IMG/VR virus record: IMGVR_UViG_3300042901_001417
Coordinates: 1 to 57,777 of that record
Source: a virus
Lineage: Duplodnaviria; Caudoviricetes
DNA length: 57,777 nt
Direction: 5' to 3' (one strand)
Shown: positions 1 to 57,777 of the stretch, piece after piece
Position numbering within the stretch: position 1 is the first letter of the stretch
Layout: each line of letters begins with the position of its first letter
The notes under the pieces: model-generated
What the model was told of the DNA's origin: nothing
Database searches by the model: none
What the model saw: the letters and a program-made list of their open reading frames with translations, nothing else
Made by a program: the position numbers and the translations under genes

Positions 1-1
1 C

Positions 2-3000
2 GGGTACACCACCCTGTCCGGACTGGAGAAGGTCGGCAACCTGCTGGACCTGCCGGGCTCCATGGTCCGGGACGTGCTGGTGTGGGATAATCCGTTCGAC
101 CAGTTGCTGTCACCATTGTCTCACAGTTCCACGGGCAAGAGTGCGAGCGGGCGGGATGTGCTGTCCCGGAACGTGCTGACATCCGGTCTGGTGTCCGAGA
201 ACAAGGAAACCGGGTTCGTTCCGTTTGCGGATCCGGGCGAGTTTCTGCAGGACGTGGCGGGATTTGGGGTTGAATTGGCCACTGATCCGCTGGCATGGCT
301 GTCTGGTGCGCTCAGCAAGGCCCCTGCCGCTGCCGCCAAGACCGTCAAGGCCGCAGGGGTGGTGGATGATGCGGCTGACGCTGGAAAGGCTCTGATACCG
401 TCTGTGGGCGATGTGCAGAGGTTTGCCGGCGACCCACTGAAAGAGGCTGCTGGTGCCGCTGTGGATATCCCGAAGAAGCCGGGTATCTGGCGGTCCATCG
501 GTCGCGGTGTGGAGAAGGTGGCTGATTTCACGGATCGGTATGACCCGGGATTCCAGTTGGGCAAGAAGGGCAGGGAGGTTTATGACAATAGCCCTGAACT
601 GCAGTCTGCACTGGGCAAGGTCACGCCTTACCTGAAGGAACTTGCCAGCAGTCATCTGAGTGAGCCCATGAAGAAAGTGGCGGCACTGCGCGCCATGCGA
701 GACGCGACAGGCAAGATGGGTGCGAACGAGGCTCGGGTGTCCAAGATGGCGACCGATACCTTTGGCCCGGATGCGGATGCTGTTATGACGCTGATGAAGT
801 CTCACGCCAACATGTGGGCTGAGCACACCAAACAGGATGCGGATGAGTGGTTTGCCCGGGTGCAGGATATTCGGAAGAGTGATCCGGCTGCTGTGGGTGC
901 GGATGCACTGATGCAGTCACCAGAAACGCTGCGATCTCCAGAGTTCAAGAACTGGTTTGGTGACTGGGAAGCCGATCCAGTGAACGCCAGTAAGGTGGTG
1001 GATCATACTGGTAGTCCGTTGCGGGTGTATCACGGTACAGGAACTCCGGATCTCGGTGTGGCTGATGCGGTTAAGCACAATGAGTCTTTGCGTAAAGCAG
1101 CGGGTGAGTGGGACAAGTACACTGCTGCTGAAAAGGAAGCGGGGCCACTACGTAAGTCGGCGCAACAGGCTGCAGATGCCGTCAAATCGGCGTTTGCGGA
1201 TGCAGTTGGCGATGTGGCATCGAAGAAGCAGAAGCACATACCGTTCGACCACAAGGTGTACGACTTTTCATCAAAAGAAGCATTAGCCAAAAGCATCTAC
1301 AAAGAAGCCACATATACTGAACAGGAGGCGATGTGGACGCGAGGCACATTCCGAGAACTCAATGGAGTGGTGTCAACAACGATCGATGATCCTACATTTG
1401 CTCGGCTGGCAGAGGCGCATCGCTCGTGGGTGAATGCGGAGGAGGCTACAAAGAGTATCAATCCCCGCCCATCCTCTGAGCGACCTGCACAATGGATGTT
1501 TCGCAATGAGTCTCCCGCATTTAATACCCGCATGTATGGAGCCAATGACCCGGGCTATTACGCTGCCGGAGCGCACTTCACGGACAATGCTGATGAGGCG
1601 GGAGAATATGCCAGTCATCAAATGCGGGGCAACCCTGGAGTCATTCCGGCATATGTGAATATCCGGAAACCTTTCGTGCTCGGAGAAACTGTCGATGCGG
1701 CAGCGGAGCAGTTCATAACAGAGGCTGTCGACCAGCATCGACAGGTAGCCATGCGAAATAGTCGCGGCGACTTGGATGCCCTGGCGCGCGCGTTCGCTAC
1801 GGGTCGAACAGAAGGGCTGAAGCGGGCTGGTTACGACGGAATGGTTGTGAAGACTGGCAAGGGGACCGAATACATCGTGTTCGATCCCACCCAGATCAAG
1901 TCCACGATGAACCGTGGCACGTTTGACCCGAATGACCCCAACATCCTGTTTCAGTCTGCCCCATACAAGGCAGAGCCCTTCTACTCCAAAATCATGGACG
2001 CTGTGGATGCCGGCAAGATCCCGAATAAGGTGGGTCGTGATCAGTTGATGAAGACACTGGTTGGGTACGGCGTGAAGCAGGAAGAACTGGCCGACATGCA
2101 GAGGGAACTGGATGCCCTGTTTGCTGCTGCGCCCGATGGGAAGGTGTCCAAGGATGATGTGTTCGATCTGGCTGCTGATAAGGCGTGGAATGGGGTTCAG
2201 GTTACTGAGTTAAGTGATGCAAAAGACCGCGAGGCTTTGAGTCGTGTAGACAATATGAGGTTCACCCCTCCGGAGGGAATACCAGACAGCGAGTCGTATC
2301 AAGCTCTCTCACGGGCGACAGAAAGAGCTCGCGTATTAGACTCGCTGACTCCTGTGCGGTTTCGTGGTTATCAAGTGCCGGGTGGCGTACCGGACACATA
2401 TAGAGAACTACTGATTCGCCATCCATCGGCGAAAGGGTTCATAGAGGGCAATCACTTCTCGGGGCTGGCGGATGACGTGATTGCTCACGTGCGCATGGAC
2501 GACGTAAACCTGCCAGATGGAAGCAAGGCGCTGCGCATTCAGGAGATCCAGTCTGATTTACATCAGAACGCTCGCAATCTGCAGCAAGACACTATGTCGC
2601 GGGATGCTCGTATTCCAAGAAAATTAGCGGACGGCAAAACGAATCCAGCATTTACACAGTGGGTCAAGAATAATGAACACCGCTATCCGATCGAAAGTTT
2701 TTATGACGGCGTGAATGACTGGAGCCCTATACCAGAGTTTGCGCAGTGGGATATTGACGGAACTACAAAAACGGTTCTTACATCACCGTCCACTGGTCTG
2801 GACATTGCGAGGCGAGTTGTTGATGGTAAAGAGCAGTACGGGTTGTTTGATGGAGCGGAAATAATAGATGATGCGTGGTATGACTCGGTGTCGCAGGCAA
2901 AGCATGATGCAAAATTTTCCGCTCCATCAACACAAGAACTGCCACCCTATGCTGCATTCAAAGCCTCATGGCATGAGCTCGCCCTGAAGTCTGTCATCCG

Positions 3001-6000
3001 AAAGGCTGCAGAAGAAGGGTACGACAAGATTGCCCTCGTGCGCGGTGCGGATATTGCGAACGCTGTCGGCGGTCCACCGGATGCACTCGGCAAGTTCTAT
3101 GACGAGAAACTGACCAACACGCTGAAAAAGATGGTGGTGAAGCGTGGGGGGAAGGTGGATGATGTAATGCGCAATGAGCCATTACAGTGGATGCCCGCAT
3201 CAGGTGGCACGCCAAACAAATACTTGGCAGACCTGGCAGCAGGAGCGACCGTGGAAGCTATTGTGGAGGCAGATGGGGCAGTCTCTGCTACAGTGTATAA
3301 GGGAGGGAGGTATCATTCGCAGCACTATGCTGCCAGTCTCGCTGATCTCGACGATAAATTACTGGACGCGAACCGACTTACCACATTCGAAATACCACAG
3401 TCTCTCCGAGACGAAGTGCTGCAGAAAGGTCAGCCGCTCTACCAGCAGGGTGCCCGTGGTGCGGTGCAGTTTGCGGAGGACGGCAAGGTAGTCATTCACG
3501 CCTTCCAATCTGCTGACATGTCTACACTGGTGCATGAGGCTTCCCATGTTTTCCGAAAATCGCTCGAGGAACTGAACGGCGACCTGCTGAACCGGGCGGC
3601 GGAAGCCGTTGGTGTGCCCAAAGGGTCTAAATGGACACGTGAGCATGAGGAAGTGTTTGCCCGTGGGTTCGAGGACTACATGCGCACCGGCACTGCCCCC
3701 ACACGTGAACTCAGGTCTGTGTTCTACAAGTTCAAGCAGTGGCTGACGGACATCTACAAGTCATTGGTCGGCTCGGACCCGGGCAAGGTGTCGCCACAAT
3801 TGCGGTCAGTGTTTGATGAGATGCTGGGAAGCAAGATGGCTCCCGGACCATCAGTCACTGGCTCCCATAATATTGACAGCTTCGTGATGAACCTGATGGG
3901 GCTAAGTGACGTGGTTGGTAAGCAGGCACTGGACCTTGCAGACGCCACCCGTCGCACGTTCAAGCAGCAGATGACCCCGGGACCACGTGGCACACAGGGC
4001 GAGGTGATGCAGCGTGCGTCTGAGCTCCACACTCTGAAGGAGGAGGAGTTTGTCAAAGAGGCCAGTCAGTCTGTGTCTGCCGTCAGTAATGCCATCAACG
4101 AGATCGTGGGTTATCGCCCGGGATCTGTGGATGAAGCGGCTGAGGTGGCTCCGCATGCACTGCTGGCGGATGATGTGGTCACTGCTGCAGAGACAGGGGA
4201 TTATTCTGCCCTGCCGGAACAACTGATTGAGCCAGCCAAACAGATGGCGGCCACAGGCATGGCGAACCAGAGAAAGATTCAGGAAGCCGGGCACACTCGC
4301 CCGATGCTGAGCGATCAGTTTGTGGAGCACTTCCCGCACTCCCTGAATCCGACACTGCAGGCGTGGATGGACACTCAGGATTTCGGTGTGCATGGGATCG
4401 GTTCACCCAAGGCGGACGCTGCCAGCAATGCCCGTGCGAATCAGTCCGCGCGTGATGACCTGTTTAGAGATGCCGTTCAGGGTCGCAGAACGTGGAATGG
4501 TGTCACGTCTGACCCTGAGATCCTTGAAATGCTGAAGGATTACACGGTCGTGACAGATGCTGCCGCGAAACAGGGCATGATCGATGCAGCCACCGCAAAG
4601 ATTGCAGAGAAGTACGGTTCTGAGATCGATCCCCGCATGATTGTCCCAACAGAGGGGATGTACGCGGATAAGATCACCGTGCTGGATTCACTCAAAAATG
4701 AGATCGAATTGCCATGGGAAGTGTTTCAGAAGGAGTATGTCCGGGTAAATCCGGTAAATGACATGAGGACTGTGCAGGGTCGGCTGGCTGAGTTCCAGAG
4801 TCCACCGCTGTTCGTGAAAGCGGCGGACGCGCTGCTGAATGGTCCTTTAGCACAGCGATTCATGCCGTCCAGAAAGAATATGGAGAACCGGCACGCCGAG
4901 TTGGCGAAATGGATGTCCGACAAGTACCAGCCACTGCAGGGGAACAAAGGGATGTTCTCCTCGGAGCCTATCACGTCGTTTCAGGAGCGGATCTTCCGGG
5001 ATGGTCACACGTACGGCGCTCTGAAGGCAGTTCCTGAGATCCTGACAGGCGCTCTGAAAAGCCGGCTGATCCTGCCACCTGGTGGCAAGTTCGACAGCAC
5101 AGGGTACACGCTCGAGAGTATTCTGACATCCAGTCTGTACAGCCGGTCTAAGCGTGGCATGTGGTATGACCAGATGGCGGACACAATGCCCGACCTGAAG
5201 GCTGTCCGGGATTCATTCATGCAGAAAGAGAATCCGGATGGGTTCTATGCCTTCATGGACAATATGAGGATGGATCGCGATCTGGCACAGGAGATCCTGC
5301 AGACGGCGGACATGCTGCAGAAGGGCAGCCAGACGCTCGCCCCCATGTCCAAGGCATTCCGTGGGGCCACTGCGCTGTTCAAGTCCGGTGTTCTGACGCA
5401 CCCCGGTCGAATCATCCGGGACGTTGCCAGTGCTGTCGTGGCGCTCGGGTACAATAGCATGCTGAGCACCACCAGTCTGGAGCATGGGATCAAAGCCCTC
5501 ATGCACAACGGATCGGAAGCAGTGCAGCAGATCCCGGCAGTGAAGGCATGGATGTCCAAGTACGGCATTCCAGACACACCGGAAGGGGCTACGCGCGCAC
5601 TGCATGAGATATACGCCTCACTCAAGGGGCACGGTCAGTCGCTGTATCGCGATCCGAATCTGGACACGATGAGTCTGGCGGAACAGCTGAAGAGTGGCAT
5701 GGAGGGGATAGAGCAGGCTTTCCCCGGAACTGGCATAACCAGCTTCGGAAGTCCACTGCAGTCTACCAAACGGATCCTCTCGGCTGGCGGACCACAGCGC
5801 ATGTGGCGGCAGTTGAAGACGGAGCGTGAGGCGGGATTCTTCGGCGATGCTGGGGCGCAGTTGTCTCGCGCATGGCAGTCCGGCACATGGAACCCATTTG
5901 ACATCGCAGGGGTTCCCCATGTCGTCATGACCGACGCCAAGGTGAAGCAGGGCATCCGGCGTGGGGATGTGCGTGCCTCCAGCGAGTTCAAGCCGGCCAA

Positions 6001-7162
6001 AGTGTTCGACATCATCGGCAAGAATGCGGACGATGCCCCGCGCTTCGTGGGCCTGCTGGAAGGGTTGCTCCAAGGGAAATCCCCCGAAGAGGCATGGAAG
6101 GGCGTGAGTCGTGTTCTCCTCGACTATGACCCCAAGAAGTTCGGGCCGCTGGAAAACAAGGCACTGAAGAAAATCTTCCCCTTCTACTCGTTCCTGCGTC
6201 AGCAGTCGGTGTACCTCGGTTCGGAACTGATGACCAATCCGACCGGCAGGCTGGGGAAACTGATCCGGGTGGCTCGCCTGTCCCAACCAAACAATCAGTT
6301 TCTGCCTGAGCATGTGGCGGAATCACTGGCTATCCCTGTCGGTGGCGAGTCCGAGGATGGCACCCAGAACTACCTCACGGGTCTCGGGTTGATGTTCGAA
6401 GACCCACCGAAACTGCTCTCGGAGGGACCGTTCGAGTTCGCGCGTGCTGTACTGAGTCGAACGAACCCGTTGATTAAAGGCGTAGCAGAGGCGGGGCTGG
6501 GGCGCAGTGCATTCCAGGGCGGACCATTGGGCGCGCGGGATCTGGCGGATATGGACCCGGCACTCGGGCGAATCTTCACCAATCTGGGGCTGCAGGATGA
6601 GGCTCCGGGCGGGAATGCACGTCCGGCGTTCGGCTCTCGACCGCTGGAATTCTTCCTGTCGAATAGCCCAGTGTCGCGCATTCTCTCGACGGTCAAGACG
6701 ATCACGGAGGAAGGCGACCGGAAGAACCCGCTGGAGAAAGCCATGAACGTGCTCACAGGTCTGCGGATCACGTCGGTGTCCCCACAGGTCCGGCAGCGTG
6801 GGTTGCGCGAGTATGTGAATGCCCAGGCGAAAGAATTGGGGGCACGTCCGTTCTCGGACTTCACGATCTCAGATGCCCTGCTGGACGATGCCCGGGCACG
6901 GAGTGAGGAAGATTACCAGCGACTGATCGCGATTGACCAGCTGAAGGACACGTGGGACCAGAAGCGGAAGGGTGAGCAGAAGGCCAAACGTGAGGCGGAA
7001 GGGACCGTCGATAAGCGGACGGTGCGGGCGGAGCAGACAAGAATACTGCGGCGTACGGGACGCACAATGACCAAACAGGAGCGTGATGAGCGGGTCCGTG
7101 ATGCTATGCGCGCCCCGTACGGCAGTAGTTCGTATTACCAGATTCTGACTGGTATGGAGTGA
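2..7162 (+). CDS. Giant polyvalent / virion-ejected protein (ART-like, IQEIQSD domain, zincin metallopeptidase, LPD38-like C-terminus); 5'-truncated
   Basis: Frame is open from nt 2 (ORF track 62..7162, 2366 aa). Motifs: FKNWFGDW..VYHGT..HFTD..GYDG..YIVFDPTQIKS (ART-PolyVal-like); HVRMDD..IQEIQSDLHQ; STLVHEASH..EEVFARGFEDY (MPTase-like); FPFYSF near the C-terminus. Confidence 0.8.
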   Translation, partial: GYTTLSGLEKVGNLLDLPGSMVRDVLVWDNPFDQLLSPLSHSSTGKSASGRDVLSRNVLTSGLVSENKETGFVPFADPGEFLQDVAGFGVELATDPLAWLSGALSKAPAAAAKTVKAAGVVDDAADAGKALIPSVGDVQRFAGDPLKEAAGAAVDIPKKPGIWRSIGRGVEKVADFTDRYDPGFQLGKKGREVYDNSPELQSALGKVTPYLKELASSHLSEPMKKVAALRAMRDATGKMGANEARVSKMATDTFGPDADAVMTLMKSHANMWAEHTKQDADEWFARVQDIRKSDPAAVGADALMQSPETLRSPEFKNWFGDWEADPVNASKVVDHTGSPLRVYHGTGTPDLGVADAVKHNESLRKAAGEWDKYTAAEKEAGPLRKSAQQAADAVKSAFADAVGDVASKKQKHIPFDHKVYDFSSKEALAKSIYKEATYTEQEAMWTRGTFRELNGVVSTTIDDPTFARLAEAHRSWVNAEEATKSINPRPSSERPAQWMFRNESPAFNTRMYGANDPGYYAAGAHFTDNADEAGEYASHQMRGNPGVIPAYVNIRKPFVLGETVDAAAEQFITEAVDQHRQVAMRNSRGDLDALARAFATGRTEGLKRAGYDGMVVKTGKGTEYIVFDPTQIKSTMNRGTFDPNDPNILFQSAPYKAEPFYSKIMDAVDAGKIPNKVGRDQLMKTLVGYGVKQEELADMQRELDALFAAAPDGKVSKDDVFDLAADKAWNGVQVTELSDAKDREALSRVDNMRFTPPEGIPDSESYQALSRATERARVLDSLTPVRFRGYQVPGGVPDTYRELLIRHPSAKGFIEGNHFSGLADDVIAHVRMDDVNLPDGSKALRIQEIQSDLHQNARNLQQDTMSRDARIPRKLADGKTNPAFTQWVKNNEHRYPIESFYDGVNDWSPIPEFAQWDIDGTTKTVLTSPSTGLDIARRVVDGKEQYGLFDGAEIIDDAWYDSVSQAKHDAKFSAPSTQELPPYAAFKASWHELALKSVIRKAAEEGYDKIALVRGADIANAVGGPPDALGKFYDEKLTNTLKKMVVKRGGKVDDVMRNEPLQWMPASGGTPNKYLADLAAGATVEAIVEADGAVSATVYKGGRYHSQHYAASLADLDDKLLDANRLTTFEIPQSLRDEVLQKGQPLYQQGARGAVQFAEDGKVVIHAFQSADMSTLVHEASHVFRKSLEELNGDLLNRAAEAVGVPKGSKWTREHEEVFARGFEDYMRTGTAPTRELRSVFYKFKQWLTDIYKSLVGSDPGKVSPQLRSVFDEMLGSKMAPGPSVTGSHNIDSFVMNLMGLSDVVGKQALDLADATRRTFKQQMTPGPRGTQGEVMQRASELHTLKEEEFVKEASQSVSAVSNAINEIVGYRPGSVDEAAEVAPHALLADDVVTAAETGDYSALPEQLIEPAKQMAATGMANQRKIQEAGHTRPMLSDQFVEHFPHSLNPTLQAWMDTQDFGVHGIGSPKADAASNARANQSARDDLFRDAVQGRRTWNGVTSDPEILEMLKDYTVVTDAAAKQGMIDAATAKIAEKYGSEIDPRMIVPTEGMYADKITVLDSLKNEIELPWEVFQKEYVRVNPVNDMRTVQGRLAEFQSPPLFVKAADALLNGPLAQRFMPSRKNMENRHAELAKWMSDKYQPLQGNKGMFSSEPITSFQERIFRDGHTYGALKAVPEILTGALKSRLILPPGGKFDSTGYTLESILTSSLYSRSKRGMWYDQMADTMPDLKAVRDSFMQKENPDGFYAFMDNMRMDRDLAQEILQTADMLQKGSQTLAPMSKAFRGATALFKSGVLTHPGRIIRDVASAVVALGYNSMLSTTSLEHGIKALMHNGSEAVQQIPAVKAWMSKYGIPDTPEGATRALHEIYASLKGHGQSLYRDPNLDTMSLAEQLKSGMEGIEQAFPGTGITSFGSPLQSTKRILSAGGPQRMWRQLKTEREAGFFGDAGAQLSRAWQSGTWNPFDIAGVPHVVMTDAKVKQGIRRGDVRASSEFKPAKVFDIIGKNADDAPRFVGLLEGLLQGKSPEEAWKGVSRVLLDYDPKKFGPLENKALKKIFPFYSFLRQQSVYLGSELMTNPTGRLGKLIRVARLSQPNNQFLPEHVAESLAIPVGGESEDGTQNYLTGLGLMFEDPPKLLSEGPFEFARAVLSRTNPLIKGVAEAGLGRSAFQGGPLGARDLADMDPALGRIFTNLGLQDEAPGGNARPAFGSRPLEFFLSNSPVSRILSTVKTITEEGDRKNPLEKAMNVLTGLRITSVSPQVRQRGLREYVNAQAKELGARPFSDFTISDALLDDARARSEEDYQRLIAIDQLKDTWDQKRKGEQKAKREAEGTVDKRTVRAEQTRILRRTGRTMTKQERDERVRDAMRAPYGSSSYYQILTGME

Positions 7163-7169
7163 GGCAGGA

Positions 7170-7616
7170 TTACTTCCCCTGTCCTTGCTGAATGACCCTC
7201 ATGCGTGCCCAGATCAGCGACTGATCTACCGAGTTCGCATTCGTTGTTGCCAGTTGCTTCATGGCTTTGGCCCCATCATCGGGGTCACATGCCTTTGTTC
7301 GGCTGCACTCGTACGGTGCCACCGGATGGATCGTACACTTACCCTCGGATGACAGGAAAATACACTCGCCGTTCGGCTTACGCTTCGGACGGATGGCAGG
7401 CAACTGCAGGGACGTGTCCCCGTTGATGCTGGGACCGTCCAGTGTCGCCTCGAAATTGTTCTCGAAGAAATCCTCATTGGCCCACGGCAGGCCCAGATGC
7501 TCGGCGATCCGGTCCACATCGCTAGGGGCAACGCACCCCGGTCGTGTCCGGCAGAAGTCTTTGCACTTGTCGCACGCACAGACGCTGCGTTCGTGCTTTG
7601 CCAATACTCTCAGCAT
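7170..7616 (-). CDS. YkgJ-like cysteine-cluster (Zn/Fe-chelating) protein
   Basis: CxCxxCxxxC..CIFL..CTIHPVAPYEC pattern; start placed at ATG 7616 after GGAGG. Confidence 0.7.
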   Translation of the reverse strand: MLRVLAKHERSVCACDKCKDFCRTRPGCVAPSDVDRIAEHLGLPWANEDFFENNFEATLDGPSINGDTSLQLPAIRPKRKPNGECIFLSSEGKCTIHPVAPYECSRTKACDPDDGAKAMKQLATTNANSVDQSLIWARMRVIQQGQGK

Positions 7617-7647
7617 GGTTGCCCTCCAAAAAAATTGTGAACGGTGA

Positions 7648-7992
7648 TCAGATTTCAGCAGCAGAGATTCCAGCCTGAATCGATTCCCGGACAGAGGCAG
7701 GAAGTTTTTCGAACTGCTCGCCTTCGAAATGTTCATTCAGGATCAGCCACTGCACAGCTGCCGCTTCGTCGACCTGCACATACCCTTCCAGCGTGCCCTG
7801 GTAGTTTGAGAAGTCATTCAGCACCCACTTGCCGGACTTTGTGAAGTACAGCCACTCGTGATGCCACTGGCTCCCCGTGGGCACGCTGATCTGGTTGCGG
7901 CCATCCCAGCGGGTTCTTTCCTTGAACAACACGGCAGAGTCGGTGTGGAACCATGCACCAGAACCATCAGTCAGCGATACGCGATTTCCCAT
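7648..7992 (-). CDS. Hypothetical phage early protein
   Basis: ORF in the leftward operon; start MGNRV after AAAGG. Confidence 0.65.
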   Translation of the reverse strand: MGNRVSLTDGSGAWFHTDSAVLFKERTRWDGRNQISVPTGSQWHHEWLYFTKSGKWVLNDFSNYQGTLEGYVQVDEAAAVQWLILNEHFEGEQFEKLPASVRESIQAGISAAEI

Positions 7993-8014
7993 TGCCACAA
8001 CCTTTCGAAAAGGG

Positions 8015-8087
8015 CATCTCACTGTTTGCCGGTTGACCGTCAACCGTTACCACCGCTCGCCACGAGGAGGCCAGAGACATGAGCGGC
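8015..8087 (-). ncRNA. HDV-like self-cleaving ribozyme
   Basis: Minus strand: P1 GCCGCTC/GAGCGGT (G-U first pair), P3 GCC/GGC, L3 TCCTCGT, P1.1 CC/GG, P4 CGGTTGAC/GTCAACCG, J4/2 GCAAA, bulged P2 TGTCTCTG/CAGTGAGATG. Confidence 0.85.
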
Positions 8088-8129
8088 AACCCGGACTGTG
8101 CCGGGCATAAATGTGAACCATTCTACCCA

Positions 8130-8456
8130 CTATTCCCCCACGGGGAAACTGAATCCTGCCTCAATGGCTGAACAGCGAATCTGATGCACTCGCTGTCGAG
8201 ACAGGCGAAACCGTGTGGCCACGTCCGTCTGTTTTTCCCCATCCAGCAGTGCTTTCAGGATCTGCATGGTAGACGGGGCAGTGTAATCCCGGGCAGCACG
8301 TGCCGGTTTCACGCTGAACTCTTTGCACGCAGACCAAACTGTAGACAGGCTGACCTTGTGTGCCTGGCTGGCGGCTGCAGCACCATGCTCTGCGGCATAC
8401 TTCGCAATGTTCTTCCGCCGTTCAGAGCGGTCATCGTGTGACAGGTAAGAAGCCAT
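8130..8456 (-). CDS. Helix-turn-helix DNA-binding protein
   Basis: Two HTH-like segments (AASQAHKVSLSTVWSAC; QTDVATRFRLSRQRVHQI). Confidence 0.65.
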   Translation of the reverse strand: MASYLSHDDRSERRKNIAKYAAEHGAAAASQAHKVSLSTVWSACKEFSVKPARAARDYTAPSTMQILKALLDGEKQTDVATRFRLSRQRVHQIRCSAIEAGFSFPVGE

Positions 8457-8475
8457 AACTCAATCGTACTCCCTT

Positions 8476-9135
8476 CTATGCCACCACGCAGTCACGAATC
8501 ATTTCGCCTGCCTCAATGGCTGACAGCATTCCACGGAAATTGCACTGACAACGCTTCGCCAGTGCCACGTATTCGCCCAGCAGAGCGCCGCCCAGACCCT
8601 CTGCCTCTGCAATCTCCATTGCACGCTTTGCGAAAGCGTCCAGATACCGCACATGATCCAGCCGGAACTCAATGCACCGGCTCAACAGTGGATGTGCGTC
8701 GATACCATCGAACAGGGACTGCTGCCCTGCACTGGTCGTGGTGAAACACCATGTAACATGGTTCGGGATACGCTCCAGAACCACCAGCAGTTTGCGGATC
8801 GTGTCTTTACGAAGGCCGTGCGATTCATTCAAAAGCACTGCACGCCCAGGCTTGTCACCGATTGCCCTGAATCGCAGGTTGCGTTCGATGTCATCCAGTT
8901 TCGCGGGTGTGATGTCCCCAGCGTCCAGTTCGATAAAGTTTTCGGGATCTGAAACTTCGGCTGCGACGAGGTACGCAATCGTGGTTTTCCCAGTGCCCGA
9001 CAGTCCAGACAGCCAGAACGCACGCCCACCGAGTGACCCACGTTCCTTCATGCGGGCAATGGACACTTTGACCGCCTTGTGGCCGATCACTTCGTCCCAT
9101 GAACGCGGACGAACCTTTTCAAACAGCATCTGCAT
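8476..9135 (-). CDS. Clamp-loader (DnaX/RFC)-like AAA+ ATPase, short form
   Basis: LFEKVRPRSWDEVIGH, Walker A GLSGTGKTT, Walker B LLNESH, SRC motif; start at ATG 9135 after AAGGAG. Confidence 0.8.
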   Translation of the reverse strand: MQMLFEKVRPRSWDEVIGHKAVKVSIARMKERGSLGGRAFWLSGLSGTGKTTIAYLVAAEVSDPENFIELDAGDITPAKLDDIERNLRFRAIGDKPGRAVLLNESHGLRKDTIRKLLVVLERIPNHVTWCFTTTSAGQQSLFDGIDAHPLLSRCIEFRLDHVRYLDAFAKRAMEIAEAEGLGGALLGEYVALAKRCQCNFRGMLSAIEAGEMIRDCVVA

Positions 9136-9613
9136 TGTCAGTCTCCTTGGGGATAACACGAAACGATGGAAGGAACGGTGGCAGTTGGTCAGTCACCCAC
9201 TTCGTGATGTCTGCTCTCGGTGTGTACGGGTCTTGCAGCATTTCAAGCACTCGCAGCCCATTGATCAGTGGGCGGTGATCAGTGTCGGCGTAGCAATCGC
9301 CCATGATGTCATCATCGCGGTCATACAGTGGCCACAGAATGATTGTGTCGAATCCGCTCTTACCATCCACAATCTTGTGGTAAGGCAGCCGGTGCTCCTT
9401 CAGGAATACCTCCAGTGCCCCGAGGTCTGCGTAGTTGCACTCAGGGAACTGCACGCTGATCACGCCATCGGTGTCCGGTCCAGTCAGGTCTTCCTCGTCA
9501 GGATCGAACCCATCCTCTGGACCTTGCTCCTCGATCAGCCGTGCCAGTTCATCACGCACTTCCGGTGTGCAGTCGCCACCGATGCTCAGCGTGACCCAGA
9601 ATCGCTCACCCAT
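9119..9613 (-). CDS. Acidic hypothetical protein
   Basis: 164-aa ORF overlapping both neighbours in the operon. Confidence 0.65.
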   Translation of the reverse strand: MGERFWVTLSIGGDCTPEVRDELARLIEEQGPEDGFDPDEEDLTGPDTDGVISVQFPECNYADLGALEVFLKEHRLPYHKIVDGKSGFDTIILWPLYDRDDDIMGDCYADTDHRPLINGLRVLEMLQDPYTPRADITKWVTDQLPPFLPSFRVIPKETDNADAV

Positions 9614-9947
9614 TGGTTTCCCCCTTTGCTTTCTGAATCATCTGGACAGCCACGTTATTCAGTTCAGCCATTCGCACCCACACGCTTTGAGGAACCTTCA
9701 GTTGTGCCTGAGTCAAGCACAGCGCCTCGCCACACGATTCGGACAGATCCTGAAGGATGGACAGCAGATCCGGCGCTGCTGCGATCAGGTGTGCGTTGGC
9801 CACCAGTGTGTCCTCGTCCTGTTCACAGCGACCTTCCTCATCAGAGTCTGCAATCGTGGCGATGTAAATGTCGTTGAATGTGCCCGATGGATCAGGAGCC
9901 ACAATGAACGGCATGTCACTCGACCACGGACCCGGTGTATGTTTCAC
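9606..9947 (-). CDS. Conserved phage protein (HTPGPW...ANAxLIAAAPDLL family)
   Basis: KHTPGPW and ANAHLIAAAPDLL motifs; GTG start at 9947. Confidence 0.75.
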   Translation of the reverse strand: MKHTPGPWSSDMPFIVAPDPSGTFNDIYIATIADSDEEGRCEQDEDTLVANAHLIAAAPDLLSILQDLSESCGEALCLTQAQLKVPQSVWVRMAELNNVAVQMIQKAKGETNG

Positions 9948-9980
9948 ACTGCACCTGCCTTTCAAGAGAGATCGAAATTA

Positions 9981-10034
9981 AACCCAGACCCCGCAACGCA
10001 CGGGGTTTCGTCCTTCCGGACTCGTCAGTGGGTT
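9981..10034 (-). ncRNA. Hammerhead ribozyme, type I
   Basis: Minus strand: AACCCA-CTGACGA-GTCC(GGAA)GGAC-GAAA-CCCCG(TGCGTTG)CGGGG-TC-TGGGTT. Complete core and three stems. Confidence 0.93.
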
Positions 10035-11013
10035 AAGCAATACCAGACATCTGCAGAGCAGTCGTGAGTGCCTTCTGTGACATCTCACGTCCACTGCCCC
10101 ACCATGATTCACTCAGCCGGCGATCAGCAGAACGTCCTGCCTGCCAGCAGACATACTCGGTGACACCGTTGTAAGCGTGCCACCAGTTGCTGCCACGATT
10201 GCCCTTGCCATGTGTGGCGTTCTCGGTGATCGCAGCAACCTTGGACTTCTCAGCATTCGTCCACTTGTGGAACTCAGCAGGAGCATCCACAACGATCCGA
10301 GCAAACTCCCGCAGGTCAACCCGGCTGACCCCACGCTGTGCCAGCTGCCGGAACTGATCAGCCGTGAGATTGAACACCTCCTCGCCCTGCTGCATGGCTG
10401 ACCGCAGCGTCTCCAGATTCTTCTGCAGGCCACTGGTGTGCAGGCAGCGAATCAGTTTCGACTCACCACCATGAGCAGCAGCAGACAGCGTGTTGTGACA
10501 GACCACACGGATCGGAGTGAACCCGAACCGCACAGCGAAACTGCCATCGTGACCGTGGGCCAAGAGCATGTATTTGGCAACCGTGTCGTTCGTGTCGATC
10601 ACGGTGTCCTTTCCAAATTTCCCCAGCATCCAGACGCGGCGACCGTTGAACAAACTGCCGCAGGTCTCGATCTGCAGCGTCTTGTCACGCACCAGCGGTT
10701 CGAACAGGTCGCTCATCTGGGTGTTCTGGAACGGCGTGTAGTCCGGTCCCACGACACCCAGAACGTCACCAGTGTCATCCCGGACAATCGCACCGTGATT
10801 GCCGTTCTTGACACGGGTAGCCTCGTCCGTCTGCTTCACCAGTCTGCCATCAGCCAGGAACATCGGCTGCTTTGTCACGGACCAGTTCAGCCCGGACAAC
10901 TGTAGTGCCTCACGTGCCGAGGCAGGCGGTTCTGACAGTGTCGTGCCCAGACCGTGCCACGGCGTCTGACCCACTGCGATCATGTTGTCTTTGGAAAACA
11001 AATTGTGTGCCAT
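10033..11013 (-). CDS. DUF932 / TIGR03299-type phage/plasmid protein
   Basis: MAHN..PWHGLG..LNWSV..GSLFNGRRVW..HDGS..TPIRVVCHNTL. Confidence 0.88.
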   Translation of the reverse strand: MAHNLFSKDNMIAVGQTPWHGLGTTLSEPPASAREALQLSGLNWSVTKQPMFLADGRLVKQTDEATRVKNGNHGAIVRDDTGDVLGVVGPDYTPFQNTQMSDLFEPLVRDKTLQIETCGSLFNGRRVWMLGKFGKDTVIDTNDTVAKYMLLAHGHDGSFAVRFGFTPIRVVCHNTLSAAAHGGESKLIRCLHTSGLQKNLETLRSAMQQGEEVFNLTADQFRQLAQRGVSRVDLREFARIVVDAPAEFHKWTNAEKSKVAAITENATHGKGNRGSNWWHAYNGVTEYVCWQAGRSADRRLSESWWGSGREMSQKALTTALQMSGIA

Positions 11014-11040
11014 CGTGCAAACCCCTCACATGAAACAGGA

Positions 11041-11110
11041 ACAGGCTCATCAGTGCAGGCACAGTACCTGCATACACTCCGGGTTCCCAATCCGAAGTGT
11101 TTCGCCTTGT
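11041..11110 (-). ncRNA. Hammerhead ribozyme, type II
   Basis: Minus strand: ACAAGGC-GAAA-CACTTCGG(loop)CCGGAGTG-TA-TGCAGGTA(CTG)TGCCTGCA-CTGATGA-GCCTGT. Confidence 0.92.
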
Positions 11111-11127
11111 TGTGTGGACGCTACACG

Positions 11128-11712
11128 TTATTGGTTATCGAACACGTGCAGACCATGATCACCCCAACTCGACCAAACGTCCCCGCTCGACTGCAGGTCG
11201 TTTGCCATTCGCTCCCAGTCCACGTAATTGATCGGTGACCACCAGTTCTTGTCGTCACGCTGATACTCGCCGCACTCCTCCCAGTAATTCTCCACGTAAT
11301 CGGCAAGCGTGTCCCAACAGCCACGATACTGCTCACGGAACTTGTCGGTCGCGTCGTCCCAGTCAATGTCATCGCTGTTCTGATTGGCAACCCACCGCTC
11401 GAATGCCTCGGTCTCAGACTCGCTCAGATCAGCAATCGCGTCGGTGTACGCTGCCAGTGCGTCGATATCTTCGTGCTCACTGGGTCGCCACTGGCCAAAG
11501 CCCTCGAAATCATGGATCGCCCATTCTTCGGCTGAGGGAACCATCTCGCCAGTATCCGGATCTTCCACTTCCACGTTCGGGTACATCGACTTACGCAGCA
11601 TTGCCGCGATGTCGCTACGAATTGCATCTGCGTCCTGCTCGCAGTCGATCCACTCACCATGCAGGACACCAGAGTTGTACGAGGCCAAGCAGGCCACATA
11701 AATACGAGGCAT
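11128..11712 (-). CDS. ardA: Antirestriction protein ArdA (DNA mimic)
   Basis: PRIYVACLASYNSGVLHGEWID..EEWAIHDFEGF..YVDWERMANDL; very acidic; start at ATG 11712. Confidence 0.92.
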   Translation of the reverse strand: MPRIYVACLASYNSGVLHGEWIDCEQDADAIRSDIAAMLRKSMYPNVEVEDPDTGEMVPSAEEWAIHDFEGFGQWRPSEHEDIDALAAYTDAIADLSESETEAFERWVANQNSDDIDWDDATDKFREQYRGCWDTLADYVENYWEECGEYQRDDKNWWSPINYVDWERMANDLQSSGDVWSSWGDHGLHVFDNQ

Positions 11713-11757
11713 GAGTAAACCTTTCTGAGAGTTTTGAAAAACCGGACTGAACACTCC

Positions 11758-11787
11758 ACTATAAAGGAATCACCCGATCGCAGGATT
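11758..11787 (-). promoter_or_regulatory. Repeated early promoter-like element, copy 1
   Basis: Minus AATCCTGCGATCGGGTGATTCC-nn-TATAGT; 21/22 identical to the copy at 14573..14594. Confidence 0.6.
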
Positions 11788-11802
11788 ACGCAGGTGTGAA
11801 GT

Positions 11803-11876
11803 GCATTCCGACTTGGGACGGATGGCCCACATTGAGCCAGTGCATTACAGCCCGAAGGCTGCCCTCTGCATTACGC
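11803..11876 (-). ncRNA. Twister ribozyme, P5-type permutation
   Basis: Minus strand: GCA-GAGGG-CAGCC(TTCG)GGCTG-TAA-TGC-AC-TGGCTC(AATGT)GGGCCA-TCCG-TCCC-AA-GT-CGGA. P1-P4 present, pseudoknots CCC/GGG and AC/GT, P5 GCGT/ATGC. Confidence 0.88.
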
Positions 11877-12662
11877 TGTCTGAAGTTCCTGTGTGCGTTC
11901 ATGCTGCCGTCGCTGCTCCTGAGCATTGTGCCGTGCCCTTCGCATCGTATGCACCGCCTGCTTAAAGTCAGTGATACGGTCGTAGTGGTCCAGAAAGCAG
12001 CAGATTTCGTAGCGGGTCAGTCCCTTAAAGCAATCGCATGCCTGTAGAAACTTAGCAGCGTCAGACCGTGCCATGTCAGGATCGTCCACACGGGCAATGG
12101 CCTGAACAGTCGCCACCCACTGGATCACCCCGAATGGCTTGTGATGGTCACCCATGTGAAGGAATCGCAACACACGGTCGACTGCGGAATCCTTGTCGTC
12201 GCTGTATGGACGCTCAATCTTGTGCCATCGCTTGTCGTGTCGCTTTGATTCACTGTGCGATTTCTTGCCACCGTCCTCGAATGTGAAGTATGTGTCTTTG
12301 TTGTCCACGTACTTCAGGGTCAGCAGGAAGGCGATCAGCTTATCGCTCGCCTCCGAATGTGCTCGCCAGAACCAGCGAATAGGCTCTGTGCCAGACTCCT
12401 CACCGTCAACCGACACAGGAACGCGATCCAGAGACGCTGCCAAACTGGCCACAACATCCACCAGATCCTCAGCCTGCACGAGACAGTCCGGAGAATGCTG
12501 CACTTCACCATCACCCATCGTGTCATACTGGCTCAGATGACTGCTGATACACCCGGTCATCCGTCGCCAATCGTAGGCAGGGTTGTCGCCATCACTTTCG
12601 TACAGGCGATACCTCCACGATGGACGTGCCAGGGACGGGAATACGAATGTCGACTTGCTCAT
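11871..12662 (-). CDS. Hypothetical early protein
   Basis: Long ORF; start MSKSTF after AAAGGA. Confidence 0.65.
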   Translation of the reverse strand: MSKSTFVFPSLARPSWRYRLYESDGDNPAYDWRRMTGCISSHLSQYDTMGDGEVQHSPDCLVQAEDLVDVVASLAASLDRVPVSVDGEESGTEPIRWFWRAHSEASDKLIAFLLTLKYVDNKDTYFTFEDGGKKSHSESKRHDKRWHKIERPYSDDKDSAVDRVLRFLHMGDHHKPFGVIQWVATVQAIARVDDPDMARSDAAKFLQACDCFKGLTRYEICCFLDHYDRITDFKQAVHTMRRARHNAQEQRRQHERTQELQTA

Positions 12663-12757
12663 AGCAACGATCCTTTTGAACGGGTAACACAAGATCCCAC
12701 CCGCAACCACTGCAGGTGAGCACGAACAGAACAGCGATCCTTCGCATGGGGAAATCC

Positions 12758-13117
12758 TCAGTCGATGTTGTGCTGAGACAGCGCTAATTCGATGTTGCGG
12801 ACAGCAACTTCTATGTGTCCGAATGTATTCAACTGGCTTTCGGTGTTCAGGAGTGCTTTCAACACCAGTCGCACAGCGTGCAACTCAGCAAGATCACCAT
12901 CCAGATGGTCCCACTTCATGCGGTCAATCATCATGTGACGTTCCGCTGTGCAGTCGGACGAACACTGGTATTCATGCAGTGCGTCCATGATCAGCTGCCG
13001 GTAGTCCAGATATCGCTCAGAGCACAGATCCTCACGCACCAGCCATGTCAGCGTCAGTTCGCGTCGATCAGGCTCAGGAGCCAGCCCCTTGCCCAGCGAC
13101 TTTTGTTTCAGGCTCAT
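12758..13117 (-). CDS. Hypothetical early protein
   Basis: Start MSLKQK after GGAGG. Confidence 0.6.
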   Translation of the reverse strand: MSLKQKSLGKGLAPEPDRRELTLTWLVREDLCSERYLDYRQLIMDALHEYQCSSDCTAERHMMIDRMKWDHLDGDLAELHAVRLVLKALLNTESQLNTFGHIEVAVRNIELALSQHNID

Positions 13118-13130
13118 TTGGTAACCTCCA

Positions 13131-13174
13131 CAGGCGGAATTGCCTGAATGAACCTCAGCCGGTCTCTGAGGCTC
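13131..13174 (-). ncRNA. Two-hairpin motif (AGAYCGG / AATTYC loops), copy A
   Basis: GAGCCTCAG(AGACCGG)CTGAGGTTC-ATT-CAGGC(AATTCC)GCCTG. Confidence 0.6.
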
Positions 13175-13205
13175 GATTCGGACCATTCACGTGCAGGTGT
13201 AATGT

Positions 13206-13583
13206 TTAGGCTGGGGCCACTTCCGTGACATGATCACGAAGGAAGTGGTTGGTGCGACAATGCTTCAGCACCCGTGCCCATTTGCCTTCGCTGGTGTAAT
13301 CACGCTGTTCCCATGACAGGAATGCTTTGGCCGCCTGAATGGCGAGTGGCACTTTATGTGCCGGAAATGCGTCAGGAAACGCGATTACCACAGCACAGGC
13401 ATCGCAGTCTTCCTCGTACCAGCGACCACCAGCGAACGTGTGGAAGCGGAATTTAGACTGAAGTGCGGCATGTCGCTCAGGTGACAGTTCAATGCCACCA
13501 TGACTGGCTGTGTGATGGCTGAGAATGCCATCTGCGATCTCATACGTGCTGTCTGCAATACCCCAAGGTGTCTGGTGTTTCAT
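13206..13583 (-). CDS. DUF7007-like protein
   Basis: TPWG..IADGI..TASHGG..LS..R..WYEEDC motif set. Confidence 0.7.
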   Translation of the reverse strand: MKHQTPWGIADSTYEIADGILSHHTASHGGIELSPERHAALQSKFRFHTFAGGRWYEEDCDACAVVIAFPDAFPAHKVPLAIQAAKAFLSWEQRDYTSEGKWARVLKHCRTNHFLRDHVTEVAPA

Positions 13584-13596
13584 ACAATGCACTCCC

Positions 13597-13639
13597 CGAG
13601 CGAAATTGCTCGTATGACCCCCTGCCGATCTCAGGGAGT
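13597..13639 (-). ncRNA. Two-hairpin motif, copy B
   Basis: GACTCCCTG(AGATCGG)CAGGGGTC-ATA-CGAGC(AATTTC)GCTCG. Confidence 0.6.
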
Positions 13640-13671
13640 CTAACCAGCAATTGCAGCACCCCCGCTACACG

Positions 13672-13929
13672 TCAGAAGTCAGTTTCGCCTTCCAGTGCGT
13701 CTTCATCCCACTCCAGCAGGTCCAGCTCGTCATCGTCGTCAATGAACAGCGGTTCGGACCAATCAAGCGAGCAATCGTCTGCCATGCTGTCGTCAGCCAG
13801 CCACGGAAACAGTGCGTCTTCCTGCTGGCGCTGCTCGTCATCGAACACATCGTGTGCAAGCTCTTTCGCTCCCATGTCGAAATCCTCATCGTACAGGTAA
13901 GGGTGTTGGTCGAAATGACTCCCGGACAT
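13672..13929 (-). CDS. Extremely acidic small protein (candidate DNA mimic)
   Basis: 31 D/E against 2 K/R in 85 aa; GGAG upstream. Confidence 0.65.
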   Translation of the reverse strand: MSGSHFDQHPYLYDEDFDMGAKELAHDVFDDEQRQQEDALFPWLADDSMADDCSLDWSEPLFIDDDDELDLLEWDEDALEGETDF

Positions 13930-13946
13930 GTTGCTCAGTCTCCATT

Positions 13947-14147
13947 TCAGGCGTTGTACCCAGCGTGTTTTGTGGCCGGAACAGCCGGACCCAGAATACG
14001 CCAGTGTGAAGGGTCGTGATCCATACCAGATGCCTGCAGGACACGAAGGCGAGCAGCCTCAGCATCCGCACAGGTCTTGTGACAACTGTAAATGTGCCAG
14101 TTCCATGACGCGGAAGGCGTCGGTGACCATTCAAGTGACCAGTCCAT
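13947..14147 (-). CDS. Small hypothetical protein (frame uncertain)
   Basis: Fills the gap in the operon; an alternative frame is 13886..14134. Confidence 0.35.
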   Translation of the reverse strand: MDWSLEWSPTPSASWNWHIYSCHKTCADAEAARLRVLQASGMDHDPSHWRILGPAVPATKHAGYNA

Positions 14148-14511
14148 GCTGCATGACCCCCAGAATGCCCATCAGGACGCTCGCATCCGTCAGGTAGTGA
14201 ATTGTTGCCCCCAGACCACGATAGTGATCCACGTACTCGTCAATCGAGTAGTAATCGTACGGCTTGTCATGCGGGCCAAGAATGCTCGTGTCCCGGCAGT
14301 ATCGCGGCGGGAATCGGTACGTCTCAGCCGTTCGCATGTCAATCACAGGAATGCCTGACCCCACGTACTGTTCGAGCAGAGCACCGATGTCGTACCCCGT
14401 GTGCGATCCAGACGATGAACCACCATTGCCCGTGTCGTGAACCCGAAATGTCACTGTCGCCTGACCCCCGAGTATGGGAATCGTGGCGTATGCAGGAATC
14501 AGTTTTCGCAT
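14131..14511 (-). CDS. Hypothetical early protein
   Basis: 126-aa ORF after GAGGGAG and the repeated promoter. Confidence 0.6.
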   Translation of the reverse strand: MRKLIPAYATIPILGGQATVTFRVHDTGNGGSSSGSHTGYDIGALLEQYVGSGIPVIDMRTAETYRFPPRYCRDTSILGPHDKPYDYYSIDEYVDHYRGLGATIHYLTDASVLMGILGVMQHGLVT

Positions 14512-14564
14512 GATTGTTGCTCCCTCAGAAAAAACTCGGTGAAAAACTCAAAACTGTCTGCCCC

Positions 14565-14594
14565 AATATATTGGAATCGCCCGATCGCAGGATT
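14565..14594 (-). promoter_or_regulatory. Repeated early promoter-like element, copy 2
   Basis: Minus AATCCTGCGATCGGGCGATTCC-nn-TATATT. Confidence 0.6.
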
Positions 14595-14595
14595 G

Positions 14596-14826
14596 TCAGC
14601 TGTTCAGATCGTGCACGATGCCCAGCCACATCCCAATGGACCGCACCATCACGCAGAATGAGGTTCTCCCCACTTCCACACCCGATGGCAGGAAGCCGCC
14701 GTGCTGCACCCATGACGTGATTGAATCCACCAATTCCTGCGCCCGCTCCACGTCCGAAACAGGCATCAGCCCCTCATCACCCGAAATCAGGTACATGAGT
14801 TCCTTCCAAGCCGCATTAACGTCCAC
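14596..14826 (-). CDS. Small conserved phage protein (MDxNA...W..GGFLP)
   Basis: GAGGAG RBS, GTG start, WVQHGGFLP motif. Confidence 0.65.
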   Translation of the reverse strand: MDVNAAWKELMYLISGDEGLMPVSDVERAQELVDSITSWVQHGGFLPSGVEVGRTSFCVMVRSIGMWLGIVHDLNS

Positions 14827-15304
14827 GGTGTATGCTCCTCAATCATGTGTGAAGTGACCAGAACCACTATCGCATCGTGTGATCGCACAGGATGCCCTCA
14901 GAATCGATTGCGTGCGTTTGGATGACAAATCCATCGCACAGGATGTTCAGGCCGTCAAATCGCCTGTAATGCGTTCGCTACATGTTCGCGCCTTCTTTAC
15001 TGAGCATTAAAGCCCAGCCCCTCGCAAACGCGAGCGGTGCCCGGAGTCTGCCGAGCCCCGCCCGTGATTGTGCTCCGGACTGCATGGACTGCAGCGCGGC
15101 GCATATATGGTGCCGACACGCTGCAGATCAGTCTGAGACCGGAAAACACTGAGATTCCGTCGACTATGCTGGAAACGCGGGATCGTGGGAATGAGGACCG
15201 GGCCAATGGCGAGCACTGCCCGGATTATGGGGACTTACCCGCACTACGGCAGATTCCTGGCAAATAGTCGCGGGTCGATCCGAAGAAAATAACGTATACA
15301 GTGG

Positions 15305-15331
15305 TTGACAGTGTAGTGATGGTGCTACACT
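15305..15331 (+). promoter_or_regulatory. Sigma70-like promoter overlapped by a TGTAG-N8-CTACA operator
   Basis: TTGACA plus extended -10 TGcTACACT (15-nt spacer); inverted repeat AGTGTAG-N8-CTACACT. Confidence 0.6.
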
Positions 15332-15370
15332 TCAGAAGGTCACTAAAAATCCTCATTCAAGGTTAAGACA

Positions 15371-15934
15371 ATGAACGAAGTAGACTGGCTGAAAATCAGA
15401 GCGACGATCCGGAGACACTGCAGAGCGGCAGCAGGACACGAGGTCAAAGGATTGCGGCGGATCACTGCGGCGCGAATCGAGGAAAACGATATCGACGATG
15501 TCTGCCAGGAATGCTGCGGCCTGGCATGGTTGAAAATCGAAAACGGAATGGCGGTCCCGCTCGCGATATGGGTGGCGGTTCGGTCCATTGGACGTATCAA
15601 TCGAGAACTGGCAGAAGGCGCACAGTGTGAATCGTTTCGCTGGGAGGAACCGGACATGCGGTCTTCTCAATGGTATATCGAACAGCGCGGCCGGTTCGAT
15701 ATCCAAGACGCCAACGGCGAAACGCAGTACACCCCGGAACATCCACGACCGGACCACATCCGCGCTGCTGTCGGCCTGGCAATTGTCGACGGCAGACCGA
15801 TGGCAGTAACTGCAGAACGGATCGTGAACGGTGAACGTGAAATTGAGGAGCGGCGCACCTTTGAGTGCTTCACGGCAGCGCAGCGCGTCAAGCGCAGTAT
15901 GCTCGACCGCTCGCGACCTGTGGTTTTCTGCTGA
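15371..15934 (+). CDS. Hypothetical protein
   Basis: 187-aa ORF downstream of the promoter. Confidence 0.55.
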   Translation: MNEVDWLKIRATIRRHCRAAAGHEVKGLRRITAARIEENDIDDVCQECCGLAWLKIENGMAVPLAIWVAVRSIGRINRELAEGAQCESFRWEEPDMRSSQWYIEQRGRFDIQDANGETQYTPEHPRPDHIRAAVGLAIVDGRPMAVTAERIVNGEREIEERRTFECFTAAQRVKRSMLDRSRPVVFC

Positions 15935-15946
15935 GATTCCGAGACA

Positions 15947-15991
15947 CTGCATATTCAGACCGGGGATATGCAGACTCCCGCAATTTCGCGG
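15947..15991 (+). ncRNA. Two-hairpin motif, copy C
   Basis: CTGCATATTC(AGACCGG)GGATATGCAG-ACTC-CCGC(AATTTC)GCGG. Confidence 0.6.
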
Positions 15992-16021
15992 TAATTATCA
16001 CTCTGAGAAAGGTTAAGAACA

Positions 16022-16468
16022 ATGGCCCTCGCACACACGAAAACAGCATCCGGAGAGAAAGCACCACCGAAATGGACCGCTCGCCCGGAACAATCCATCA
16101 TGCTGGTGGATTCCGGAGCGCAGACCGGACCCGTCTACAGTATGTCGAAAACCGCAGCAGACCAGATCGAGCAGCTGCGGAAAACATCGCTTCCCGCAGA
16201 CATGGTTGCGGGAATGATTCAGAACATTACTGCAGGTGATCGCGCAGCATGGGATGCCGCGCACCCCGCACCAAAACGAAAAACACCACCCGTGGTTTTC
16301 ACGCCGTACGATCCTATTCCGGGCGCTGGTGTGAACAATACCACCGCGCCAATGTCCTGGAAATTGTCAGGCAATGGTCAAGTCTGGGCGAATGAGGAAC
16401 AGTGGTTGCTGATTTGCGACCATGCCGCACGGATCAAGTCTGCCATCATCAAACGCCGAGACTCCTGA
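16022..16468 (+). CDS. Hypothetical protein
   Basis: 148-aa ORF with GAAAGG RBS. Confidence 0.6.
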   Translation: MALAHTKTASGEKAPPKWTARPEQSIMLVDSGAQTGPVYSMSKTAADQIEQLRKTSLPADMVAGMIQNITAGDRAAWDAAHPAPKRKTPPVVFTPYDPIPGAGVNNTTAPMSWKLSGNGQVWANEEQWLLICDHAARIKSAIIKRRDS

Positions 16469-17846
16469 GAAAGGAGAGACCGTGAAAATCTGGCCCTGGG
16501 ACTGACAGAATAGATTGACGATATTCAGCGTATTACCTGGGACACAATCCCGCGTAATACGCTTTTTTTACGCGCCCACAGAACCGCCCGGCACCGACAC
16601 CGACCGCAGGAGCGACAATCCCGCAGCGATGCTGAGAACCGCAGACTGCAGGTCACTGAGCACAGCACAGCAATCACCAGCTTCCCCTCTAAGATCCCCC
16701 AAAGCACCGCTCGACAGCATCCAGAGCACAGCACAGCACTGCAGAACCGACAGCACCAGAGGTCAGAAACAGAGGGTATTAAAAGAGGATAAATTCATCC
16801 GATTTAGACGTAACTCCTTACACAGCAAGGACTTAGGCTAGCGCCGCAGCGCATCGTCAGGCGTCCGTAGGGTGTTGCGCCGAAATGACAGCCTCTGTGG
16901 TCACAGCATCCGAGCACATCCACAGCACCACTCCCGATGGCTCATTATCGCCGCAAGTCTTTACAGATTCACACGTTACGCCGACCGGGCGGGGGCTTTG
17001 CCCTTCGCGCCGTCATCCTCTACTTACCTCCATCCCCGAATTTTTCCACATTCCACGACTTCGGCCACAGTGGTCCAGCATACACGGTGGACGTTGGGCT
17101 GTGTACTCGGCGGTGGTTCGTGGTTGCGCTTGTGGCAGTGCTGTTGGTCGGGTGCGTATCCGTGGGCGACCGTGGGCTTCCAGTGCTGGGCGAGTCGTTG
17201 TGGTCGGGAGGACATGAGGTCGCGGGTTTCGTCGGACCTGTATGGCGAGTCGTTTGTCGCGACCGGGGGATGTTGCGCTTGGTGGTGGGGGCCGGGTTGC
17301 GCTTGCGGTAGCTGCACCCCCCCTACCCCCCCGGAGTGTGCACAAGGGGGGGATTTAACTGATTGACGTGCGGGCCGCGTGGTGGTGCTCTCGAAAGCCT
17401 GACCTACCACTTATGTCTCCCGCTCGGGTCCTCACCAGTTCGTGCCTCGGCACATGCAGTATGGTGAGTCGCACTGTTCGCTGGATCTTCTCGTGTGATG
17501 GCACGGGCAGCTGGTGTCAGGGGTTGAGTGCTTGATTATGGGCAGGTTCTCAGGGTGTTACCTGTTTTGGGCCTCCAGAACATGGGCATGGTATAGCAAC
17601 CACTCTGGCAGGTCGTCAAGAGATTTCCTTTGTAGTGGACTGATTACAGTGGTCGGCGGTCGGGTCGGGTTTCTTCTCACTCTCTCAGACTCAGTGTTTT
17701 ATAAGGTCGGACAGAAAAATCAGCCAATCTGGAAACTACTCGGCCACAGTGGCCTTGACCATAGTGGTCACTCGGATAGAGTGCTCACGTGTAGTGAAGG
17801 CACTACAGGCGGCGTTTTTTGGATCTGTTTTCAAGGGGTGTGGGTT

Positions 17847-18179
17847 ATGGGGCTTCAGGATATTCTGGACAGTATGGCTGGTGTGCGAGAACAGAGGACT
17901 GCGTACGTGGGGACCAATGCCACGATCAGTATGGAGCAGCTGGCTGAGCCGGCTACTGTGGGTGACTCACTCGAGTCTGGTCTGTATTTCGATTCTTCGT
18001 TGCTCTTCTCCATCAGGGATGGGGCGTCTGTGGCTCGGATTAAACTGGATACTGAGGATCTGGAGGAAATCATTCAGTCGCTTCTGAAAATGCAGAGTTT
18101 AATGAAAGCCACTCAGGCTGCTCTGGATGAGAAGTTCCCCCGTCCGGTAGCAGACGATACGGAAGAGGATGCCGAGTAG
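17847..18179 (+). CDS. Hypothetical protein
   Basis: Start MGLQDIL after AAGGGG; coupled to the next gene. Confidence 0.55.
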   Translation: MGLQDILDSMAGVREQRTAYVGTNATISMEQLAEPATVGDSLESGLYFDSSLLFSIRDGASVARIKLDTEDLEEIIQSLLKMQSLMKATQAALDEKFPRPVADDTEEDAE

Positions 18180-18418
18180 TGGCTGAGGAAAGTCAGAATC
18201 GATACCAGAGCCTGCGCCGGCTGATGGATCTGGATAAGGCGCTGTACCAGAAGCGACTGACGATTGCTGAGGCTGGTGAGGCTGTGGGTGCGTCTGCACG
18301 GACTGTCGGTCGGGATATGGAAGCGCTCAGTGATGCGGGCGCCCATATCCGGACGGACGGGTATTCATGGTGGTCTGAACGTGTGGCGTTTGTGGCCAAT
18401 CTGGGAATCGATGAATGA
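18179..18418 (+). CDS. HTH_11/DeoR-like HTH protein
   Basis: LTIAEAGEAVGASARTVGRDMEALSDAG. Confidence 0.7.
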   Translation: MAEESQNRYQSLRRLMDLDKALYQKRLTIAEAGEAVGASARTVGRDMEALSDAGAHIRTDGYSWWSERVAFVANLGIDE

Positions 18419-18744
18419 AACTCTACGTCTGCGGGCCAATGTCCAACTTGCCTGAAAAGAATTTTCCGGCCTTCAATAAGGCTGCGGAACAGCTACGGGC
18501 GATCGGATTCGAGGTGGTCAATCCGGTGGATCTGAACCCGGATCCGGATGCTTCATGGCAGGAGTGCATGAAGGTGGATATCCGTGAGATGCTGCTGTGC
18601 GATGGTCTGGCATGGCTGCCGGGCACGCGATATTCAAACGGTGCCACGATTGAGCGGGAGCTCGCTCGGACTCTGGGCCTGGAGTGCCTTCCATTACAGG
18701 CATGGCTGTTCAGGAAGGGGCTGCACAGGGAGGTGGGATCATGA
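18415..18744 (+). CDS. DUF4406 (nucleoside deoxyribosyltransferase-like) protein
   Basis: KLYVCGPMS..NFPAF..VVNP..SNGATIE. Confidence 0.85.
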   Translation: MKLYVCGPMSNLPEKNFPAFNKAAEQLRAIGFEVVNPVDLNPDPDASWQECMKVDIREMLLCDGLAWLPGTRYSNGATIERELARTLGLECLPLQAWLFRKGLHREVGS

Positions 18745-18944
18745 GTACGAAGACTCAGAAGGAAACGCTGGCTGCACGGTTTAATCAACTGGACCGGGTG
18801 GCTCTGACTCAGGACGTGCAGTTTGTGAAGTCCGGGAGCATGGGTACGGTCGTGAGATCGTCGTTTGCTCATGGTCGGTGGTGGGTGGAACTGGACGTGC
18901 TTCCGGGTGTGTTGATACCGGAGTCCAGTTGTGTCCGAGCGTAA
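18741..18944 (+). CDS. Small hypothetical protein
   Basis: ATGA overlap and GGAGG RBS. Confidence 0.55.
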   Translation: MSTKTQKETLAARFNQLDRVALTQDVQFVKSGSMGTVVRSSFAHGRWWVELDVLPGVLIPESSCVRA

Positions 18945-19051
18945 GCCGGCAGGCAGCGCGTGGGCGGACTATTTGTACGAGGTGATCATGGTGGTCGTGA
19001 TCATCATGTGTTCTCTTCTGGTGGTTGGGTGTCGGTAAGGAGGTAATTGCT

Positions 19052-19528
19052 GTGGTGGGATACATTCCAGATTTGCATGGTTCAGTGGAGCGTCCGGAAC
19101 AGGTGAAGGAGTTCCTGAGCAGTGTCAGTAAGAATCAGGTTAAGAAGGTGGTCCAGCAGATTGTGGATGACGAGTTTGACCGGCTGGAGGAGCACGCGGA
19201 CTACTTTATTGCAGACACTGCCGCGGAACGGGCGAAGCGGTTTCTGGAGCGGGTACTGAGCGGTGATGAGGAGGCTGCTCGAGCACTGTTCTGCACGGCG
19301 CACAACTGGGACAGGGTCAAGTCGTGCGGGTCTGACAAGGGCGAGTCGTGGGCGTTTCAGTTGGTTGACGGGAATCTGTTCCTGACAGACACCATGGAGA
19401 TCCGGAGGCGGATTGTAGAGGCTCATACGGACCTTCTGAAAAGCGAGTGGATTCTGGATCTGGAGTCGATTGTGGAGGGGCTGCGGAAACAGATCCGGGA
19501 AATGCAGGCCAGGTTGGACCGGCGATGA
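19052..19528 (+). CDS. Hypothetical protein
   Basis: AAGGAGG RBS before GTG 19052. Confidence 0.6.
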   Translation: MVGYIPDLHGSVERPEQVKEFLSSVSKNQVKKVVQQIVDDEFDRLEEHADYFIADTAAERAKRFLERVLSGDEEAARALFCTAHNWDRVKSCGSDKGESWAFQLVDGNLFLTDTMEIRRRIVEAHTDLLKSEWILDLESIVEGLRKQIREMQARLDRR

Positions 19529-19617
19529 TGCACAGTGATGTCATCTTGTCTGTGGTCGTGGTGGTTGTGAGCTTGTATTGGGTGCGTGGGTTTCAGGAAA
19601 CCGAGAGGAGTAGTGGG

Positions 19618-20421
19618 ATGGCTGAGAATCCGTTCAAGGTGGGTGATGTGGTGGTGTGTGTCAAACCATGTGAAAGTGTCATGGAAGAGGGCAGTGAGTG
19701 GGTGGTAACGGGGATCGGTGGGCAGTACGTGTATTTTAATAATGATCCGGACAGCGGCTGGTATGCCGACAGGTTTAAACTGAAGGAGCCTGATCTACCA
19801 GAGTTCAAGCCCGGTGATGAGGTTCAGTGCATTCGCGATAAAGGCATGGAGCACGAGATCACAAAGGGTCGTGTGTATCGGGTCAGGGATTGTGGCGACC
19901 GGCACGTTCATCTGGAGGGAGTTGTCCCGTGGGTATTCAAGGACCGGGTGCAGTTGGTCCCAAAGGTTCCCGAGCCGGCTACCAACGTCCACTGTGGTGG
20001 TCCCTATGTTGCGGTCAGCGAGCACAGTCGGGTATGTGTGGAGCTCGCCAATGAGCGTGCCAGCAGTGGGCAGGTGATTCAGCAATTGAAGGACGACTTG
20101 CATATACTGGCCAAGGATCACACAGCACTGGAGAAGCAGCGAGACCAACTGCAAAGCGAACTTGCTCATGCGAGGGCTGGTGGCATGTCATGCTGTGCCC
20201 CAGAGTGGACTCCGATGGAATGGACTCCGCTGCAGCGTGCAGAACAGCCACAGCAGTCACAACTCGACCGATGGGCTGAAATTGCCTTGCCGGCGATTAT
20301 TCAGGTGGAGTGCGGTTCGCACGGGATATCGGATAACGAGGTTCCCGGGATTGTTACCATGGCATACGTGGTGGCACGAGCCATGATGCAGAAGCAGTGT
20401 GACATGCGCTGGGAAGAGTAG
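19618..20421 (+). CDS. Phage protein with tandem FKxGDxVxC (SH3-like) modules and a coiled coil
   Basis: FKVGDVVVC and FKPGDEVQC repeats; GAGGAG RBS. Confidence 0.6.
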   Translation: MAENPFKVGDVVVCVKPCESVMEEGSEWVVTGIGGQYVYFNNDPDSGWYADRFKLKEPDLPEFKPGDEVQCIRDKGMEHEITKGRVYRVRDCGDRHVHLEGVVPWVFKDRVQLVPKVPEPATNVHCGGPYVAVSEHSRVCVELANERASSGQVIQQLKDDLHILAKDHTALEKQRDQLQSELAHARAGGMSCCAPEWTPMEWTPLQRAEQPQQSQLDRWAEIALPAIIQVECGSHGISDNEVPGIVTMAYVVARAMMQKQCDMRWEE

Positions 20422-20452
20422 AGATCGTTCATCACTTTCTAAGGAAACCACA

Positions 20453-22069
20453 ATGAAAAAGGCTTTGATTTACGCTCGGGTGAGTTCACAGGAGCAGGCG
20501 GTGTCGGACACGGCATTGCCATCACAGGTGAAGGGGCTGCAGAAGTTCGTCGAGCAGGAGCAGATTGCTCTGTATGACGACACGAACTGTGCGTGCCCGG
20601 GCGTGTTTGTTGACCCCGGAGTATCTGCCAGCAAGGTTCCGCTGTTCAACAGGCCCGGATTCGTGGCACTGTGGGCGTGCCTGAATGATGGCGATTCCGT
20701 TGTCGCTGAGTCGATGAGCCGGATGTTCCGCAGTGCGCTGGACTTCGCTCAGTCGTGGCAGATATTCGAGAAGCGTGGCATCAATCTGATCTTTCAGGTC
20801 GGGCAGATCGACATGTCTTCTGCCACCGGAAAACTGATTGCCTCGGTTATGGCGGCGTTCGCTCAGTTCAAGACCGACATCATGTCTGAGCGGATCAGAG
20901 AGGGTCACGCTGCCAAGAAGCGGGCTGTGCAGGAAGGCCGGGAGTATAAGAAGCACAAGCCTGCGGCAGATCCTGTCAAGCCAACCACGGTCTCTCAGGT
21001 CGTGGCTCAGTTCACAAAGAAGGAGAAGGAGGAGAAGCCGAAAGGCCGGATCTGGTCTTATGCTCGAGTGTCGACCGATGGGCAGACCACCGAAAGTCAG
21101 ATGGCGACCATTGAGCGGCTGGAGTCGCAGTACATGGATCAGGGGTATCAGGTGGTTGAGCAGCCGTACGAAGAACAGGCCGTGTCTGCGTATCGCATGG
21201 CGTGGCGCGAGCGACCGATGGGCAAGGTGATATTCAATGGTGCCCAAAAGGGGGACGTGATTATCGCTGCCCGGCTGGATCGTATGTTCCGATCGATCTG
21301 GGACATGTGCGGCACGCTTCAGGAACTGGAGGAGCGTGGTGTATCTGTTCGTGTGGGTAACTGTGTGGCGACAGATACTCCTGCCGGTCGCATGATGCTG
21401 GGGCTGCTCGGGGTTATGAGCGAGTTCGAGTCTGCAGAGCACTCGGAGAAGATGACTCGTATCTTCGAGTTCTGTCGTGCTGAGCGCGGCAAGTGGCTGA
21501 GTGCCACTGTACTGCCATCGTGGCTGCGGGTGCATAAGGATGAAAAGGGCGAAGTGTCATTCGTCCCGTGTAAACGGCTGATTCGCGATATCCTGCTGCT
21601 GAAAGAACTGTCGAATTCAGGACTGAAGCACGAAGAGGCGTGTGATGAACTGGAGCGGATATCAGCTGCTCGCGAGAACCGCCCGATTCTGCCGTCGCAT
21701 AAGGCTCCTCAGAAGTCCCTGTCCAAGAAGATCAAGCGGGAGTATGGCGAGGAAGCACAGGAGAGGTTTCGCCTGTGGTGCAAGGTGCGAGGAATCACGG
21801 AGTGGGAAGAACTCTCTCGTCCGATGAGTTACGAGTACGCTCGCGATGTGCTGCGCAAGTGGGACAACAGTGATCTCTCGAAGTACATCGAAACACTGGG
21901 GCCGGAAGGTATTGAAGCCATCATGCTGGACGCTGCTCAGTTGGATGCTGAGTGCCCGCAGTGGGATAAGAAGCGGAACGCCAGGCTGGTGCGGCAGATG
22001 AAGAAAACCGGCGAGCTCACGGTGTCGAAAACACGGAAGATGGTTAACCCGGAGATCGTGTATGTCTGA
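20453..22069 (+). CDS. Serine recombinase with two tandem catalytic domains
   Basis: Domain 1: YARVSS (20471)..RPGF..SRMFRS..TGKL..FAQF. Domain 2: YARVST (21059)..RPMG..LDRMFRS..AGRM..MSEFE. Confidence 0.85.
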   Translation: MKKALIYARVSSQEQAVSDTALPSQVKGLQKFVEQEQIALYDDTNCACPGVFVDPGVSASKVPLFNRPGFVALWACLNDGDSVVAESMSRMFRSALDFAQSWQIFEKRGINLIFQVGQIDMSSATGKLIASVMAAFAQFKTDIMSERIREGHAAKKRAVQEGREYKKHKPAADPVKPTTVSQVVAQFTKKEKEEKPKGRIWSYARVSTDGQTTESQMATIERLESQYMDQGYQVVEQPYEEQAVSAYRMAWRERPMGKVIFNGAQKGDVIIAARLDRMFRSIWDMCGTLQELEERGVSVRVGNCVATDTPAGRMMLGLLGVMSEFESAEHSEKMTRIFEFCRAERGKWLSATVLPSWLRVHKDEKGEVSFVPCKRLIRDILLLKELSNSGLKHEEACDELERISAARENRPILPSHKAPQKSLSKKIKREYGEEAQERFRLWCKVRGITEWEELSRPMSYEYARDVLRKWDNSDLSKYIETLGPEGIEAIMLDAAQLDAECPQWDKKRNARLVRQMKKTGELTVSKTRKMVNPEIVYV

Positions 22070-22529
22070 GTTGAAACAGGAGGTCGGGTTCATGCCGTAC
22101 GGTATCCGCTGGCTAATTCGAAGTGATCTGGACCGTGTGGTGGATCTGGAGAAGTGGTCGTGCCGTGACCCGTGGACACATGAGGATTACGTGGCAATCC
22201 TGAAACAGCGGGACGTGATCGGCACTGTGATCATGGAACCGGAGCAGGGGCAGTGGGGGACCATTCAGGGCGCCATGGTGTATCGGCTGAAGAAAGACCG
22301 GCTGATTATTGAGCGGATGTTCGTGAACACTCTGGAGCGACATCATGGTTATGGGTCCGCCATGATTCAGAGGATGATCGACAAACTGTGTACCGTGGGT
22401 CGCAGGTGCGTCGTGTGTGATGTGCCGGAAGAACAACTGGATGTGCAGTGCCTGCTGAGGAAACACGGATTCATCGCGACCGTGGGCAGAGACTGCTACG
22501 TGATGACGTATGAGAAAAAGGAGGTCTGA
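22062..22529 (+). CDS. RimI-like GNAT acetyltransferase
   Basis: IRWLIRSDL..RHHGYGSAMI acetyl-CoA motif..LLRKHGF. Confidence 0.75.
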   Translation: MSELKQEVGFMPYGIRWLIRSDLDRVVDLEKWSCRDPWTHEDYVAILKQRDVIGTVIMEPEQGQWGTIQGAMVYRLKKDRLIIERMFVNTLERHHGYGSAMIQRMIDKLCTVGRRCVVCDVPEEQLDVQCLLRKHGFIATVGRDCYVMTYEKKEV

Positions 22530-22531
22530 CC

Positions 22532-22762
22532 TTGAGTGAAGTCAGCACAATAAGTCTGAGGCAGGATGGTGACTCGGAACTCGTTTGTCAGGCTGCGATC
22601 GCAATCATGGCGGGCCTGATGAGCAATCCGAACGTGGTCGTAGAAAATCGCCTTGATGGATGGGGGCTGTGCAACACTTCGGTGGAAGGGTTGGCAGAAT
22701 ATTCATGGGACTGCGCCCGTGCATTCGCCTGGGCGAGATTGAGCAGCAAGAAGAAGGAGTAA
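22532..22762 (+). CDS. Small phage protein
   Basis: AAIAIMAGLMSNP motif common in phage ORFs. Confidence 0.55.
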   Translation: MSEVSTISLRQDGDSELVCQAAIAIMAGLMSNPNVVVENRLDGWGLCNTSVEGLAEYSWDCARAFAWARLSSKKKE

Positions 22763-22978
22763 CTACTTCACATCCTCCCGGAGCATGCGCGTCAGCTCTC
22801 TGGGATCAATCCACCATCGTCTCCCGACCTTCAGTGCTCTGAGGGTCTTTTTTTTGCACCAGTGATGCACGGTTCGAATATGAACCTCGATGCCACTGAG
22901 TCTCAACTGCTCCACAAACTCGCTCGGGCTGAGCCGGGTTACCAATGCGGCCACACTGTCTCTCCATATTCGTGGCAT
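22763..22978 (-). CDS. MerR-type/excisionase-like HTH (HTH_17) protein
   Basis: LSPSEF..HIRTVHHWC..LRALKVGRRWWI. Confidence 0.75.
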   Translation of the reverse strand: MPRIWRDSVAALVTRLSPSEFVEQLRLSGIEVHIRTVHHWCKKKTLRALKVGRRWWIDPRELTRMLREDVK

Positions 22979-23103
22979 GTAGTGCCTGCGTTACGCTCAC
23001 GTAAGGATACAAAGAGATTTTCTTGAGACAATAGCGACAGTGGCGACGGGAGCGAAAGTCTGCATATTTCGTGGTTTCATGCTGGCGGGTAGACATACCG
23101 GGC

Positions 23104-24282
23104 ATGAGCGACACACCCGAACAAACCTTAACGTCTCAGGCTCCGGAAGCCCCGTCTACTGCCCCACCGGCACAGACATCTGGCGTCCCGAATCTGCGGT
23201 CAATCATGGAGTCTGTGGGTACAGGATCGGCAGAACAGCCGGCACCGTCCTCACCGACCTCAACATCGCCCGCACCAGTCGCAGCACAGGTTTCTGCTGC
23301 AACAGCCTCGATTCGTGAAGGACTGGCGAAACGTGGGTTTACCATTTCGGACGACATCTCCTCGGACGATGCCGCGCTGGACACGATTGCAGAACTGATC
23401 GACGCTGCCAACCAAGTGCGCGAGGATCAGGGGTTTCAGGAATTCCAGAAATCACGGAACGAGTTCGACCAGTGGCGTCGGTCACGCATGTCTGCCGGTC
23501 AGACTGCTTCAACGTCCACGGTGGACGCTCCTTCCACCACACCAGAAACAAAGCCTGCGGTCAAAGGATTGTCGCAGGAAGCACGGTTGCTACAGCAACA
23601 TGGTCTGATTTCCAAACAGGCGAACGGCACATGGGCATCGTCAAACCCGCAGTTTCAGGCTGCTGCCGACGAGGTCAATGCCTTCGAAGCGAAGACTCGC
23701 AACGCCTCGTTGCGGTTTGTCACAGAGATTGCGGAGTACGACAGCCCGGAAGATTGGGTGGCGGCTGTCATCAAGAAACAACTGGCATCCGGACAGGTGC
23801 CACAGAGTGCCGATCTGCAGGAACTGCACGAGCTCAAGAAAGAGTTGGCGGCAGAGAAGAATCGGAAGCGTGAGGCAGAAGTCTCAGGCTGGGTTGACGC
23901 CAATGCCAGCAAGCTGTTCGTCAACGGCGACAAGTCGAAGTTGTCGAATTACGGTCAATTGTACCAGCACTATGAGCAGGCTGCCCCGGCTGACGTTCAG
24001 TCGGACGCATTGGCTCGCCATCAGTGGGTACTGAAGTTAATGGCTCCGGTCGAATCGCTGCTGACACACCCACAGCAACAGGCGACCGCACCGGAGCCGC
24101 CTCCTACACGTCCATCGTTTCTCGGGTCGGCAGCCGCTCGCAGCAATGGTGCGGTCAACCGACTTACCAGTTTTCAGGGTCCAGCCGCTGCTGAGGGTGC
24201 GCCACCACCAGTGCTGGGCAAAGGGAAAATGCCGTCATTCGCGGGCTACATGGCCCTGAATGGCGCGAACGTCTCTCAGTAG
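23104..24282 (+). CDS. Putative capsid scaffolding protein
   Basis: Low-complexity and coiled-coil protein directly upstream of the MCP. Confidence 0.6.
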   Translation: MSDTPEQTLTSQAPEAPSTAPPAQTSGVPNLRSIMESVGTGSAEQPAPSSPTSTSPAPVAAQVSAATASIREGLAKRGFTISDDISSDDAALDTIAELIDAANQVREDQGFQEFQKSRNEFDQWRRSRMSAGQTASTSTVDAPSTTPETKPAVKGLSQEARLLQQHGLISKQANGTWASSNPQFQAAADEVNAFEAKTRNASLRFVTEIAEYDSPEDWVAAVIKKQLASGQVPQSADLQELHELKKELAAEKNRKREAEVSGWVDANASKLFVNGDKSKLSNYGQLYQHYEQAAPADVQSDALARHQWVLKLMAPVESLLTHPQQQATAPEPPPTRPSFLGSAAARSNGAVNRLTSFQGPAAAEGAPPPVLGKGKMPSFAGYMALNGANVSQ

Positions 24283-24323
24283 TTTTCGTGCTCAACAATA
24301 GTCGCTCATAGGAATCATCAGCG

Positions 24324-25490
24324 ATGCCACAGTTCATTCAGCCATCTGCACAGGTCCACATCAACAACGCACGGACCAGTGCTCCGAAGTACATGAACGA
24401 CTATATCGACCTGACTCAGCGTCGGCACTTGCTGCTGTCGCTGATGAAGGAAAACGGCATGATCGAGTACAACGCCGGGGACGCCTCGACGATTTACCAG
24501 ATCAAGGTTCGTGAGCACGCCGTCAGAACCAAGGTGGACACCACCCGCCTGACCTTCGAGAACAGTGATCTGTTCGAACAGTGCGAAGTGGACGTTCGGT
24601 CCTACGAAGTCTCCGACGTGCTGACGGAAGAACAGTACAAGAAGAATCAGGGCAACCGGCTGATCAACCTGCTGGAAGCCAAACTGAAGGGCATGAACAC
24701 GACTCTTGCCCGACGCATGAACGAATACCTGTACCGCGACGGGGATCTGGCAGCCTATGCCAACGGTTTCCGTGGTCTGGAATCCTGCCTTGCGGACGAC
24801 GGTAACACAACGGCAGCACGTCGTGTGGCCCTGCCGAGCGACACATACGCCGGTCAGTCGACCGCACTCGGGGCATTCGGTGGCACCTACTCCACGGACC
24901 TCGCTTCCGGGGATCGTTACACCAGCCTGTCGAACGACTACCCGCACGGGATCAGTTCGAACGGTTCGTATGACGCGAACAGCCCGCTGCTGATCAACTG
25001 GTCCTCCACTGCATGGCCTTCTGAATCGGCACTGTGGGAAGACAATCTGGAAGTGGTGCTGCGAGAGGCGACTGCCATTCAGCAGGTTCGCTGTGACAGC
25101 ATCAACGCACCGATCATGTACATCATGCCTGCGAAGATGTACACGGCTGCCGAGAACTTCTACAGCCTGCGACACCGCATGCTCGCTCCTTACGGTGGTG
25201 AGCAGGGCTTCGCAGACCAGAACATTTCCGTTGACGGCGTGATCCTCAAGGTGGATTACGGCGTACCTGGAAACACCGTCTATGGTGTGTGCCCAGACCA
25301 CATCGAAGCGTTCTTCTTCCCGCCGATGAACAAGGGTGAAGGAAACGCGATGACTGGCGACGAGGCATTCATCGACATGTTTGGCCCGACATGGGACGAG
25401 GCATCTGGTGCATACCTGATGCGTGCGGACGTGTACGGCAACCTCCGCATGTATCCGAAGTACCTGGTCAAGATGAAGAATTACGCTTGA
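24324..25490 (+). CDS. Major capsid protein
   Basis: 388 aa; synteny; NLLEAKL..TLARRMNEYLY..GLES pattern; strong codon bias. Confidence 0.75.
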   Translation: MPQFIQPSAQVHINNARTSAPKYMNDYIDLTQRRHLLLSLMKENGMIEYNAGDASTIYQIKVREHAVRTKVDTTRLTFENSDLFEQCEVDVRSYEVSDVLTEEQYKKNQGNRLINLLEAKLKGMNTTLARRMNEYLYRDGDLAAYANGFRGLESCLADDGNTTAARRVALPSDTYAGQSTALGAFGGTYSTDLASGDRYTSLSNDYPHGISSNGSYDANSPLLINWSSTAWPSESALWEDNLEVVLREATAIQQVRCDSINAPIMYIMPAKMYTAAENFYSLRHRMLAPYGGEQGFADQNISVDGVILKVDYGVPGNTVYGVCPDHIEAFFFPPMNKGEGNAMTGDEAFIDMFGPTWDEASGAYLMRADVYGNLRMYPKYLVKMKNYA

Positions 25491-25558
25491 TCTGCATTTC
25501 GAACTGATTCGATTCCACATAGTTCACCTGAGTTCCTGATCCCTGAAGGGGAAAAAAG

Positions 25559-26074
25559 ATGTCGAATTTTCTTCAAGCGGACATGCTGCGTGGCCGGAAG
25601 AACATTGTTGTTTCGCGCGACGGAAAGCTGGGCGAAGAAGTCCTGCTGTCTGACCGTTCAACTCCGGGAATCGGGCCAGAAAGTTCTCAGACTGGCATGT
25701 TCGTGGAAGCGATCATTGTGAAGGCTTCTGAAGTCCTGTCGTCTCCGGCAGGCAAAGGAGTGCACTTCACTGCGGCAGGCTATGGCACAATCATCGCCAA
25801 CGAGTCGGCATCCGGCGAGATTTGCGATGGGATCGTGGATCCAGACCTGACGGGCAATCTGGCAGTGGACGACACGTTTCTGCTGTATCGCCGAGGTCCG
25901 ATGCCGATCATCGCGTCTGCTGCGATCGTGGTCGGACCATTGAAGACCGCCAACGGTGGCAAGTTTGTGGCTGCGACAACCGAAGACGCTCCAACCCGAT
26001 GTGGTCGACTGCTGGTGGCAGCTAGTGCAGACGGCGATGCTCGTCGGGCATTCATGGACTTCACGCGGCCCTGA
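25559..26074 (+). CDS. Capsid decoration/cement-like protein
   Basis: Small Ala/Gly-rich beta protein after the MCP. Confidence 0.5.
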   Translation: MSNFLQADMLRGRKNIVVSRDGKLGEEVLLSDRSTPGIGPESSQTGMFVEAIIVKASEVLSSPAGKGVHFTAAGYGTIIANESASGEICDGIVDPDLTGNLAVDDTFLLYRRGPMPIIASAAIVVGPLKTANGGKFVAATTEDAPTRCGRLLVAASADGDARRAFMDFTRP

Positions 26075-26094
26075 TCACTCCTGCAACGGGATAT

Positions 26095-26130
26095 GCCGGG
26101 GGTGTGACAGTCACTCCCGGTGGTCTTTTC
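26095..26130 (+). terminator. Rho-independent terminator candidate
   Basis: GCCGGGGGTG..CACTCCCGGT stem followed by TCTTTT. Confidence 0.45.
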
Positions 26131-26157
26131 TGGGTCAGGGAAAAATGGTGATGGGCA

Positions 26158-26772
26158 ATGAGCAACGTAACAAAACCCTCGAAGGTAGACCCCTACCGTA
26201 TCGGCAACAGCATTGTGTGCCGACACTGCCGGTTCCCGAAACCGGAACATGAGTTCAAGCCGAACGCTGTCGTGTGCAACGAGTGTGCTCCTCAGTTCCG
26301 AGCAATTCAGCGGGCGGCAGTCACAGAAGACGAGCTCAACAAGACTGCATACCAGTTGGCTCTGGAGCGACTGCAGCAGACTTCCACCCCGGCGATTCCC
26401 GGTGGTGTCAAAAAGGCTAATCAGCTTCTGGGCAAAACCAGCAGTGAAGTGATTGCCGAAGCCCTGAAACGCCAGTTGGATTCGCTCGAAAAGGGCGTGC
26501 CGGTCAACGAAAAGTTGATTAAGGAACTGGCTCTCGGCCTGCAGAAAGCGGAGATCGAGCACGATCACGCGCTGAAGGGCCAGGGCGATGCGTTTGCCGG
26601 CATGAGCACTGAGCAGCTGACTGCCATCATGCTGGATCGTGCGATTAACGAAATGATCGAGAGCGTGGATATGCGGAAGCGGATCATGACGATCCTGATG
26701 AACCGCGTTCCGACGTTCTATGAGGAGGTGCTGGCACTGGCACAGGTCACCGTGCTGGAGACCGCACAATGA
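26158..26772 (+). CDS. Putative terminase small subunit (N-terminal Zn ribbon)
   Basis: CRHC..CNEC; helical; overlaps the terL start. Confidence 0.45.
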   Translation: MSNVTKPSKVDPYRIGNSIVCRHCRFPKPEHEFKPNAVVCNECAPQFRAIQRAAVTEDELNKTAYQLALERLQQTSTPAIPGGVKKANQLLGKTSSEVIAEALKRQLDSLEKGVPVNEKLIKELALGLQKAEIEHDHALKGQGDAFAGMSTEQLTAIMLDRAINEMIESVDMRKRIMTILMNRVPTFYEEVLALAQVTVLETAQ

Positions 26773-28532
26773 CAGCGCCCGTCACACCCACGATTGATGC
26801 CAGCCAGTTCATCCGGGCAGCCAAGGAGTTGCAGGCACGGTTAAGAGACGGTCTGGAACTGCTGCGGGTGACCGACAAGCAGGCGGCCATTCTGTCGGAC
26901 ACCTGCTCTGAAATCATGCTCACAGGTTCCAACCGAGGCGGGAAGTCTCTGCTGGCTGCAGCCCGGTTCGCGTCCATCGTGCGCGATAAACCGATTACGA
27001 CCATGGACGGTAAGAAGATTCACTGCCGTCGACCGGATCAGCGTGGTAAGGCTCTGGTGTGCTGGGTGATCGGGGACTACCTGAAGCACATTGGCCAGAC
27101 CATCCACCGTGTTCTGTTCGAGGAGCGGCTGTTCGAGGTGGTCACGGATCCGGAAACCGGGGCTCTGCGTGCGTGGAATCCGGTGACCTTTCCATCTGAC
27201 TGGGACATTCCGCCATCCAGCCGGCAGTATGCACCACCACTGATTCCGCCAAGCGAAATCAAAAAGATCAATTACGAGAACGCCGGGGCCAAAGAGTTCA
27301 CATCGGTCGAGCTCCACAACGGCACCATGATTTTTGCTTTCGCCTCCTCGGGGGAAGTGAAGCAGGGTGATGCGGTCGATGAAATCTGGGTGGACGAGCA
27401 TCTGGTCTACGATCATTACTACTCGGAATACGCAGCCCGACTGCAGGACCGTGACGGGCGTTTGTTCTGGTCGACGATCCACCGGGATGACTCGACAGCG
27501 TTCATGCTGGTCGAAGATCGCGCAGCGCTGCAGGCACGCGAGGTAGAAACCGGGGAACGGCAGCCGGAAGAAGTCAACACCCGGATGCACACCGTGACGA
27601 TCGCCGATAATCCATTCATTCCAGAGAACGCCAAAAAGAAATTCGCTGAGCGTGTGATGGGTGAGCGGGATTATCAGGTGCGAGTTCTGGGGCAGGGGTC
27701 TCGCGACAGCATCCGAATTTATCCGGAGTACGATCCGAACGTCCATGTGGTCGATTACGCGGCTGCCATTCTGAATGATCCGGTCACGGAAGCCATGCGG
27801 AAAAACGGCTGGCGTCCACCGCGAGACTGGACACGTGAGCTTATTCTGGACCCCGGCACACAGAAGCCGGGCATCCTGTTTGGGGCAGTGCCACCACCGT
27901 CCATGTGGGACCATGGTGAGCCGTACTTCGTGGTGTATGACGAGATTTTCTTTCGTCGGAAAGATGCGTTCGAACTGGCCCAGATCGTGGATCAGCGGGA
28001 GCGTGGGTTCGTCTGGAATCGGTTCATCATCGACGGTCAGGCGGCACGTCAGAAGCCGATGGGATTCTCGCACACGATTGGCCGGCAGTATTCGCTGGCG
28101 TTTGAGCGATACAAAATCAGTTCACAGCAGACACAGTACACATTCATCCCGGGCGACCCGGACTTTGGGCAGCGATCGCGGCAGGTGAAAACGGCCCTGC
28201 GGATGCGTCCATGCGGGCGACCACAGTTGCGTATCGTCGGGCACGCCTGTCCGGAACTGATTCTGCAGCTGCGAAGGAATGTTCGGAAGACGGACAAGTT
28301 GGGCGATGCTCTGGAAATGCCCGCCGACAACCAGATCGACGACTTGAGAAACTGTCTGGAATACTGGCTGTCACGTCACCCGACGTACGTGGCACCACTG
28401 GAGCAGGAGCGACTGGCACTGGACGAAGGGTATCAGGCGTATCTGGCGAAGATGCGTTTGTACGCGGACTTTCAAAAGCAGGGTCCGGCTGAATCGAGCG
28501 ACAACTCAGTGAACATTGGGATTTCGGCATAA
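26769..28532 (+). CDS. terL: Terminase large subunit
   Basis: Walker A GSNRGGKS, Walker B IWVDE, nuclease LILDPG..IIDG..DDLRNCLEY. Confidence 0.88.
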   Translation: MTAPVTPTIDASQFIRAAKELQARLRDGLELLRVTDKQAAILSDTCSEIMLTGSNRGGKSLLAAARFASIVRDKPITTMDGKKIHCRRPDQRGKALVCWVIGDYLKHIGQTIHRVLFEERLFEVVTDPETGALRAWNPVTFPSDWDIPPSSRQYAPPLIPPSEIKKINYENAGAKEFTSVELHNGTMIFAFASSGEVKQGDAVDEIWVDEHLVYDHYYSEYAARLQDRDGRLFWSTIHRDDSTAFMLVEDRAALQAREVETGERQPEEVNTRMHTVTIADNPFIPENAKKKFAERVMGERDYQVRVLGQGSRDSIRIYPEYDPNVHVVDYAAAILNDPVTEAMRKNGWRPPRDWTRELILDPGTQKPGILFGAVPPPSMWDHGEPYFVVYDEIFFRRKDAFELAQIVDQRERGFVWNRFIIDGQAARQKPMGFSHTIGRQYSLAFERYKISSQQTQYTFIPGDPDFGQRSRQVKTALRMRPCGRPQLRIVGHACPELILQLRRNVRKTDKLGDALEMPADNQIDDLRNCLEYWLSRHPTYVAPLEQERLALDEGYQAYLAKMRLYADFQKQGPAESSDNSVNIGISA

Positions 28533-28538
28533 GGAGCA

Positions 28539-28844
28539 ATGAGCGTGCCTGCTGTAATGGAAAAGACAAAGGTGTACCGAAAGGACATGCCGCAAACCGG
28601 CGAGTGGGTCTTCTGGTACGCAAGCGGAAACGACAACCACGATCCGGCACCAGCGATGGTTCTTCGGAACGTGGACGGTGTGCAGATGGTGGCGAATCTG
28701 GAGGTGCATCTTCCGGGCGGGATCCTGTACCGCGATTCGGTCCATCACATGTCGAACACGGAGAATGCTCCGAAGAAGTTGGTGGCTAATCACGGGGCAT
28801 GGGCGTGGGAACACCCACTGCGACCTGAGACGCACAAGAAGTAG
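28539..28844 (+). CDS. Hypothetical protein
   Basis: AAGGAG RBS; lies between terL and portal. Confidence 0.65.
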   Translation: MSVPAVMEKTKVYRKDMPQTGEWVFWYASGNDNHDPAPAMVLRNVDGVQMVANLEVHLPGGILYRDSVHHMSNTENAPKKLVANHGAWAWEHPLRPETHKK

Positions 28845-28847
28845 CGA

Positions 28848-31118
28848 ATGTACAACAATGCCAATCGATTAACGCAGGAGTTTCTGAGGCCACTCTGTGA
28901 GGTGTGGCGTGAGAGACTGAATGCGGCAAAGCGAGCGAAAGAGCCTTTCCAGAAGGTCTCCCGCCAGTGCATGGACTTTTTCCGTGCGGGCGCGGGATTC
29001 ATGTGGGGCAATGAGCATCGCAATATGTTTTTCGATGGCAAGTTGCCCGTACCGCGATTCAAGATCACTGTGGCGCTGCCGTACGAATACGTGTCGATTT
29101 ATGGTCCGCACCTGTTCTGGCAGTATGCCGGCAGAAAAGTGTTCAGCCAGAGGCAGGTGGAACTGAACCCGCTTCTGTTCGGCGACATCCAGAACGACCC
29201 GAATGCACAGGCCGCGTTTCAGCAGGCGAAGGCGGCGGACGATCAGGATCGGGCAGCCACGGCGTACATCAATGAACTGATCTCCTCAGTGCTCAACTGG
29301 GCACAGCGTGAGCAGCCAAATGGTCTGGTGAGTCACGGTCGCATGTGTACGGTCGAGGCACTGGTCACTGGTGGCGGGTTACTGGCTCCGGAAATCTACA
29401 CGTTCCCGGGAAGCACAGCGAAACTGCCACGAAGCCGGTATGTGCCGATCGAATCTCTGCTGATCGACCCGGACTGCAAGGATCCGCTGTGGGAAGAAGC
29501 GGGGTGGATTGCTATTCGCCATTCGGATCCTGTCTGGCAGGTGGAACGCCGGTTCGGGCTCAAGAAGAACGCACTGGCGGGCAAGGGGCACCAGCAGTCT
29601 GCTGAGATGACGGCACGCGAGCAGTCCAATCACAATGGGTATCCCGGCAAGGGCACCCACGACATGATCACGTGGTGGGAAATCTACAGTCGGTGTGGCA
29701 TCGGTCCTCGTACGGAGAAACTGAACCATGTGCTGCTCGACGAGTTTGATGATGCGATCGGGGACTATGCGTACCTGTGCGTTGCAGAGGGCGTGGACTA
29801 CCCGCTCAACGCACCAGCAGAACGATTCCTGCAAGGGTCAGCCGAAGATGGGTCCGCGACCGCAGAGGAACTTGTCACAGCGTTCGAGTGGCGATTCGTT
29901 GGGTATGGAGATCCATTCCCGATTTGGAAGGATAATCGCTGGCCAGTCGAGCCCCTGATGTTCGACCGGATTCCGGGAACTCCATGGCCCATGCCACCAA
30001 TGGCAGCTGGTCTCGGGGAACTGATCGCGATCAACATCCTGACATCGGCGTACGTTGACATCACGTGGACGAATCGCAAGCGAATCATCGGGTATCTGAA
30101 GTCCTGCGTGAATGATGTTGAGAAGGCGGTGAACAGCGATGAGTCATTCTCGTTCGTTGCCATCAACGACAACGTGCAGGGTGCGCTGAACAACATGATT
30201 CAGTTTCTGGATGCACCCAGAAGTAAAGAGGACATTCTTGTCGCCATTGAGAAACTGCGGGGCGACTTCTACCGTCGCGTCGGTCTGAACGAGCTGATGT
30301 ATGGCGAGTCGTCTACTCAGATCCGGGTGGCGGCTGACATTCGGGGCCGATCGGAATCCAGCCAGATTCGTCCTGAAAAGATGAGTATGGACGTGGCTGA
30401 GTGGATGTCGCGGGTATCGCAGTCAGAAATGATGGCTGCCGTGATGTACACGAACGGTGAGGATCTGGTGCATCTGCTGGGCGAGCACAACGCTCAGGCG
30501 TGGGACATGCTGGTCAAGCAGATCCCGATCGAACGGCTGATGCGTGAGGCGAAGACCACGGTTGAGGCGTCTGAGTTGCGCCGTCCGAACCATGAGCGAG
30601 ACACAGCGAATGCTCAGGCACTTCAGCAGTACCTGATGCCGGTTCTGCAGATGTACGCTCAGTCGAACGGCAACTACGAGCCGCTGAACGGGTTCATCAA
30701 GTCCATCGGGGAATCCATGGAAATGGATGTCTCTCAGTTCCTGATGCCATCGACGCCGCCTGATCCGGAACAGATGAAACTGCAGCAGCAGGCTCAGCAG
30801 ACGGAGATTCAGGAGACGGCAGCCAGTGCTCAGCACAAGACGGCACAGGCAGCGAAAGCCAAGGCAGAGGCTGTGGCGACACTGGCAGAGATTGCTGGTG
30901 GGGATGGTGAGTCTCCGGAAGCGGGGCCGGATCCGATGCTCGAGCAGGCTCACATGCAGAAGATGCGACACAACGAAGAGTTACACAACCAGAAGCTGAT
31001 CGCGGAGCAGGAAAAACTGGTGCAGGATATGGTCGTGACAGAGGCCCAGGCTGCACTGGATGAGAAACTGAAGAAGCAACAACTGGCACAGAAGAAAGCG
31101 ACAGGACCGAGGACATGA
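28848..31118 (+). CDS. Portal protein
   Basis: 756 aa after terL; LLIDPD motif; coiled-coil C-terminal tail as in P22-type portals. Confidence 0.75.
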   Translation: MYNNANRLTQEFLRPLCEVWRERLNAAKRAKEPFQKVSRQCMDFFRAGAGFMWGNEHRNMFFDGKLPVPRFKITVALPYEYVSIYGPHLFWQYAGRKVFSQRQVELNPLLFGDIQNDPNAQAAFQQAKAADDQDRAATAYINELISSVLNWAQREQPNGLVSHGRMCTVEALVTGGGLLAPEIYTFPGSTAKLPRSRYVPIESLLIDPDCKDPLWEEAGWIAIRHSDPVWQVERRFGLKKNALAGKGHQQSAEMTAREQSNHNGYPGKGTHDMITWWEIYSRCGIGPRTEKLNHVLLDEFDDAIGDYAYLCVAEGVDYPLNAPAERFLQGSAEDGSATAEELVTAFEWRFVGYGDPFPIWKDNRWPVEPLMFDRIPGTPWPMPPMAAGLGELIAINILTSAYVDITWTNRKRIIGYLKSCVNDVEKAVNSDESFSFVAINDNVQGALNNMIQFLDAPRSKEDILVAIEKLRGDFYRRVGLNELMYGESSTQIRVAADIRGRSESSQIRPEKMSMDVAEWMSRVSQSEMMAAVMYTNGEDLVHLLGEHNAQAWDMLVKQIPIERLMREAKTTVEASELRRPNHERDTANAQALQQYLMPVLQMYAQSNGNYEPLNGFIKSIGESMEMDVSQFLMPSTPPDPEQMKLQQQAQQTEIQETAASAQHKTAQAAKAKAEAVATLAEIAGGDGESPEAGPDPMLEQAHMQKMRHNEELHNQKLIAEQEKLVQDMVVTEAQAALDEKLKKQQLAQKKATGPRT

Positions 31119-31738
31119 GCAACACCCGAATCAAAGTACCCCGAGAAGTGAAGCAGTGGGAGGCTGAGGGCCTGCTGTGCGCCGGAGGTGTAGCACCTTC
31201 GCAACATTATCGGCAGTGCATCCGGGAGGGATCGTCTGAAAAGTTTGCACTGGATCTGGTGGCACTGGCACTCGGCAAGGCGAGCATGGGCACAGGGATC
31301 ACGGACGACGTGTACATCGCGGATCAGAACCGGCACGGCAGAACCATTCTGGACCGCATGGGTGGCAATGAACGAATGGTGGATCGTCTGGCGAAAGCCC
31401 TGTGGAAGAAGCACGGGTATCGCCTGAAGCCCACAGATCACTATGTGGAGTCAGTAGCACGGTACACGGGTGATATCGATGCAGTGGTGACGCACGGGAA
31501 AGGACTGGCCGACCTGAAGCGGAACCTGAAGAGGCAGGGCCGGACCATCAAAGGCGAGATTGAGATCAAGGGTGAGGACACAGGGCCGCGTAAGCGAAAG
31601 CATCGCCTGCATCCGCGAATTGTGGAGCGTATCCGTCAGCAGAAGATTCAGGCGAACCCGGACCTTGCGAGGACGGATCAGCGGAAGCTGCGGGCGGAAA
31701 TTGTGGAGCGACATGGTGCGAAGAAGGAGACGGTGTAA
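31115..31738 (+). CDS. Basic hypothetical protein
   Basis: Translationally coupled to the portal gene. Confidence 0.65.
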   Translation: MSNTRIKVPREVKQWEAEGLLCAGGVAPSQHYRQCIREGSSEKFALDLVALALGKASMGTGITDDVYIADQNRHGRTILDRMGGNERMVDRLAKALWKKHGYRLKPTDHYVESVARYTGDIDAVVTHGKGLADLKRNLKRQGRTIKGEIEIKGEDTGPRKRKHRLHPRIVERIRQQKIQANPDLARTDQRKLRAEIVERHGAKKETV

Positions 31739-32034
31739 TGCCAATGGAAGAAGAAGTACGGGATGTCACCCCGGCACAGTTGAGGTGGATTCACACGGCG
31801 ATGCGTCGGACGTTTGTGGAACCATCACAGGCGGCTGGAGCGATGATTCGCTGGATGAAGAATGTGAATGAGGATCTGCTGATCCTGTCTTCACGAATCG
31901 CTGAACTGGAGCAGGCAGCACCTGCCCCTGCGAAGACATCAAAGAAACGGTCGCCGGCACTGCCTCCCGAGGAGGAACTGGCACCACCGGCTGCTGATAC
32001 CACAGAAAAGACGGAACCAGTTTCAGAGGTCTAA
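31738..32034 (+). CDS. Hypothetical protein
   Basis: TAATG coupling. Confidence 0.6.
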   Translation: MPMEEEVRDVTPAQLRWIHTAMRRTFVEPSQAAGAMIRWMKNVNEDLLILSSRIAELEQAAPAPAKTSKKRSPALPPEEELAPPAADTTEKTEPVSEV

Positions 32035-32043
32035 GGATCTGCC

Positions 32044-33204
32044 GTGTCTACTGATTACCTCACAATTCAGGACGCTTACGAGCACCTTCTGGATGTTTTT
32101 GACAGCGATGGCAAGAACGTCCACAAGGTTGGTCGGACGCTGCGCCGTGCGGTTGCTGAGGCGTATCGACGGTTTCCGTCGTTGCACAATTGGACATGGC
32201 TGATTCGTCAGGCTGTATTGACAACCACCGCACCATACGAAACGGGCACGATTGCCTACAGCGCGTCCACTCGGCAGGTGACTTTGTCGGGTGGCACATG
32301 GCCCTCGGACGCGGAATTCGGATTGCTGACGATCGCAAACATTCGATATGGGGTGGAGCGCCGCAACAGCGGTACGGTGCTCACGCTTCGATCGGATTCA
32401 TGCCCAGCAAGTGACATTGCCTCGGGGACCACCTTCCGGTGGGCGCGTTACAATTATCTGCTTCCGGCGAACATCGGCGACATCCGAGAGTTGACGGATC
32501 CGAAAACTCTGAGCCGGTTCTATCGGCAGACTGTCAACGACGGGTTCTTTCAGACAGAGATCCCGGGCGTGTCTCGGTTTCCTGCAGGATGGTCCGTAGT
32601 GCCGAGCGTGCGACGACCGGGCCGCAAGGAACTGGCGTTGTCATCCGTGCCAGAAACGGCACGCACACTGAAGTTTCTGTATGACGCGCGATGGGGCAGC
32701 CCGTCCGTGACTGAGATATCTACCGGCACGGTCAGTGTGGTTGGTCAGGTGGCGACATTCAGTTCGGCAATTCTCACAGACGCATGTGAGGGGGCTGTGC
32801 TGCGTGTGGCATCCGGATCTACGAAACCGACATCACCGTATGGAGTCTGGTTGAATGAGGATGACGGGGACTCACTGAGCCCGCCTGCCTTCTCACGAAT
32901 CATCCTTGAGGTGACATCCACGACCACTGCGGTTATCAGCGAGGCACACACGTCTGACCTGTCGACGAAAGCGTTCACGATCAGCAGTCATGTGGATGTG
33001 GAACAGAACAGCATGTGGGACTGCTTTCTCCGGTACTGCGAAGTAGCGTACTACAAGCTGACAAGAGCGGACAACAAGATCATTGCGAACGCAGAGGCGA
33101 TGGCGAGACAGTCTCTCATTGAAGCACAGATCGCAGACGCGGCACGTATTCCTGACATGTCCTCCGGAACCAATCTTGTCTGGAGGCCAGTGATCATCGA
33201 ATGA
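32044..33204 (+). CDS. Head-tail adaptor-like protein with beta-rich insertions
   Basis: Helical N- and C-termini (AYRRF..HNWTWL; YLLPAN), Thr/Ser-rich inserts; synteny. Confidence 0.5.
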   Translation: MSTDYLTIQDAYEHLLDVFDSDGKNVHKVGRTLRRAVAEAYRRFPSLHNWTWLIRQAVLTTTAPYETGTIAYSASTRQVTLSGGTWPSDAEFGLLTIANIRYGVERRNSGTVLTLRSDSCPASDIASGTTFRWARYNYLLPANIGDIRELTDPKTLSRFYRQTVNDGFFQTEIPGVSRFPAGWSVVPSVRRPGRKELALSSVPETARTLKFLYDARWGSPSVTEISTGTVSVVGQVATFSSAILTDACEGAVLRVASGSTKPTSPYGVWLNEDDGDSLSPPAFSRIILEVTSTTTAVISEAHTSDLSTKAFTISSHVDVEQNSMWDCFLRYCEVAYYKLTRADNKIIANAEAMARQSLIEAQIADAARIPDMSSGTNLVWRPVIIE

Positions 33205-33746
33205 GCAGCATCGCATATGAAGGATATCGAACGACAAAGGAAGCCATCAAAGAGATGGCCCGGCAGAAGCTGTTTCGCGCGGCTGGAAACGACACGCTGC
33301 GGGGCGTTGCTCCGGAGGCTGTGGTAGGCCGGTTTGCGGCGAGACAGGATCCGAACAATGAAGGAGATCAGGGAGAAAACAATCTGCTGTTGCCGGGAAT
33401 CGTGATATCGCACGTGCGACACACGCGACCACCAACGGGCGGCGAGTTTGATTACGACGACGGGATCATTCAGCAGTTGGTGCAGATCGTGGATCGCATC
33501 AATGACAAGGACGACGAAAGCATTGAGTCCTACCTGAAGTGGCAGGAGGACATCCGAGAGACACTGCAGACGAACCCATACAGAAACGTGACGCACCCGT
33601 TCGGGAATATTTACTACGTGCAGGTGTCAGAACAGGTCGCACCGGGCAATGAGACATTCGTAATGAGGCAGGCCAAATTGGTACTGCAGGTGAATCTGTA
33701 CACGCGGACGCGAATAAACAGGGAGACGCTTCAGCATGGCAATTGA
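33201..33746 (+). CDS. Putative tail terminator/completion protein
   Basis: Size and position just before the tail tube gene. Confidence 0.4.
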   Translation: MSSIAYEGYRTTKEAIKEMARQKLFRAAGNDTLRGVAPEAVVGRFAARQDPNNEGDQGENNLLLPGIVISHVRHTRPPTGGEFDYDDGIIQQLVQIVDRINDKDDESIESYLKWQEDIRETLQTNPYRNVTHPFGNIYYVQVSEQVAPGNETFVMRQAKLVLQVNLYTRTRINRETLQHGN

Positions 33747-34650
33747 TACGATAACAGTGGGACGTCAGGTCCGCGTGAAAATTGGAAACAACACCGTGTG
33801 CATCGCACGATGGCAGCCGAGGGTCACTCGGGAAATCGTGAAGAACGCGGACGGATCTATCTGCGGAGACATGTGGCATCCGGTGAATCGAATGCGAAAG
33901 GGTCGGCGAATGATCGCTGGCTCTATGTTTTTCGACATCACTGGTTCCGTCCTGACGCACCTGTTGGCATACCTCGGGCTCACAAATCCGAGCGGTGCCA
34001 TCTACAACCTTGGTGCCACAGGCAACCTTGTGGAATTCACAATGTTGGTGGACATGGGGGCTGCGGTTCACAGTTACAGCAACTGCGTGATCACTGGCTG
34101 GGCACTGCGAGGCAGTAAAGGCGGAAGGCCGCTTCAGTTGCAGGTCAACATCGTGGCTGAGGCGGAAACGGATCCGGGCGGGTCTGCGTTTGCTGATGCT
34201 CCATTAGTCATTGAGGATATCTTTTCGTTCACTGACATCACTGTGTCGACGTTTGACAACGGTGCCGGGTCGGATGTGACGCTGTCGATGGATCGCTTTC
34301 TGATTCAGGTGGATTACGGGGTGGTGGTGGAACACAACTCCTCGATCAACCGCACTGGTGCAAAAGCGGGCGAGGGCACTGCGATCTTTGCCACCAGCAC
34401 GCCGTATATTTCGACCCGCAAAGATATTTACTGGAACTACCGAGATTCAGAAGGCCCTATCGACGGCACGTTGACGTTCGCCAATGCAGACACCACGGTG
34501 GAAATCGTGATGCCGGCAGGCGTCCCGATCACTGAACTGCCGCCCGTCATGGGCAAGTCCGACCAGTTACGAACACCAGTGACGCTGGATCTGTGTCGCA
34601 CAGACAATTCAGGGACACGAGTAGCGCCACTGACACTGACAATTTCCTGA
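33736..34650 (+). CDS. Putative major tail tube protein
   Basis: 304-aa beta-rich protein (YSNCVITGWALRGS); synteny. Confidence 0.6.
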   Translation: MAIDTITVGRQVRVKIGNNTVCIARWQPRVTREIVKNADGSICGDMWHPVNRMRKGRRMIAGSMFFDITGSVLTHLLAYLGLTNPSGAIYNLGATGNLVEFTMLVDMGAAVHSYSNCVITGWALRGSKGGRPLQLQVNIVAEAETDPGGSAFADAPLVIEDIFSFTDITVSTFDNGAGSDVTLSMDRFLIQVDYGVVVEHNSSINRTGAKAGEGTAIFATSTPYISTRKDIYWNYRDSEGPIDGTLTFANADTTVEIVMPAGVPITELPPVMGKSDQLRTPVTLDLCRTDNSGTRVAPLTLTIS

Positions 34651-34678
34651 TGGTGTAGCGTTCTCGCTACTATTACAC

Positions 34679-35293
34679 ATGCTCATAGATGATGGATATT
34701 CCGAGCGACATGGGGAGTACCTCATTCGCCGGCTGGTGAAATCGGAGCGGATGATCCTGCAGCGATTGTTGCAGGAGCGCCGCACATGGGAAGCAGAGAA
34801 GTTTCTTTTCAAATCTGGCCGCGTGACCTCGATTATTGGCGAGGAGGTGATCCCGGAAGAGAGTGAGAAGCAGGCACTGGCAGAGGCACTTGTCACGTGG
34901 CCAACCGAGGAAGCGGAACTTCTGAACCTGCGGCAATCCGTTGCCCTTCTTTTGAAGACGCCACTTCTCGGACTGCGATCCTGCGAGATGTGCAAGAGAT
35001 GGTGGTTTGATCCGGATACGAACAAGATCGTGCGTGTGGGCACTGCTGATCTTCTTAGGCCGCCGCATGCTCCGGTTCCATGCGACACAGATGCTGGATG
35101 CTTGAAGGGGCACTGGAGCAATCCACTGGAGATGAGCCCGAAGAACAGGAAGGCGTGGAATCACTGGTTGGAATGGAAGTATGTGGGGTGTCCGGATCCG
35201 CACGACGCGATCCTGAGACGAAACTGGAGATGGTTCGAGGCACTGGCGGCACATTATGGACTTGGCAAAAATAGCAGAACTGCTCGGAAGTAA
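34679..35293 (+). CDS. Putative tail assembly chaperone (Cys-rich C-terminus)
   Basis: Follows the tube gene; CEMC..C..C..GH. Confidence 0.4.
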   Translation: MLIDDGYSERHGEYLIRRLVKSERMILQRLLQERRTWEAEKFLFKSGRVTSIIGEEVIPEESEKQALAEALVTWPTEEAELLNLRQSVALLLKTPLLGLRSCEMCKRWWFDPDTNKIVRVGTADLLRPPHAPVPCDTDAGCLKGHWSNPLEMSPKNRKAWNHWLEWKYVGCPDPHDAILRRNWRWFEALAAHYGLGKNSRTARK

Positions 35294-36260
35294 GACTGAG
35301 GGTGACCCCGGGTTTCAGGACACCGAGGAGTCTCAGTTCTTCGTGCATCTTCTGCGCATGGATGATGTGGACAATCGGGCTGCTGCCATACGTCAGCCTA
35401 TTGATCCCATCGAACAACCGGAAGCATCTGATCAACAGGTGCAGGAGATTAAAGAATCAGCAGACCTCCTGACGAGCTCAGGGGATGATACTGTCGCAGA
35501 GCCTGCGGCGACCGAGTCGGCCAATGTTGCTCCCGAAGCGGAACCGTCGCAGGCTCTCTTTTCTGAAGGCCCGACAGCAAGCCCAAGTCCACAGGAGATT
35601 GAGGAGGGGCCTGAAGCCCAGCCAGTGCTGTCTGATGCGACGGCAGTAGACGACGCTCAGCCGGCAGAGATGTTTCTGGATGCTGAGACGGACGGGCAGC
35701 CTGCCGAGATAACGTCAGAATCCGGACCAGACGCTGAGGCGGCTGACCTGTTTCGAGAAGATGGTCCCGATGCTGAGGGTATTGTCCAGCAGAGAGACGA
35801 CGGTCAGGATGCTGCTCCCGCAGTGCAAGAGCGTGAGGAGTCACCAGAAGCGCAGGCTCCGGAGATTCTGCGAGATGCTGGTCCAGATGCTGAGGCAGCG
35901 GTGCCACAGCGATCAGATGGGGAGGACGCAGCCCCGCCGCAGGTGTTTCAGCAGGAGGGGCCAGAAGCACAGTCATCAGCACAGGCTCCGCCCGATGAGT
36001 TTCTGGAGATCAGCACCCCATCACCGCGCGGAGAAACCACACTGGTGGTTCCTGAAACCCTGATGGAAGCGGGCTTTATGAATGTGCTCCGTCTGTTCGA
36101 TACCACTGTGCGTGTGCCAGACATCCAAATTGGAGAGACACCACCTGTTATTCCAGTCGAGGGTGTAGACCCGGCAGATGTGCGCAGCAGCACGGAGGGA
36201 GCGGAAATGATGCTCACAGGATTGTCTCGCAATATGGTTGAATTGGAGAGGCGACGATGA
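35256..36260 (+). CDS. Acidic low-complexity protein with 13-aa repeats, at the tape-measure position
   Basis: About 12 consecutive 13-aa units, consensus roughly xGP[DE]A[EQ]xxxxxxx. Confidence 0.65.
   Translation: MDLAKIAELLGSKTEGDPGFQDTEESQFFVHLLRMDDVDNRAAAIRQPIDPIEQPEASDQQVQEIKESADLLTSSGDDTVAEPAATESANVAPEAEPSQALFSEGPTASPSPQEIEEGPEAQPVLSDATAVDDAQPAEMFLDAETDGQPAEITSESGPDAEAADLFREDGPDAEGIVQQRDDGQDAAPAVQEREESPEAQAPEILRDAGPDAEAAVPQRSDGEDAAPPQVFQQEGPEAQSSAQAPPDEFLEISTPSPRGETTLVVPETLMEAGFMNVLRLFDTTVRVPDIQIGETPPVIPVEGVDPADVRSSTEGAEMMLTGLSRNMVELERRR
35526..35972 (+). repeat. Degenerate 39-bp (13-aa) tandem repeat
   Basis: EGPTASPSPQEIE/EGPEAQPVLSDAT/../SGPDAEAADLFRE/DGPDAEGIVQQRD/DGQDAAPAVQERE/ESPEAQAPEILRD/AGPDAEAAVPQRS/DGEDAAPPQVFQQ. 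Confidence 0.8.
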
Positions 36261-37033
36261 CAATTTTGCGGTGGGGAAGTTATCAGCACGATCAGGATGA
36301 AGTGGGCGTGCGTATTCAGTACCGCGCTGTTATGGACGAATTTGGCCGGCGAATGGCGGATATACACACGTGGCATATTTTGGGTGCAAAACATGTTCCG
36401 ATTGAGAGCACCCATGAGGCTACACAGGCCAACGTCACGAGCGCACTAACGAGCCTGGAAATGGCGTACTTACAGGACTACCAAAACCTGCAGTTGTTCC
36501 TGAATAATGGTGCGCCAACACGACACAACATGTTCAACTTCCAGATGTTCGGCGGCACGCATGTGATGGCATTCGGGTACATGGATGGCCCGTGGAAGAT
36601 GCGCACTGAGTACGCCAATATGAGGACGTTCTACGCTATCGTGCAGGGTGAGGAGCGTTACGGTAGTGGCTTGTACTCATGGAATGAGAAACTAACCATC
36701 AAGGGCACGGGTGGTCCGAAGTTTTTATACATGCCACAAATGGTAGGTCCGCCGATTCCGCAGATTGTGCAAACAGATACCACGTTTTACTACATCCAGG
36801 AGGGCAGGGCTGTCGGTCGCAAGGCATACATCATTCCGCCAGACCCACTGTATCCGGGCATCGAGCATTTAGACCAGCGAGTTATCACTTACGGCACACC
36901 GCTTGAGTATCGTTTTAACAAGGCTGCCGGCACATTCGATAAAGAAAAATTCGTGACTCAGTGGCGGTATGTGATGGAAGCCACCTCAGCGCAGGGCTTC
37001 GAGTCATTTCCAGACCCAAACACGGCATTCTGA
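36257..37033 (+). CDS. Tail (distal/baseplate-like) protein
   Basis: Synteny; translational coupling. Confidence 0.45.
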   Translation: MTILRWGSYQHDQDEVGVRIQYRAVMDEFGRRMADIHTWHILGAKHVPIESTHEATQANVTSALTSLEMAYLQDYQNLQLFLNNGAPTRHNMFNFQMFGGTHVMAFGYMDGPWKMRTEYANMRTFYAIVQGEERYGSGLYSWNEKLTIKGTGGPKFLYMPQMVGPPIPQIVQTDTTFYYIQEGRAVGRKAYIIPPDPLYPGIEHLDQRVITYGTPLEYRFNKAAGTFDKEKFVTQWRYVMEATSAQGFESFPDPNTAF

Positions 37034-38682
37034 TGAATCAAGGCTACTTTTCATTTCCGGGTTTGCTGTACCCAAAAGAGCTGGAATACACTCAGCAACT
37101 TGGGGTGCGCCCATCTATTATCGCTATGCGGGCGATTCCTCAGTCCTCGAACATAGCGGCGACTGGCCCGGTCACGCTCACATACACATCAGCGATTCAG
37201 TTGCCGAATTGCATGATCGATTCAGCGACGATCTACATGGATGTGAAGCGTGGGTGGATGCTTTCGGTTACAGCACTGGACCGGCGGTGGAGGTGGTCGC
37301 GAGTTCCTCCAGTGTCCGGGTATTACAACCTGCGACGTGCCGGTATTCCGGCAGGTGCCACACAGCAAACTCTCCGGCAGTTATGCACACTCCTGCTGAC
37401 CGCTATGGGTGAGGCGTCTGCTAATGTGGGGGCGGTCAGCGAGGACATCTACCCGGAGGTGCGATGGAACTGTAAGCCTCCGCATCTCGCCCTGCAGGAA
37501 CTGATGCACGAGTACGGGTACGACGTTGCTCTAGGGTTTGACACGGAAGCAGTAAAGGTGGTTAAGCTCGGTGTGGGGGCGGCACTCGGCACATCTGGTG
37601 CGATGATGGTGACAAGTACGCTTGACCCGCCGACACGTCCGCAGTATGTGCGAACCTGTTTCAATGACTCCTATGCACAGGCGAGGCTAAAACTGAAGGC
37701 CGTTGGCATGGAGCCTGATGGGACATGGAAAGTGCCGAATGACTTATCGTACAGACCCACTGCAGGATGGGAGAAGGAGGATCCTCACACGCTGCCAACA
37801 GTCAAGGCGACCGCCAGTGCTACAGCCTACAACGCTGGAATCAAAACACACCTGCGGGCATACGCGATAGACAAATTCGCTGATGGCACACTGGCATACC
37901 CAGACGGTTCTGGTTCACTCAGTTTCATTGAGCAATTGTTGCCGCTGGAAAACCGTCTGCTGGCGACTGAGACATCGCGATCAGATGGTAAGGCGAAGCC
38001 ATTCAAAGTGTATGGCAAAGCATACGGATATTACAAAGGTGAGCCATCTCGATTCATCGCGTCTGGTATCGACGACGAAATCGTGAATGTGGATTGCTGG
38101 CTGGATGGTGAGGCTGGCATTCTATGGTTCGCACAGCCGATGTATCAGACGGACGGATCCACGTTTGCAGCAGCAGAGCTGTATCTGGAGTGTGCATTCA
38201 GGGTGCGGCACGCCACTAAGTTTCACTTTCTGCATTACGAGAAAGACGTATCAATAGGAGGGTCCGGGTACGGCTATCACACCGTGCAGTATCCAGATGC
38301 GTTCGCACGGACGGTCATCTCTTATGGTGCCGGACAGACAGTGTCCTCTGTAACCACAAACCAGTCTGATCTGGATGCGATAGCCACCGCTGTGGCTAAC
38401 TCTGTGTCCTCTCAGTTTGTAGCAGAAGGCGGGCAGATGGTGGTGTATTGCGAGCCGAACTTCGCACTGCGTTGTGACGGGGCTGTTCATCAAGTCAAGC
38501 ACATTCTGTCGGACGATACGTCTCACCCTGGCAGTTATTCCATCGCATCGCGATATCAGGAGTTCGACAGGTTCATCCTGTCGCGACCGGAACGCATGGC
38601 CGCAGCAGCAGATGTGATTGATCAGGCGACGGCACGATCTCGACGGGCAATCACACTGAAGAAGGAGGCGGCTGATGACTGA
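37033..38682 (+). CDS. Tail hub/baseplate-like protein
   Basis: TGATG coupling; ALDRRWRW..TLRQLCTLLLTAMGE pattern; synteny. Confidence 0.5.
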   Translation: MNQGYFSFPGLLYPKELEYTQQLGVRPSIIAMRAIPQSSNIAATGPVTLTYTSAIQLPNCMIDSATIYMDVKRGWMLSVTALDRRWRWSRVPPVSGYYNLRRAGIPAGATQQTLRQLCTLLLTAMGEASANVGAVSEDIYPEVRWNCKPPHLALQELMHEYGYDVALGFDTEAVKVVKLGVGAALGTSGAMMVTSTLDPPTRPQYVRTCFNDSYAQARLKLKAVGMEPDGTWKVPNDLSYRPTAGWEKEDPHTLPTVKATASATAYNAGIKTHLRAYAIDKFADGTLAYPDGSGSLSFIEQLLPLENRLLATETSRSDGKAKPFKVYGKAYGYYKGEPSRFIASGIDDEIVNVDCWLDGEAGILWFAQPMYQTDGSTFAAAELYLECAFRVRHATKFHFLHYEKDVSIGGSGYGYHTVQYPDAFARTVISYGAGQTVSSVTTNQSDLDAIATAVANSVSSQFVAEGGQMVVYCEPNFALRCDGAVHQVKHILSDDTSHPGSYSIASRYQEFDRFILSRPERMAAAADVIDQATARSRRAITLKKEAADD

Positions 38683-39640
38683 CAGAATAGCCGGGCGTGA
38701 GCGATCTCCTGCTCCTGTTAAGCACACGCTACAATGGATCAATGCGGCGGGGTCTTCTGTGCCAGCCTTTGGAGTGATCTGTCTGACGGCGTTTAACAAC
38801 ACGACCGGGCAGTACACTGCTCAGAAGCATGATGGAACAGCGCACCTCACCTACGTCAACGGTCCTGCTCCAGTGGCGAATGGGGCGTATGGCGGCAGCA
38901 TGGACTGGTCCGCGTCGAGACTAGCGCTGGTGGCGTCCGGGGTCACGCTTGGACAGGAAGTGGGGCCTGTAGGTGACAGTTGGGAGCTGAGTGGTGCCGG
39001 CACGGGGTTTGTGGTGTTCTCAAACAGAGACGCCGTTACGGGCACAGCTGCCGTCGTCAAGATCGGTGGTGGTGGCGGTGGTGCTGTAGTGCTCGGCATC
39101 GTGTCGGAGGATCTCGGGAAAGGGTATTACACGATCGAGTTAGCGGAATGGGGTGGCGAGACACCAGAGTGCGACGAGGAAGGCCCAACAGGTTCGGCGG
39201 AGGATTGCGATCCCTGTAAGCCGAGTAACGTGTCAAACTTTAATGCGTCACTATCCGGGTATGAGGGGTTGGGGTGCGGGGATGATCCAATCCTACCCCC
39301 TTTCAGACGTCAGCACATCGGGACTGGCGTGTATGTTCTGGCATATGACCCCGCGTCCGTGCTGGTCCCGCTCGAACTGAACACAGACTGCATTGTAGCC
39401 GACACAGGCGCTTCGAATGCGTTGGTGGGCTCAGGGGCGACTAGTCTCGACGAGGAGCCAGTGTGGCATGTCGTGAGGGGATATCAGACTCACACAGTAC
39501 AGTTCAGAGAAGAGAAAGAGTGCTGTGACGGGATAATTGTGGTGACGCGAAAACAGGCGATATTTTTCGCAGCTCGTGTGTGTGATGTGCAGATATGCTC
39601 GAATTGTGATCAAACACAGACGGAAGGCGAGCCGCCGTAA
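38675..39640 (+). CDS. Tail tip/fibre-associated protein
   Basis: Poly-Gly linker, Cys-rich C-terminus. Confidence 0.45.
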   Translation: MTDRIAGRERSPAPVKHTLQWINAAGSSVPAFGVICLTAFNNTTGQYTAQKHDGTAHLTYVNGPAPVANGAYGGSMDWSASRLALVASGVTLGQEVGPVGDSWELSGAGTGFVVFSNRDAVTGTAAVVKIGGGGGGAVVLGIVSEDLGKGYYTIELAEWGGETPECDEEGPTGSAEDCDPCKPSNVSNFNASLSGYEGLGCGDDPILPPFRRQHIGTGVYVLAYDPASVLVPLELNTDCIVADTGASNALVGSGATSLDEEPVWHVVRGYQTHTVQFREEKECCDGIIVVTRKQAIFFAARVCDVQICSNCDQTQTEGEPP

Positions 39641-39679
39641 GGTGAACTGCCCGAACTATGAACTTTAAAAGAAGATGTT

Positions 39680-40741
39680 ATGTCTAAGAAAACACCACTA
39701 GGGATGCCTCCATTCTTCGGCACGACAAGCATAAACCCTGAGCCGTGCTGCACAGAGGACCCCGGTTGCTCCGGGTGCTGCGGTCGCGACTGGGACGAGC
39801 TTCCTGAAACCCTTGAGTTCCGGATCTCCTCGATCGGTCTCGTTTCACGGCCATTTAACTTCACTGGTACTATGTACAAACTCCCGTACCAGCCTGATGG
39901 CTGCAGGCAGTGCATAGTCCCTCAGAAAACACTGCAGTACCAGTCGCAGTTGATCAAGGTGTTAACTGATCAATTTCCTGGGGGGCTCAACGGTAGCAGT
40001 GGGGACTCAGAGACCTGTTGCGTGCAGGTCGCTTTGGTGGCGTCGTGCAGCGACGGAGAAACGGTATCGATTGAGCCTCCTGCAGGGACAGAGATAATTC
40101 CGCCATACGATCCTCCATTGGCCGCTGGAGAATGTTTTTGGGGCCTGCACGTGAGGTGGACGGGCGGTGACAGGCTGTCAACATGGTCAGACGTGACACC
40201 TGCTGCACAGAATGAAAGCACGTTCCAGTTATCAAGTTGCAACCCTATCGAACTCGACTGGGCTGCAGGTACATCCGAAGGGATGCCAGCCTGTATTTTG
40301 GGGAACTCAATTGCTCCGGGGTATTCTCTGGAGATAAAGGAGTCGGGTGTAGGAGCGGGTGATCCAGCAGAGGCGTGCAGGTATTTGTGCTGTGCCGTAC
40401 TGACGGAGGTGTTGTACGCTGAAATAGAATCAGACTGTGCGGAGTTGCATGATAAGGTGGTGGAGTTGCGGTTCGGTAACGAGAGTTGGAGTGGCGAGAT
40501 TATACTTGCTGATTGTGAGGGTTACAAAATTGTTGTGACGCAGCATGAGCGATACGCCGAGTTAGACACATGCCCGCTGATCATAGAAGTGTTCAGCCTA
40601 AAAAGAGGTCGGTGCTTTACGTCGACGCAGGACCTCGGCACAGCGCCCGCATGCCCTCCATGGTCCGCATCGGGAACTATTGCAGCAGCCTGCGGAGCGA
40701 TATGCGGTGGTCAATCAATCTCAATTACTATTAACATGTGA
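39680..40741 (+). CDS. Cysteine-rich tail-associated protein
   Basis: Repeated CC..LP/TExL modules; many Cys. Confidence 0.5.
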   Translation: MSKKTPLGMPPFFGTTSINPEPCCTEDPGCSGCCGRDWDELPETLEFRISSIGLVSRPFNFTGTMYKLPYQPDGCRQCIVPQKTLQYQSQLIKVLTDQFPGGLNGSSGDSETCCVQVALVASCSDGETVSIEPPAGTEIIPPYDPPLAAGECFWGLHVRWTGGDRLSTWSDVTPAAQNESTFQLSSCNPIELDWAAGTSEGMPACILGNSIAPGYSLEIKESGVGAGDPAEACRYLCCAVLTEVLYAEIESDCAELHDKVVELRFGNESWSGEIILADCEGYKIVVTQHERYAELDTCPLIIEVFSLKRGRCFTSTQDLGTAPACPPWSASGTIAAACGAICGGQSISITINM

Positions 40742-41247
40742 TCAATATGCGAGAAGAATGCCTGCAGTTTAAAGGACGATCTCGGGATCTGTGTGAAGGT
40801 CGTGGTCTCGATGGGCGACTCACTCCTCCACAGATCGCTGTCGACCAGTTCCGGGAGTCACGGGGACTCGAACCGATCGTGGTAACGGAAACCAACTTCG
40901 CCCGCACGATCCCTTATCGACAGCAAACGCGGCTGAAGGTCTCGTTGATCGGTGACCGGCTGGCGAAGATTTTCGCGGAGGAGTGGGGGGCGCTGCCGTG
41001 CGGCAAATGCAAAAATGCCATCGTCAACCTCAACAGCATGACGGTAGAGCAAGTGCAGGCGAACAGGGCGAAGATCGTTTCAGACATTGCGTCACGCGCG
41101 ACTCAGTCTGTGCCGCAGTGGTGGGCTAAAGTCCTGACATCAGCCAGCGCGTTCCTGCACTTGGGTGGAACGGAGTACCTGATCGGGAAATACTTGGACC
41201 GAGCGTGCAGGGTGGAGGAGCCAGCCGATGGGTCGATCACCCCGTGA
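40738..41247 (+). CDS. Hypothetical protein (CGKC motif)
   Basis: Coupled ORF; PCGKC..LNSM motif. Confidence 0.6.
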   Translation: MINMREECLQFKGRSRDLCEGRGLDGRLTPPQIAVDQFRESRGLEPIVVTETNFARTIPYRQQTRLKVSLIGDRLAKIFAEEWGALPCGKCKNAIVNLNSMTVEQVQANRAKIVSDIASRATQSVPQWWAKVLTSASAFLHLGGTEYLIGKYLDRACRVEEPADGSITP

Positions 41248-42799
41248 TGTGATTGCTGTCGCGAAACGCAACCTGACCAGGAGGAAAAAACAACTTCCTC
41301 TCACCCGTATCGGCACGCCACAGCGTACCGACTGGGAGAAACGGATCAGCGACCCCAGCAACTTCCGTGATCTGCGGCATGCTGTGAAACACCTGACATA
41401 CCACATGTACCCGGTGGCAGCTGCTGATGAGAGTTGGAACTGGAATATTGAGCAGTTACAGAAGCGGTGGTCGCTGTTCAACGGGAAGAAGATTCTCGGG
41501 ATCAACACAGACGACAGTACCGCTTCTGTTGATGAAGTGATCGACGCATGCCGGAAGCGTGGCATGGTGTGGGACCATGTGCTCACTCGCCAGAATGACG
41601 GCAAACTGGGCGAGGTGCTGACATGGGTGCCATCGCTGCAGTTACTGAACCCGGGAGCAGCGGAGCCGAACGAGGTTGTGTTCTCCGCGCATGCCAAAGG
41701 GGTGAAGTATGGGGTATGCCCACCACTGATCCGGCGGTGGACTGACTGCATGTATCGAGCGAACCTCGACTCATGGTTTTTGGTGAGGCAGCAGTTGCAG
41801 TGGTATTTGGCGACAGGTGCATTCCGGGCACGGTGGTCTGGAGCGGGTGCCTACTCAGGTGCGTTCTGGTGGTGGCGGTTGCACGACATTGGTAAGCGTG
41901 AATGGTGGCGAGTGCTGCCGATCTACCCGGGTCGTGAGGTGTGGATCGGAGGGCAGGCACGATATCCAGAACTGGGCTGCCTGTTCCATGACAACTGCGG
42001 ACAACTGTACTCTGATACGTATTGGAAACACGAGGTGCTTCCGCAGTGGGAGTTGTTCGCACCCAAACTGACCCCGGACCTCAACCGACCACACAAGCCG
42101 ATCGCTTACCTGATCAGCAGTCACTTCAGTTACGCCCCGATGGCTCTGCCACGACTGCTGGACTCCATGCTTGCGAGTGGTGTGAAGCCTGAGCAGATAT
42201 TCGTGGTGATGTGCGGCTGCCAGAGAGAGTTCGACCAGAAGACCACGAAGGGCACGTTCTGGTACGTCAGCCATGAGTCACGCAACTTCTGCACATTCGT
42301 AGAGGCGGTGGATGAACGCAGGCGCGAAACGCTGGCAGAATTTGACCACGTGTTCTGCCTGCTGGACACGTCCGAGGTGGGTCCGAAGTTTGCAGCCTTG
42401 ACTGACGATTTCGATCGTGAGTATGACGCGGTGGGTGTGTGCCCTATTCAGGGTGAGCAGCGAGCTATGTGTGATCTGGCTGCGTACAGTCTCGATCATT
42501 TGAGAGCGAACAAGCACCACATCGACCAGTTCCGAAATGCTGAGCCATCTGTCAACTGGGACTGGGAGGGGCGGGTATTTGAACTGGCGGAACGGAAGTG
42601 GTTCTACGGGCGTGAGCGGTGGGGCACACTGCCGAAGGTGCCGGAGGATTACGAGAATTACGGCAAGCAGGTCGTCGCAGGCCCACAGGATGTGTACGGC
42701 ACGGGGTCAATGAGGATTACGGAATACTACAAGTACGCGGACATGTTCCGCTTCAAGAGTAATTGGGGGCAGAATCCGTTTCTGCTCGATCGCGTTTAA
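41228..42799 (+). CDS. Two-domain glycosyltransferase-like protein
   Basis: VFSAHAKGV..YSGAFWW; second GT-A-like domain LISSH..LLDS..FCLLDT. Confidence 0.5.
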   Translation: MGRSPRDVIAVAKRNLTRRKKQLPLTRIGTPQRTDWEKRISDPSNFRDLRHAVKHLTYHMYPVAAADESWNWNIEQLQKRWSLFNGKKILGINTDDSTASVDEVIDACRKRGMVWDHVLTRQNDGKLGEVLTWVPSLQLLNPGAAEPNEVVFSAHAKGVKYGVCPPLIRRWTDCMYRANLDSWFLVRQQLQWYLATGAFRARWSGAGAYSGAFWWWRLHDIGKREWWRVLPIYPGREVWIGGQARYPELGCLFHDNCGQLYSDTYWKHEVLPQWELFAPKLTPDLNRPHKPIAYLISSHFSYAPMALPRLLDSMLASGVKPEQIFVVMCGCQREFDQKTTKGTFWYVSHESRNFCTFVEAVDERRRETLAEFDHVFCLLDTSEVGPKFAALTDDFDREYDAVGVCPIQGEQRAMCDLAAYSLDHLRANKHHIDQFRNAEPSVNWDWEGRVFELAERKWFYGRERWGTLPKVPEDYENYGKQVVAGPQDVYGTGSMRITEYYKYADMFRFKSNWGQNPFLLDRV

Positions 42800-42999
42800 C
42801 AGGCAGGTACGTGACCGTCATAGTTCGGGGTGGAGCAGGCACCCCGCAGTTTGGATCGGGACGCCGGGGCCGATTCCGGTGATTCCAAACAGTGACACAC
42901 TGAGAGCTCGGCGTGTAAAACATGCCGGGTTCTCGGCGTTTTGGTAGTGACATCACTACCGCTGACAGGGTAATCTGACACTCAAAGGAGAGTTTTCAC

Positions 43000-45546
43000 A
43001 TGGCCGAGTTTCCGAACTTCCGTCGTAAATACAGTCCGTCTGCACTCATGCAGGGTGTTCAGCAGCAGAATCAGCGGCGATACATGTCGCCTGCGATCAC
43101 CCCAAATGCGGGCATGGGCAACGCACAGGGCAGGATTTCTGCTCTGGCTCCGGCTGCCGGCATGAGCACCAGCAACCCGACCGGGGCACAGACGATGGGG
43201 CCTGCCAATAAGCCCGGCGCTTTCACGCAGCAGGATTACGACGAGTATATGAAGCAGCAAACCGGCGTTCCCGGGATGCCCGGAGCACAGAACCTGCTAA
43301 ATGTTAAAGTTCCTGAGCACCTGAAGCAGTTTGCTCCATCGGGAAAGCCTCAGACGCTTCCGTACCAAATGCCCGCACCGGGCACACAGCCATCCGCCAC
43401 GGTTCCTGTTGAGTTTCTGGCAAACGGTGCAGCCCCAGCCTCCGCTCCAGTTACGACCCCGCAGTCACGAACTGCAATTCCATATGCTGGTATGTCTGGA
43501 AGTATGGGGGCTATTCCGTTTCCTGCTGGTGGTCCCGTGCCTGCACAGCCCCTGTTAAGCCGATCGCCCGCCACTGGTGCTGCGGTTGGGTCGCCATTGC
43601 CCTATGGTCGCCCGGGAGAGGTCGTCACTCAGGAGCTGGTGAGCTTCGAGGAAGATTTCGGCAACAGGCTGGCTGAGCAGAATGGTCAGCAGGCTGCCGC
43701 ACCGGGGGTCGCTCCATCAGCTATTCCAAGTTCTGGGCGGGCGCCAGGGCCTATTATGCAGCCTGCTGAGGCACCGGGGGTGTACGCGCCACTGAGAACC
43801 AATCAGGCGGGACAGCCTATGTATCCGTTTGCGCGGTATGACCAGAATAGGCCGGGTGCTGAACTGATGGTAGACTCGTTCACTACTGACCGAAATAATC
43901 CTGATATTCGGTGGGGTGAGGTGTCTCCTGAACACCGACCAACCGGGTGGGCGCCACGGGCAGTTGATACAAACCCTGAGATATCATCCGCCTCTCCGCC
44001 CCCAGTTACGACTCCGCAGTCACGAACCCCGTCTATGCCGGGCGGTCAGGCACCTCGTGCCAGTGCCTTGTCGGGAATTGACATGTCGCCACGATTTACA
44101 AACGCACTGTCGCCGTACGATGGAGCGGGAGCGGGATCCGCTGGTGGCTCTGGCTCCGGCAATCTGGGCATGTCCCCGGCTCCTGCCTCTCCCCCTGCAG
44201 CAAGTGTGTTAACTGCCCCAACAAACCGCACCAGTCCCATAATGCAGCAGGACGCGGGCGGTTATGAGAACATGAACCCGCTTTTTACAGGTGGTCCTGA
44301 GAGTGGCAATATGTTTCAGGCTCCCGCCGAGCCATCCACTGCCGATCGGCTGCGAGCAGCTGGTCGTGGTGAAGGTCCAAACGCTCAAGAGGGCATGCGA
44401 CGGGACAACAACAACTACAACCGTGCCTACGACGAGCAGTATCAAGGAATCCAGCGGGGCGTCGGGATCACTGAGGAGGAACGTGCAAACTGGACCCCCG
44501 AAAGAGGGTACGGGTTTGCCCCCAGTGCTGTTCAGTCTGCCGCTTCCGGTGGTGCAATCGGTTCCGGTATGCGAAAGCGGTTCGGTCAGGGCGGGTACTT
44601 CAATCCGTCCGAGGAGGATGCTGGCCCTCAGCGCCGCATGTCGGATGCTGAGTCCATGAAGAAGATGGGCATCATTCAGGGTGCCATCGGTCCTGACGGT
44701 CGCCGGCTGGGCTTCTCCAAGATCGATCAGGCTATCGCCCGAGGCGACACAGCCACGGCTGACCGTCTGAAGCAGGAGCAGGATGCCATCCGAGAGCGGA
44801 ACTTCGCCCGTCGAGAAGCACTGCGTGGCGTGAATGGCGGGAAAACCCGCGATGAGCTGCGCCGTGAGAAGCGTGCGAACAGTGCTCTGTCTCGCGGTCG
44901 GATTACCAAGGAAGAGTACAACAACGTGGTGACACGCAATGACGAGGCTGTTGAACGCCGGTCTGCCCTGCGTGATGCGGGTATTCCTGTACGCGGGGAT
45001 CGTGGTTTTGATGCGATTGACCGGGCAAATGCTGGCATGGCTGGCTCACGTCCCTCTGCGCTGGCAACCACAGTGGTCCCCAATAACGCTGTCACAGGAA
45101 GCACTCTGCCACGTGCCGATGTGCAGCAAAAGGCAAGAGAGGATATGAAGGCTCTTACCGACCCGAACAGTGTGATGGCACCGGCAAACACTCCGAAAGA
45201 GAAAATGCGGCAGAATGAATCGGCGGCGATTCAGGGTCTTGGGGTCACTGCGGAAGATAGCCTGCACGAGATCAACCGAAAGGTGACGACGATGTCCACC
45301 GATAGCGTGACTGCTATGCTCAAGGATGAAGAGTCCACGCGTGCTTTCATCATTGGATTAAAACGGGCCTATATGGCACAGAAAAACACCATGGAGCGTG
45401 ATGATTTTAAGGGGCAGATAGACGAGCCGACAGCAAAACACTGGGAGGCACTGGAGTCTATCCCAGACAATGATCTGCAAGCCTTACAACAATGGTGGTC
45501 CAAACTTTATCACGACGCGGAGAAAAAAAGAAAACAAGCCTTCTAG
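43000..45546 (+). CDS. Pro/Gly/Ala-rich low-complexity protein (candidate internal virion/ejection protein)
   Basis: 848 aa; AAAGGAG RBS; internal PVTTPQSRT duplication (43447..43472, 44002..44027). Confidence 0.6.
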   Translation: MAEFPNFRRKYSPSALMQGVQQQNQRRYMSPAITPNAGMGNAQGRISALAPAAGMSTSNPTGAQTMGPANKPGAFTQQDYDEYMKQQTGVPGMPGAQNLLNVKVPEHLKQFAPSGKPQTLPYQMPAPGTQPSATVPVEFLANGAAPASAPVTTPQSRTAIPYAGMSGSMGAIPFPAGGPVPAQPLLSRSPATGAAVGSPLPYGRPGEVVTQELVSFEEDFGNRLAEQNGQQAAAPGVAPSAIPSSGRAPGPIMQPAEAPGVYAPLRTNQAGQPMYPFARYDQNRPGAELMVDSFTTDRNNPDIRWGEVSPEHRPTGWAPRAVDTNPEISSASPPPVTTPQSRTPSMPGGQAPRASALSGIDMSPRFTNALSPYDGAGAGSAGGSGSGNLGMSPAPASPPAASVLTAPTNRTSPIMQQDAGGYENMNPLFTGGPESGNMFQAPAEPSTADRLRAAGRGEGPNAQEGMRRDNNNYNRAYDEQYQGIQRGVGITEEERANWTPERGYGFAPSAVQSAASGGAIGSGMRKRFGQGGYFNPSEEDAGPQRRMSDAESMKKMGIIQGAIGPDGRRLGFSKIDQAIARGDTATADRLKQEQDAIRERNFARREALRGVNGGKTRDELRREKRANSALSRGRITKEEYNNVVTRNDEAVERRSALRDAGIPVRGDRGFDAIDRANAGMAGSRPSALATTVVPNNAVTGSTLPRADVQQKAREDMKALTDPNSVMAPANTPKEKMRQNESAAIQGLGVTAEDSLHEINRKVTTMSTDSVTAMLKDEESTRAFIIGLKRAYMAQKNTMERDDFKGQIDEPTAKHWEALESIPDNDLQALQQWWSKLYHDAEKKRKQAF

Positions 45547-45599
45547 CGCTGCGACCGCCAGCACGTTTTCTCCATCAACCCCAAACAGATTTCGATATC

Positions 45600-45628
45600 A
45601 CCCGTCACTCACCCTGGCGGGTTTTTGT
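45600..45628 (+). terminator. Rho-independent terminator
   Basis: ACCCGTCA..TGGCGGGT stem followed by TTTTGT. Confidence 0.6.
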
Positions 45629-46119
45629 TGCGCGGTTGTCGCACGTACACTACACTCAGCCGCGCCAACGTACACGGTGGACGTTACTCGGTTTCACTCC
45701 GGCATACACGAACCGACACGGGCGAGAAATCGCACAGGATCGCTCAGGACGCTTTGGGGGGGAGAATCGCGACCAATCCATCGTGCGGGCTGTGGTGGCT
45801 CTTAAATGGGCAGGATTTGAATGGCGTGTCTGTTTGTCTGTTTCGCGTGCCTGAGCAGATCGCCGAATATCGCCGAAGATTGGCAAGGATCGGCAAACAT
45901 CGGCAAAATTTGTCAGTCCCTGTAACTCCCCGTAACTCCCCCTAACTCCCCTTTCCAGCGTCCACCGTGGACGTTCCGTGTCCAGAGGGAACTCACCCCG
46001 AACTGCTCTTGAACTGATCCTGAAGTCTTGTCAACGCACAATTTCGCACTATAGGTCACAGTTTTGCGATCGTTTTGCGATCGTTTGGCACCTGCCCTGA
46101 AAAAACCTTCGCCTTGCTC

Positions 46120-46149
46120 TTGCCAGTCTGTAGCCGTGTCGCTACAAAT
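46120..46149 (+). promoter_or_regulatory. Sigma70-like promoter with TGTAG-N8-CTACA operator
   Basis: TTGCCA-17-TACAAA; TGTAGccgtgtcgCTACA at 46129..46146. Confidence 0.55.
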
Positions 46150-46154
46150 TGGGT

Positions 46155-46500
46155 GCTGTTCGGCGTGGAAACCGAGTAGCGACTCCGGAAGCAAACGACA
46201 CATTGAAACTGGGCCGCCTGTCCCTTATACTCAGGCAACGCGATTCGGAGTCGCACAATCCACAATGACAGCCAGGGCAGAAATGCTCTGGCTGTCGGCG
46301 TTTGGTGAGTGCATAAAGGTACTCCGATCAGGTGACGGGCAGTCTCGCAAACTGAAGTCACTACATACTGCTGTGTCCAAAAACACCGGGCTATGTCCAA
46401 ACTGACAACCCGGCCCGTCCCGAGGACACCGGTCACTGGAACGTGAGCCTGATCTGGAGCGCTGAATCCGAACGACTAAGACCCCGAAGGCAGTGCAGGG
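46155..46500 (+). ncRNA. Candidate large structured RNA / leader
   Basis: Several long stems, including a 13-bp GAAA-capped hairpin at 46267..46296; no credible ORF. Confidence 0.4.
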
Positions 46501-46527
46501 GGTAATAGGACGGGATAAAGGAGCGGG

Positions 46528-46546
46528 AGCGTCCACGGTGGACGCT
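46528..46546. promoter_or_regulatory. Perfect 19-bp palindrome AGCGTCCAC-G-GTGGACGCT (member of a dispersed family)
   Basis: Abuts the AAGGAGG RBS; six related copies elsewhere in the window. Confidence 0.6.
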
Positions 46547-46557
46547 AAGGAGGGTGA

Positions 46558-47100
46558 ATGATGGTCAGTGAAAGCGACACGCACTGGGTGTGCCGGGAGT
46601 GCATCGGGCACAATGACTTTGAGGAGTTCACAGTCGGGCTGGGTGGCGCGGTGACATGCGAGGTGTGTACTGCGTTGCTCAGTCGTCCGAACATCGCATG
46701 CGTGTCGGATGGGGTGTATCAGCAGGCACGGGCTCGCGTAGATGCTCAGCAAACAGAGATGACGCGCGACTGGATAGAATCATGGAAGATCATCGTGCAG
46801 GCGCTGAAGGAGATTCGTGTTCCCAATGTCGATCACAACGCTCGAGCAATATTGGTAAGGCTGGCACAGGCGAACATACTGTGTAGTAAAGTTGGTGGTC
46901 CGCCAAACGTGAAGGCAATCTGCGAGGACGTGATGCGGTTGCGCGACATGTGCAAGTCGCCGGATGACGTGTTCGACGTGATGGAATGCTTGCCGATGCT
47001 TCTGGTGACAGACCCGGAGGAGCAGCAGGCGGCAGTAAAAGCGATCGCAGAGATCACAACTCGACATGGCGGCACAGTGATACCGTTACAGGATACATGA
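46558..47100 (+). CDS. Zn-finger protein with C-terminal domain paralogous to the cassette ORF 56747..56953
   Basis: CREC..CEVC; C-terminus ICEDVMRLRDMCK..TDPEEQQAA. Confidence 0.65.
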   Translation: MMVSESDTHWVCRECIGHNDFEEFTVGLGGAVTCEVCTALLSRPNIACVSDGVYQQARARVDAQQTEMTRDWIESWKIIVQALKEIRVPNVDHNARAILVRLAQANILCSKVGGPPNVKAICEDVMRLRDMCKSPDDVFDVMECLPMLLVTDPEEQQAAVKAIAEITTRHGGTVIPLQDT

Positions 47101-47105
47101 GGATC

Positions 47106-47444
47106 ATGACAAAAGCCCGAGAAGATATGCTGCGAGAGCAGTTTGAGAAGTGGGTTAGTTCGCCGCCGTTCGAAAAGAGTGTGGTACGGTTTCCAGAATG
47201 GTCAGCATGGCCCGGTATGTATCAGGATCTCAATGTCGACCTCGCATGGCAGGCGTGGAAGGAGTCGCTGTCTCGCTGCGCCCAGTACCCAGTGTTCGAC
47301 ATACTGGAGCGGCTGTACGCGAGTGGGTACTACCACAGTCAGCAGGATGGACGGTGGTGGCTGTGGGAGAAGGGTGGCAACGGCGTCTGCAGTGGAGAGA
47401 CCTTCCGGGATCTGTGTGTGAATATCGTGCTGATGGGGTTGTGA
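47106..47444 (+). CDS. Hypothetical phage protein
   Basis: REQFEKW..AWQAWK motif common in phage ORFs. Confidence 0.6.
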   Translation: MTKAREDMLREQFEKWVSSPPFEKSVVRFPEWSAWPGMYQDLNVDLAWQAWKESLSRCAQYPVFDILERLYASGYYHSQQDGRWWLWEKGGNGVCSGETFRDLCVNIVLMGL

Positions 47445-47445
47445 A

Positions 47446-47583
47446 TCACCTCCGCTCCATCGCGGAGTTGCTGAGGCCCATGACGAAGAACCATGCCACG
47501 ATGGCAAGGATCGGGTGGCCGGCACTCCAGACGCCGACAGCGATGGCAGTGGCAATGACGAGTTCAAGTATCAGTGCGATCAT
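47446..47583 (-). CDS. 45-aa membrane peptide in the lysogeny operon
   Basis: Translated by hand: MIALILELVIATAIAVGVWSAGHPILAIVAWFFVMGLSNSAMERR; GAAAGG RBS; below the ORF-track cutoff. Confidence 0.55.
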   Translation of the reverse strand: MIALILELVIATAIAVGVWSAGHPILAIVAWFFVMGLSNSAMERR

Positions 47584-47601
47584 GGTGGTGAGCCTTTCAG
47601 G

Positions 47602-47859
47602 TTAAGTGCTCGGTGTCTGAGAAAGATCCTGCCGCATGTCGGACAGTGACACGCCGAGTGCGTCTGCCAGAATACAGGCGTCGGAGAACAGGGGCTCATG
47701 ACGGGTTCGCTCAATATTGGCGATTGTCACCCGGTGCATGCAGCACATGTCGGCCAGTTGTTGCTGAGTGAGGCCGCGTCTGCCTCGCAAGGCTTTGACG
47801 TTGTTGGCGAATGCCAACTGCAACTGAAGCACTTTGCGTGCCTTGAATTTATCGTCCAT
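47602..47859 (-). CDS. XRE-family HTH repressor
   Basis: NVKALR..GLTQQQLA..VTIANIE..P..LADALGVS. Confidence 0.88.
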   Translation of the reverse strand: MDDKFKARKVLQLQLAFANNVKALRGRRGLTQQQLADMCCMHRVTIANIERTRHEPLFSDACILADALGVSLSDMRQDLSQTPST

Positions 47860-47923
47860 AACAGTTTCCGATCGGGCTGGTAGAGTAATCATCACGCTAC
47901 ACTCCTGTATTAAAGACCTTTGC

Positions 47924-48811
47924 TCACCGGGATGCAAGACGTTCTGTTGTGTCAGAGATTAGATTCTGTGCCTGCGGGTCCAGTCGGCGGAAGTTTGCGA
48001 GCAGGGTTTCCTCAGCGCCTCCCGGCTTATGGGAGCCCAGCATGGCGGGCGGAACGGCCACTCGCGGCGCTGCAGCCTGCAGTACGGTCAGCGGGTCCAA
48101 ATAATGCTGCAGCACCCCGATACCGGAACCGTGGATTAGGCTGCCAGCTGTGGCATTCGCATTCGTCCATTCATTCACGGCACGTTGCCGCATGAGCTTC
48201 GGGTGGAAATACGTGACACCGGCTGCCAGGCACGCGGCCTGTAAATGCTGCTTCAGGATTTTGGCAGTCCATCCCTCAGCGTGATGGTACGGCAATTCGT
48301 GTCGCACTGAGATGATTTCTGACAGCCATGCCGGCACTGGATACTGATGCACGTGTCCGGTCTTGCTCGCCTCCCAGCACAACACGGGGTCTGATGTCGG
48401 CAGGCTCAACTGCAGCCTGAGCGAGTCTCGCAGCCGGAGGCCCGTCCACAGAGTCAGGGCGAGCCATTGCCTGAGCCATGGTGTAGCGTGCAGGTACGCG
48501 GCGTTGATGGTTTCCAGTGCCACAGGTTTCGGTTTCGGCTTCGGTCGTCTCAGTCGCTTGCCCGGACTGAACGTCACGCCGGTCGTGAACTTCATCACCG
48601 TACAGACATCAGTGATGGTCTTCTCGATCGTGACTGGAGAAAGGCAACTGGCCCGGCAGCGTTCTCGAAAGACGGTCAGCATCTCGCTTTTGATGTCCGA
48701 ACACTGCTGCACCTGCATAACCCGTTCAAATCGCCTGCAGTTCGATGCAATCATGAAACTCCGCAAACCATTGGTGCGGACGTACTCCGCGGCCTGAAAC
48801 GATAGAAACAT
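47924..48811 (-). CDS. int: Tyrosine recombinase/integrase
   Basis: WTGLR, SKT, KLMR, IHG, HY catalytic pattern; start MFLSF after GGAG. Confidence 0.8.
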   Translation of the reverse strand: MFLSFQAAEYVRTNGLRSFMIASNCRRFERVMQVQQCSDIKSEMLTVFRERCRASCLSPVTIEKTITDVCTVMKFTTGVTFSPGKRLRRPKPKPKPVALETINAAYLHATPWLRQWLALTLWTGLRLRDSLRLQLSLPTSDPVLCWEASKTGHVHQYPVPAWLSEIISVRHELPYHHAEGWTAKILKQHLQAACLAAGVTYFHPKLMRQRAVNEWTNANATAGSLIHGSGIGVLQHYLDPLTVLQAAAPRVAVPPAMLGSHKPGGAEETLLANFRRLDPQAQNLISDTTERLASR

Positions 48812-48989
48812 TTGTGTGCTCCATAAGTTGGGCACTCCGTCGCAAAACAGTTCCTTTACGCCCATTCAATCGCAGAGCGCCACACACAACAGGACAGCAA
48901 AAAAATCAATATGAGAGACGTTCCTACCCTCTCATACGGCATCATCCTATGCCTACCTCCGCAATGGTCCTCATGCCTTAGTAACGGGT

Positions 48990-49032
48990 GCTTCCCAAGC
49001 TGAGGATGCCAGTCCGATTCTGGTCAGCCGCT
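48990..49032 (+). other. tRNA-Gly(CCC) 3' fragment, probable attP core
   Basis: GC-TTCCCAA-GCTGA, T-arm GCCAG-TCCGATT-CTGGT, acceptor strand CAGCCGC-T; no 5' half; next to the integrase. Confidence 0.7.
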
Positions 49033-49067
49033 TTTAAACGAAACGGTCTGGTGTCGTATGTAACACA

Positions 49068-49096
49068 TTGACACAGGGGAGTGTCCATGCAAAAAT
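49068..49096 (+). promoter_or_regulatory. Rightward (PR-like) promoter with GACAC-N6-GTGTC inverted repeat
   Basis: TTGACA-17-AAAAAT just before the Cro-like ATG. Confidence 0.5.
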
Positions 49097-49104
49097 CATC
49101 CGGT

Positions 49105-49323
49105 ATGAATCAATTCGCAGAACAAATAAAAGAATGGATGAACAGGGAAGGGATGACACTGCGCGCCGTGGCAGCGATGATCGGTATGGATCACGGCAAC
49201 TTGTCGAAAATCCTCAGTGGGCAGCAGGGCGTCACGATCACGCGAGCAGAAGAAATCGCAAACCGTTGCGGGTTCGAGTTTTGCGTCAATCTGAAAAAAT
49301 CTGAAAAAATTGGTGCGGCCTGA
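49105..49323 (+). CDS. Cro-like XRE HTH protein
   Basis: GMTLRAVAAMIGMDHGNLSKILSG; divergent from int/XRE. Confidence 0.8.
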   Translation: MNQFAEQIKEWMNREGMTLRAVAAMIGMDHGNLSKILSGQQGVTITRAEEIANRCGFEFCVNLKKSEKIGAA

Positions 49324-49357
49324 TCTTGTGTTGTCGTATCCGACACCGTAGTATTCC

Positions 49358-49395
49358 ACCCGTTGACTGGTCACTCGGTCAGCGGGTTTTTCTTT
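49358..49395 (+). terminator. Rho-independent terminator after the Cro-like gene
   Basis: ACCCGTTGAC..GTCAGCGGGT followed by TTTTCTTT. Confidence 0.6.
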
Positions 49396-49488
49396 GTCCT
49401 CAGCGACTGAATGTTGCGACCCCTGCGAGATGCGTAGGGAGTGGGGCACGCAAGGAATTTGGAACACCTGTTCTGAAAAGGATGCGAG

Positions 49489-49701
49489 ATGTCTGGAAAT
49501 ACCTCGGCGCTACGCCGCGCCTACCAGTTTGCAGATAGCGAAGTCGCGTCTGCCGCAAAACTGTTGCGGGCTCTCGAATGGGATATGCCTGCCGCCCACG
49601 ATCTTCTCGATGCTGTCCATCAGGTGAATAACCTGCTTCACGGAGACGCTGTTCCGGAAGGAGTTGGTCCTACAGAGACGGAGTTCGAACTGGATGTCTG
49701 A
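49489..49701 (+). CDS. Small hypothetical protein
   Basis: AAAGGA RBS. Confidence 0.5.
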   Translation: MSGNTSALRRAYQFADSEVASAAKLLRALEWDMPAAHDLLDAVHQVNNLLHGDAVPEGVGPTETEFELDV

Positions 49702-49783
49702 CTCAAGATGAGTCGGGCGAGCAATGGACGCGGTTGACAAGGTGTCAACTGCAGCACGATGCTGGAAAAGGAGTATTTTCAAA

Positions 49784-49969
49784 ATGCTGGTACTCACCCG
49801 TAGAGTTGGTGAAGAGATCGTGATCGGCGAAGTTATCCGGGTTAAGATCGTCTCTCAGGACGGCAACAAATTCCGGATCGGGGTGGAAGCCCCTCGCGAT
49901 ATCAATGTGGTCCGGGCTGAACTGGTCGACCCGCAGCCTGTTTATGTTCCCAAGAAGAAGGAGTCCTGA
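49784..49969 (+). CDS. csrA: Carbon storage regulator CsrA (RNA-binding)
   Basis: MLVLTRRVGEEIVIG..RIGVEAPRDINVVRAEL. Confidence 0.92.
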   Translation: MLVLTRRVGEEIVIGEVIRVKIVSQDGNKFRIGVEAPRDINVVRAELVDPQPVYVPKKKES

Positions 49970-49971
49970 AA

Positions 49972-51021
49972 ATGAGTGCAGAGAGTGTAGCGACAACGCT
50001 ACCTGCGAAGAGGCAGTGGAAGCCGATTATGGGGCCGGCACCGCACAGTGAACCGTGGTATGCACTGCGTGTGTATGACCCGGATCGCAAGGGTAGGGAA
50101 GTGGTGATCGGTGCGTCAGAGGCCGCAGCAGCGTGTAACCTGTCGCCGTACAGTTCCGCACTGCAGTTGTTTCTGGAGAAACGAGGTCAACTGCAAACGT
50201 GGCAGCCGGATCCGGAAGCGAAGGAGCGAATGGAGTTCGGGCTGCGGGTGGAGTCGCTGGTTCTCGATGCGTACGCCGATCGCGAAGACTGCGAGATTGA
50301 GAAGCAGTTGCCGATGTTCTTTCATCCGGAGCACGCCTTCTGCACAGCAACACCTGACGGGATTGCTCACCGCATTGAAGATCAGTGGTGTGTGGATGCG
50401 AAGAACAGCAACTGGCGAATGTTCGATGAGACAGGCGAGTCAGTGCATCGGTATGGCCAGGCTGGCACGGATCAGGTGCCTATCACAAATCTCTGTCAGG
50501 CTCAGCAGCAGATGTCTGTGATGGGTCTCGACCGATGCGACTTCCCGGTGTTGAAGGACGGCAACAAACTGCTGATCTACACCGTGCAGCGCAACGACGA
50601 TCTGATTGCTCAGATCATTGCCGCAGAGAAAGAGTTGTACGAGCGGATTCTGCGGAACGATCCCCCGGAGCCGAACTTCGAGCACACCGGAACGGTAAAG
50701 GTGCTGAGCCAGATGTTCGGCTGCAAGGTCGGTGAGGTGGTGTCTCTGACAGAGACTGAAAGCGATCTGTGGCGCAAGTACGAACAGTTGGGCATCACTG
50801 AGAAAGAGGCTCGCGAGGAGCGTGAGGAGATCAAAGCGAAACTGCTGTGGTCTCTCGGTGAGGCGGAAGTTGGTCGGTTCCCTGATATCGCCATGGAACT
50901 GAAGCGAACAGTCGTCAAGGATTCCTTGATCACTGAAAAGGATGTTCAGGATCTGATGGCAAAGGTTGGTCAGGTGGGCCGCAAGGGGCACATCCGGCTG
51001 ACTGCACGGAAAGTTAAGTGA
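49972..51021 (+). CDS. YqaJ / lambda-exonuclease family recombination nuclease
   Basis: IGASEAAA..SPYSS..FG..E..ATPDG..VDAKN..QAQQQM. Confidence 0.88.
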   Translation: MSAESVATTLPAKRQWKPIMGPAPHSEPWYALRVYDPDRKGREVVIGASEAAAACNLSPYSSALQLFLEKRGQLQTWQPDPEAKERMEFGLRVESLVLDAYADREDCEIEKQLPMFFHPEHAFCTATPDGIAHRIEDQWCVDAKNSNWRMFDETGESVHRYGQAGTDQVPITNLCQAQQQMSVMGLDRCDFPVLKDGNKLLIYTVQRNDDLIAQIIAAEKELYERILRNDPPEPNFEHTGTVKVLSQMFGCKVGEVVSLTETESDLWRKYEQLGITEKEAREEREEIKAKLLWSLGEAEVGRFPDIAMELKRTVVKDSLITEKDVQDLMAKVGQVGRKGHIRLTARKVK

Positions 51022-51196
51022 TCTGCAAACCTCTGTAGAACACCGGGTGAAGCTGCTCGAGCAGCCGGTATTGCGGAGGGCTGGGTGCGGTTCTCATTTC
51101 CCCCCAGCGCCTTAGCCCATGTGGTATCGAGCAGCGGCTGTACATGACTTCTCTGCAGCCCCATGTGAGGCATCTTTTCTTAACGGAGCATACACG

Positions 51197-51502
51197 GTGG
51201 ACGTCGTTCAGTGGGTTTGTCAGATAGACGTGGTTCGGAAGGCTCGCGCGGAGGAGCATCCGGACGGGTACATGGCAAGTCATCTGGGGACATACCTCGG
51301 TGGCTGGGCGGCAGGTATTGTCGTTCCGGTTGTGGTGGTGGTGCCTGACGAGATTGTGCGAGCATGGGATGATCACAATCCGCTGACATCGGACTCTATT
51401 AAAAAGCATCTGCGGTTTGTGGATGCGGTATCGGTGGTTCACGTAGGAAACCTGCGTGTGCTTGGCCGGTTGGTCGATCTGCCGTGGGCACAGCAATTAT
51501 GA
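51197..51502 (+). CDS. Hypothetical protein
   Basis: GGAG RBS and GTG start inside the palindrome. Confidence 0.45.
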   Translation: MDVVQWVCQIDVVRKARAEEHPDGYMASHLGTYLGGWAAGIVVPVVVVVPDEIVRAWDDHNPLTSDSIKKHLRFVDAVSVVHVGNLRVLGRLVDLPWAQQL

Positions 51503-51714
51503 CATCCCGCCCATCGTTTGACTTCGACCATCGGTCGTTACTGGATGATTTAACGCAGGCTCTGTTGTCTCATGATGGCAAAGAGTTTCAGGTGAAGCGG
51601 CAGGCGGAAGCCATGTCGGCGTTCCGGAGAGTTGAGTACATGTGTGTTGAGTGCCAGGCAGAGATACCTCCAGGTCGTGAAGGCCGAAAGTGTAAGCAAT
51701 GCCGTGGCTTGTGA
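51499..51714 (+). CDS. Small Zn-finger protein
   Basis: CVEC..CKQC; ATGA coupling. Confidence 0.55.
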   Translation: MTSRPSFDFDHRSLLDDLTQALLSHDGKEFQVKRQAEAMSAFRRVEYMCVECQAEIPPGREGRKCKQCRGL

Positions 51715-51798
51715 TCGCGTACTGGGTTCTGTGTGTGCCGAACCCGTTGTTTTGGGTGTGGTATTTCTTTTGTGAAACAGAAGAGGAGTGAGCAGGGT

Positions 51799-52848
51799 AT
51801 GAGTGGAGAGATGATTCAGCATGGCGGAAGTTCCCAGCAGGGCGCGATGGCGATGGCAACGTCGCGTCAGGCTGCAGAAACGCAGGCCGCTATGATCGTG
51901 GCAAAAAACTACCCACGTGATGAAACGCTGGCCATCAGCCGGCTGCTGAAATCCTGTAAGCGGAAGGGGCTGGCGGAATGCTCCATGTACTCGTACCCGA
52001 AAGGCGGAACCAAAGTCACTGGCAGTTCCATTCGGCTGGCTGAGGCGATGGCTCAGGCGTGGGGCAACATCGATTACGGCGTGATTGAACTGGAGCAGAA
52101 GCCGGGTGAGTCCGTGGCGATGGCTTATGCGTGGGATCTGGAAACGAACACTCGCCGGCAGATGGTGTTCACTGTTCCGCACATTCGGTCGACCAAGCAG
52201 GGGAACGTACTGCTGACCGATCCCCGCGACATCTACGAGATGGTGGCAAATCAGGGTGCTCGCCGCGTCCGTGCCTGCATTCTGGGTGTGATCCCCGGAG
52301 ACATTGAGGATCTGGCTGTCGCTGAGTGCGAAAAGACCCTGAAGGATGGGTCTGGTAAGCCGCTGGATGATCGCATTCGGGATATGGTGATCGCGTTCGA
52401 GGAACTGCGTGTGTCTCGCGAAATGCTTGAGGCGCGTCTGCAACATCCGGTCGCTGCGTGTGTACCACAGGATGTGGTGAGCATGACGAAAATCTACCTG
52501 TCGATTCGTGATGGAATATCGAAGCGGGAAGATTGGTTCGACATGAATGCCGGTGCCGCGAAACTGGCACAGGATGCCGAAGCGAAGGCTGGTGGATCCC
52601 GCACAGAAGCACTGGCAAAGAAGACTGCCCCGAAGAAAGAGAAGCCTGCAGAGGCTCCACCAGAACCGCCACCAGTGAAACCGCTGGTGACTGAGCAGGA
52701 TTTTGCAGAGGCAATAGTGGGTGCAACGAGCGCAGGTGAACTGCAGCAAATATGGGATCAGATTCAGCCAGCTGATCTGGATGGTGACGCAATGACCAGG
52801 CTGTTGACTCTGGTGGAAGTGCGTCATGTGGAGATAAAGCCCCGGTAA
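51799..52848 (+). CDS. Putative ssDNA-annealing/recombination protein (YqaJ partner)
   Basis: AKNYPRDE..YSYPKGG..GSSIRLAEAMAQAWGN..AWDLETN; synteny. Confidence 0.6.
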   Translation: MSGEMIQHGGSSQQGAMAMATSRQAAETQAAMIVAKNYPRDETLAISRLLKSCKRKGLAECSMYSYPKGGTKVTGSSIRLAEAMAQAWGNIDYGVIELEQKPGESVAMAYAWDLETNTRRQMVFTVPHIRSTKQGNVLLTDPRDIYEMVANQGARRVRACILGVIPGDIEDLAVAECEKTLKDGSGKPLDDRIRDMVIAFEELRVSREMLEARLQHPVAACVPQDVVSMTKIYLSIRDGISKREDWFDMNAGAAKLAQDAEAKAGGSRTEALAKKTAPKKEKPAEAPPEPPPVKPLVTEQDFAEAIVGATSAGELQQIWDQIQPADLDGDAMTRLLTLVEVRHVEIKPR

Positions 52849-52936
52849 GCCCCTCCCCACTGCGAAAGAAATCGCCCGTTGCTCCATGCTGCGGTGTGCT
52901 CAGGAGGAGCCGGTGGGGATCTTTTAAGGAGTTGGT

Positions 52937-53233
52937 GTGAAGCAGGTCATCACAGCACAGAACGTCGTGGACCGGATGGCGGCAGGAGACCAGTTAACTC
53001 TGGTGCTCATGACGACGCCACACAAGCAGAGGATGGCCCTGTACAGTCTGAGTGCGGAATACTGGAAGTTTCAGGATGGCTCACGTGTGACCAGAAGCGT
53101 GGTGGCAATGCTGAGGAAACAGGGATTCCTGAAGTGTGTTAGGCAGGGAGACCTGATGGTTGCGAATCTGATTGAGGGGTACGGCGAAAAGCGTGTGTCG
53201 TATGCAATCGATAAAAGAGAGCGGTTCGTTTAA
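52937..53233 (+). CDS. Hypothetical protein
   Basis: AAGGAG RBS. Confidence 0.55.
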   Translation: MKQVITAQNVVDRMAAGDQLTLVLMTTPHKQRMALYSLSAEYWKFQDGSRVTRSVVAMLRKQGFLKCVRQGDLMVANLIEGYGEKRVSYAIDKRERFV

Positions 53234-53244
53234 GGAGAAATACA

Positions 53245-54027
53245 ATGCAGTGTGAGTTGAAAACAATTACGCCGGAATACGCCAGTAGCCTGTTGGTGCG
53301 GAACGTCGGCAACAGGGCGTTGAGTCGATCGCACGTTGAGTCGTTGGCGAAAGAGATGAGGGCCGGGCGATGGAAGGTGAACGGAGATACCATTTGCGTG
53401 AATGGGTCGAGACTCATAGACGGACAGCACAGACTGCAGGCGGTTGTAGAGTCTGGTGTCACCATACAGAGCCTCGTGGTGACGGACCTGCCATCGGATG
53501 TGTTCGACACAAAAGATGTCGGCAAGCGACGAAGCCCCGGAGATACGCTGTCGGTGCTTGGGGTGCCGAATGCAGCACGGTTGGCAGCGGCACTGGCGTT
53601 GGTAGACGCATACTGCACGGGGCGTGGAGATGTCCGGGTTCACTACACCAACACGGAAGTAGAAGGGTTGATGCACAAATACCCGGATGTGATGGCGTCG
53701 ATACAATCAACAGTGAATGGAAAGTCTCTCTTGCAGCCATCGGTGCTGGACGCCTGCCATTATTTGTTTTCGCAAAAAGACAAGGGCCTGGCAGACGAGT
53801 TTGTAGTGAAGGTGTTGAAGGGAACAGGGCTAACCGAGGGGTCGGCATGGTATGTCCTGCGAGAACGACTCGTTGCAAACAGTCTGAGTAAAGCCAAACT
53901 GTCGCGACCATACCTGATGGCCCTGTGCATAAAGGCGTGGAACTGCGAGCGATCTGGTAAGACAGTGCGATGTTTGCGATGGCGAGAAAAAGGCGATGCA
54001 GTGGAGCCGTACCCGGTAATTCATTGA
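53245..54027 (+). CDS. ParB/Srx-like N-terminal domain phage protein
   Basis: ITPE.A..NR..M..G.W..NG..LIDGQHRL. Confidence 0.75.
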   Translation: MQCELKTITPEYASSLLVRNVGNRALSRSHVESLAKEMRAGRWKVNGDTICVNGSRLIDGQHRLQAVVESGVTIQSLVVTDLPSDVFDTKDVGKRRSPGDTLSVLGVPNAARLAAALALVDAYCTGRGDVRVHYTNTEVEGLMHKYPDVMASIQSTVNGKSLLQPSVLDACHYLFSQKDKGLADEFVVKVLKGTGLTEGSAWYVLRERLVANSLSKAKLSRPYLMALCIKAWNCERSGKTVRCLRWREKGDAVEPYPVIH

Positions 54028-54162
54028 GTACCTGGCGCAACCCCGTAACGATGCCACGTCAGTCAAATGCGTAATACGGGCTGAGACCACAGGATGCTTT
54101 GCAAACATCAATGGTCCGTGCCGCTGAGAGGCGGACAATGAAACACTAAGGGAGTGGCGGTC

Positions 54163-54408
54163 ATGATGACAGAAGAACAGAAAGATGAAATCCGGATCGA
54201 CCTGCTGGACACAGTGCAGGATTCCGGACAGTGGCTGACTCGTGCGGAGATTGTGGAACTGTGCTGCGAGAAGCACGGTGGTCCGTTCTATAAGTGGGTG
54301 GAGGCTGTGGGCGCTGCGATTCAGTTGGGCCAGTTGCTGCCGTCTGGAGTAGAGCAGCGTTGTACTGTCTCAGGGTTCCCGGATATGGCGTATCAGGTGA
54401 AACGATGA
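54163..54408 (+). CDS. Small hypothetical protein
   Basis: Coupled to the replication gene. Confidence 0.55.
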   Translation: MMTEEQKDEIRIDLLDTVQDSGQWLTRAEIVELCCEKHGGPFYKWVEAVGAAIQLGQLLPSGVEQRCTVSGFPDMAYQVKR

Positions 54409-55571
54409 TCGAAAATGTAGCGTTCGTGCAACATGCAGAGGAGACGGAGCAGCGTCTGGTGCAGAGGGCTCAGGATGCTGGGCACGCTGCCGCATGGGTG
54501 ATCGGTGAGTGTGCAGCCAAGTGGTACAAGTCATTCGCAGCCGGGCGGATGGATAAAGACTTCGGTGCCATGGTCGACATGACAGGCGATCAGGTCAACC
54601 AGAGGCGGCTGGTGTGGGAGCGATTCGGTGAACGTGGACTGCACAGAGAGTTGCGTGGGCTGTCGTGGTCACATTTCCGAGAGGCGTGTTATTGGGATGA
54701 TGCGGACGACATTCTGACATGGGCATCGCAGGCGGAAGCCACGGTCAAAGAAATGATCATGTGGCGGCGCTCGAAGCATGGTGAGCCGTTGTTCCCGGTG
54801 CTTCATCAGCCGAGAGTTCTGGAGCCCGAGAAGCCAGAGGAGGCGGAAGATAAAACAACCCCCAGGAAGGATGAAGCCTCTACGCGAGTGCCGGCGAGTG
54901 TAAACCGGAATCGAGAGACAGTGGAGAACCCCGACAGAGCGCGCTCCGAAACACTCAAAGAGCAAGCGGCTGCGGGGTCCGGACCTGACACAATCGTGGA
55001 GGTCGACAAGGGGAAGAAGGATAAAGAGGCTGCGGCAGAGGTGATCCTGCAGATCAAGGAGCTCGTGCTGAAGGTGGATCGGATCGCACTGCAGCAGCAG
55101 AAGGAAGCACTGGCAAAAGAACTGTCGAAGTTCGTCGAGCGGGTGCAGCACAAGGTGGAAGCCAAGAAGGCGGATGTGGCTGGCATGGCAGTCAAGGTGC
55201 AGGAGGCATGGAATGCCGTGCCCGGGTTCGTGAAGTGCAAGTCGATGAATGAGTCTCGTAAGGCACACGTGGCTGCGAGGGCGAAAGACCCGTTCTGGAA
55301 AGAGCACTGGCAAGAGGCACTGCAGAGAATCGTCGGCAAGGCGTGGTTTTTGGGCCAGAATCGTACGGCATGGGTGGCCAATCTGGACTGGTTTCTGAGA
55401 CCCGAGGTGGTCGCGAAAATAATGGAAGGCCGGTACGACAACCTGACGTACAGCGCAACACCACTGCCACAGGATTCTGCAGCCAGTCGTCGTGCTGCTG
55501 CAAACAGGGCGGCATTTAATGAGGTTCTTGGATCTACTCCGGTATGTGGGGATGAAGATGCAGTCTTCTGA
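54405..55571 (+). CDS. Replication initiator / replisome-organizer-like protein
   Basis: C-terminal AWN..R..W..NRTAWVANLDWFLRPE..KIMEGRYD; N-terminal LSWSHF helical domain. Confidence 0.7.
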   Translation: MIENVAFVQHAEETEQRLVQRAQDAGHAAAWVIGECAAKWYKSFAAGRMDKDFGAMVDMTGDQVNQRRLVWERFGERGLHRELRGLSWSHFREACYWDDADDILTWASQAEATVKEMIMWRRSKHGEPLFPVLHQPRVLEPEKPEEAEDKTTPRKDEASTRVPASVNRNRETVENPDRARSETLKEQAAAGSGPDTIVEVDKGKKDKEAAAEVILQIKELVLKVDRIALQQQKEALAKELSKFVERVQHKVEAKKADVAGMAVKVQEAWNAVPGFVKCKSMNESRKAHVAARAKDPFWKEHWQEALQRIVGKAWFLGQNRTAWVANLDWFLRPEVVAKIMEGRYDNLTYSATPLPQDSAASRRAAANRAAFNEVLGSTPVCGDEDAVF

Positions 55572-56154
55572 AAACAGTGCGGGCAGAATACAGGCTTTGC
55601 TGCTGGCGTTCTTCGATGTCAGGAACATCACAGTGAGCCCCGATTCGCTGCGAATGTGGATTGATGCTTTCTCAGACATGACCCCACAGGGTATCGAGAT
55701 GGCCATTCGGCGGTTCAACCGAGAGTCGACCGATTATCCAACACCGGCAGCTGTGAGGAAATACGCGGGCGTGGAAGGATTGAATGACGAGCAGCGTGCG
55801 AGTATCGCGTGGGGGACTGTGCGGAAGACAATCGCACAATACGGCGCGTATTACTCGATCGCGTTCGATGACGCGGTGATCCATGCAGCCATCAGAGCCA
55901 TAGGGGGCTGGGAGAGGCTGTGCGAAACTCCGCATGATCAGATGCAGTGGAAACAGAAAGAGTTCGTCAGGGCTTACGTGGAGGCTGCTGGAACTGGTAT
56001 CGGAGACTCGCGACCACTGGCTGGCGTGTTGGGGTTTAAGGAGCGGGCAGATGTGCAGTCGGGGCTCGGGGCGCATCCGACACACAAACGGCTGACAGGT
56101 CCGAGTGAGGTGAAGCAGAGGATTCCGCTGCCGAACCTGAGTGTGGATAGATAA
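55552..56154 (+). CDS. DUF6475 / helicase-loader-like protein
   Basis: YPTPAAV..AW..FDDAVIHAAIRAIGGWERLC..KEFVRAY. Confidence 0.7.
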   Translation: MKMQSSENSAGRIQALLLAFFDVRNITVSPDSLRMWIDAFSDMTPQGIEMAIRRFNRESTDYPTPAAVRKYAGVEGLNDEQRASIAWGTVRKTIAQYGAYYSIAFDDAVIHAAIRAIGGWERLCETPHDQMQWKQKEFVRAYVEAAGTGIGDSRPLAGVLGFKERADVQSGLGAHPTHKRLTGPSEVKQRIPLPNLSVDR

Positions 56155-56235
56155 CGACGGCATTCACCGGGTGTGCGCCGGTGATGTGGAATACATTTCG
56201 GCCCGGTCGCACACTCCGGTGCAATGCTTAGTTAT
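56151..56235 (-). mobile_element. attC-like recombination site 1
   Basis: Minus strand: GCATAAC-5nt-ATTGCACC..GGTGAAT-6nt-GTTATCT; hairpin with two extrahelical bases. Confidence 0.85.
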
Positions 56236-56257
56236 GCTGCTTTGCGGGGGAATCGTA

Positions 56258-56641
56258 ATGTCGTTTCAGATGCGGATACGCGAAATAGATATCAATGTGG
56301 AAACATCTTTGCGAATGGTGAGTTCACCTGCTGAAGCATGGCAGAGAGCGAAACGTCTACTGGATGCCTTTGGGAAAGAGGATCACAAGCCGAATGTGGA
56401 ATGTCGCGTGAATGCCTTCGGTTATGTGATTTGGAACCTTGAAGTGTTGGGAAAACAGAACGGGATAGCGTGGAGAATTCCGAACGGTTGGGACACATGG
56501 GAAGGCGTTGAAACCATGCTAATCGAGTGGCTGACAAAGTCGTATGACGGACAATTACCGCGAGAACTAGGAGTCTTGCGACAGGCGATGAGATCGCTGC
56601 CTGGTGTGCCGACCGTGCTGACAGACGATCGTGGTTTTTAA
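56258..56641 (+). CDS. Cassette A hypothetical protein
   Basis: Fills the attC1-attC2 interval. Confidence 0.6.
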   Translation: MSFQMRIREIDINVETSLRMVSSPAEAWQRAKRLLDAFGKEDHKPNVECRVNAFGYVIWNLEVLGKQNGIAWRIPNGWDTWEGVETMLIEWLTKSYDGQLPRELGVLRQAMRSLPGVPTVLTDDRGF

Positions 56642-56647
56642 GTCAGC

Positions 56648-56731
56648 ATAACGACCAGCGTTCACAGGGCGGAGAGAAATAATGGAAGAACAGAACCTAG
56701 GTGAAGCCGCTCCTGTGCAACGCTTTGTTAT
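56648..56731 (-). mobile_element. attC-like site 2
   Basis: Plus strand: ATAAC..GTTCACAGGGCGG..CCGCtCCTGTGcAAC-GCTTT-GTTAT. Confidence 0.8.
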
Positions 56732-56746
56732 CTGGAGTTTGTCGCG

Positions 56747-56953
56747 ATGGCTGAAGGAACTGAACCTGACGCAGAACAGATCTGTACGCAAGTAATGAGG
56801 TTGCGTGAGATGTGCAAGTGTAGTCAGGATATTGTGGATATCATGGAACTGTTGCCACTGCTGGTGCATACCGATCCACAGGAACAGGAAGCAGCTCGCA
56901 AGGCGATTGTTGAGGTTACGAACCGAACAGGCGGTCATGTGTTTCGGTTCTGA
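56747..56953 (+). CDS. Cassette B protein, paralog of the 46558..47100 C-terminus
   Basis: ICTQVMRLREMCK..LPLLVHTDPQEQEAARKAI. Confidence 0.65.
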   Translation: MAEGTEPDAEQICTQVMRLREMCKCSQDIVDIMELLPLLVHTDPQEQEAARKAIVEVTNRTGGHVFRF

Positions 56954-56962
56954 TTCTTCCAG

Positions 56963-57050
56963 ATAACGCTCGCGATCAGCGGGCACGAGGAGAAAAACTA
57001 TGACTACAGAAAACGGCCAATCGAGTGCTCCGTCTGCATCGCGTTGTTCT
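56963..57050 (-). mobile_element. attC-like site 3
   Basis: Plus strand: ATAAC-6nt-GATCAGCGGGCAC..GTGCtCCGtCTGcATC-5nt-GTTCT. Confidence 0.75.
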
Positions 57051-57239
57051 GCGTGCGACGGGTGCAAGTATCAGCATTTCGAGTCGGAAGGCGGATGGTG
57101 CTATATGTTCCGAAATGAACCGCAAACGCTCCCTTGTGGGCAGCACGACAAGTTTTCCGCCGAACGGAAAGCAATGGGCAGCCTTGTACGCAAGAACCCG
57201 CAAATTTTGGCGTTGATGATTATGGGCATGAGTCGGTAG
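57000..57239 (+). CDS. Cassette C Cys-rich small protein starting inside attC3
   Basis: GAGGAG RBS and ATG lie in the attC loop; CxxCxxC..C..C. Confidence 0.6.
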   Translation: MTTENGQSSAPSASRCSACDGCKYQHFESEGGWCYMFRNEPQTLPCGQHDKFSAERKAMGSLVRKNPQILALMIMGMSR

Positions 57240-57247
57240 TCGTCCGC

Positions 57248-57333
57248 AGAACGCTGCACTTCACCGGGTGGCAGACGGTGGACTTTCTATTCTTTTTGAC
57301 GGAGTCTGCCACTCCGGTGGAAGTGCTTGTTAT
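57248..57333 (-). mobile_element. attC-like site 4
   Basis: Plus strand: AGAAC-6nt-CTTCACCGGGTGGCAGAC..GTCTGCCACtCCGGTGgAAG-5nt-GTTAT. Confidence 0.85.
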
Positions 57334-57355
57334 CGTGCTTTTTGGAGTGCCGGAA

Positions 57356-57538
57356 ATGGATGTTTTGATTTCAGGTCTATTCGTTCTATTTGGCTTCTGT
57401 GTCGTCTTGTACTGGATTGGATGCGGCATTTCTTTGCTGTGGGCTTACAGTCCAGCGCTGACGGTTCTTGCTGGTATCGCAATTTTCGTTGTCTGTATCG
57501 GAGGCGGCGACGGAACAGACATTGGTGGGCACGTGTGA
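57356..57538 (+). CDS. Cassette D small membrane protein
   Basis: GGAG RBS; two hydrophobic segments. Confidence 0.55.
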   Translation: MDVLISGLFVLFGFCVVLYWIGCGISLLWAYSPALTVLAGIAIFVVCIGGGDGTDIGGHV

Positions 57539-57651
57539 GCATGCTGGAAAGACACAGTATCAAGCCGTCGGGCTAGAACCACGGATCGCCGAAACGCGAA
57601 AGCAGAGGCATCAGTCTTGACAGCCGGGAGAGACCGGCATTTTTGGTCACG

Positions 57652-57737
57652 ATAACGACGGCATTCACCGGGTGCCGCAGCCCGGCGTGCAATTCTGAAA
57701 ACGGATGGTGCGGCACTCCGGTGGAATGCTTTGTTAT
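57652..57737 (-). mobile_element. attC-like site 5
   Basis: Plus strand: ATAAC-6nt-ATTCACCGGGTGCCGCA..TGCGGCACtCCGGTGgAAT-5nt-GTTAT. Confidence 0.85.
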
Positions 57738-57777
57738 CGGGCTGAGGCCCATACACCGGCTGCCGGAATGGTCGATC

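What the first reader, a model, noticed from the sequence alone, without database searches (positions are those of the whole stretch)
8015..11876. Early anti-defence operon punctuated by four self-cleaving ribozymes of three classes
Seen: an HDV-like ribozyme (8015..8087), a type I hammerhead (9981..10034), a type II hammerhead (11041..11110) and a P5 twister (11803..11876). All are on the coding strand, lie in intergenic gaps and have intact cores. Three of them sit in consecutive gaps flanking ardA and DUF932. Established: these classes cleave in cis, leaving 5'-OH and 2',3'-cyclic phosphate ends, and single examples near phage genes are known. Inference: the phage cuts its earliest polycistron into per-gene mRNAs without host RNases, analogous to T7 RNase III sites. 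This could tune stability and dose of anti-restriction proteins. Using different folds would avoid repeats that recombine.
Basis: partly seen in the sequence, partly recalled or inferred. Interest (0 to 1): 0.9.

Follow-up and report, generated by a model that had tools for sequence, protein, structure and literature searches.

The report
Four self-cleaving ribozymes around phage ardA
A lake-water phage carries four small self-cutting RNA motifs of three different classes in the gaps around its anti-restriction gene, a real but already described kind of arrangement whose purpose is still unproven.

Summary
All four motifs lie on the minus (coding) strand at the stated coordinates, in intergenic gaps. 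Twister-P5 passes Rfam's cut-off (41.6 vs 37.6 bits). The HDV-like motif (40.0 vs 44), hammerhead I (27.6 vs 34) and hammerhead II (22.8 vs 37) fall below it. All class-defining helices and core nucleotides are nonetheless present. A strict hammerhead descriptor finds exactly these two sites in the window and none in 100 simulated windows.

The type I hammerhead recurs right after DUF932 in a 53%-identical relative, with five compensatory pair changes.

Perreault 2011 described three hammerheads flanking ardA and a neighbouring gene in an Agrobacterium prophage, shown to cleave in vitro and in E. coli, and proposed single-gene mRNA processing. Twister and hammerhead clustering near shared gene classes is also known.

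"Earliest operon", dose tuning and "different folds avoid recombination" are unsupported. One relative uses three type II hammerheads. Verdict: a new member of a known kind, with moderate-to-low interest.

The parts
11871..12710 (-). 279-aa gene of unknown function. Its stop codon abuts the twister.
   Evidence: ORF list. No Pfam or PHROG family. No relative in IMG/VR.
11803..11876 (-). Type P5 twister ribozyme. Predicted cut between U11847 and A11846.
   Evidence: Rfam RF02684, 41.6 bits, above the cut-off of 37.6. P5, P2, P1 (UUCG loop), P3 and P4 written out. The MFE fold gives the same hairpins, z -2.31.
11128..11712 (-). ardA anti-restriction gene. Likely ATG at 11712; the listed ORF starts at GTG 11754.
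   Evidence: PF07275, E 1.7e-35. phrog_2059, anti-restriction protein. A GAAAGG sequence lies before the ATG.
11039..11107 (-). Type II hammerhead ribozyme. Predicted cut between A11073 and U11072.
   Evidence: Rfam RF02276, 22.8 bits, below the cut-off of 37. My descriptor hits this site and 0 of 100 simulated windows. Stem II is 4 bp, stem III 9 bp and stem I 6 bp or more, with a CUGAUGA/GAA/A17 core. Fold z -3.49.
10033..11013 (-). DUF932 gene
   Evidence: PF06067, E 1.2e-40. phrog_1221.
9981..10034 (-). Type I hammerhead ribozyme overlapping the DUF932 stop codon. Predicted cut between C9987 and U9986.
   Evidence: Rfam RF00163, 27.6 bits, below the cut-off of 34, E 0.0015. Descriptor hit. 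Helices written out. The same element sits at the same place in L003/L004, with different stem II and III sequences.
8130..9965 (-). Four-gene block between hammerhead I and the HDV-like motif: 119 aa (phrog_1273), 164 aa, a 227-aa AAA/clamp-loader-like protein and a 108-aa HTH_23 protein.
8089..8106 (-). 6-bp hairpin ending one base before the HDV-like cut. It would be the 3' end of the upstream product.
   Evidence: Fold of 8135..8088. The function is inferred.
8015..8087 (-). HDV-like ribozyme. Predicted cut between U8088 and G8087.
   Evidence: Rfam RF02682, 40.0 bits, below the cut-off of 44, E 7e-5 in 7 kb and 5.7e-4 in the whole window. P1 with a G-U wobble, P1.1, P2, P3, P4 and C8028 in J4/2 are all present. 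A second copy, about 85% alike and bounded at 8008 and 8088, lies in another contig of run X13.
7170..7992 (-). Last two genes of the array: 114 aa (ATG 7992) and a 188-aa CxxCxxCC-domain protein.

Best explanation
The window is a tailed-phage contig from lake water. Its minus-strand gene array, about 16 kb down to 7.2 kb, is read as a long transcript. Four cis-acting self-cleaving ribozymes in the gaps cut it while it is being made: twister-P5, hammerhead II, hammerhead I and an HDV-like motif.

Each cut leaves a 2',3'-cyclic phosphate upstream and a 5'-OH downstream. This is established chemistry for these classes.

The predicted products are:
- an upstream piece ending at U11847;
- an ardA-only RNA of 774 nt;
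- a DUF932-only RNA of 1086 nt;
- a four-gene RNA of 1899 nt;
- a 3' RNA that begins with the folded HDV-like domain.

Each product keeps ribozyme helices at its ends. I infer that these structured ends, which lack a 5'-phosphate, uncouple the decay and translation of neighbouring genes. Expression of ardA and DUF932 could then be set independently of the rest.

Shown here: the motifs, their integrity, their placement and conservation of one of them. Inferred: co-transcription, actual cleavage and any effect on dose.
For: - Motifs and scores.
- Complete cores and helices.
- Hammerhead descriptor: 2 hits in the window against 0 of 100 simulated windows.
- Folds reproduce the class structures.
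- All four are on the gene strand and inside gaps, which make up about 9% of 7170..12710 by my count.
- Conservation: hammerhead I follows DUF932 in L003/L004, whose protein is 53% identical. The core is identical and there are 5 double compensatory changes, 2 in stem II and 3 in stem III.
- Same architecture elsewhere: L008 has three type II hammerheads above the Rfam cut-off (49.9, 43.2 and 41.6 bits) in consecutive gaps around ardA.
- Polycistron: no sigma-70-like promoter in 6800..17500 (0 against 4.6 expected). None of the listed terminator-like sites lies in a ribozyme gap on the gene strand.
- Phage identity: a terminase-like protein at 26769..28532, a RecE/YqaJ-like exonuclease and a replication initiator. 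IMG/VR holds it as a virus record, 84% complete.
- Literature: three hammerheads flanking ardA cleave in vitro and in E. coli (PMC3088659, passages). Three type II hammerheads near phage-like genes cleave in vivo in Desulfovibrio vulgaris (PMC8782182, passages).
Against: - Three of the four motifs score below Rfam's curated cut-offs.
- The HDV-like motif's nested fold is no more stable than shuffles (z -0.11).
- Hammerhead I has a short open stem I, and I saw no loop-loop tertiary contact. It could be slow at cellular Mg2+.
- No expression or RNA-end data exist for this phage.
- Ribozymes are dispensable at these places:
  - 4 of 4 closer DUF932 relatives (63-66% identity) have none at E<=1 and carry a terminator-like hairpin in the same gap.
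  - 12 of 13 IMG/VR ArdA loci have none.
  - 0 of 8 sampled GenBank phage DUF932 loci has a hammerhead by my descriptor.
- The promoter scan covers only sigma-70-type sites, and the host is unknown.
Confidence: 0.7

Rival explanations
1. Portable punctuation. Each ribozyme belongs to a gene cassette rather than to the operon. It moves with ardA or DUF932 between phages. It acts as a self-contained insulator that lets the cassette work wherever it lands, in place of its own terminator and promoter. This overlaps with the best explanation on mechanism and differs on why the motifs are there.
For: tblastn of 13 proteins of the array against the 21 related loci held then (L003-L023) finds only the query genes, ardA or DUF932. 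The neighbours are unrelated. Yet hammerhead I sits at the DUF932 stop codon in both the window and L003/L004. Relatives without a ribozyme have a terminator-like hairpin in that gap, and in L019 a promoter-like site after it. The second HDV-like copy in run X13 is bounded exactly by the ribozyme, with unlike DNA on both sides.
Against: There is only one independent case of gene and ribozyme travelling together; L003 and L004 are alike there. The closer DUF932 relatives lack the hammerhead, so linkage is not tight. No repeats or recombination scars were looked for or seen at cassette borders.
Confidence: 0.2
2. One or more of the sub-threshold motifs is inactive, very slow or conditionally active. 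On this reading only some gaps are cut, and cutting may depend on conditions. The likeliest candidates are hammerhead I and the HDV-like motif.
For: Scores lie below Rfam cut-offs. No obvious tertiary contact for hammerhead I (my reading). The twister loop L4 differs from the Rfam consensus by one base (alignment). Perreault 2011 reports slow phage variants and raises regulated cleavage (passages). The 2021 cyPhyRNA-seq paper notes that many predicted candidates did not cleave (passage).
Against: No core position deviates from the class consensus. Hammerhead I shows compensatory changes in a relative. A high-throughput study reports that natural twisters tolerate imperfections (PMC11662667, abstract only, from the listing).
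Confidence: 0.15
3. Paired cuts followed by ligation give circular or spliced RNAs, for example an ardA or DUF932 circle, rather than linear mRNAs.
For: Cyclic-phosphate and 5'-OH ends are substrates for RtcB-type ligases (established knowledge, recalled). Perreault 2011 raised this possibility.
Against: Perreault 2011 states that neither type of product was detected. Nothing in the sequence brings the ends of one segment together.
Confidence: 0.03
4. The matches are chance resemblances.
For: Three of the four are below Rfam cut-offs. Hammerhead II has E 0.4 even in a 7-kb search.
Against: Whole-window E-values are 2.7e-5, 5.7e-4 and 0.012. The descriptor gave 0 hits in 100 simulated windows. 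All four are on the gene strand and in gaps. One is conserved with covariation.
Confidence: 0.01

Closest known systems
Triple hammerhead arrangement flanking ardA in an Agrobacterium tumefaciens prophage (Perreault et al. 2011, PMC3088659)
   Same: Self-cleaving ribozymes sit in consecutive gaps on the coding strand. They bracket ardA and one neighbouring gene of unknown function in a phage-derived gene array. The authors proposed processing of long phage transcripts into single-gene or operon-length mRNAs, and showed cleavage in vitro and in E. coli (passages).
   Different: There all three are hammerheads. Here the three gaps hold a twister, a type II hammerhead and a type I hammerhead, with an HDV-like motif 1.9 kb further on. 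I could not see their supplementary figures, so I cannot say whether their second gene is a DUF932.
Clustering of twister, hammerhead and other self-cleaving ribozymes near shared gene classes in bacteria and phages (Roth 2014 and Weinberg 2015, as summarised in PMC6765202 and PMC5737381)
   Same: Structurally unrelated classes occupy equivalent places near the same kinds of genes, often close to each other and within 6 kb of certain gene classes. [quoted passage not shown]
   Different: [quoted passage not shown] The two primary papers are not held, so whether HDV-like members were included is unknown to me.
IMG/VR contig behind locus L008
   Same: Three ribozymes lie in consecutive gaps around an ArdA homologue (37% identical) and its small neighbours.
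   Different: All three are type II hammerheads and all pass the Rfam cut-off. No other gene is shared with the window.
Bacterial and phage HDV-like ribozymes: Faecalibacterium prausnitzii (Rfam RF02682), theta ribozymes of gut phages (PMC10879173), an Ackermannviridae ribozyme (PMC13635239)
   Same: Nested double-pseudoknot layout, a cut at the 5' edge of P1, and a catalytic C in J4/2. Occurrence in phage DNA is documented.
   Different: Theta ribozymes are a minimal subfamily found adjacent to viral tRNAs (abstract in the listing). This one has a full P4 and sits between protein genes; the window holds no tRNA gene. The F. prausnitzii example lies upstream of glmM.
RNase III processing of the phage T7 early polycistronic transcript (recalled, not looked up)
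   Same: A phage polycistron is cut in the gaps between genes into stable, separately translated mRNAs with hairpins at their ends. It works like that.
   Different: T7 uses a host protein enzyme, which leaves 5'-phosphate and 3'-OH ends. Here the RNA would cut itself and leave 5'-OH and cyclic phosphate. This is an analogy only, not shared ancestry.

Membership tests
Hammerhead ribozyme (type I at 9981..10034, type II at 11039..11107) | Conserved core: C3 U4 G5 A6 N7 G8 A9, G12 A13 A14, the A15.1-U16.1 pair, and H17 (not G) before the cut. | tested here: met
   Type I: CUGACGA, GAA, A10006-U9988, C9987. Type II: CUGAUGA, GAA, A11100-U11074, A11073. The core list matches the one in the methods passage of PMC3088659.
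Hammerhead ribozyme | Three helices around the core with intact pairs next to it. The open helix defines the type. | tested here: met
   Type I: stem I 6 bp (open), stem II 4 bp, stem III 7 bp. Type II: stem II 4 bp (open), stem III 9 bp, stem I 6 bp or more. The MFE folds give the same junctions.
Hammerhead ribozyme | Score at or above Rfam's gathering cut-off. | tested here: not met
   27.6 against 34 (RF00163) and 22.8 against 37 (RF02276). This is a curation threshold, not a structural requirement. My descriptor control gave 0 hits in 100 simulated windows.
Hammerhead ribozyme | Tertiary contact between stems I and II, by loop-loop interaction or pseudoknot, for fast cleavage. | tested here: inconclusive
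   By eye, a 4-nt complement to loop I lies just 5' of the type II motif, and a 5-nt complement to loop III lies just 3' of it. I saw none for type I. No test against chance was made.
Twister ribozyme, type P5 | Rfam covariance model score at or above the cut-off. | tested here: met
   41.6 bits against 37.6, full-length match to model positions 1-58.
Twister ribozyme, type P5 | P1, P2 and P4 helices, conserved internal loops with the U-A cleavage step, and ends in P5. | tested here: met
   P2 4 bp, P1 5 bp with a UUCG loop, P3 6 bp, P4 4 bp, P5 4 bp; loops GAGGG and UAA; L4 UCCCAAGU.
Twister ribozyme, type P5 | Two pseudoknots (T1, T2) between L4 and the internal loops. | tested here: inconclusive
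   GGG 11864..11862 can pair with CCC 11817..11815. I did not map T1 and T2 rigorously. L4 differs from the Rfam consensus at one base (alignment).
HDV-like ribozyme | Nested double pseudoknot: P1, P1.1, P2, P3 and P4 in the canonical order, with the cut at the 5' edge of P1. | tested here: met
   P1 7 bp, P3 3 bp with L3 UCCUCGU, P1.1 C8067-G8050 and C8066-G8051, P4 7 bp, P2 4+2 bp.
HDV-like ribozyme | G-U wobble closing P1 at the cleavage site, and a catalytic cytosine in J4/2. | tested here: met
   G8087-U8052. C8028 aligns with the C of the GGC in both Rfam HDV models.
Rfam family HDV-F-prausnitzii (RF02682) | Score at or above the gathering cut-off. | tested here: not met
   40.0 against 44. 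I therefore call it HDV-like, meaning the class, and not a member of this Rfam family.
All four ribozymes | Site-specific self-cleavage. | not testable with these tools
   This needs transcription and cleavage assays or RNA end mapping.
ArdA anti-restriction protein | Pfam PF07275 domain above the cut-off. | tested here: met
   123.4 bits against 27, E 1.7e-35. Anti-restriction activity itself was not tested.
DUF932 | Pfam PF06067 domain above the cut-off. | tested here: met
   140.2 bits against 23, E 1.2e-40.

The most novel reading that the evidence does not exclude
Self-cleaving ribozymes of any class act as interchangeable, portable gene punctuation. On this reading they travel with single counter-defence cassettes (ardA, DUF932) between unrelated phages. 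They replace a terminator-promoter pair, so a newly acquired cassette is expressed and insulated at once inside a foreign operon. The window would then be an operon assembled from such ribozyme-bounded cassettes, with an HDV-like member added to the known set of classes used this way.
Probability: 0.2. Interest if true: 0.55.

Novelty: new member of a known kind. Interest (0 to 1): 0.3.

Why it matters
The biological role of ribozyme clusters in bacteria and phages is still described as largely elusive (2019 review). This 3.9-kb stretch is a compact natural case. It holds three catalytic folds doing what looks like the same job in one transcript, next to a gene with a measurable phenotype (anti-restriction).

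That makes it a convenient construct for asking whether self-cleavage changes mRNA half-life or protein dose, and whether the class of ribozyme matters. It does not reveal a new principle. The arrangement around ardA and the processing hypothesis were published in 2011.

Tried and rejected
- Expression data. The look-up of sequencing runs listed 24 holders, and no RNA holder was listed. Read laying on X11-X14 used DNA contigs only, so it says nothing on RNA ends.
- Close relatives of the phage, wanted to test conservation at all four gaps:
  - the AAA protein, the 279-aa protein and the 114-aa protein each found no relative in IMG/VR;
  - DUF932 found 2 loci in IMG/VR, 4 in metagenomes, 0 in GTDB genomes as a single protein and 2 as an alignment;
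  - none of these shares any other gene of the array.
  So only hammerhead I could be compared.
- More copies of the HDV-like motif. A pattern search in IMG/VR found 0. The X13 contig that holds a second copy cannot be read out. Only 6 of its 12 differences are listed: three in the P1 3' strand, one in J1/4 and two in the P4 5' strand. I could not check whether the partner bases covary.
- Further ribozymes upstream. An Rfam scan of 12650..16600 at E<=5 gave 2 weak hits to unrelated families and no ribozyme.
- Host. Whole-genome scans of the two MAGs behind L022 and L023 for type II hammerheads gave 0 matches at E<=0.1 and no taxonomy. The descriptor-only hit in L023 was not seen by Rfam at E<=1, so I give it little weight.
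- Nearest phages in GenBank by DNA. Only a 70-nt ardA stretch matched, in 8 mycobacteriophage records.
- Structural genes. 0 families for 9 of 10 large ORFs in PHROGs, and for 6 of 8 in Pfam. The terminase was seen only through the Atlas.
- Literature:
  - Searches turned up no report of an HDV-like, a twister and hammerheads in one phage operon.
  - This is weak evidence of absence. Roth 2014 and Weinberg 2015 are not held, and supplementary files, including Perreault's Figures S2 and S3 and his dataset, are closed.
  - The search on DUF932 with ArdA listed 12 of the 157 papers holding two of its three terms, and none of the 12 holds the word DUF932.
- Rejected: chance matches (see rivals), and "different folds avoid recombination" (see L008).

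Full report
**What the window is.**
- The window is a complete IMG/VR virus record of 57,777 bases, estimated 84% complete. Near-identical DNA occurs in lake-water metagenome runs.
- Markers of a tailed phage are present:
  - a terminase-large-subunit-like protein at 26769..28532 (Atlas feature score 0.99; structure TM 0.60-0.85 to Terminase_6N clusters);
  - a RecE/YqaJ-like exonuclease;
  - a replication-initiator/DnaD-like protein;
  - a serine recombinase.
- Most large plus-strand ORFs have no Pfam or PHROG family.
- GenBank phages share only a 70-nt ardA stretch with the region.

**The observation.**
- All four motifs lie on the minus strand, the strand of the genes from about 16 kb down to 7.2 kb.
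- Rfam at gathering threshold over the whole window returns one match: Twister-P5 at 11870..11807, 41.6 bits against a cut-off of 37.6.
- A permissive scan of 7000..14000 returns 11 matches:
  - the twister, E 3.3e-6;
  - HDV-F-prausnitzii at 8087..8015, 40.0 bits against 44, E 7e-5;
  - Hammerhead_1 at 10034..9988, 27.6 bits against 34, E 0.0015;
  - Hammerhead_II at 11107..11039, 22.8 bits against 37, E 0.4;
  - two lower-scoring models on the same places;
  - five weak hits to unrelated families.
- Over the whole window at E<=1, three matches remain: 2.7e-5, 5.7e-4 and 0.012. The type II hammerhead drops out.
- So only one motif passes curated thresholds, and the rest need other support.

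**Other support.**
- I wrote a strict hammerhead descriptor requiring a full core and three uninterrupted stems. It finds exactly two sites in the window on both strands, the two reported ones. It finds none in 100 simulated windows of the same first-order composition.
- Written out base by base, every class-defining element is present.
  - Type I hammerhead: CUGACGA, GAA, A15.1-U16.1, C17; stems of 6, 4 and 7 bp.
  - Type II hammerhead: CUGAUGA, GAA, A17; stems of 4, 9 and at least 6 bp.
  - Twister: P5, P2, P1 (UUCG loop), P3, P4; internal loops GAGGG and UAA; loop UCCCAAGU.
  - HDV-like motif: a 7-bp P1 closed by the G8087-U8052 wobble; P3 with loop UCCUCGU; a two-pair P1.1; a 7-bp P4; P2; and C8028 at the catalytic position.
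- Thermodynamic folds reproduce these structures. Against shuffles they score z -3.49 (type II), -2.31 (twister) and -2.08 (type I). The HDV-like motif scores -0.11, but its pseudoknots cannot be scored by this method.

**Placement.**
- ArdA (PF07275, E 1.7e-35) and DUF932 (PF06067, E 1.2e-40) are confirmed.
- The twister starts at the stop codon of the upstream 279-aa gene.
- The type II hammerhead lies 21 nt after the ardA stop and 26 nt before the DUF932 start.
- The type I hammerhead overlaps the DUF932 stop codon.
- The HDV-like motif lies between the HTH gene and a 114-aa gene whose likely start is ATG 7992.
- A 6-bp hairpin ends one base before the HDV-like cut.
- Predicted products are 774 nt (ardA), 1086 nt (DUF932) and 1899 nt (four genes), plus a 3' piece with two genes. 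"Per-gene mRNAs" is therefore true for two genes only.
- No sigma-70-like promoter is found in 6800..17500 (0 against 4.6 expected), and terminator-like sites are not enriched (11 against 7.7±2.8). This fits one long transcript, but the scan covers one promoter type and the host is unknown.
- No further Rfam ribozyme lies upstream in 12650..16600.

**Relatives.**
- DUF932 relatives:
  - Two IMG/VR loci (53% identity, alike to each other) carry a type I hammerhead at the same place, overlapping the stop codon. Its core is identical, and 2 pairs in stem II and 3 in stem III are changed on both sides.
  - Four metagenome loci with closer proteins (63-66%) show no ribozyme at E<=1. They carry a terminator-like hairpin in that gap.
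  - One MAG locus (52%) shows none.
  - A Planctomycetota MAG locus (30%) has a type II hammerhead 1.4 kb upstream by my descriptor only.
  - 415 GenBank phage records hold a DUF932 relative. I sampled 8, and 0 of the 8 has a hammerhead within 2.5 kb by the descriptor.
- ArdA relatives: of 13 IMG/VR loci, 1 (L008) has ribozymes. These are three type II hammerheads above cut-off, in consecutive gaps around ardA and small neighbours. The other 12 have none.
- None of the 13 array proteins other than the query gene is shared with any of the 21 loci held at that point, L003-L023. ardA and DUF932 are therefore mosaic cassettes, and the ribozymes are sporadic.
- A 232-nt contig in run X13 matches the window only over 8008..8088, the span of the HDV-like motif. 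It has 12 differences and unlike DNA on both sides. This points to a second, diverged copy elsewhere in the same habitat.

**What is known.**
- Perreault et al. 2011 (PMC3088659; passages read) report the following:
  - Multiple hammerheads often flank single genes or short blocks in prophages.
  - A triple arrangement in Agrobacterium tumefaciens flanks ardA and a gene of unknown function, and cleaves in vitro and in E. coli.
  - ardA follows a hammerhead in three Legionella strains.
- The 2019 review (PMC6765202; passages and section 5) reports the following:
  - Twister and hammerhead ribozymes share gene neighbourhoods.
  - This suggests the exact motif is unimportant.
  - The property was used to find twister-sister, pistol and hatchet.
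  - The role in bacteria remains largely elusive.
- PMC5737381 adds that such ribozymes are often within 6 kb of certain gene classes.
- HDV-like ribozymes in phages are documented: theta ribozymes next to viral tRNAs (abstracts in the listing; passages) and an Ackermannviridae example.
- In-vivo cleavage of three type II hammerheads near phage-like genes was shown in Desulfovibrio vulgaris.
- I could not read Roth 2014, Weinberg 2015 or any supplement.

**Verdict.**
- The motifs are real, and very probably active ribozymes that segment a polycistronic phage RNA.
- The arrangement and the hypothesis are already in print.
- What is particular here is the mix of three classes, including an HDV-like member, within 3.9 kb. 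I found no report of that mix, but I could not check the key primary papers.
- The claims of "earliest" transcription, dose tuning and recombination avoidance are not supported by anything I could test. The last one is contradicted by L008 and by the published triple hammerheads.
- I rate it a new member of a known kind, interest 0.3.
- The boldest reading still open is that ribozymes are portable punctuation inherited with individual counter-defence cassettes (probability about 0.2).

Noticed in passing
window 62..7162 (+): A 2366-aa ORF with an ART-PolyVal domain (ADP-ribosyltransferase of polyvalent proteins; PF18760, E 1.8e-19). It converges on the ribozyme-bearing array, and the rest of the protein has no Pfam family.
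   Followed up: no
window 13593..13664 (-): A 72-nt intergenic gap folds into one long imperfect hairpin (-31.3 kcal/mol, z -3.70, 0 of 200 shuffles as stable). It has no Rfam match. It could be a processing or regulatory site.
   Followed up: partly
window 8089..8106 (-): A 6-bp hairpin ends one base before the HDV-like cleavage site. It would form the 3' end of the upstream product.
   Followed up: partly
run X13, contig record 18, laid on window 8008..8088: A 232-nt contig matches only the HDV-like motif span, with 12 differences and unlike flanks on both sides. This is a second copy of the motif in another context in the same habitat. The contig could not be read out to count covariation.
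   Followed up: partly
L018 4740..6100; L019 and L020 around DUF932: Closer DUF932 relatives have terminator-like hairpins after the gene. They also carry short palindromic motifs (about 15 nt, resembling operator sites) both upstream and downstream of it. A conserved region of about 90 nt with a hairpin lies upstream in L018-L020.
   Followed up: partly
L005 5776..5888: The contig with the closest ArdA relative (54%) ends in a tmRNA-like 3' part (Rfam tmRNA, 30 bits, E 2.8e-8, below cut-off). This could be an attachment site in ssrA.
   Followed up: no
window 26769..28532 (+): A terminase-large-subunit-like protein that neither Pfam nor PHROGs detects. It is recognised only by Atlas features and structure. 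Nearly the whole structural module is similarly unrecognised.
   Followed up: partly
window 20399..22069 (+): A 556-aa protein with two Resolvase-domain stretches (PF00239, E 2.9e-52). It could be a tandem or fused serine recombinase.
   Followed up: no

What the first reader, a model, noticed from the sequence alone, without database searches (positions are those of the whole stretch)
13131..15991. Unrecognised two-hairpin motif in three copies with conserved loops and covarying stems
Seen: 13131..13174(-), 13597..13639(-) and 15947..15991(+) each show stem-AGAYCGG-stem, a 3-4 nt linker, then stem-GC-AATTYC-GC-stem. Stem sequences differ entirely but pairing is kept. Each copy sits just upstream of an RBS on the coding strand, and a partial AGACCGG hairpin occurs near 15127..15151. 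The loop CGG could pair with YCG in hairpin 2 or with an upstream TGGTY. Two copies occupy the same kind of gap as the ribozymes. Inference: a new ribozyme, processing site or protein-binding cis element. I cannot match it to a family from memory; RAGATH-type motifs should be checked.
Basis: partly seen in the sequence, partly recalled or inferred. Interest (0 to 1): 0.82.

Follow-up and report, generated by a model that had tools for sequence, protein, structure and literature searches.

The report
Phage intercistronic RNA hairpin-leader module
A conserved folded RNA signal sits between genes of phage early operons, most likely marking where the long message is cut and giving the next gene a protected start; it matches no described RNA family.

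Summary
They are sense-strand RNA structures. Hairpin 1 keeps 100% pairing, and 8 of its 9 pairs show compensatory changes across 15 copies from other phage contigs.

The two-hairpin drawing is incomplete in three ways:
- Twelve nucleotides upstream of hairpin 1 pair with the 5' arm and loop of hairpin 2. With hairpin 1 this makes one irregular hairpin of 20-24 steps that competes with hairpin 2.
- The hairpin-1 loop AGAYCGG is not conserved in relatives.
- Hairpin 2 (consensus GGCAAUUCCGCC, next to the Shine-Dalgarno site) is the core of a wider phage family. In that family it also occurs alone, just downstream of sigma-70-like promoters.

The element fills the gap between a stop codon and the next ribosome-binding site. 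Twister-P5 ribozymes fill the same kind of gap here and in a second contig.

My best reading (confidence 0.4) is an RNase III-type intercistronic processing signal, laid out like the phage T7 early sites. Cleavage would free hairpin 2 as a 5'-terminal leader hairpin.

Rivals are a translational-coupling switch, an operator for an unknown factor, and a new ribozyme (unlikely). Nothing in Rfam 15 matches. No cleavage data exist.

The parts
13131..13189 (-). Copy A, whole element. Upstream strand X 13189-13178; hairpin 1 13174-13150 (loop AGACCGG 13165-13159); linker 13149-13147; hairpin 2 13146-13131 (loop AATTCC 13141-13136).
   Evidence: Sequence. R1 scores 72.9 bits and R2 51.5 bits. The minimum-energy fold is the long hairpin of X:hairpin 2 plus hairpin 1. 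It starts 17-18 nt after the stop codon of ORF 13206..13583.
13115..13129 (-). Shine-Dalgarno GGAGG (13129-13125) and ATG (13117-13115) of the 119-aa gene downstream of copy A.
   Evidence: No Pfam or PHROG hit.
13597..13654 (-). Copy B, whole element. X 13654-13643; hairpin 1 13640-13616 (loop AGATCGG 13631-13625); linker 13615-13613; hairpin 2 13612-13597 (loop AATTTC).
   Evidence: Sequence. R1 scores 72.4 bits and R2 72.7 bits. Here the X:hairpin 2 helix has 7 perfect pairs. It starts 17 nt after the stop codon of ORF 13672..13929.
13581..13596 (-). Shine-Dalgarno GGGAG (13596-13592), abutting hairpin 2, and ATG (13583-13581) of the DUF7007 gene.
15933..15992 (+). Copy C, whole element, on the rightward operon. 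X 15933-15944, overlapping the stop codon of ORF 15371..15934; hairpin 1 15947-15973 (10 bp, loop AGACCGG); hairpin 2 15978-15991 (4 bp, loop AATTTC).
   Evidence: Sequence. R1 scores 30.1 bits and R2 26.5 bits. The two folds are nearly equal in energy, -20.9 against -20.8 kcal/mol.
16005..16024 (+). Purine-rich Shine-Dalgarno region (GAGAAAGG, 16005-16012) and ATG (16022-16024) of the 148-aa gene downstream of copy C.
   Evidence: No Pfam or PHROG hit.
11807..11870 (-). Twister-P5 ribozyme in the same leftward operon. It occupies the equivalent gap, starting right after the stop codon of ORF 11871..12710 and lying upstream of the ArdA gene.
   Evidence: Rfam RF02684, 41.6 bits against a gathering score of 37.6. 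Sequence.
11039..11107 (-). Hammerhead type II-like element in the gap between the ArdA and DUF932 genes of the same operon.
   Evidence: Rfam RF02276, 22.8 bits, below the gathering score of 37. Both conserved cores, CUGAUGA and GAAAC, are aligned. Sequence.

Best explanation
The element is a modular signal on phage messenger RNA.

**Core.** Hairpin 2 is a small hairpin of 4-5 bp with loop AAUYYC. Its consensus is GGCAAUUCCGCC. It lies 0-20 nt upstream of the Shine-Dalgarno site.

**Added module in intercistronic copies.** All three window copies have an upstream strand X and a variable hairpin 1. These fold with the 5' half of hairpin 2 into one irregular hairpin of about 22 steps, roughly two turns of double-stranded RNA.

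**Proposed mechanism (inferred, not shown).**
- The long hairpin is the cleavage signal for a double-strand-specific endoribonuclease, most likely host RNase III.
- The cut falls near the internal loop at the base of hairpin 1.
- Cutting separates the cistrons.
- Hairpin 1 remains as a 3'-terminal hairpin on the upstream message.
- Strand X is removed, so hairpin 2 can form at the new 5' end of the downstream message, directly in front of its ribosome-binding site.

The twister and hammerhead ribozymes would do the same job in neighbouring gaps. Where a promoter lies directly upstream, hairpin 2 is already at the 5' end and X plus hairpin 1 are absent.
For: **Shown**
1. It is a sense-strand RNA structure.
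 - Hairpin 1 has 9 pairs, all cells paired, and 8 of 9 pairs show changes on both sides. No shuffle (0 of 500) reaches the observed value.
 - Hairpin 1 has 14 G-U cells and no mismatch.
 - One pair of the X:hairpin 2 helix is U-G in 12 of 15 copies. These pairs would be mismatches on the other strand.
2. The X:hairpin 2 helix is supported.
 - Across its 12 pairs, 79% of cells are paired. Slid controls for the whole structure give 28-49%, against 88% observed.
 - 3 pairs show compensatory changes.
 - It is the minimum-energy fold in 13 of 17 unique copies.
3. The length is defined.
 - 25 of the 30 long hairpins scored measure 20-24 steps: 11 of 11 in the first set and 14 of 19 in the second.
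 - In shuffled controls, 4 of the 61 that pass the same filter fall in 20-24 steps.
4. The niche is consistent.
 - X begins 0-18 nt after the stop codon of the upstream ORF in the 9 copies of the three genomes examined.
 - In 14 non-redundant copies hairpin 2 ends 0-20 nt before the Shine-Dalgarno site.
 - Twister-P5 fills the same stop-to-Shine-Dalgarno gap in the window and in contig L286, which also carries 3 copies of the element on the same strand.
5. Promoters and the X plus hairpin 1 module do not occur together.
 - Of 40 ATG-linked instances of hairpin 2 without X and hairpin 1, 7 have a near-consensus sigma-70 promoter.
 - In 6 of those the -10 box ends 8-14 nt before GGC.
 - None of the 18 instances with X and hairpin 1 has such a promoter. 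Shuffled rate is 0.85%.
 - The promoter scan found no sigma-70-like site in window 12500-16600.
6. No candidate phage-encoded partner was found.
 - BLASTP finds only a serine recombinase shared by G000, G002 and G003.
 - The small protein shared by G000 and G002 is absent from G003 and G004.
 - This points to a host factor.

**Analogy**
- The T7 early intercistronic regions folded here show a lower stem, an internal loop, a 9-13-bp upper stem, and then a Shine-Dalgarno site and AUG.
- That these T7 regions are RNase III sites is recalled from Dunn and Studier 1983. It is not in the annotation returned.
Against: - There are no data on RNA ends or cleavage for any copy.
- RNase III needs no conserved sequence. 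The strict conservation of GGCAAUUCCGCC, in contexts from 28 to 75% G+C, is left unexplained. Any stable hairpin would serve as a 5' cap.
- RNAalifold, run on an alignment that was fitted to the long hairpin, still prefers hairpin 1 plus hairpin 2 and keeps only 2 pairs of the X helix.
- In 3 of 17 copies, including copy C, the hairpin-2 state is the minimum-energy fold or ties with it.
- Support for the X helix from changes on both sides is modest: 3 of 12 pairs, and few independent lineages.
- The contrast between promoter-bearing and X-bearing instances rests on small numbers, 7 of 40 against 0 of 18.
- The covariance model does not match the T7 sites. The relation is one of layout, not homology.
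- The host is unknown.
Confidence: 0.4

Rival explanations
1. Translational-coupling switch. The 5' half of hairpin 2 pairs either with upstream strand X or with the 3' arm of hairpin 2. A ribosome terminating at the upstream stop codon would melt X and let hairpin 2 form. Hairpin 2 would then promote initiation at the adjacent ribosome-binding site, so the downstream gene is translated only when the upstream one is.
For: - Both helices show covariation on the same variable column. Column 54 pairs with column 9 as C-G, U-A or U-G, and with column 65 as G-C or A-U.
- The two folds differ by only 0.1-7.6 kcal/mol.
- X starts 0-18 nt after the stop codon, within or near the reach of a terminating ribosome.
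- Hairpin 2 abuts the Shine-Dalgarno site.
Against: - Predicted Shine-Dalgarno accessibility does not change consistently when X is masked. In 15 copies the shifts go in both directions.
- A switch does not need the constant 20-24-step length.
- A switch does not need the stable, strongly covarying hairpin 1.
- No role of hairpin 2 in initiation is known.
Confidence: 0.2
2. Operator for a sequence-specific trans-acting factor. The factor would be a host protein, the ribosome or RNA polymerase, or a fast-evolving phage protein. It would read the hairpin-2 loop AAUYYC and its G-C closing pairs. X and hairpin 1 would only modulate access to the site.
For: - The 12-mer GGCAAUUCCGCC is kept in local contexts of 28-75% G+C.
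- It is tied to a start codon. In 58 of 100 unique pattern hits an ATG lies 3-13 nt after GGAG. About 17% is expected by my estimate of 11 positions times 1/64.
- The fourth stem pair covaries, with C-G in 20 and G-C in 18 instances, and is paired in 43 of 58. In hits without an ATG it is paired in 20 of 42.
- Downstream genes are unrelated to each other. They include capsid, lysin and anti-restriction-context genes, which suggests a general expression signal.
Against: - No candidate partner was found. Apart from a serine recombinase, no protein is shared by the three genomes compared.
- The pattern used for the wider set fixed the 12-mer. Its apparent invariance is therefore partly built in, and copies B, C and two others differ from it.
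Confidence: 0.15
3. A new small self-cleaving ribozyme that does what the neighbouring twister and hammerhead ribozymes do.
For: - It occupies the same gap as Twister-P5 in two unrelated contigs.
- From recall, earlier ribozyme classes were found through this kind of genomic association (Weinberg et al. 2015).
- No Rfam family matches it.
Against: - There is no shared set of unpaired nucleotides. Loop 1 is AGAYCGG in 7 of 17 copies, AGANYGG in 2 more, CGACUUU in one, a tetraloop in 6 and another loop in one.
- Internal loops differ in size and sequence between variants, from 1x1 to 4x4.
- The only strongly conserved block also occurs alone, without X and hairpin 1.
Confidence: 0.07
4. A cis-acting antiterminator RNA of the HK022 put kind. 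The two nascent stem-loops would bind RNA polymerase and let it read through terminators in the early operons.
For: - It has two stem-loops on early, divergently transcribed operons.
- No phage protein is shared, which fits action on a conserved host machine.
Against: - Copies are tied to the next ribosome-binding site.
- Up to five copies occur within 3.5 kb of one operon.
- Hairpin 2 also precedes late genes such as major capsid genes.
- The features of put used for this comparison come from recall only.
Confidence: 0.05
5. Mainly a DNA-level feature: a repeated 'mobile regulatory cassette' that serves as a recombination point for shuffling early genes, or a hairpin in single-stranded DNA.
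For: - Flanking genes are mosaic. L286 shares one gene each with the window, G001 and G002.
- The window and G001 share nothing next to the element.
- Downstream genes are unrelated to each other.
Against: - G-U pairs are tolerated only on the coding strand: 14 against 0 in hairpin 1, and a U-G in 12 of 15 copies in the X helix.
- The orientation always matches the genes, and a Shine-Dalgarno site and ATG follow.
- Gene shuffling may be a side effect of a repeated RNA signal, so this reading is not exclusive of the others.
Confidence: 0.05

Closest known systems
RNase III processing sites between the early genes of phage T7 (R0.3, R0.5, R1, R1.1, R1.3). Their identity as RNase III sites is recalled from Dunn and Studier 1983; the regions were folded.
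   Same: - They lie between cistrons of an early operon that begins with an anti-restriction gene.
- Each is an irregular hairpin of about two helical turns, with an internal loop below a 9-13-bp upper stem.
- The Shine-Dalgarno site and AUG of the next gene follow within a few nucleotides.
- Several copies occur per operon.
   Different: - There is no sequence or model similarity. R2 finds nothing at the T7 sites.
- Here the lower stem is the conserved part and the upper stem varies. Read from the T7 folds, the upper stem and internal loop are what the T7 copies share.
- Here the 3' strand of the lower stem doubles as half of a second conserved hairpin.
- Cleavage has not been shown here.
5'-terminal stabiliser hairpins of bacterial mRNAs (ompA-type; recalled from Emory, Bouvet and Belasco 1992)
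   Same: - A small hairpin lies at or within a few nucleotides of the predicted 5' end of the transcript.
- Promoter spacing supports this in 6 of 40 instances.
- It sits upstream of the ribosome-binding site.
   Different: - Stabiliser hairpins have no conserved sequence.
- Here the loop and closing pairs are conserved across very different phages.
Intercistronic twister and hammerhead ribozymes of phages, and the 'RAGATH' motifs found beside them
   Same: - They share the genomic niche and gene neighbourhood: ArdA, DUF932, RadC and a polyvalent protein.
   Different: - There is no match to any Rfam 15 ribozyme or RAGATH model.
- There is no conserved unpaired core.
PeSL 'mobile regulatory cassettes' of T4-type phages (recalled from Arbiol, Comeau and Krisch 2010)
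   Same: - Both are short repeated expression signals with a stem-loop, lying between small early genes in mosaic regions.
   Different: - PeSLs carry an early promoter.
- The intercistronic copies here have none: 0 of 18, and none in the window scan.

Membership tests
Any Rfam 15 family (4227 models, including twister, hammerhead, pistol, hatchet, twister-sister, RAGATH-6, RAGATH-18) | A covariance-model match over the element, at the gathering score or at least at E <= 10 | tested here: not met
   - Whole window at the gathering score: only Twister-P5 at 11807-11870.
- Window 11000-17000 and 13090-13700 at E <= 10: no hit overlaps any copy.
- Eight related loci at the gathering score: only a twister in L286.
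T7-type intercistronic RNase III processing signal | Lies between cistrons of a polycistronic early operon, close to the next ribosome-binding site | tested here: met
   - X starts 0-18 nt after the upstream stop codon in 9 of 9 copies of G000, G001 and G002.
- A Shine-Dalgarno site and ATG follow all 17 unique copies.
T7-type intercistronic RNase III processing signal | An irregular double-stranded hairpin of about two helical turns with an internal loop | tested here: met
   - 25 of 30 long hairpins measure 20-24 steps. In shuffled controls 4 of 61 do.
- A 2x2 internal loop lies below a 9-10-bp upper stem in the window-type copies.
- The T7 regions were folded for comparison.
T7-type intercistronic RNase III processing signal | Cut by RNase III in vivo or in vitro | not testable with these tools
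   The single run search returned no RNA run. This is not evidence either way.
T7-type intercistronic RNase III processing signal | Sequence or structure homology to the T7 sites | tested here: not met
   Over T7 positions 400-7000, R2 gives only scores of 7.2 bits or less, and none falls at the intercistronic sites.
Small self-cleaving ribozyme (new class) | A set of invariant unpaired nucleotides that could form an active site | tested here: not met
   - Loop 1 varies: 7 AGAYCGG, 2 other AGANYGG, 1 CGACUUU, 6 tetraloops and 1 other among 17 copies.
- Internal loops vary in size and sequence.
Small self-cleaving ribozyme (new class) | Site-specific self-cleavage | not testable with these tools
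   This needs an in vitro transcription and cleavage assay.
5'-terminal stabiliser hairpin | A hairpin within a few nucleotides of the mRNA 5' end | tested here: inconclusive
   - It is predicted from promoter spacing in 6 of 40 instances that lack X and hairpin 1.
- No transcription start sites have been mapped.
- For the window copies it depends on the proposed cleavage.
HK022 put antiterminator RNA (features from recall) | Its position is set by promoters and terminators, not by the ribosome-binding site, and there are few copies per operon | tested here: not met
   - Copies end 0-20 nt before a Shine-Dalgarno site.
- Five copies lie within 3.5 kb in G002.
N4-type DNA-hairpin early promoter (features from recall) | The phage encodes a giant virion RNA polymerase, and the promoter is a 5-7-bp DNA hairpin with a 3-nt loop | tested here: not met
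   - The giant ORF at 2-7162 is a polyvalent protein with an ADP-ribosyltransferase domain. It shows no RNA polymerase hit.
- The loops here are 4-7 and 6 nt long.

The most novel reading that the evidence does not exclude
Hairpin 2 (GGCAAUUCCGCC) is a sequence-specific docking signal for a universally conserved host machine, the ribosome or RNA polymerase. That would explain why phages with 28-75% G+C and no shared proteins keep it in front of their ribosome-binding sites. X plus hairpin 1 would be a built-in riboregulator, or a new minimal self-cleaving module, that hides hairpin 2 until the upstream cistron has been read or the RNA has been cut. This would be a new class of phage leader or riboregulator, not an ordinary RNase III site.
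Probability: 0.15. Interest if true: 0.85.

Novelty: new variant of a known kind. Interest (0 to 1): 0.62.

Why it matters
- If the reading holds, a widespread and undescribed RNA signal organises expression in phage early anti-defence operons. In function it would be interchangeable with self-cleaving ribozymes.
- It would show how phages split long messages and cap each piece.
- It would give annotators a marker for cistron boundaries and real start codons in uncultivated phages.
- It would offer a compact, apparently host-independent expression cassette.
- The unexplained conservation of the 12-nt hairpin-2 core across very different phages is a concrete, testable question about what reads it.

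Tried and rejected
**Loop 1 as the conserved feature: rejected**
- Strict scans for AGAC/AGAT-CGG plus GCAATTYCGC in viral contigs gave 56 and 40 loci. Only 1 in each (L032, L098) had the hairpins.
- The same core in genome contigs gave 120 rows. Absence from bacterial genomes is therefore not shown.

**Other readings tried**
- Shine-Dalgarno sequestration switch: predicted accessibility shows no consistent change.
- Phage-encoded partner:
 - The 66-aa protein at 13947-14147(-) is shared with G002 but absent from G001, G003 and G004.
 - The CsrA-domain protein in L032 has no counterpart in the window.
- N4-type hairpin promoter: no virion RNA polymerase.
- Single-stranded-DNA promoter of the plasmid leading-region kind: judged from the sequence, a stem of about 22 steps is too short to hold both a -35 and a -10 box. 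The scan found no sigma-70-like site.
- Sigma-54 promoter and integron attC: the spacing and end motifs do not fit. The consensus sequences used were recalled, not tested.
- Solitary CRISPR-repeat decoy: rejected because the stems vary between copies.

**Searches that gave nothing**
- Close relatives through the DUF7007 protein: none in viral contigs.
- BLAST of one copy against 50,697 cultured phage records: only chance-level hits. BLAST of window 11000-17500 found only a 70-nt ArdA match.
- Literature: a full-text search for the 12-mer and its variants returned only unrelated papers, judged from the listing.
- The 'RAGATH' search and passages of PMC13085918 showed that RAGATH-6 and RAGATH-18 are Rfam families.
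- A search for the ribozyme-discovery papers was seen as a listing only.
- The candidate RAGATH motifs of Weinberg et al. 2015 are, from recall, listed in supplementary files. I did not see those files, so a motif described only there could match this element.
- RNA runs: none was listed.

Full report

Yes. On the coding strand the three copies are 13174..13131(-), 13640..13597(-) and 15947..15991(+). Each has a 9-10-bp stem capped by AGAYCGG, a 3-nt linker, and a 4-5-bp stem closed by G-C and C-G pairs around AATTYC.

- The exact 10-mer GCAATTYCGC occurs 3 times in the window. Shuffles give a mean of 0.27, and 0 of 100 reach 3.
- Each occurrence lies 15-16 nt after an AGAYCGG.
- A covariance model built from copies A and B plus two foreign copies recovers copy C at 30.1 bits. 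Apart from the antisense strand of copy B (16.9 bits), nothing else in the window scores above 10.4 bits.
- A second model gives the same three hits.
- The 'partial copy' near 15127-15151 contains AGACCGG, but neither model detects it.

**2. The anatomy needs redrawing.**

Folding each copy with 10-14 nt of upstream sequence shows a third helix. Twelve upstream nucleotides (strand X) pair with the linker, the 5' arm and the loop of hairpin 2.

- X, hairpin 1 and this 3' strand make one long irregular hairpin. The lower stem has 7-11 pairs with a 1x1 or 2x2 mismatch. A 2x2 internal loop follows, then the 9-10-bp hairpin 1.
- This fold is the minimum-energy structure in 13 of 17 unique copies. 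It excludes the full hairpin 2, and the two states differ by 0.1-7.6 kcal/mol.

**3. Relatives.**

The window is an IMG/VR virus record, G000, estimated 84% complete.

- The two real hits led to two records:
 - G001 has one copy.
 - G002 is a complete 70.7-kb phage with terminal repeats. It has five copies on one strand within 3.5 kb.
- Scans keyed on the flanks added more:
 - two related complete phages, G003 and G004;
 - metagenome contigs L286 with three copies and L253 with one.
- In all, 17 unique copies pass model R1 at E <= 1e-4.
- In these copies loop 1 is AGAYCGG in 7, AGANYGG in 2 more, CGACUUU in one, a tetraloop in 6 and another loop in one.
- The conserved parts are strand X and the block AYUC-R-GGCAAUUCCGCC.

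**4. Covariation and strand.**

These counts come from 15 copies aligned to the long-hairpin model.

| Helix | Pairs | Cells paired | Pairs changed on both sides |
|---|---|---|---|
| Hairpin 1 | 9 | 100% | 8 |
| X:hairpin 2 | 12 | 79% | 3 |
| Hairpin 2 | 5 | 83% | 2 |

- No shuffle (0 of 500) reaches the observed covariation score in either count. Slid controls pair 28-49% of cells.
- One variable column of the hairpin-2 5' arm covaries with both of its alternative partners.
- RNAalifold on the same alignment keeps hairpin 1, a 4-bp hairpin 2 and only two pairs of the X helix. The choice between the two folds is not settled.
- Hairpin 1 contains 14 G-U cells and no mismatch. One X-helix pair is U-G in 12 of 15 copies. 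The structure therefore belongs to the transcribed sense strand.

**5. A wider family built on hairpin 2.**

- Of 100 unique instances with enough flanking sequence, 58 have an ATG 3-13 nt after GGAG. About 17% is expected by my estimate.
- In those 58 the fourth stem pair is paired in 43, as C-G in 20 and G-C in 18. In the 42 without an ATG it is paired in 20.
- The fifth pair is not kept: 20 of 58.
- Local G+C content runs from 28 to 75%.
- Eighteen of the 58 have an X strand and a hairpin 1, of quite different sequence and partition.
- Among the 40 without them, 7 have near-consensus sigma-70 promoters. In 6 of those the -10 box ends 8-14 nt before GGC. By comparison, 0 of the 18 have such a promoter, 1 of the 42 chance-like hits does, and 0.85% of shuffles do.
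- Several of these promoters lie just downstream of terminator-like T-runs.
- Where a long hairpin forms, its length is constant. It measures 21-24 steps in 11 of 11 copies of the first set, and 20-24 steps in 14 of 19 of the second. In shuffled controls 4 of the 61 that pass the filter fall in 20-24 steps.
- Genes downstream of hairpin 2 are unrelated to each other. Of 53 scanned, 4 are major capsid proteins, 2 carry HARE-HTH, and one each is a lysin, DUF6876, DUF7007 or DUF932. The rest are unknown.

**6. Context.**

- The window's leftward operon encodes a weak HNH-like protein, small unknown proteins, DUF7007, ArdA and DUF932.
- A truncated giant polyvalent protein with an ADP-ribosyltransferase domain lies at 2-7162.
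- Copies A and B start 17-18 nt after a stop codon. Copy C overlaps one.
- In the same operon a Twister-P5 ribozyme starts directly after a stop codon, and a hammerhead-like element fills the next gap.
- In L286, which carries three copies of the element, a Twister-P5 sits 1 nt after a stop codon and ends about 9 nt before a GGAG and an ATG.
- The flanking genes are mosaic between these contigs.
- BLASTP finds only a serine recombinase shared by G000, G002 and G003.

**7. Mechanism.**

Shown:
- a sense-strand RNA with three supported helices, two of them mutually exclusive;
- a constant length of about 22 steps;
- a fixed niche between a stop codon and the next Shine-Dalgarno site, shared with ribozymes;
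- hairpin 2 standing alone behind promoters.

Inferred:
- The long hairpin is a cleavage signal for RNase III or a similar enzyme.
- Cutting at the base of hairpin 1 removes X.
- Hairpin 2 then forms at the new 5' end, and hairpin 1 remains at the upstream 3' end.

This accounts for both helices, the length, the niche and the promoter alternative. It does not explain why the hairpin-2 loop and closing pairs are conserved. For that reason I keep an unknown sequence-specific reader as a serious rival, along with a translational-coupling switch. One simple form of the switch found no support, because predicted Shine-Dalgarno accessibility is not consistently altered. A ribozyme is unlikely for lack of a shared unpaired core.

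**8. Comparison with what is known.**

- In layout the element works like the T7 early RNase III sites. Folded here, those show a lower stem, an internal loop, a 9-13-bp upper stem, and then a Shine-Dalgarno site and AUG.
- It is not homologous to them.
- It matches no Rfam 15 family, even when only 611 bases are searched at E <= 10.
- The 12-mer does not appear in any relevant paper in the searchable library.

**9. Limits.**

- All copies beyond the window were found with patterns that fix part of the sequence, so conservation is partly built in.
- Independent lineages are few.
- The host is unknown.
- No RNA data were available.
- Supplementary lists of earlier candidate motifs were not seen.

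Noticed in passing
window 11807-11870 (-): A Type-P5 twister ribozyme (41.6 bits, above the gathering score) starts directly after the stop codon of ORF 11871..12710 and lies upstream of the ArdA gene.
   Followed up: partly
window 11039-11107 (-): A hammerhead type II-like element scores 22.8 bits, below the gathering score of 37. Both conserved cores are present. It lies in the gap between the ArdA and DUF932 genes and is probably a divergent hammerhead.
   Followed up: no
window 2-7162 (+): A giant ORF of more than 2386 aa is cut off by the contig start. It carries an ART-PolyVal ADP-ribosyltransferase domain, so it is a polyvalent protein. A distant homologue exists in G003.
   Followed up: partly
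window 13947-14147 (-) and L227 4753-4986 (+): A small protein of 66-77 aa with no family hit is 45% identical between the two otherwise unrelated phages. In both it lies inside the operon that carries the element. It is absent from G001, G003 and G004.
   Followed up: partly
L032 4866-5369 (-) and 8432-9019 (-): The operon that carries the element in G001 encodes a 167-aa protein with a CsrA domain (E 4e-10) and a RadC-like JAB protein.
   Followed up: no
window 15136-15160 (+): In the divergent control region, AGACCGG is followed 7 nt later by GAGATTCCG. This is the same start as strand X of copy C. No hairpin 1 or hairpin 2 follows. It may be a relic or chance.
   Followed up: partly
L339, L348, L386, L412 (viral contigs): Four related contigs have the hairpin-2 core and GGAG directly in front of a 437-439-aa major capsid gene. 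The leader is therefore not confined to early genes.
   Followed up: partly
L312, L315, L318, L397, L414, L418 (viral contigs): In a G+C-rich variant of the element, strand X itself reads like a Shine-Dalgarno site (GGAGG) and pairs with the UUCC of the hairpin-2 loop. Two copies lie about 310 nt apart in L312 and in L318.
   Followed up: no
window 20399-22069 (+): A large serine recombinase is the only protein family found by BLASTP in all three of G000, G002 and G003. These phages are probably temperate.
   Followed up: no

What the first reader, a model, noticed from the sequence alone, without database searches (positions are those of the whole stretch)
56151..57777. Integron-like attC cassette array embedded in a phage replication operon, with no IntI in the window
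Seen: five ~85-bp hairpins with attC geometry on the minus strand (AAC, 5 nt, 8-nt L'', loop, 7-nt L', 6-7 nt, GTT) and extrahelical bases at the same positions. Each interval between sites holds one small gene. The right end of each site is exactly complementary to the left end of the NEXT site: GTTATGCTG/CAGCATAAC, GTTATCTGGA/TCCAGATAAC, GTTCTGCG/CGCAGAAC, GTTATCGTG/CACGATAAC. Sites 3 and 4 mismatch their own ends. Established: this is the pattern expected of integron cassettes that were once circular. The genes run antisense to the usual cassette polarity, co-oriented with the phage operon, and the first site overlaps the DUF6475 stop codon. Inference: the phage shuffles accessory genes as cassettes, probably using a host IntI in trans. 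The window's tyrosine recombinase is short and shows no obvious IntI-specific insertion.
Basis: partly seen in the sequence, partly recalled or inferred. Interest (0 to 1): 0.92.

Follow-up and report, generated by a model that had tools for sequence, protein, structure and literature searches.

The report
Integron cassette array in a phage
The end of this planctomycete-phage genome carries a genuine array of integron-type gene cassettes without its own integron integrase, and related phages swap such cassettes precisely at the hairpin sites, so these phages appear to use the integron system to shuffle small accessory genes.

Summary
Five hairpin sites (core AAC..GTT 80-84 nt) lie at 56145-57743 on the + strand. 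They have extrahelical bases at fixed positions. The right box of each site is complementary to the left box of the next.

A covariance model built from them finds the same kind of site in three settings:
- arrays directly beside canonical integron integrase genes in 8 of 10 Pirellulaceae loci, so they are true attC sites and the window's + strand is the attC bottom strand;
- at least 150 times in Rubripirellula obstinata;
- arrays of 5-16 sites inside other viral contigs, including a CheckV-complete tailed phage.

Across arrays, 56 of 60 neighbouring sites show the next-site complementarity. Three cassettes are shared at 95-100% identity between otherwise different arrays, and the homology breaks at AA|C.

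No IntI is present in the window or in nine other array-bearing viral records. Phage cassettes are read on the attC bottom strand (38 of 49). Host cassettes are read on the other strand (71 of 78). In relatives the arrays end at a conserved attI-like junction.

Host IntI acting in trans is the likeliest catalyst, but this is inferred. The window's divergent tyrosine recombinase looks like an ordinary lysogeny integrase. Phage CALINs were already reported in 2023, so I rate this a new variant of a known kind.

The parts
56145..56241 (+). attC site 1 (bottom strand on +). AAC at 56153-56155, GTT at 56231-56233. Its ATAAC box contains the stop codon of the DUF6475 gene.
   Evidence: R1 88.4 bits; DNA fold z -5.7; sequence read.
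56155..56651 (+). Cassette 1 (497 nt, from AA|C to AA|C): site 1 plus ORF 56258-56641 (127 aa, no known family).
   Evidence: Boundaries. No Pfam or PHROG match. Atlas search gave nothing usable.
56642..56737 (+). attC site 2. The loop carries GGAGAG..ATG (an ORF start at 56682).
   Evidence: R1 80.4 bits; fold z -3.4.
56652..56966 (+). Cassette 2 (315 nt): ORF 56747-56953 (68 aa), 56% identical to the C-terminus of window ORF 46558-47100.
56957..57056 (+). attC site 3. It has three bulged bases, weak thermodynamic stability, and the start codon of ORF 57000-57239 in its loop.
   Evidence: R1 74.6 bits; fold z -0.58.
56967..57251 (+). Cassette 3 (285 nt): ORF 57000-57239 (79 aa, Cys-rich, no family).
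57242..57339 (+). attC site 4.
   Evidence: R1 90.2 bits; fold z -4.5.
57252..57655 (+). Cassette 4 (404 nt): ORF 57356-57538 (60 aa, hydrophobic). An alternative frame is 57268-57576.
57646..57743 (+). attC site 5.
   Evidence: R1 94 bits; fold z -5.1.
57656..57777 (+). Cassette 5, cut by the contig end. Its first 34 nt after the site recur in three metagenome arrays. A public contig continues 639 nt beyond the window end; within that stretch, 360 nt past the end, lies a sixth attC arm.
49081..56154 (+). Upstream early/replication operon that runs into the array. It holds a Cro-like HTH, a CsrA-like gene, a YqaJ exonuclease, phrog_3657, phrog_5931, an O-like/DnaD-like initiator and DUF6475.
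47924..48865 (-). Divergent tyrosine recombinase ('rec', about 294 aa from an internal start). It is followed on the same strand by an XRE-type repressor-like gene (47602-47937). It is probably the lysogeny integrase and is not an IntI.

Best explanation
Region 56145-57777 is a genuine integron-type gene-cassette array that lacks an integron integrase (a CALIN). It is carried at the 3' end of the early/replication operon of a temperate phage of Pirellulaceae (Planctomycetota).

Structure. Each unit is an attC hairpin followed by one small ORF. The attC bottom strand is the phage sense strand.

Mobility. Units move by site-specific recombination with the crossover at AA|C in the 5' arm of that strand. 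This is the canonical integron position, equal to G|TT on the top strand. That is why the box after each GTT is complementary to the box before the next AAC.

Expression. The array has no promoter-bearing integrase end in the window. It is most probably expressed by read-through from the phage operon. Two ORFs start inside attC loops.

Catalyst. The catalyst is most probably the host's chromosomal IntI acting in trans on folded single-stranded phage DNA during replication or lysogeny.

Role. The likely role is shuffling of small accessory genes, some of them counter-defence genes, between co-infecting phages.

Shown: attC family membership, bottom-strand assignment, cassette boundaries, cassette exchange between phages, absence of IntI in the phage records, reversed gene polarity.
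Inferred: host IntI as catalyst, read-through expression, function of the cargo.
For: 1. Conserved structure. 73 sites from the window, 8 viral loci, one Rubripirellula contig and 3 Planctomycetota MAG contigs align to one structure. 87.5% of cells are paired, against 67.8% in shuffles and 35-48% with slid partners. 22 of 29 pairs have compensatory changes.

2. The sites are attC sites of canonical integrons. TIGR02249 scores above its cut-off in 34 of 81 genomes sampled from the family of the Rubripirellula obstinata genome. I fetched 10 intI loci. 8 of them carry arrays of R1-type sites directly 5' of intI, in the geometry [R1-oriented array][junction][intI ->]. One locus had the opposite orientation and one had no sites. 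R. obstinata itself has at least 150 matches and a canonical IntI.

3. Cassette signature. The right box of site n is complementary to the left box of site n+1, by at least 4 nt beyond the core, in 56 of 60 adjacent pairs. The figure is 17 of 73 for a site's own ends, 11 of 60 for the previous site and 243 of 2000 for random pairs.

4. Mobility. G005, G007, G008 and G009 share structural proteins at about 47-99% identity, mostly 55-99%, but almost no cassettes. Three cassettes are shared at 99.2%, 94.9% and 99.6% identity over their full length. Identity is 0.95-1.00 inside them and 0.49-0.55 outside, and it breaks at AA|C. In 4 of 4 independent pairs the attC on the 5' side travels with the gene (0.85-0.99 identity) and the one on the 3' side does not (0.63-0.71).

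5. The arrays lie inside phages. G007 is rated 100% complete by CheckV. It has a terminase, a portal, a head-protease fusion and tail genes, and carries 16 R1 matches in mid-genome.

6. No IntI in the phage records. TIGR02249 finds nothing in the window or in 4 other array-bearing viral records. PF00589 finds nothing in 5 more.

7. An attI-like end. In relatives, arrays end with a box complementary to the last attC, followed by the exact sequence AAC|TTTGAATTATC. The host junctions next to intI are similar: AAC|CAGTAATTATG, AAC|GAGGTAATTATC and AAC|TTATTTATC.

8. Cargo. 3 of 10 cassette ORFs from relatives that I scanned are orphan N6/N4 DNA methyltransferases.
Against: - No recombinase activity was tested, so host IntI in trans is inference only.
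- The host of the window phage is not identified. Only 34 of 81 sampled genomes of the family have IntI above the cut-off.
- The window's array runs off the contig, so neither its far end nor an attI-like site is seen here. The motif AACTTTGAATTATC is absent from the window.
- The window's cassettes 1-4 have no near-identical copy among the cassettes of the other arrays compared. Mobility is shown for relatives, not for these four.
- There is one exception to the AA|C rule. The start of cassette 5 lies behind three different attC bodies in the window, in L207/L208 and in L209. Some exchange therefore occurs at or near the GTT side, or by homologous recombination within the conserved arms.
- Site 3 is not thermodynamically better than shuffles.
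- IntegronFinder's own attC model could not be run.
- The contigs laid from public runs showed no excision or circle joints. Contigs cannot show rare forms.
Confidence: 0.75

Rival explanations
1. The phage's own divergent tyrosine recombinase (47924-48865, 'rec') is the cassette recombinase. The module would then be a self-contained phage integron with a non-IntI integrase.
For: - rec homologues lie about 100 nt upstream of, and co-directional with, the first attC in G005, G006/L010 and L011.
- rec is 92% identical between the window and G005. These two share nothing else detectable except the attC sites.
- The catalytic residues R144, K168, R226, H245 and Y255 are conserved in 45 sequences.
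- The model has a tyrosine-recombinase fold with pLDDT 91.5.
- 4 of the 6 array-bearing viral records whose full sequence I had encode rec.
Against: - rec sits in a lysogeny-type module in the window: rec, then an XRE-like gene, with a divergent Cro-like gene.
- 9 of 14 rec-bearing viral loci have no R1 site within the locus. Their 9 records have none anywhere. One of these records has terminal repeats.
- G008 (87% complete) and G009 carry arrays but no rec.
- rec is 7-9 kb from the array, on the other strand, in the window and in G007.
- The K168-to-R226 distance is 58 residues, which leaves no room for the insertion that IntI uses to bind the extrahelical bases. That role of the insertion is recalled, not tested here.
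- The PDB profile search puts lambda Int first (E 6.6e-6) and IntI4 at 0.011.
- The sites are the same family as those serviced by canonical IntI in the hosts.
- rec is at the end of the array opposite the attI-like junction.
Confidence: 0.12
2. The array is a passive piece of a host chromosomal integron. Either it is host flank of a prophage or a misassembly, or it is a fragment picked up by illegitimate recombination. In either case it has no ongoing role or turnover in the phage.
For: - The array lies at the very end of a 'linear' record that CheckV rates 84% complete.
- The same type of site is hugely abundant in a planctomycete chromosome.
- Fragments of chromosomal integrons in Vibrio phages are on record in Qi et al. 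2023. I saw only the heading of that section (3.1), in the outline.
Against: - Gene polarity is of the phage type. The longest ORF is on the R1 strand in 4 of 4 window cassettes and in 38 of 49 viral cassettes. It is on that strand in only 7 of 70 cassettes of host arrays, five of six of them beside intI, and in 0 of 8 in L016 (Fisher p 1.5e-15).
- The window's sites resemble viral sites (the best blastn matches are 90-96% identical) more than host sites (host sites score 30-62 bits on R1).
- The median spacer is 279 nt in viral arrays and 453.5 nt in host arrays.
- Site 1 overlaps the stop codon of a phage gene.
- Cassette 2 is a paralogue of another window gene.
- In G005-G009 the arrays are internal to phage genomes and differ between close relatives.
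- A 12-kb public contig carries the junction unchanged. That run may be the source sample, so it is not independent.
Confidence: 0.08
3. The hairpins are not recombination sites. They would be intergenic terminators or regulators, or short 'linker' homologies used by the phage's YqaJ/RecT-type recombination system to shuffle modules.
For: - A YqaJ exonuclease and a phrog_3657 gene lie just upstream.
- The arms are conserved over 10-25 nt.
- The start of cassette 5 is joined to three different attC bodies. That is what exchange inside conserved arms would give.
Against: - Homologous exchange does not explain why the 5-7 variable nucleotides outside the core are complementary between neighbouring sites in 56 of 60 pairs.
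- It does not explain homology breaks exactly at AA|C.
- The asymmetric bulged bases are conserved.
- The same sites lie beside IntI genes in 8 of 10 host loci.
Confidence: 0.03

Closest known systems
CALINs (clusters of attC sites lacking an integron integrase) in bacteriophage genomes: Qi, Rajabal, Ghaly, Tetu and Gillings, Front Microbiol 2023 (PMC9892861). I read the abstract, the outline, section 3.4 and search passages; supplements were closed.
   Same: Both are arrays of attC sites with small cassettes and no intI inside phage genomes. Orphan DNA methyltransferases are among the cargo in both. In both, a bacterial IntI is proposed to act in trans.
   Different: - That paper reports 17 CALINs, each with a minimum of two attC sites, in cultured or database phages. 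'Planctomycet' does not occur in its main text.
- Here arrays reach 16 R1 matches in one phage.
- Here arrays end in a conserved attI-like junction.
- Here genes are read on the attC bottom strand.
- Here cassette exchange between phages is seen with breaks at AA|C.
- The number of sites per CALIN and the host lists are in that paper's supplementary tables, which I could not read.
Sedentary chromosomal integrons of Pirellulaceae (canonical IntI, TIGR02249, with large attC arrays).
   Same: The structural family of attC is the same: model R1 hits both. The crossover position is the same. The geometry of array orientation relative to the terminal AAC|AT-rich junction is the same.
   Different: - The host arrays have intI next to the junction.
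- Their cassettes are longer (median spacer 453.5 nt against 279 nt).
- Their genes lie on the top strand (63 of 70, plus 8 of 8 in L016), whereas 38 of 49 phage cassettes have the gene on the bottom strand.
- No cassette was found shared between a host array and a phage array among those compared. Only L016 and L025 were in the comparison.
Classical mobile and chromosomal integrons (class 1 integrons, the Vibrio cholerae superintegron). The attC anatomy used here is recalled from the literature: Stokes 1997, Bouvier 2005/2009, MacDonald 2006.
   Same: R''/R' boxes ending in AAC/GTT, an unpaired central spacer, L boxes with extrahelical bases on one arm, a variable loop, and R' of one site matching R'' of the next.
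   Different: The box letters differ from the recalled RYYYAAC/GTTRRRY consensus (for example GTTATGC, GTTATCT). The complementary boxes extend to about 9 nt. There is no Pc-intI-attI platform in the phage.
Lambda-type phage tyrosine integrases (for the window's 'rec').
   Same: The best sequence-profile and fold matches are lambda Int structures. The gene sits next to repressor-like and Cro-like genes.
   Different: rec gets no Pfam or NCBIfam hit. It has no arm-binding N-domain. The first His of the HxxR motif is not conserved. It has a helical C-terminal extension of about 55 residues.

Membership tests
attC recombination sites of integrons | Imperfect hairpin closed by inverse core and core boxes ending in AAC and GTT. 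| tested here: met
   All five window sites have it. In the 73-site alignment the two A-U pairs of the AAC/GTT core hold in 73 and 72 of 73 sites and the C-G pair in 72 of 73.
attC recombination sites of integrons | Extrahelical bases at fixed positions on one arm only, and an unpaired bubble between the R and L boxes (strand asymmetry). | tested here: met
   The bulged bases lie in the 3' arm of the + strand in all five sites, with a 3-versus-4-nt bubble. The model scores 74.6-94 bits on the + strand; four sites score 18-27.5 bits on the - strand and site 3 gave no - strand match.
attC recombination sites of integrons | Structure conserved while sequence varies (covariation). | tested here: met
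   22 of 29 pairs have compensatory changes. No shuffle out of 500 reached the observed covariation score. The alignment was fitted to the model, which favours the structure.
attC recombination sites of integrons | Within an array, the core box of one site matches the inverse core box of the next (relic of circular cassettes). | tested here: met
   4 of 4 pairs in the window and 56 of 60 overall, against 12% of random pairs.
attC recombination sites of integrons | Sites of the same family lie in arrays adjacent to an integron integrase gene. | tested here: met
   8 of 10 Pirellulaceae intI loci. This is not the case in the window itself.
attC recombination sites of integrons | Recognition by the curated attC covariance model (IntegronFinder) or by HattCI. 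| not testable with these tools
   Neither model is on hand. Rfam returned no attC-type family, only a twister ribozyme elsewhere in the window.
attC recombination sites of integrons | Recombined by an IntI as a folded bottom strand. | not testable with these tools
   This needs a bench assay.
Complete integron | An intI gene (with the IntI-specific insertion) next to attI and the first cassette. | tested here: not met
   TIGR02249 finds no match in the window. The window's only tyrosine recombinase has no IntI signature.
[quoted passage not shown] | Two or more attC sites in one orientation at cassette spacing, with no intI nearby. | tested here: met
   Five sites, start-to-start spacing 285-497 nt, all on the + strand, and no intI in 57.8 kb.
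Integron integrase (IntI), for window ORF 47924-48865 | Score above the TIGR02249 cut-off, and the extra helix between the catalytic Lys and the HxxR motif. | tested here: not met
   No match. K168 to R226 is 58 residues. Profile search gives lambda Int at E 6.6e-6 and IntI4 at 0.011. Foldseek ranks it alongside generic tyrosine recombinases.
Tyrosine recombinase superfamily, for window ORF 47924-48865 | Catalytic R..K..R..H/W..Y residues and a two-domain fold. | tested here: met
   R144, K168, R226 and Y255 are invariant and H245 is nearly invariant in 45 sequences. AF2 pLDDT is 91.5. Foldseek probability is 1.00 to lambda Int, Xer, Tn1549 Int and IntI4.

The most novel reading that the evidence does not exclude
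These Pirellulaceae phages carry a phage-specific 'reverse-polarity' integron platform, with these features:
- an intI-less array with its own conserved attI-like junction (AAC|TTTGAATTATC in relatives);
- transcription from the far end of the array by the phage early operon, so that cassette genes sit on the attC bottom strand, with start codons in attC loops and stop codons in the ATAAC box;
- a cassette pool that is distinct from the host's and circulates between unrelated phage lineages.

The system would parasitise the host IntI or, less likely, use the phage's own non-IntI tyrosine recombinase. Its purpose would be to shuffle counter-defence and other accessory genes.
Probability: 0.5. 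Interest if true: 0.8.

Novelty: new variant of a known kind. Interest (0 to 1): 0.7.

Why it matters
Integrons are regarded as bacterial devices. Phage-borne attC clusters have been reported only as rare, short CALINs.

Here a set of uncultivated planctomycete phages carries long arrays with exact cassette-level exchange between phages, an attI-like end, and gene polarity opposite to that of the host's cassettes.

If a host IntI services these arrays, phages are using a bacterial adaptive system against the bacterium. Orphan methyltransferases are among the cargo. The two cassette pools can be told apart by polarity.

The reversed polarity also bears on the open question of how cassettes arise. 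In these phages the attC is joined to the 5' side of the gene and overlaps its translation signals.

The system is directly testable with attC x attI assays and with read-level searches for cassette circles.

Tried and rejected
- Rfam has no attC family. The whole-window scan gave only a twister-P5 ribozyme elsewhere.
- A search for close relatives of the window phage through its DUF6475 protein found none in viral contigs. I could therefore not compare cassette content on the same backbone. The comparison rests on another phage lineage (G005-G009).
- The 14-mer AACTTTGAATTATC scanned against all viral contigs hit at least 118 stretches, mostly unrelated records. It is too short and AT-rich to be informative, so I did not use that result.
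- Contigs of four lake-water runs were laid on 54000-57777. They showed no excision or circle joints. Contigs drop rare forms, so this says nothing either way. The low-share runs gave only short fragments. I draw no conclusion from parts without cover.
- The window's cassette proteins gave nothing in Pfam or PHROGs. The Atlas gave no usable hit for cassette 1 and hits below 0.9 for cassette 3.
- Seven large window ORFs gave no PHROG hit. Nine of ten gave no Pfam hit, and five more gave no PHROG hit. The window's virion genes therefore remain unidentified. Its viral nature rests on the IMG/VR/CheckV label, the early-operon genes and the polyvalent protein.
- I considered that rec might be an IntI analogue, and I rate it unlikely (see rivals).
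- I considered IS200/IS605-type or REP-type hairpins. I rejected both because of the next-site complementarity and the link to IntI.
- R1 found no site near the IntI of R. obstinata (L038) or of G003 (L039). Both IntI genes lie near contig ends, so this is uninformative.
- Literature searches and passages from IntegronFinder 2.0 and the SCI-defence preprint turned up no report of planctomycete-phage arrays, of reversed-polarity phage cassettes, or of an attI-like end in phages. Only these four searches support 'not found in print'.
- Supplementary tables of Qi et al. 2023 (lists of phage CALINs and their boundaries) were closed. They may hold larger arrays than the text states.

Full report
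WHAT IS THERE

The window is a whole IMG/VR virus record: 57,777 bp, 'linear', CheckV completeness 84%. Its last 1.6 kb holds five hairpin sites on the + strand. They lie at 56145-56241, 56642-56737, 56957-57056, 57242-57339 and 57646-57743.

All five share one anatomy:
- an AAC...GTT closing stem;
- a small asymmetric bubble (3 nt against 4 nt);
- a 5-6-bp stem;
- one bulged base;
- a 6-bp stem;
- a bulged T;
- an inner stem and a variable loop.

Both bulges lie in the 3' arm of the + strand. Four sites fold much better than shuffled sequence (z -3.4 to -5.7). Site 3 does not (z -0.58). Among the five alone, 15 of 29 pairs show compensatory changes.

A covariance model built from them (R1) scores them at 74.6-94 bits on the + strand. 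Four of them score 18-27.5 bits on the - strand; site 3 gave no - strand match. It finds nothing else in the window. These hits are circular, because the model was built from them. The independent evidence comes from other records.

Complementarity beyond the core is 6, 7, 5 and 6 nt to the next site, against 2, 2, 0, 0 and 4 nt to a site's own end. Site 1 overlaps the TAA of the DUF6475 gene.

THE SITES ARE attC SITES OF PLANCTOMYCETE INTEGRONS

A short pattern taken from the sites hit 12 viral loci and 17 genome loci. In one search, R1 found strong matches only in Planctomycetota among the genome loci. These were Rubripirellula obstinata (Pirellulaceae) and three MAG contigs. The exception was one match of 34 bits in an Acidobacteriota MAG contig, which I did not follow.

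R. obstinata holds at least 150 matches on many small contigs, and a canonical integron integrase (427.8 bits against a cut-off of 265). In a sample of 81 genomes of its family, 34 have IntI above the cut-off.

I fetched 20 kb around ten of those intI genes.
- Eight carry arrays of R1-type sites directly on the 5' side of intI. The R1 strand runs towards intI: [array in R1 orientation][junction][intI ->].
- One locus (L202) had sites in the other orientation on the 3' side.
- One locus (L203) had none.

This geometry is the classical divergent integron seen from the bottom strand. It agrees with the position of the bulged bases. That extrahelical bases lie on the R''-L'' arm of the bottom strand is recalled from the integron literature; I did not test it.

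So the window's + strand is the attC bottom strand.

On an alignment of 73 sites from the window, 8 viral loci and 4 genome loci:
- 87.5% of cells pair, against 67.8% in shuffles and 35-48% with slid partners;
- 22 of 29 pairs carry compensatory changes.

THE CASSETTE SIGNATURE IS GENERAL, AND CASSETTES MOVE

Over all arrays, the right box of a site matches the left box of the next site, by at least 4 nt beyond the core, in 56 of 60 adjacent pairs. The controls are much lower:
- a site's own ends: 17 of 73;
- the previous site: 11 of 60;
- random pairs: 243 of 2000.

Five further viral records were read whole.
- G007 (43 kb, CheckV 100%) encodes a terminase, a portal, a head-protease fusion and tail proteins. 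It carries 16 R1 matches at 15953-21111. That places the array between the end of a + strand early block and the end of the - strand late block.
- G005, G007, G008 and G009 share structural proteins at about 47-99% identity, mostly 55-99%. Their arrays have almost nothing in common.

I cut the arrays at AA|C and compared them. Three cassettes recur in different neighbourhoods:

| Cassette | Length | Identity | Found in |
|---|---|---|---|
| F1 | 379 nt | 99.2% | G005 position 5, G008 position 4 |
| F2 | 329 nt | 94.9% | G007 position 5, G008 position 3 |
| F3 | 1421 nt | 99.6% | G008, L008 |

Identity is 0.95-1.00 inside these cassettes and 0.49-0.55 in the 160-nt flanks. The change falls at AA|C on both sides.

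In 4 of 4 independent pairs with at least 98% identical gene segments, the attC body on the 5' side (R1 orientation) is co-inherited at 0.85-0.99 identity. The body on the 3' side is not (0.63-0.71). This is what bottom-strand crossovers at AA|C predict.

There is one exception. The first 34 nt of the window's fifth cassette recur in three metagenome contigs. There, the gene segment (identical between L207 and L208, about 96-100% to L209) follows attC bodies different from the window's site 5. Some exchange therefore happens at or near the GTT side. Possible causes are top-strand events or homologous exchange in the conserved arms. I cannot tell which.

Cassettes 1-4 of the window have no near-identical copy among the cassettes of the other arrays compared.

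NO INTEGRASE, REVERSED POLARITY, AND AN attI-LIKE END

TIGR02249 finds nothing in the window or in four other array-bearing viral records. PF00589 finds nothing in five more.

In host arrays the longest ORF of a cassette lies on the strand opposite to R1 in 63 of 70 cassettes. Intervals above 1500 nt were dropped before that count. It is also opposite in 8 of 8 cassettes of the R. obstinata contig L016. In viral arrays the longest ORF lies on the R1 strand in 38 of 49 cassettes, including 4 of 4 in the window (Fisher p 1.5e-15). 'Longest ORF' is a crude proxy for the real gene. Median spacers are 279 nt in viral arrays and 453.5 nt in host arrays.

In the window:
- two ORFs start inside attC loops, each with a GGAG-type motif before the ATG (sites 2 and 3);
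- the TAA of the ATAAC box serves as the stop codon of DUF6475. The same box ends the cassette-5 gene in L207 (read).

Phage cassettes are thus attC-first, gene-second on the sense strand.

In G005, G006, G007, G008 and G009, and in L003/L004 and L008/L009, the array ends at its 3' side (R1 orientation) in a characteristic way. There is a box complementary to the last attC, followed by the exact sequence AAC|TTTGAATTATC and then conserved backbone. At the equivalent point of host integrons, between the first cassette and intI, six of eight loci examined show a matched box followed by similar AT-rich sequence. Examples:
- AAC|CAGTAATTATG
- AAC|GAGGTAATTATC
- AAC|TTATTTATC

In the other two loci, a seventh match (L201, 2.4 kb away) is doubtful and one locus gave none. 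The resemblance is suggestive and has not been tested statistically.

The window has no such motif, because its array is cut by the contig end. A 12-kb contig in a public lake-water run continues 639 nt beyond the window end. Within that stretch there are 360 nt and then another attC 3' arm. The array therefore has at least six sites. That run may be the source sample, so it is not independent.

THE WINDOW'S TYROSINE RECOMBINASE

ORF 47924-48865 (- strand) has no Pfam or NCBIfam match and a weak phrog_1 match (E 3.7e-4). It has 113 homologues of about 290 aa. In an alignment of 45 sequences, R144, K168, R226 and Y255 are invariant and H245 is nearly so.

The profile finds lambda Int at E 6.6e-6 and IntI4 at 0.011. 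The AF2 model (pLDDT 91.5) matches lambda Int, Xer, Tn1549 Int and IntI4 about equally (TM 0.4-0.56). It is a tyrosine recombinase, but not an IntI.

In the window it is followed by an XRE-type gene and faces a Cro-like gene and the early operon. That is the layout of a lysogeny module.

Points in favour of a link with the arrays:
- Homologues sit about 100 nt upstream of the first attC in G005, G006/L010 and L011.
- The G005 protein is 92% identical to the window's, although the two phages share nothing else detectable.

Points against:
- 9 of 14 rec-bearing viral loci have no R1 site, and their 9 records have none anywhere. All are incomplete by CheckV, but one has terminal repeats.
- G008 and G009 carry arrays without rec.
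- rec was not found in four planctomycete genomes searched with the single protein.

I take rec to be an ordinary phage integrase. It often lies near the accessory-gene hot spot. I put the probability that it is the cassette recombinase at about 0.12.

HOW IT MOST LIKELY WORKS

Shown:
- The units are attC plus ORF.
- They are bounded at AA|C of the sense (bottom) strand.
- They are exchanged between phages.
- The sites are of the host-integron family.
- The phages lack IntI.

Inferred:
- During replication or recombination the phage DNA is single-stranded, the + strand folds, and the host's IntI recombines attC with attC or with the attI-like end. This excises and inserts cassettes.
- The array is expressed by read-through from the early operon. 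That would select for cassettes whose gene lies on the bottom strand, and so create a phage-specific pool.

Cargo. 3 of 10 cassette ORFs of relatives that I scanned are orphan N6/N4 DNA methyltransferases. This fits counter-defence and matches what Qi et al. saw. The window's four cassette ORFs have no recognisable family.

COMPARISON WITH WHAT IS KNOWN, AND NOVELTY

Qi et al. 2023 (PMC9892861; abstract, outline, section 3.4 and passages read) reported 17 CALINs of at least two attC sites in phages. They showed that IntI1 can recombine five of six phage attC sites tested. The kind is therefore known, and so is the idea of a host IntI acting in trans.

As far as four literature searches show, the following are not in print:
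- arrays of this length in phages;
- the planctomycete setting;
- the conserved attI-like end;
- the systematic reversal of gene polarity relative to the host's cassettes;
- direct evidence of cassette exchange between phages at the crossover point.

The supplements of Qi et al. were closed and may qualify the first point.

I class the finding as a new variant of a known kind, with interest 0.7.

LIMITS

- No IntegronFinder run was possible.
- No enzyme was tested.
- The window's array end is missing.
- The host of this phage is not identified.
- R1 is narrow, being built from five sites, and may miss other attC types.
- The polarity count uses longest ORFs.
- The virion genes of the window phage were not identified.

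Noticed in passing
window 11807-11870 (-): Type-P5 twister ribozyme match above Rfam's gathering score (41.6 bits against 37.6, E 2.7e-5), in an intergenic gap between two - strand ORFs.
   Followed up: no
window 62-7162 (+): A 2366-aa ORF with an ART-PolyVal domain (ADP-ribosyltransferase of polyvalent proteins, E 1.8e-19) at residues 495-619. It is a polyvalent protein of the kind carried by phages and conjugative elements.
   Followed up: no
window 20399-22069 (+): Large serine recombinase (phrog_125 DNA invertase, E 4e-58; phrog_95 integrase, E 8.6e-57). The phage therefore has two candidate integrases.
   Followed up: no
window 49724-49969 (+): CsrA-like regulator gene at the head of the early operon (phrog_9500, E 2.8e-15). 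Homologues occur near the rec gene in several other viral loci.
   Followed up: no
window 46558-47444 (+): Accessory genes next to rec are related to cassette genes. The C-terminus of ORF 46558-47100 is 56% identical to cassette-2 ORF 56747-56953. ORF 46986-47444 has a 53%-identical match between two attC sites of MAG contig L025. No R1 site is detectable in 44000-49000.
   Followed up: partly
L193 (R. obstinata contig) 8747-10889 (-): A 336-aa tyrosine recombinase and a 374-aa zinc-finger transposase-like ORF sit together inside the chromosomal attC array. This is probably an inserted mobile element.
   Followed up: no
window 57656-57777; L207 2134-2665; L208; L209 2420-2917: The same cassette gene is found behind three different attC bodies, while the next attC downstream is the same in L207 and L209. 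This is an exception to the AA|C boundary rule that no single crossover model explains.
   Followed up: partly
L025 (Planctomycetaceae MAG contig, 4940 bp) 106-1311: This MAG contig's array has phage-type polarity (3 of 3 longest ORFs on the R1 strand) and a homologue of a window gene. It may be a phage or prophage fragment binned with the MAG.
   Followed up: no
L197-L206 (Pirellulaceae intI loci): The open frames around the IntI matches are 357-627 aa, against a 315-position model. These IntI proteins may carry a long N-terminal extension.
   Followed up: no
L202 (G082:C53) 6944-9208: Here R1-type sites lie on the 3' side of intI and in the opposite orientation to the other eight loci. This may be an inverted-integrase arrangement or a second array.
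   Followed up: no
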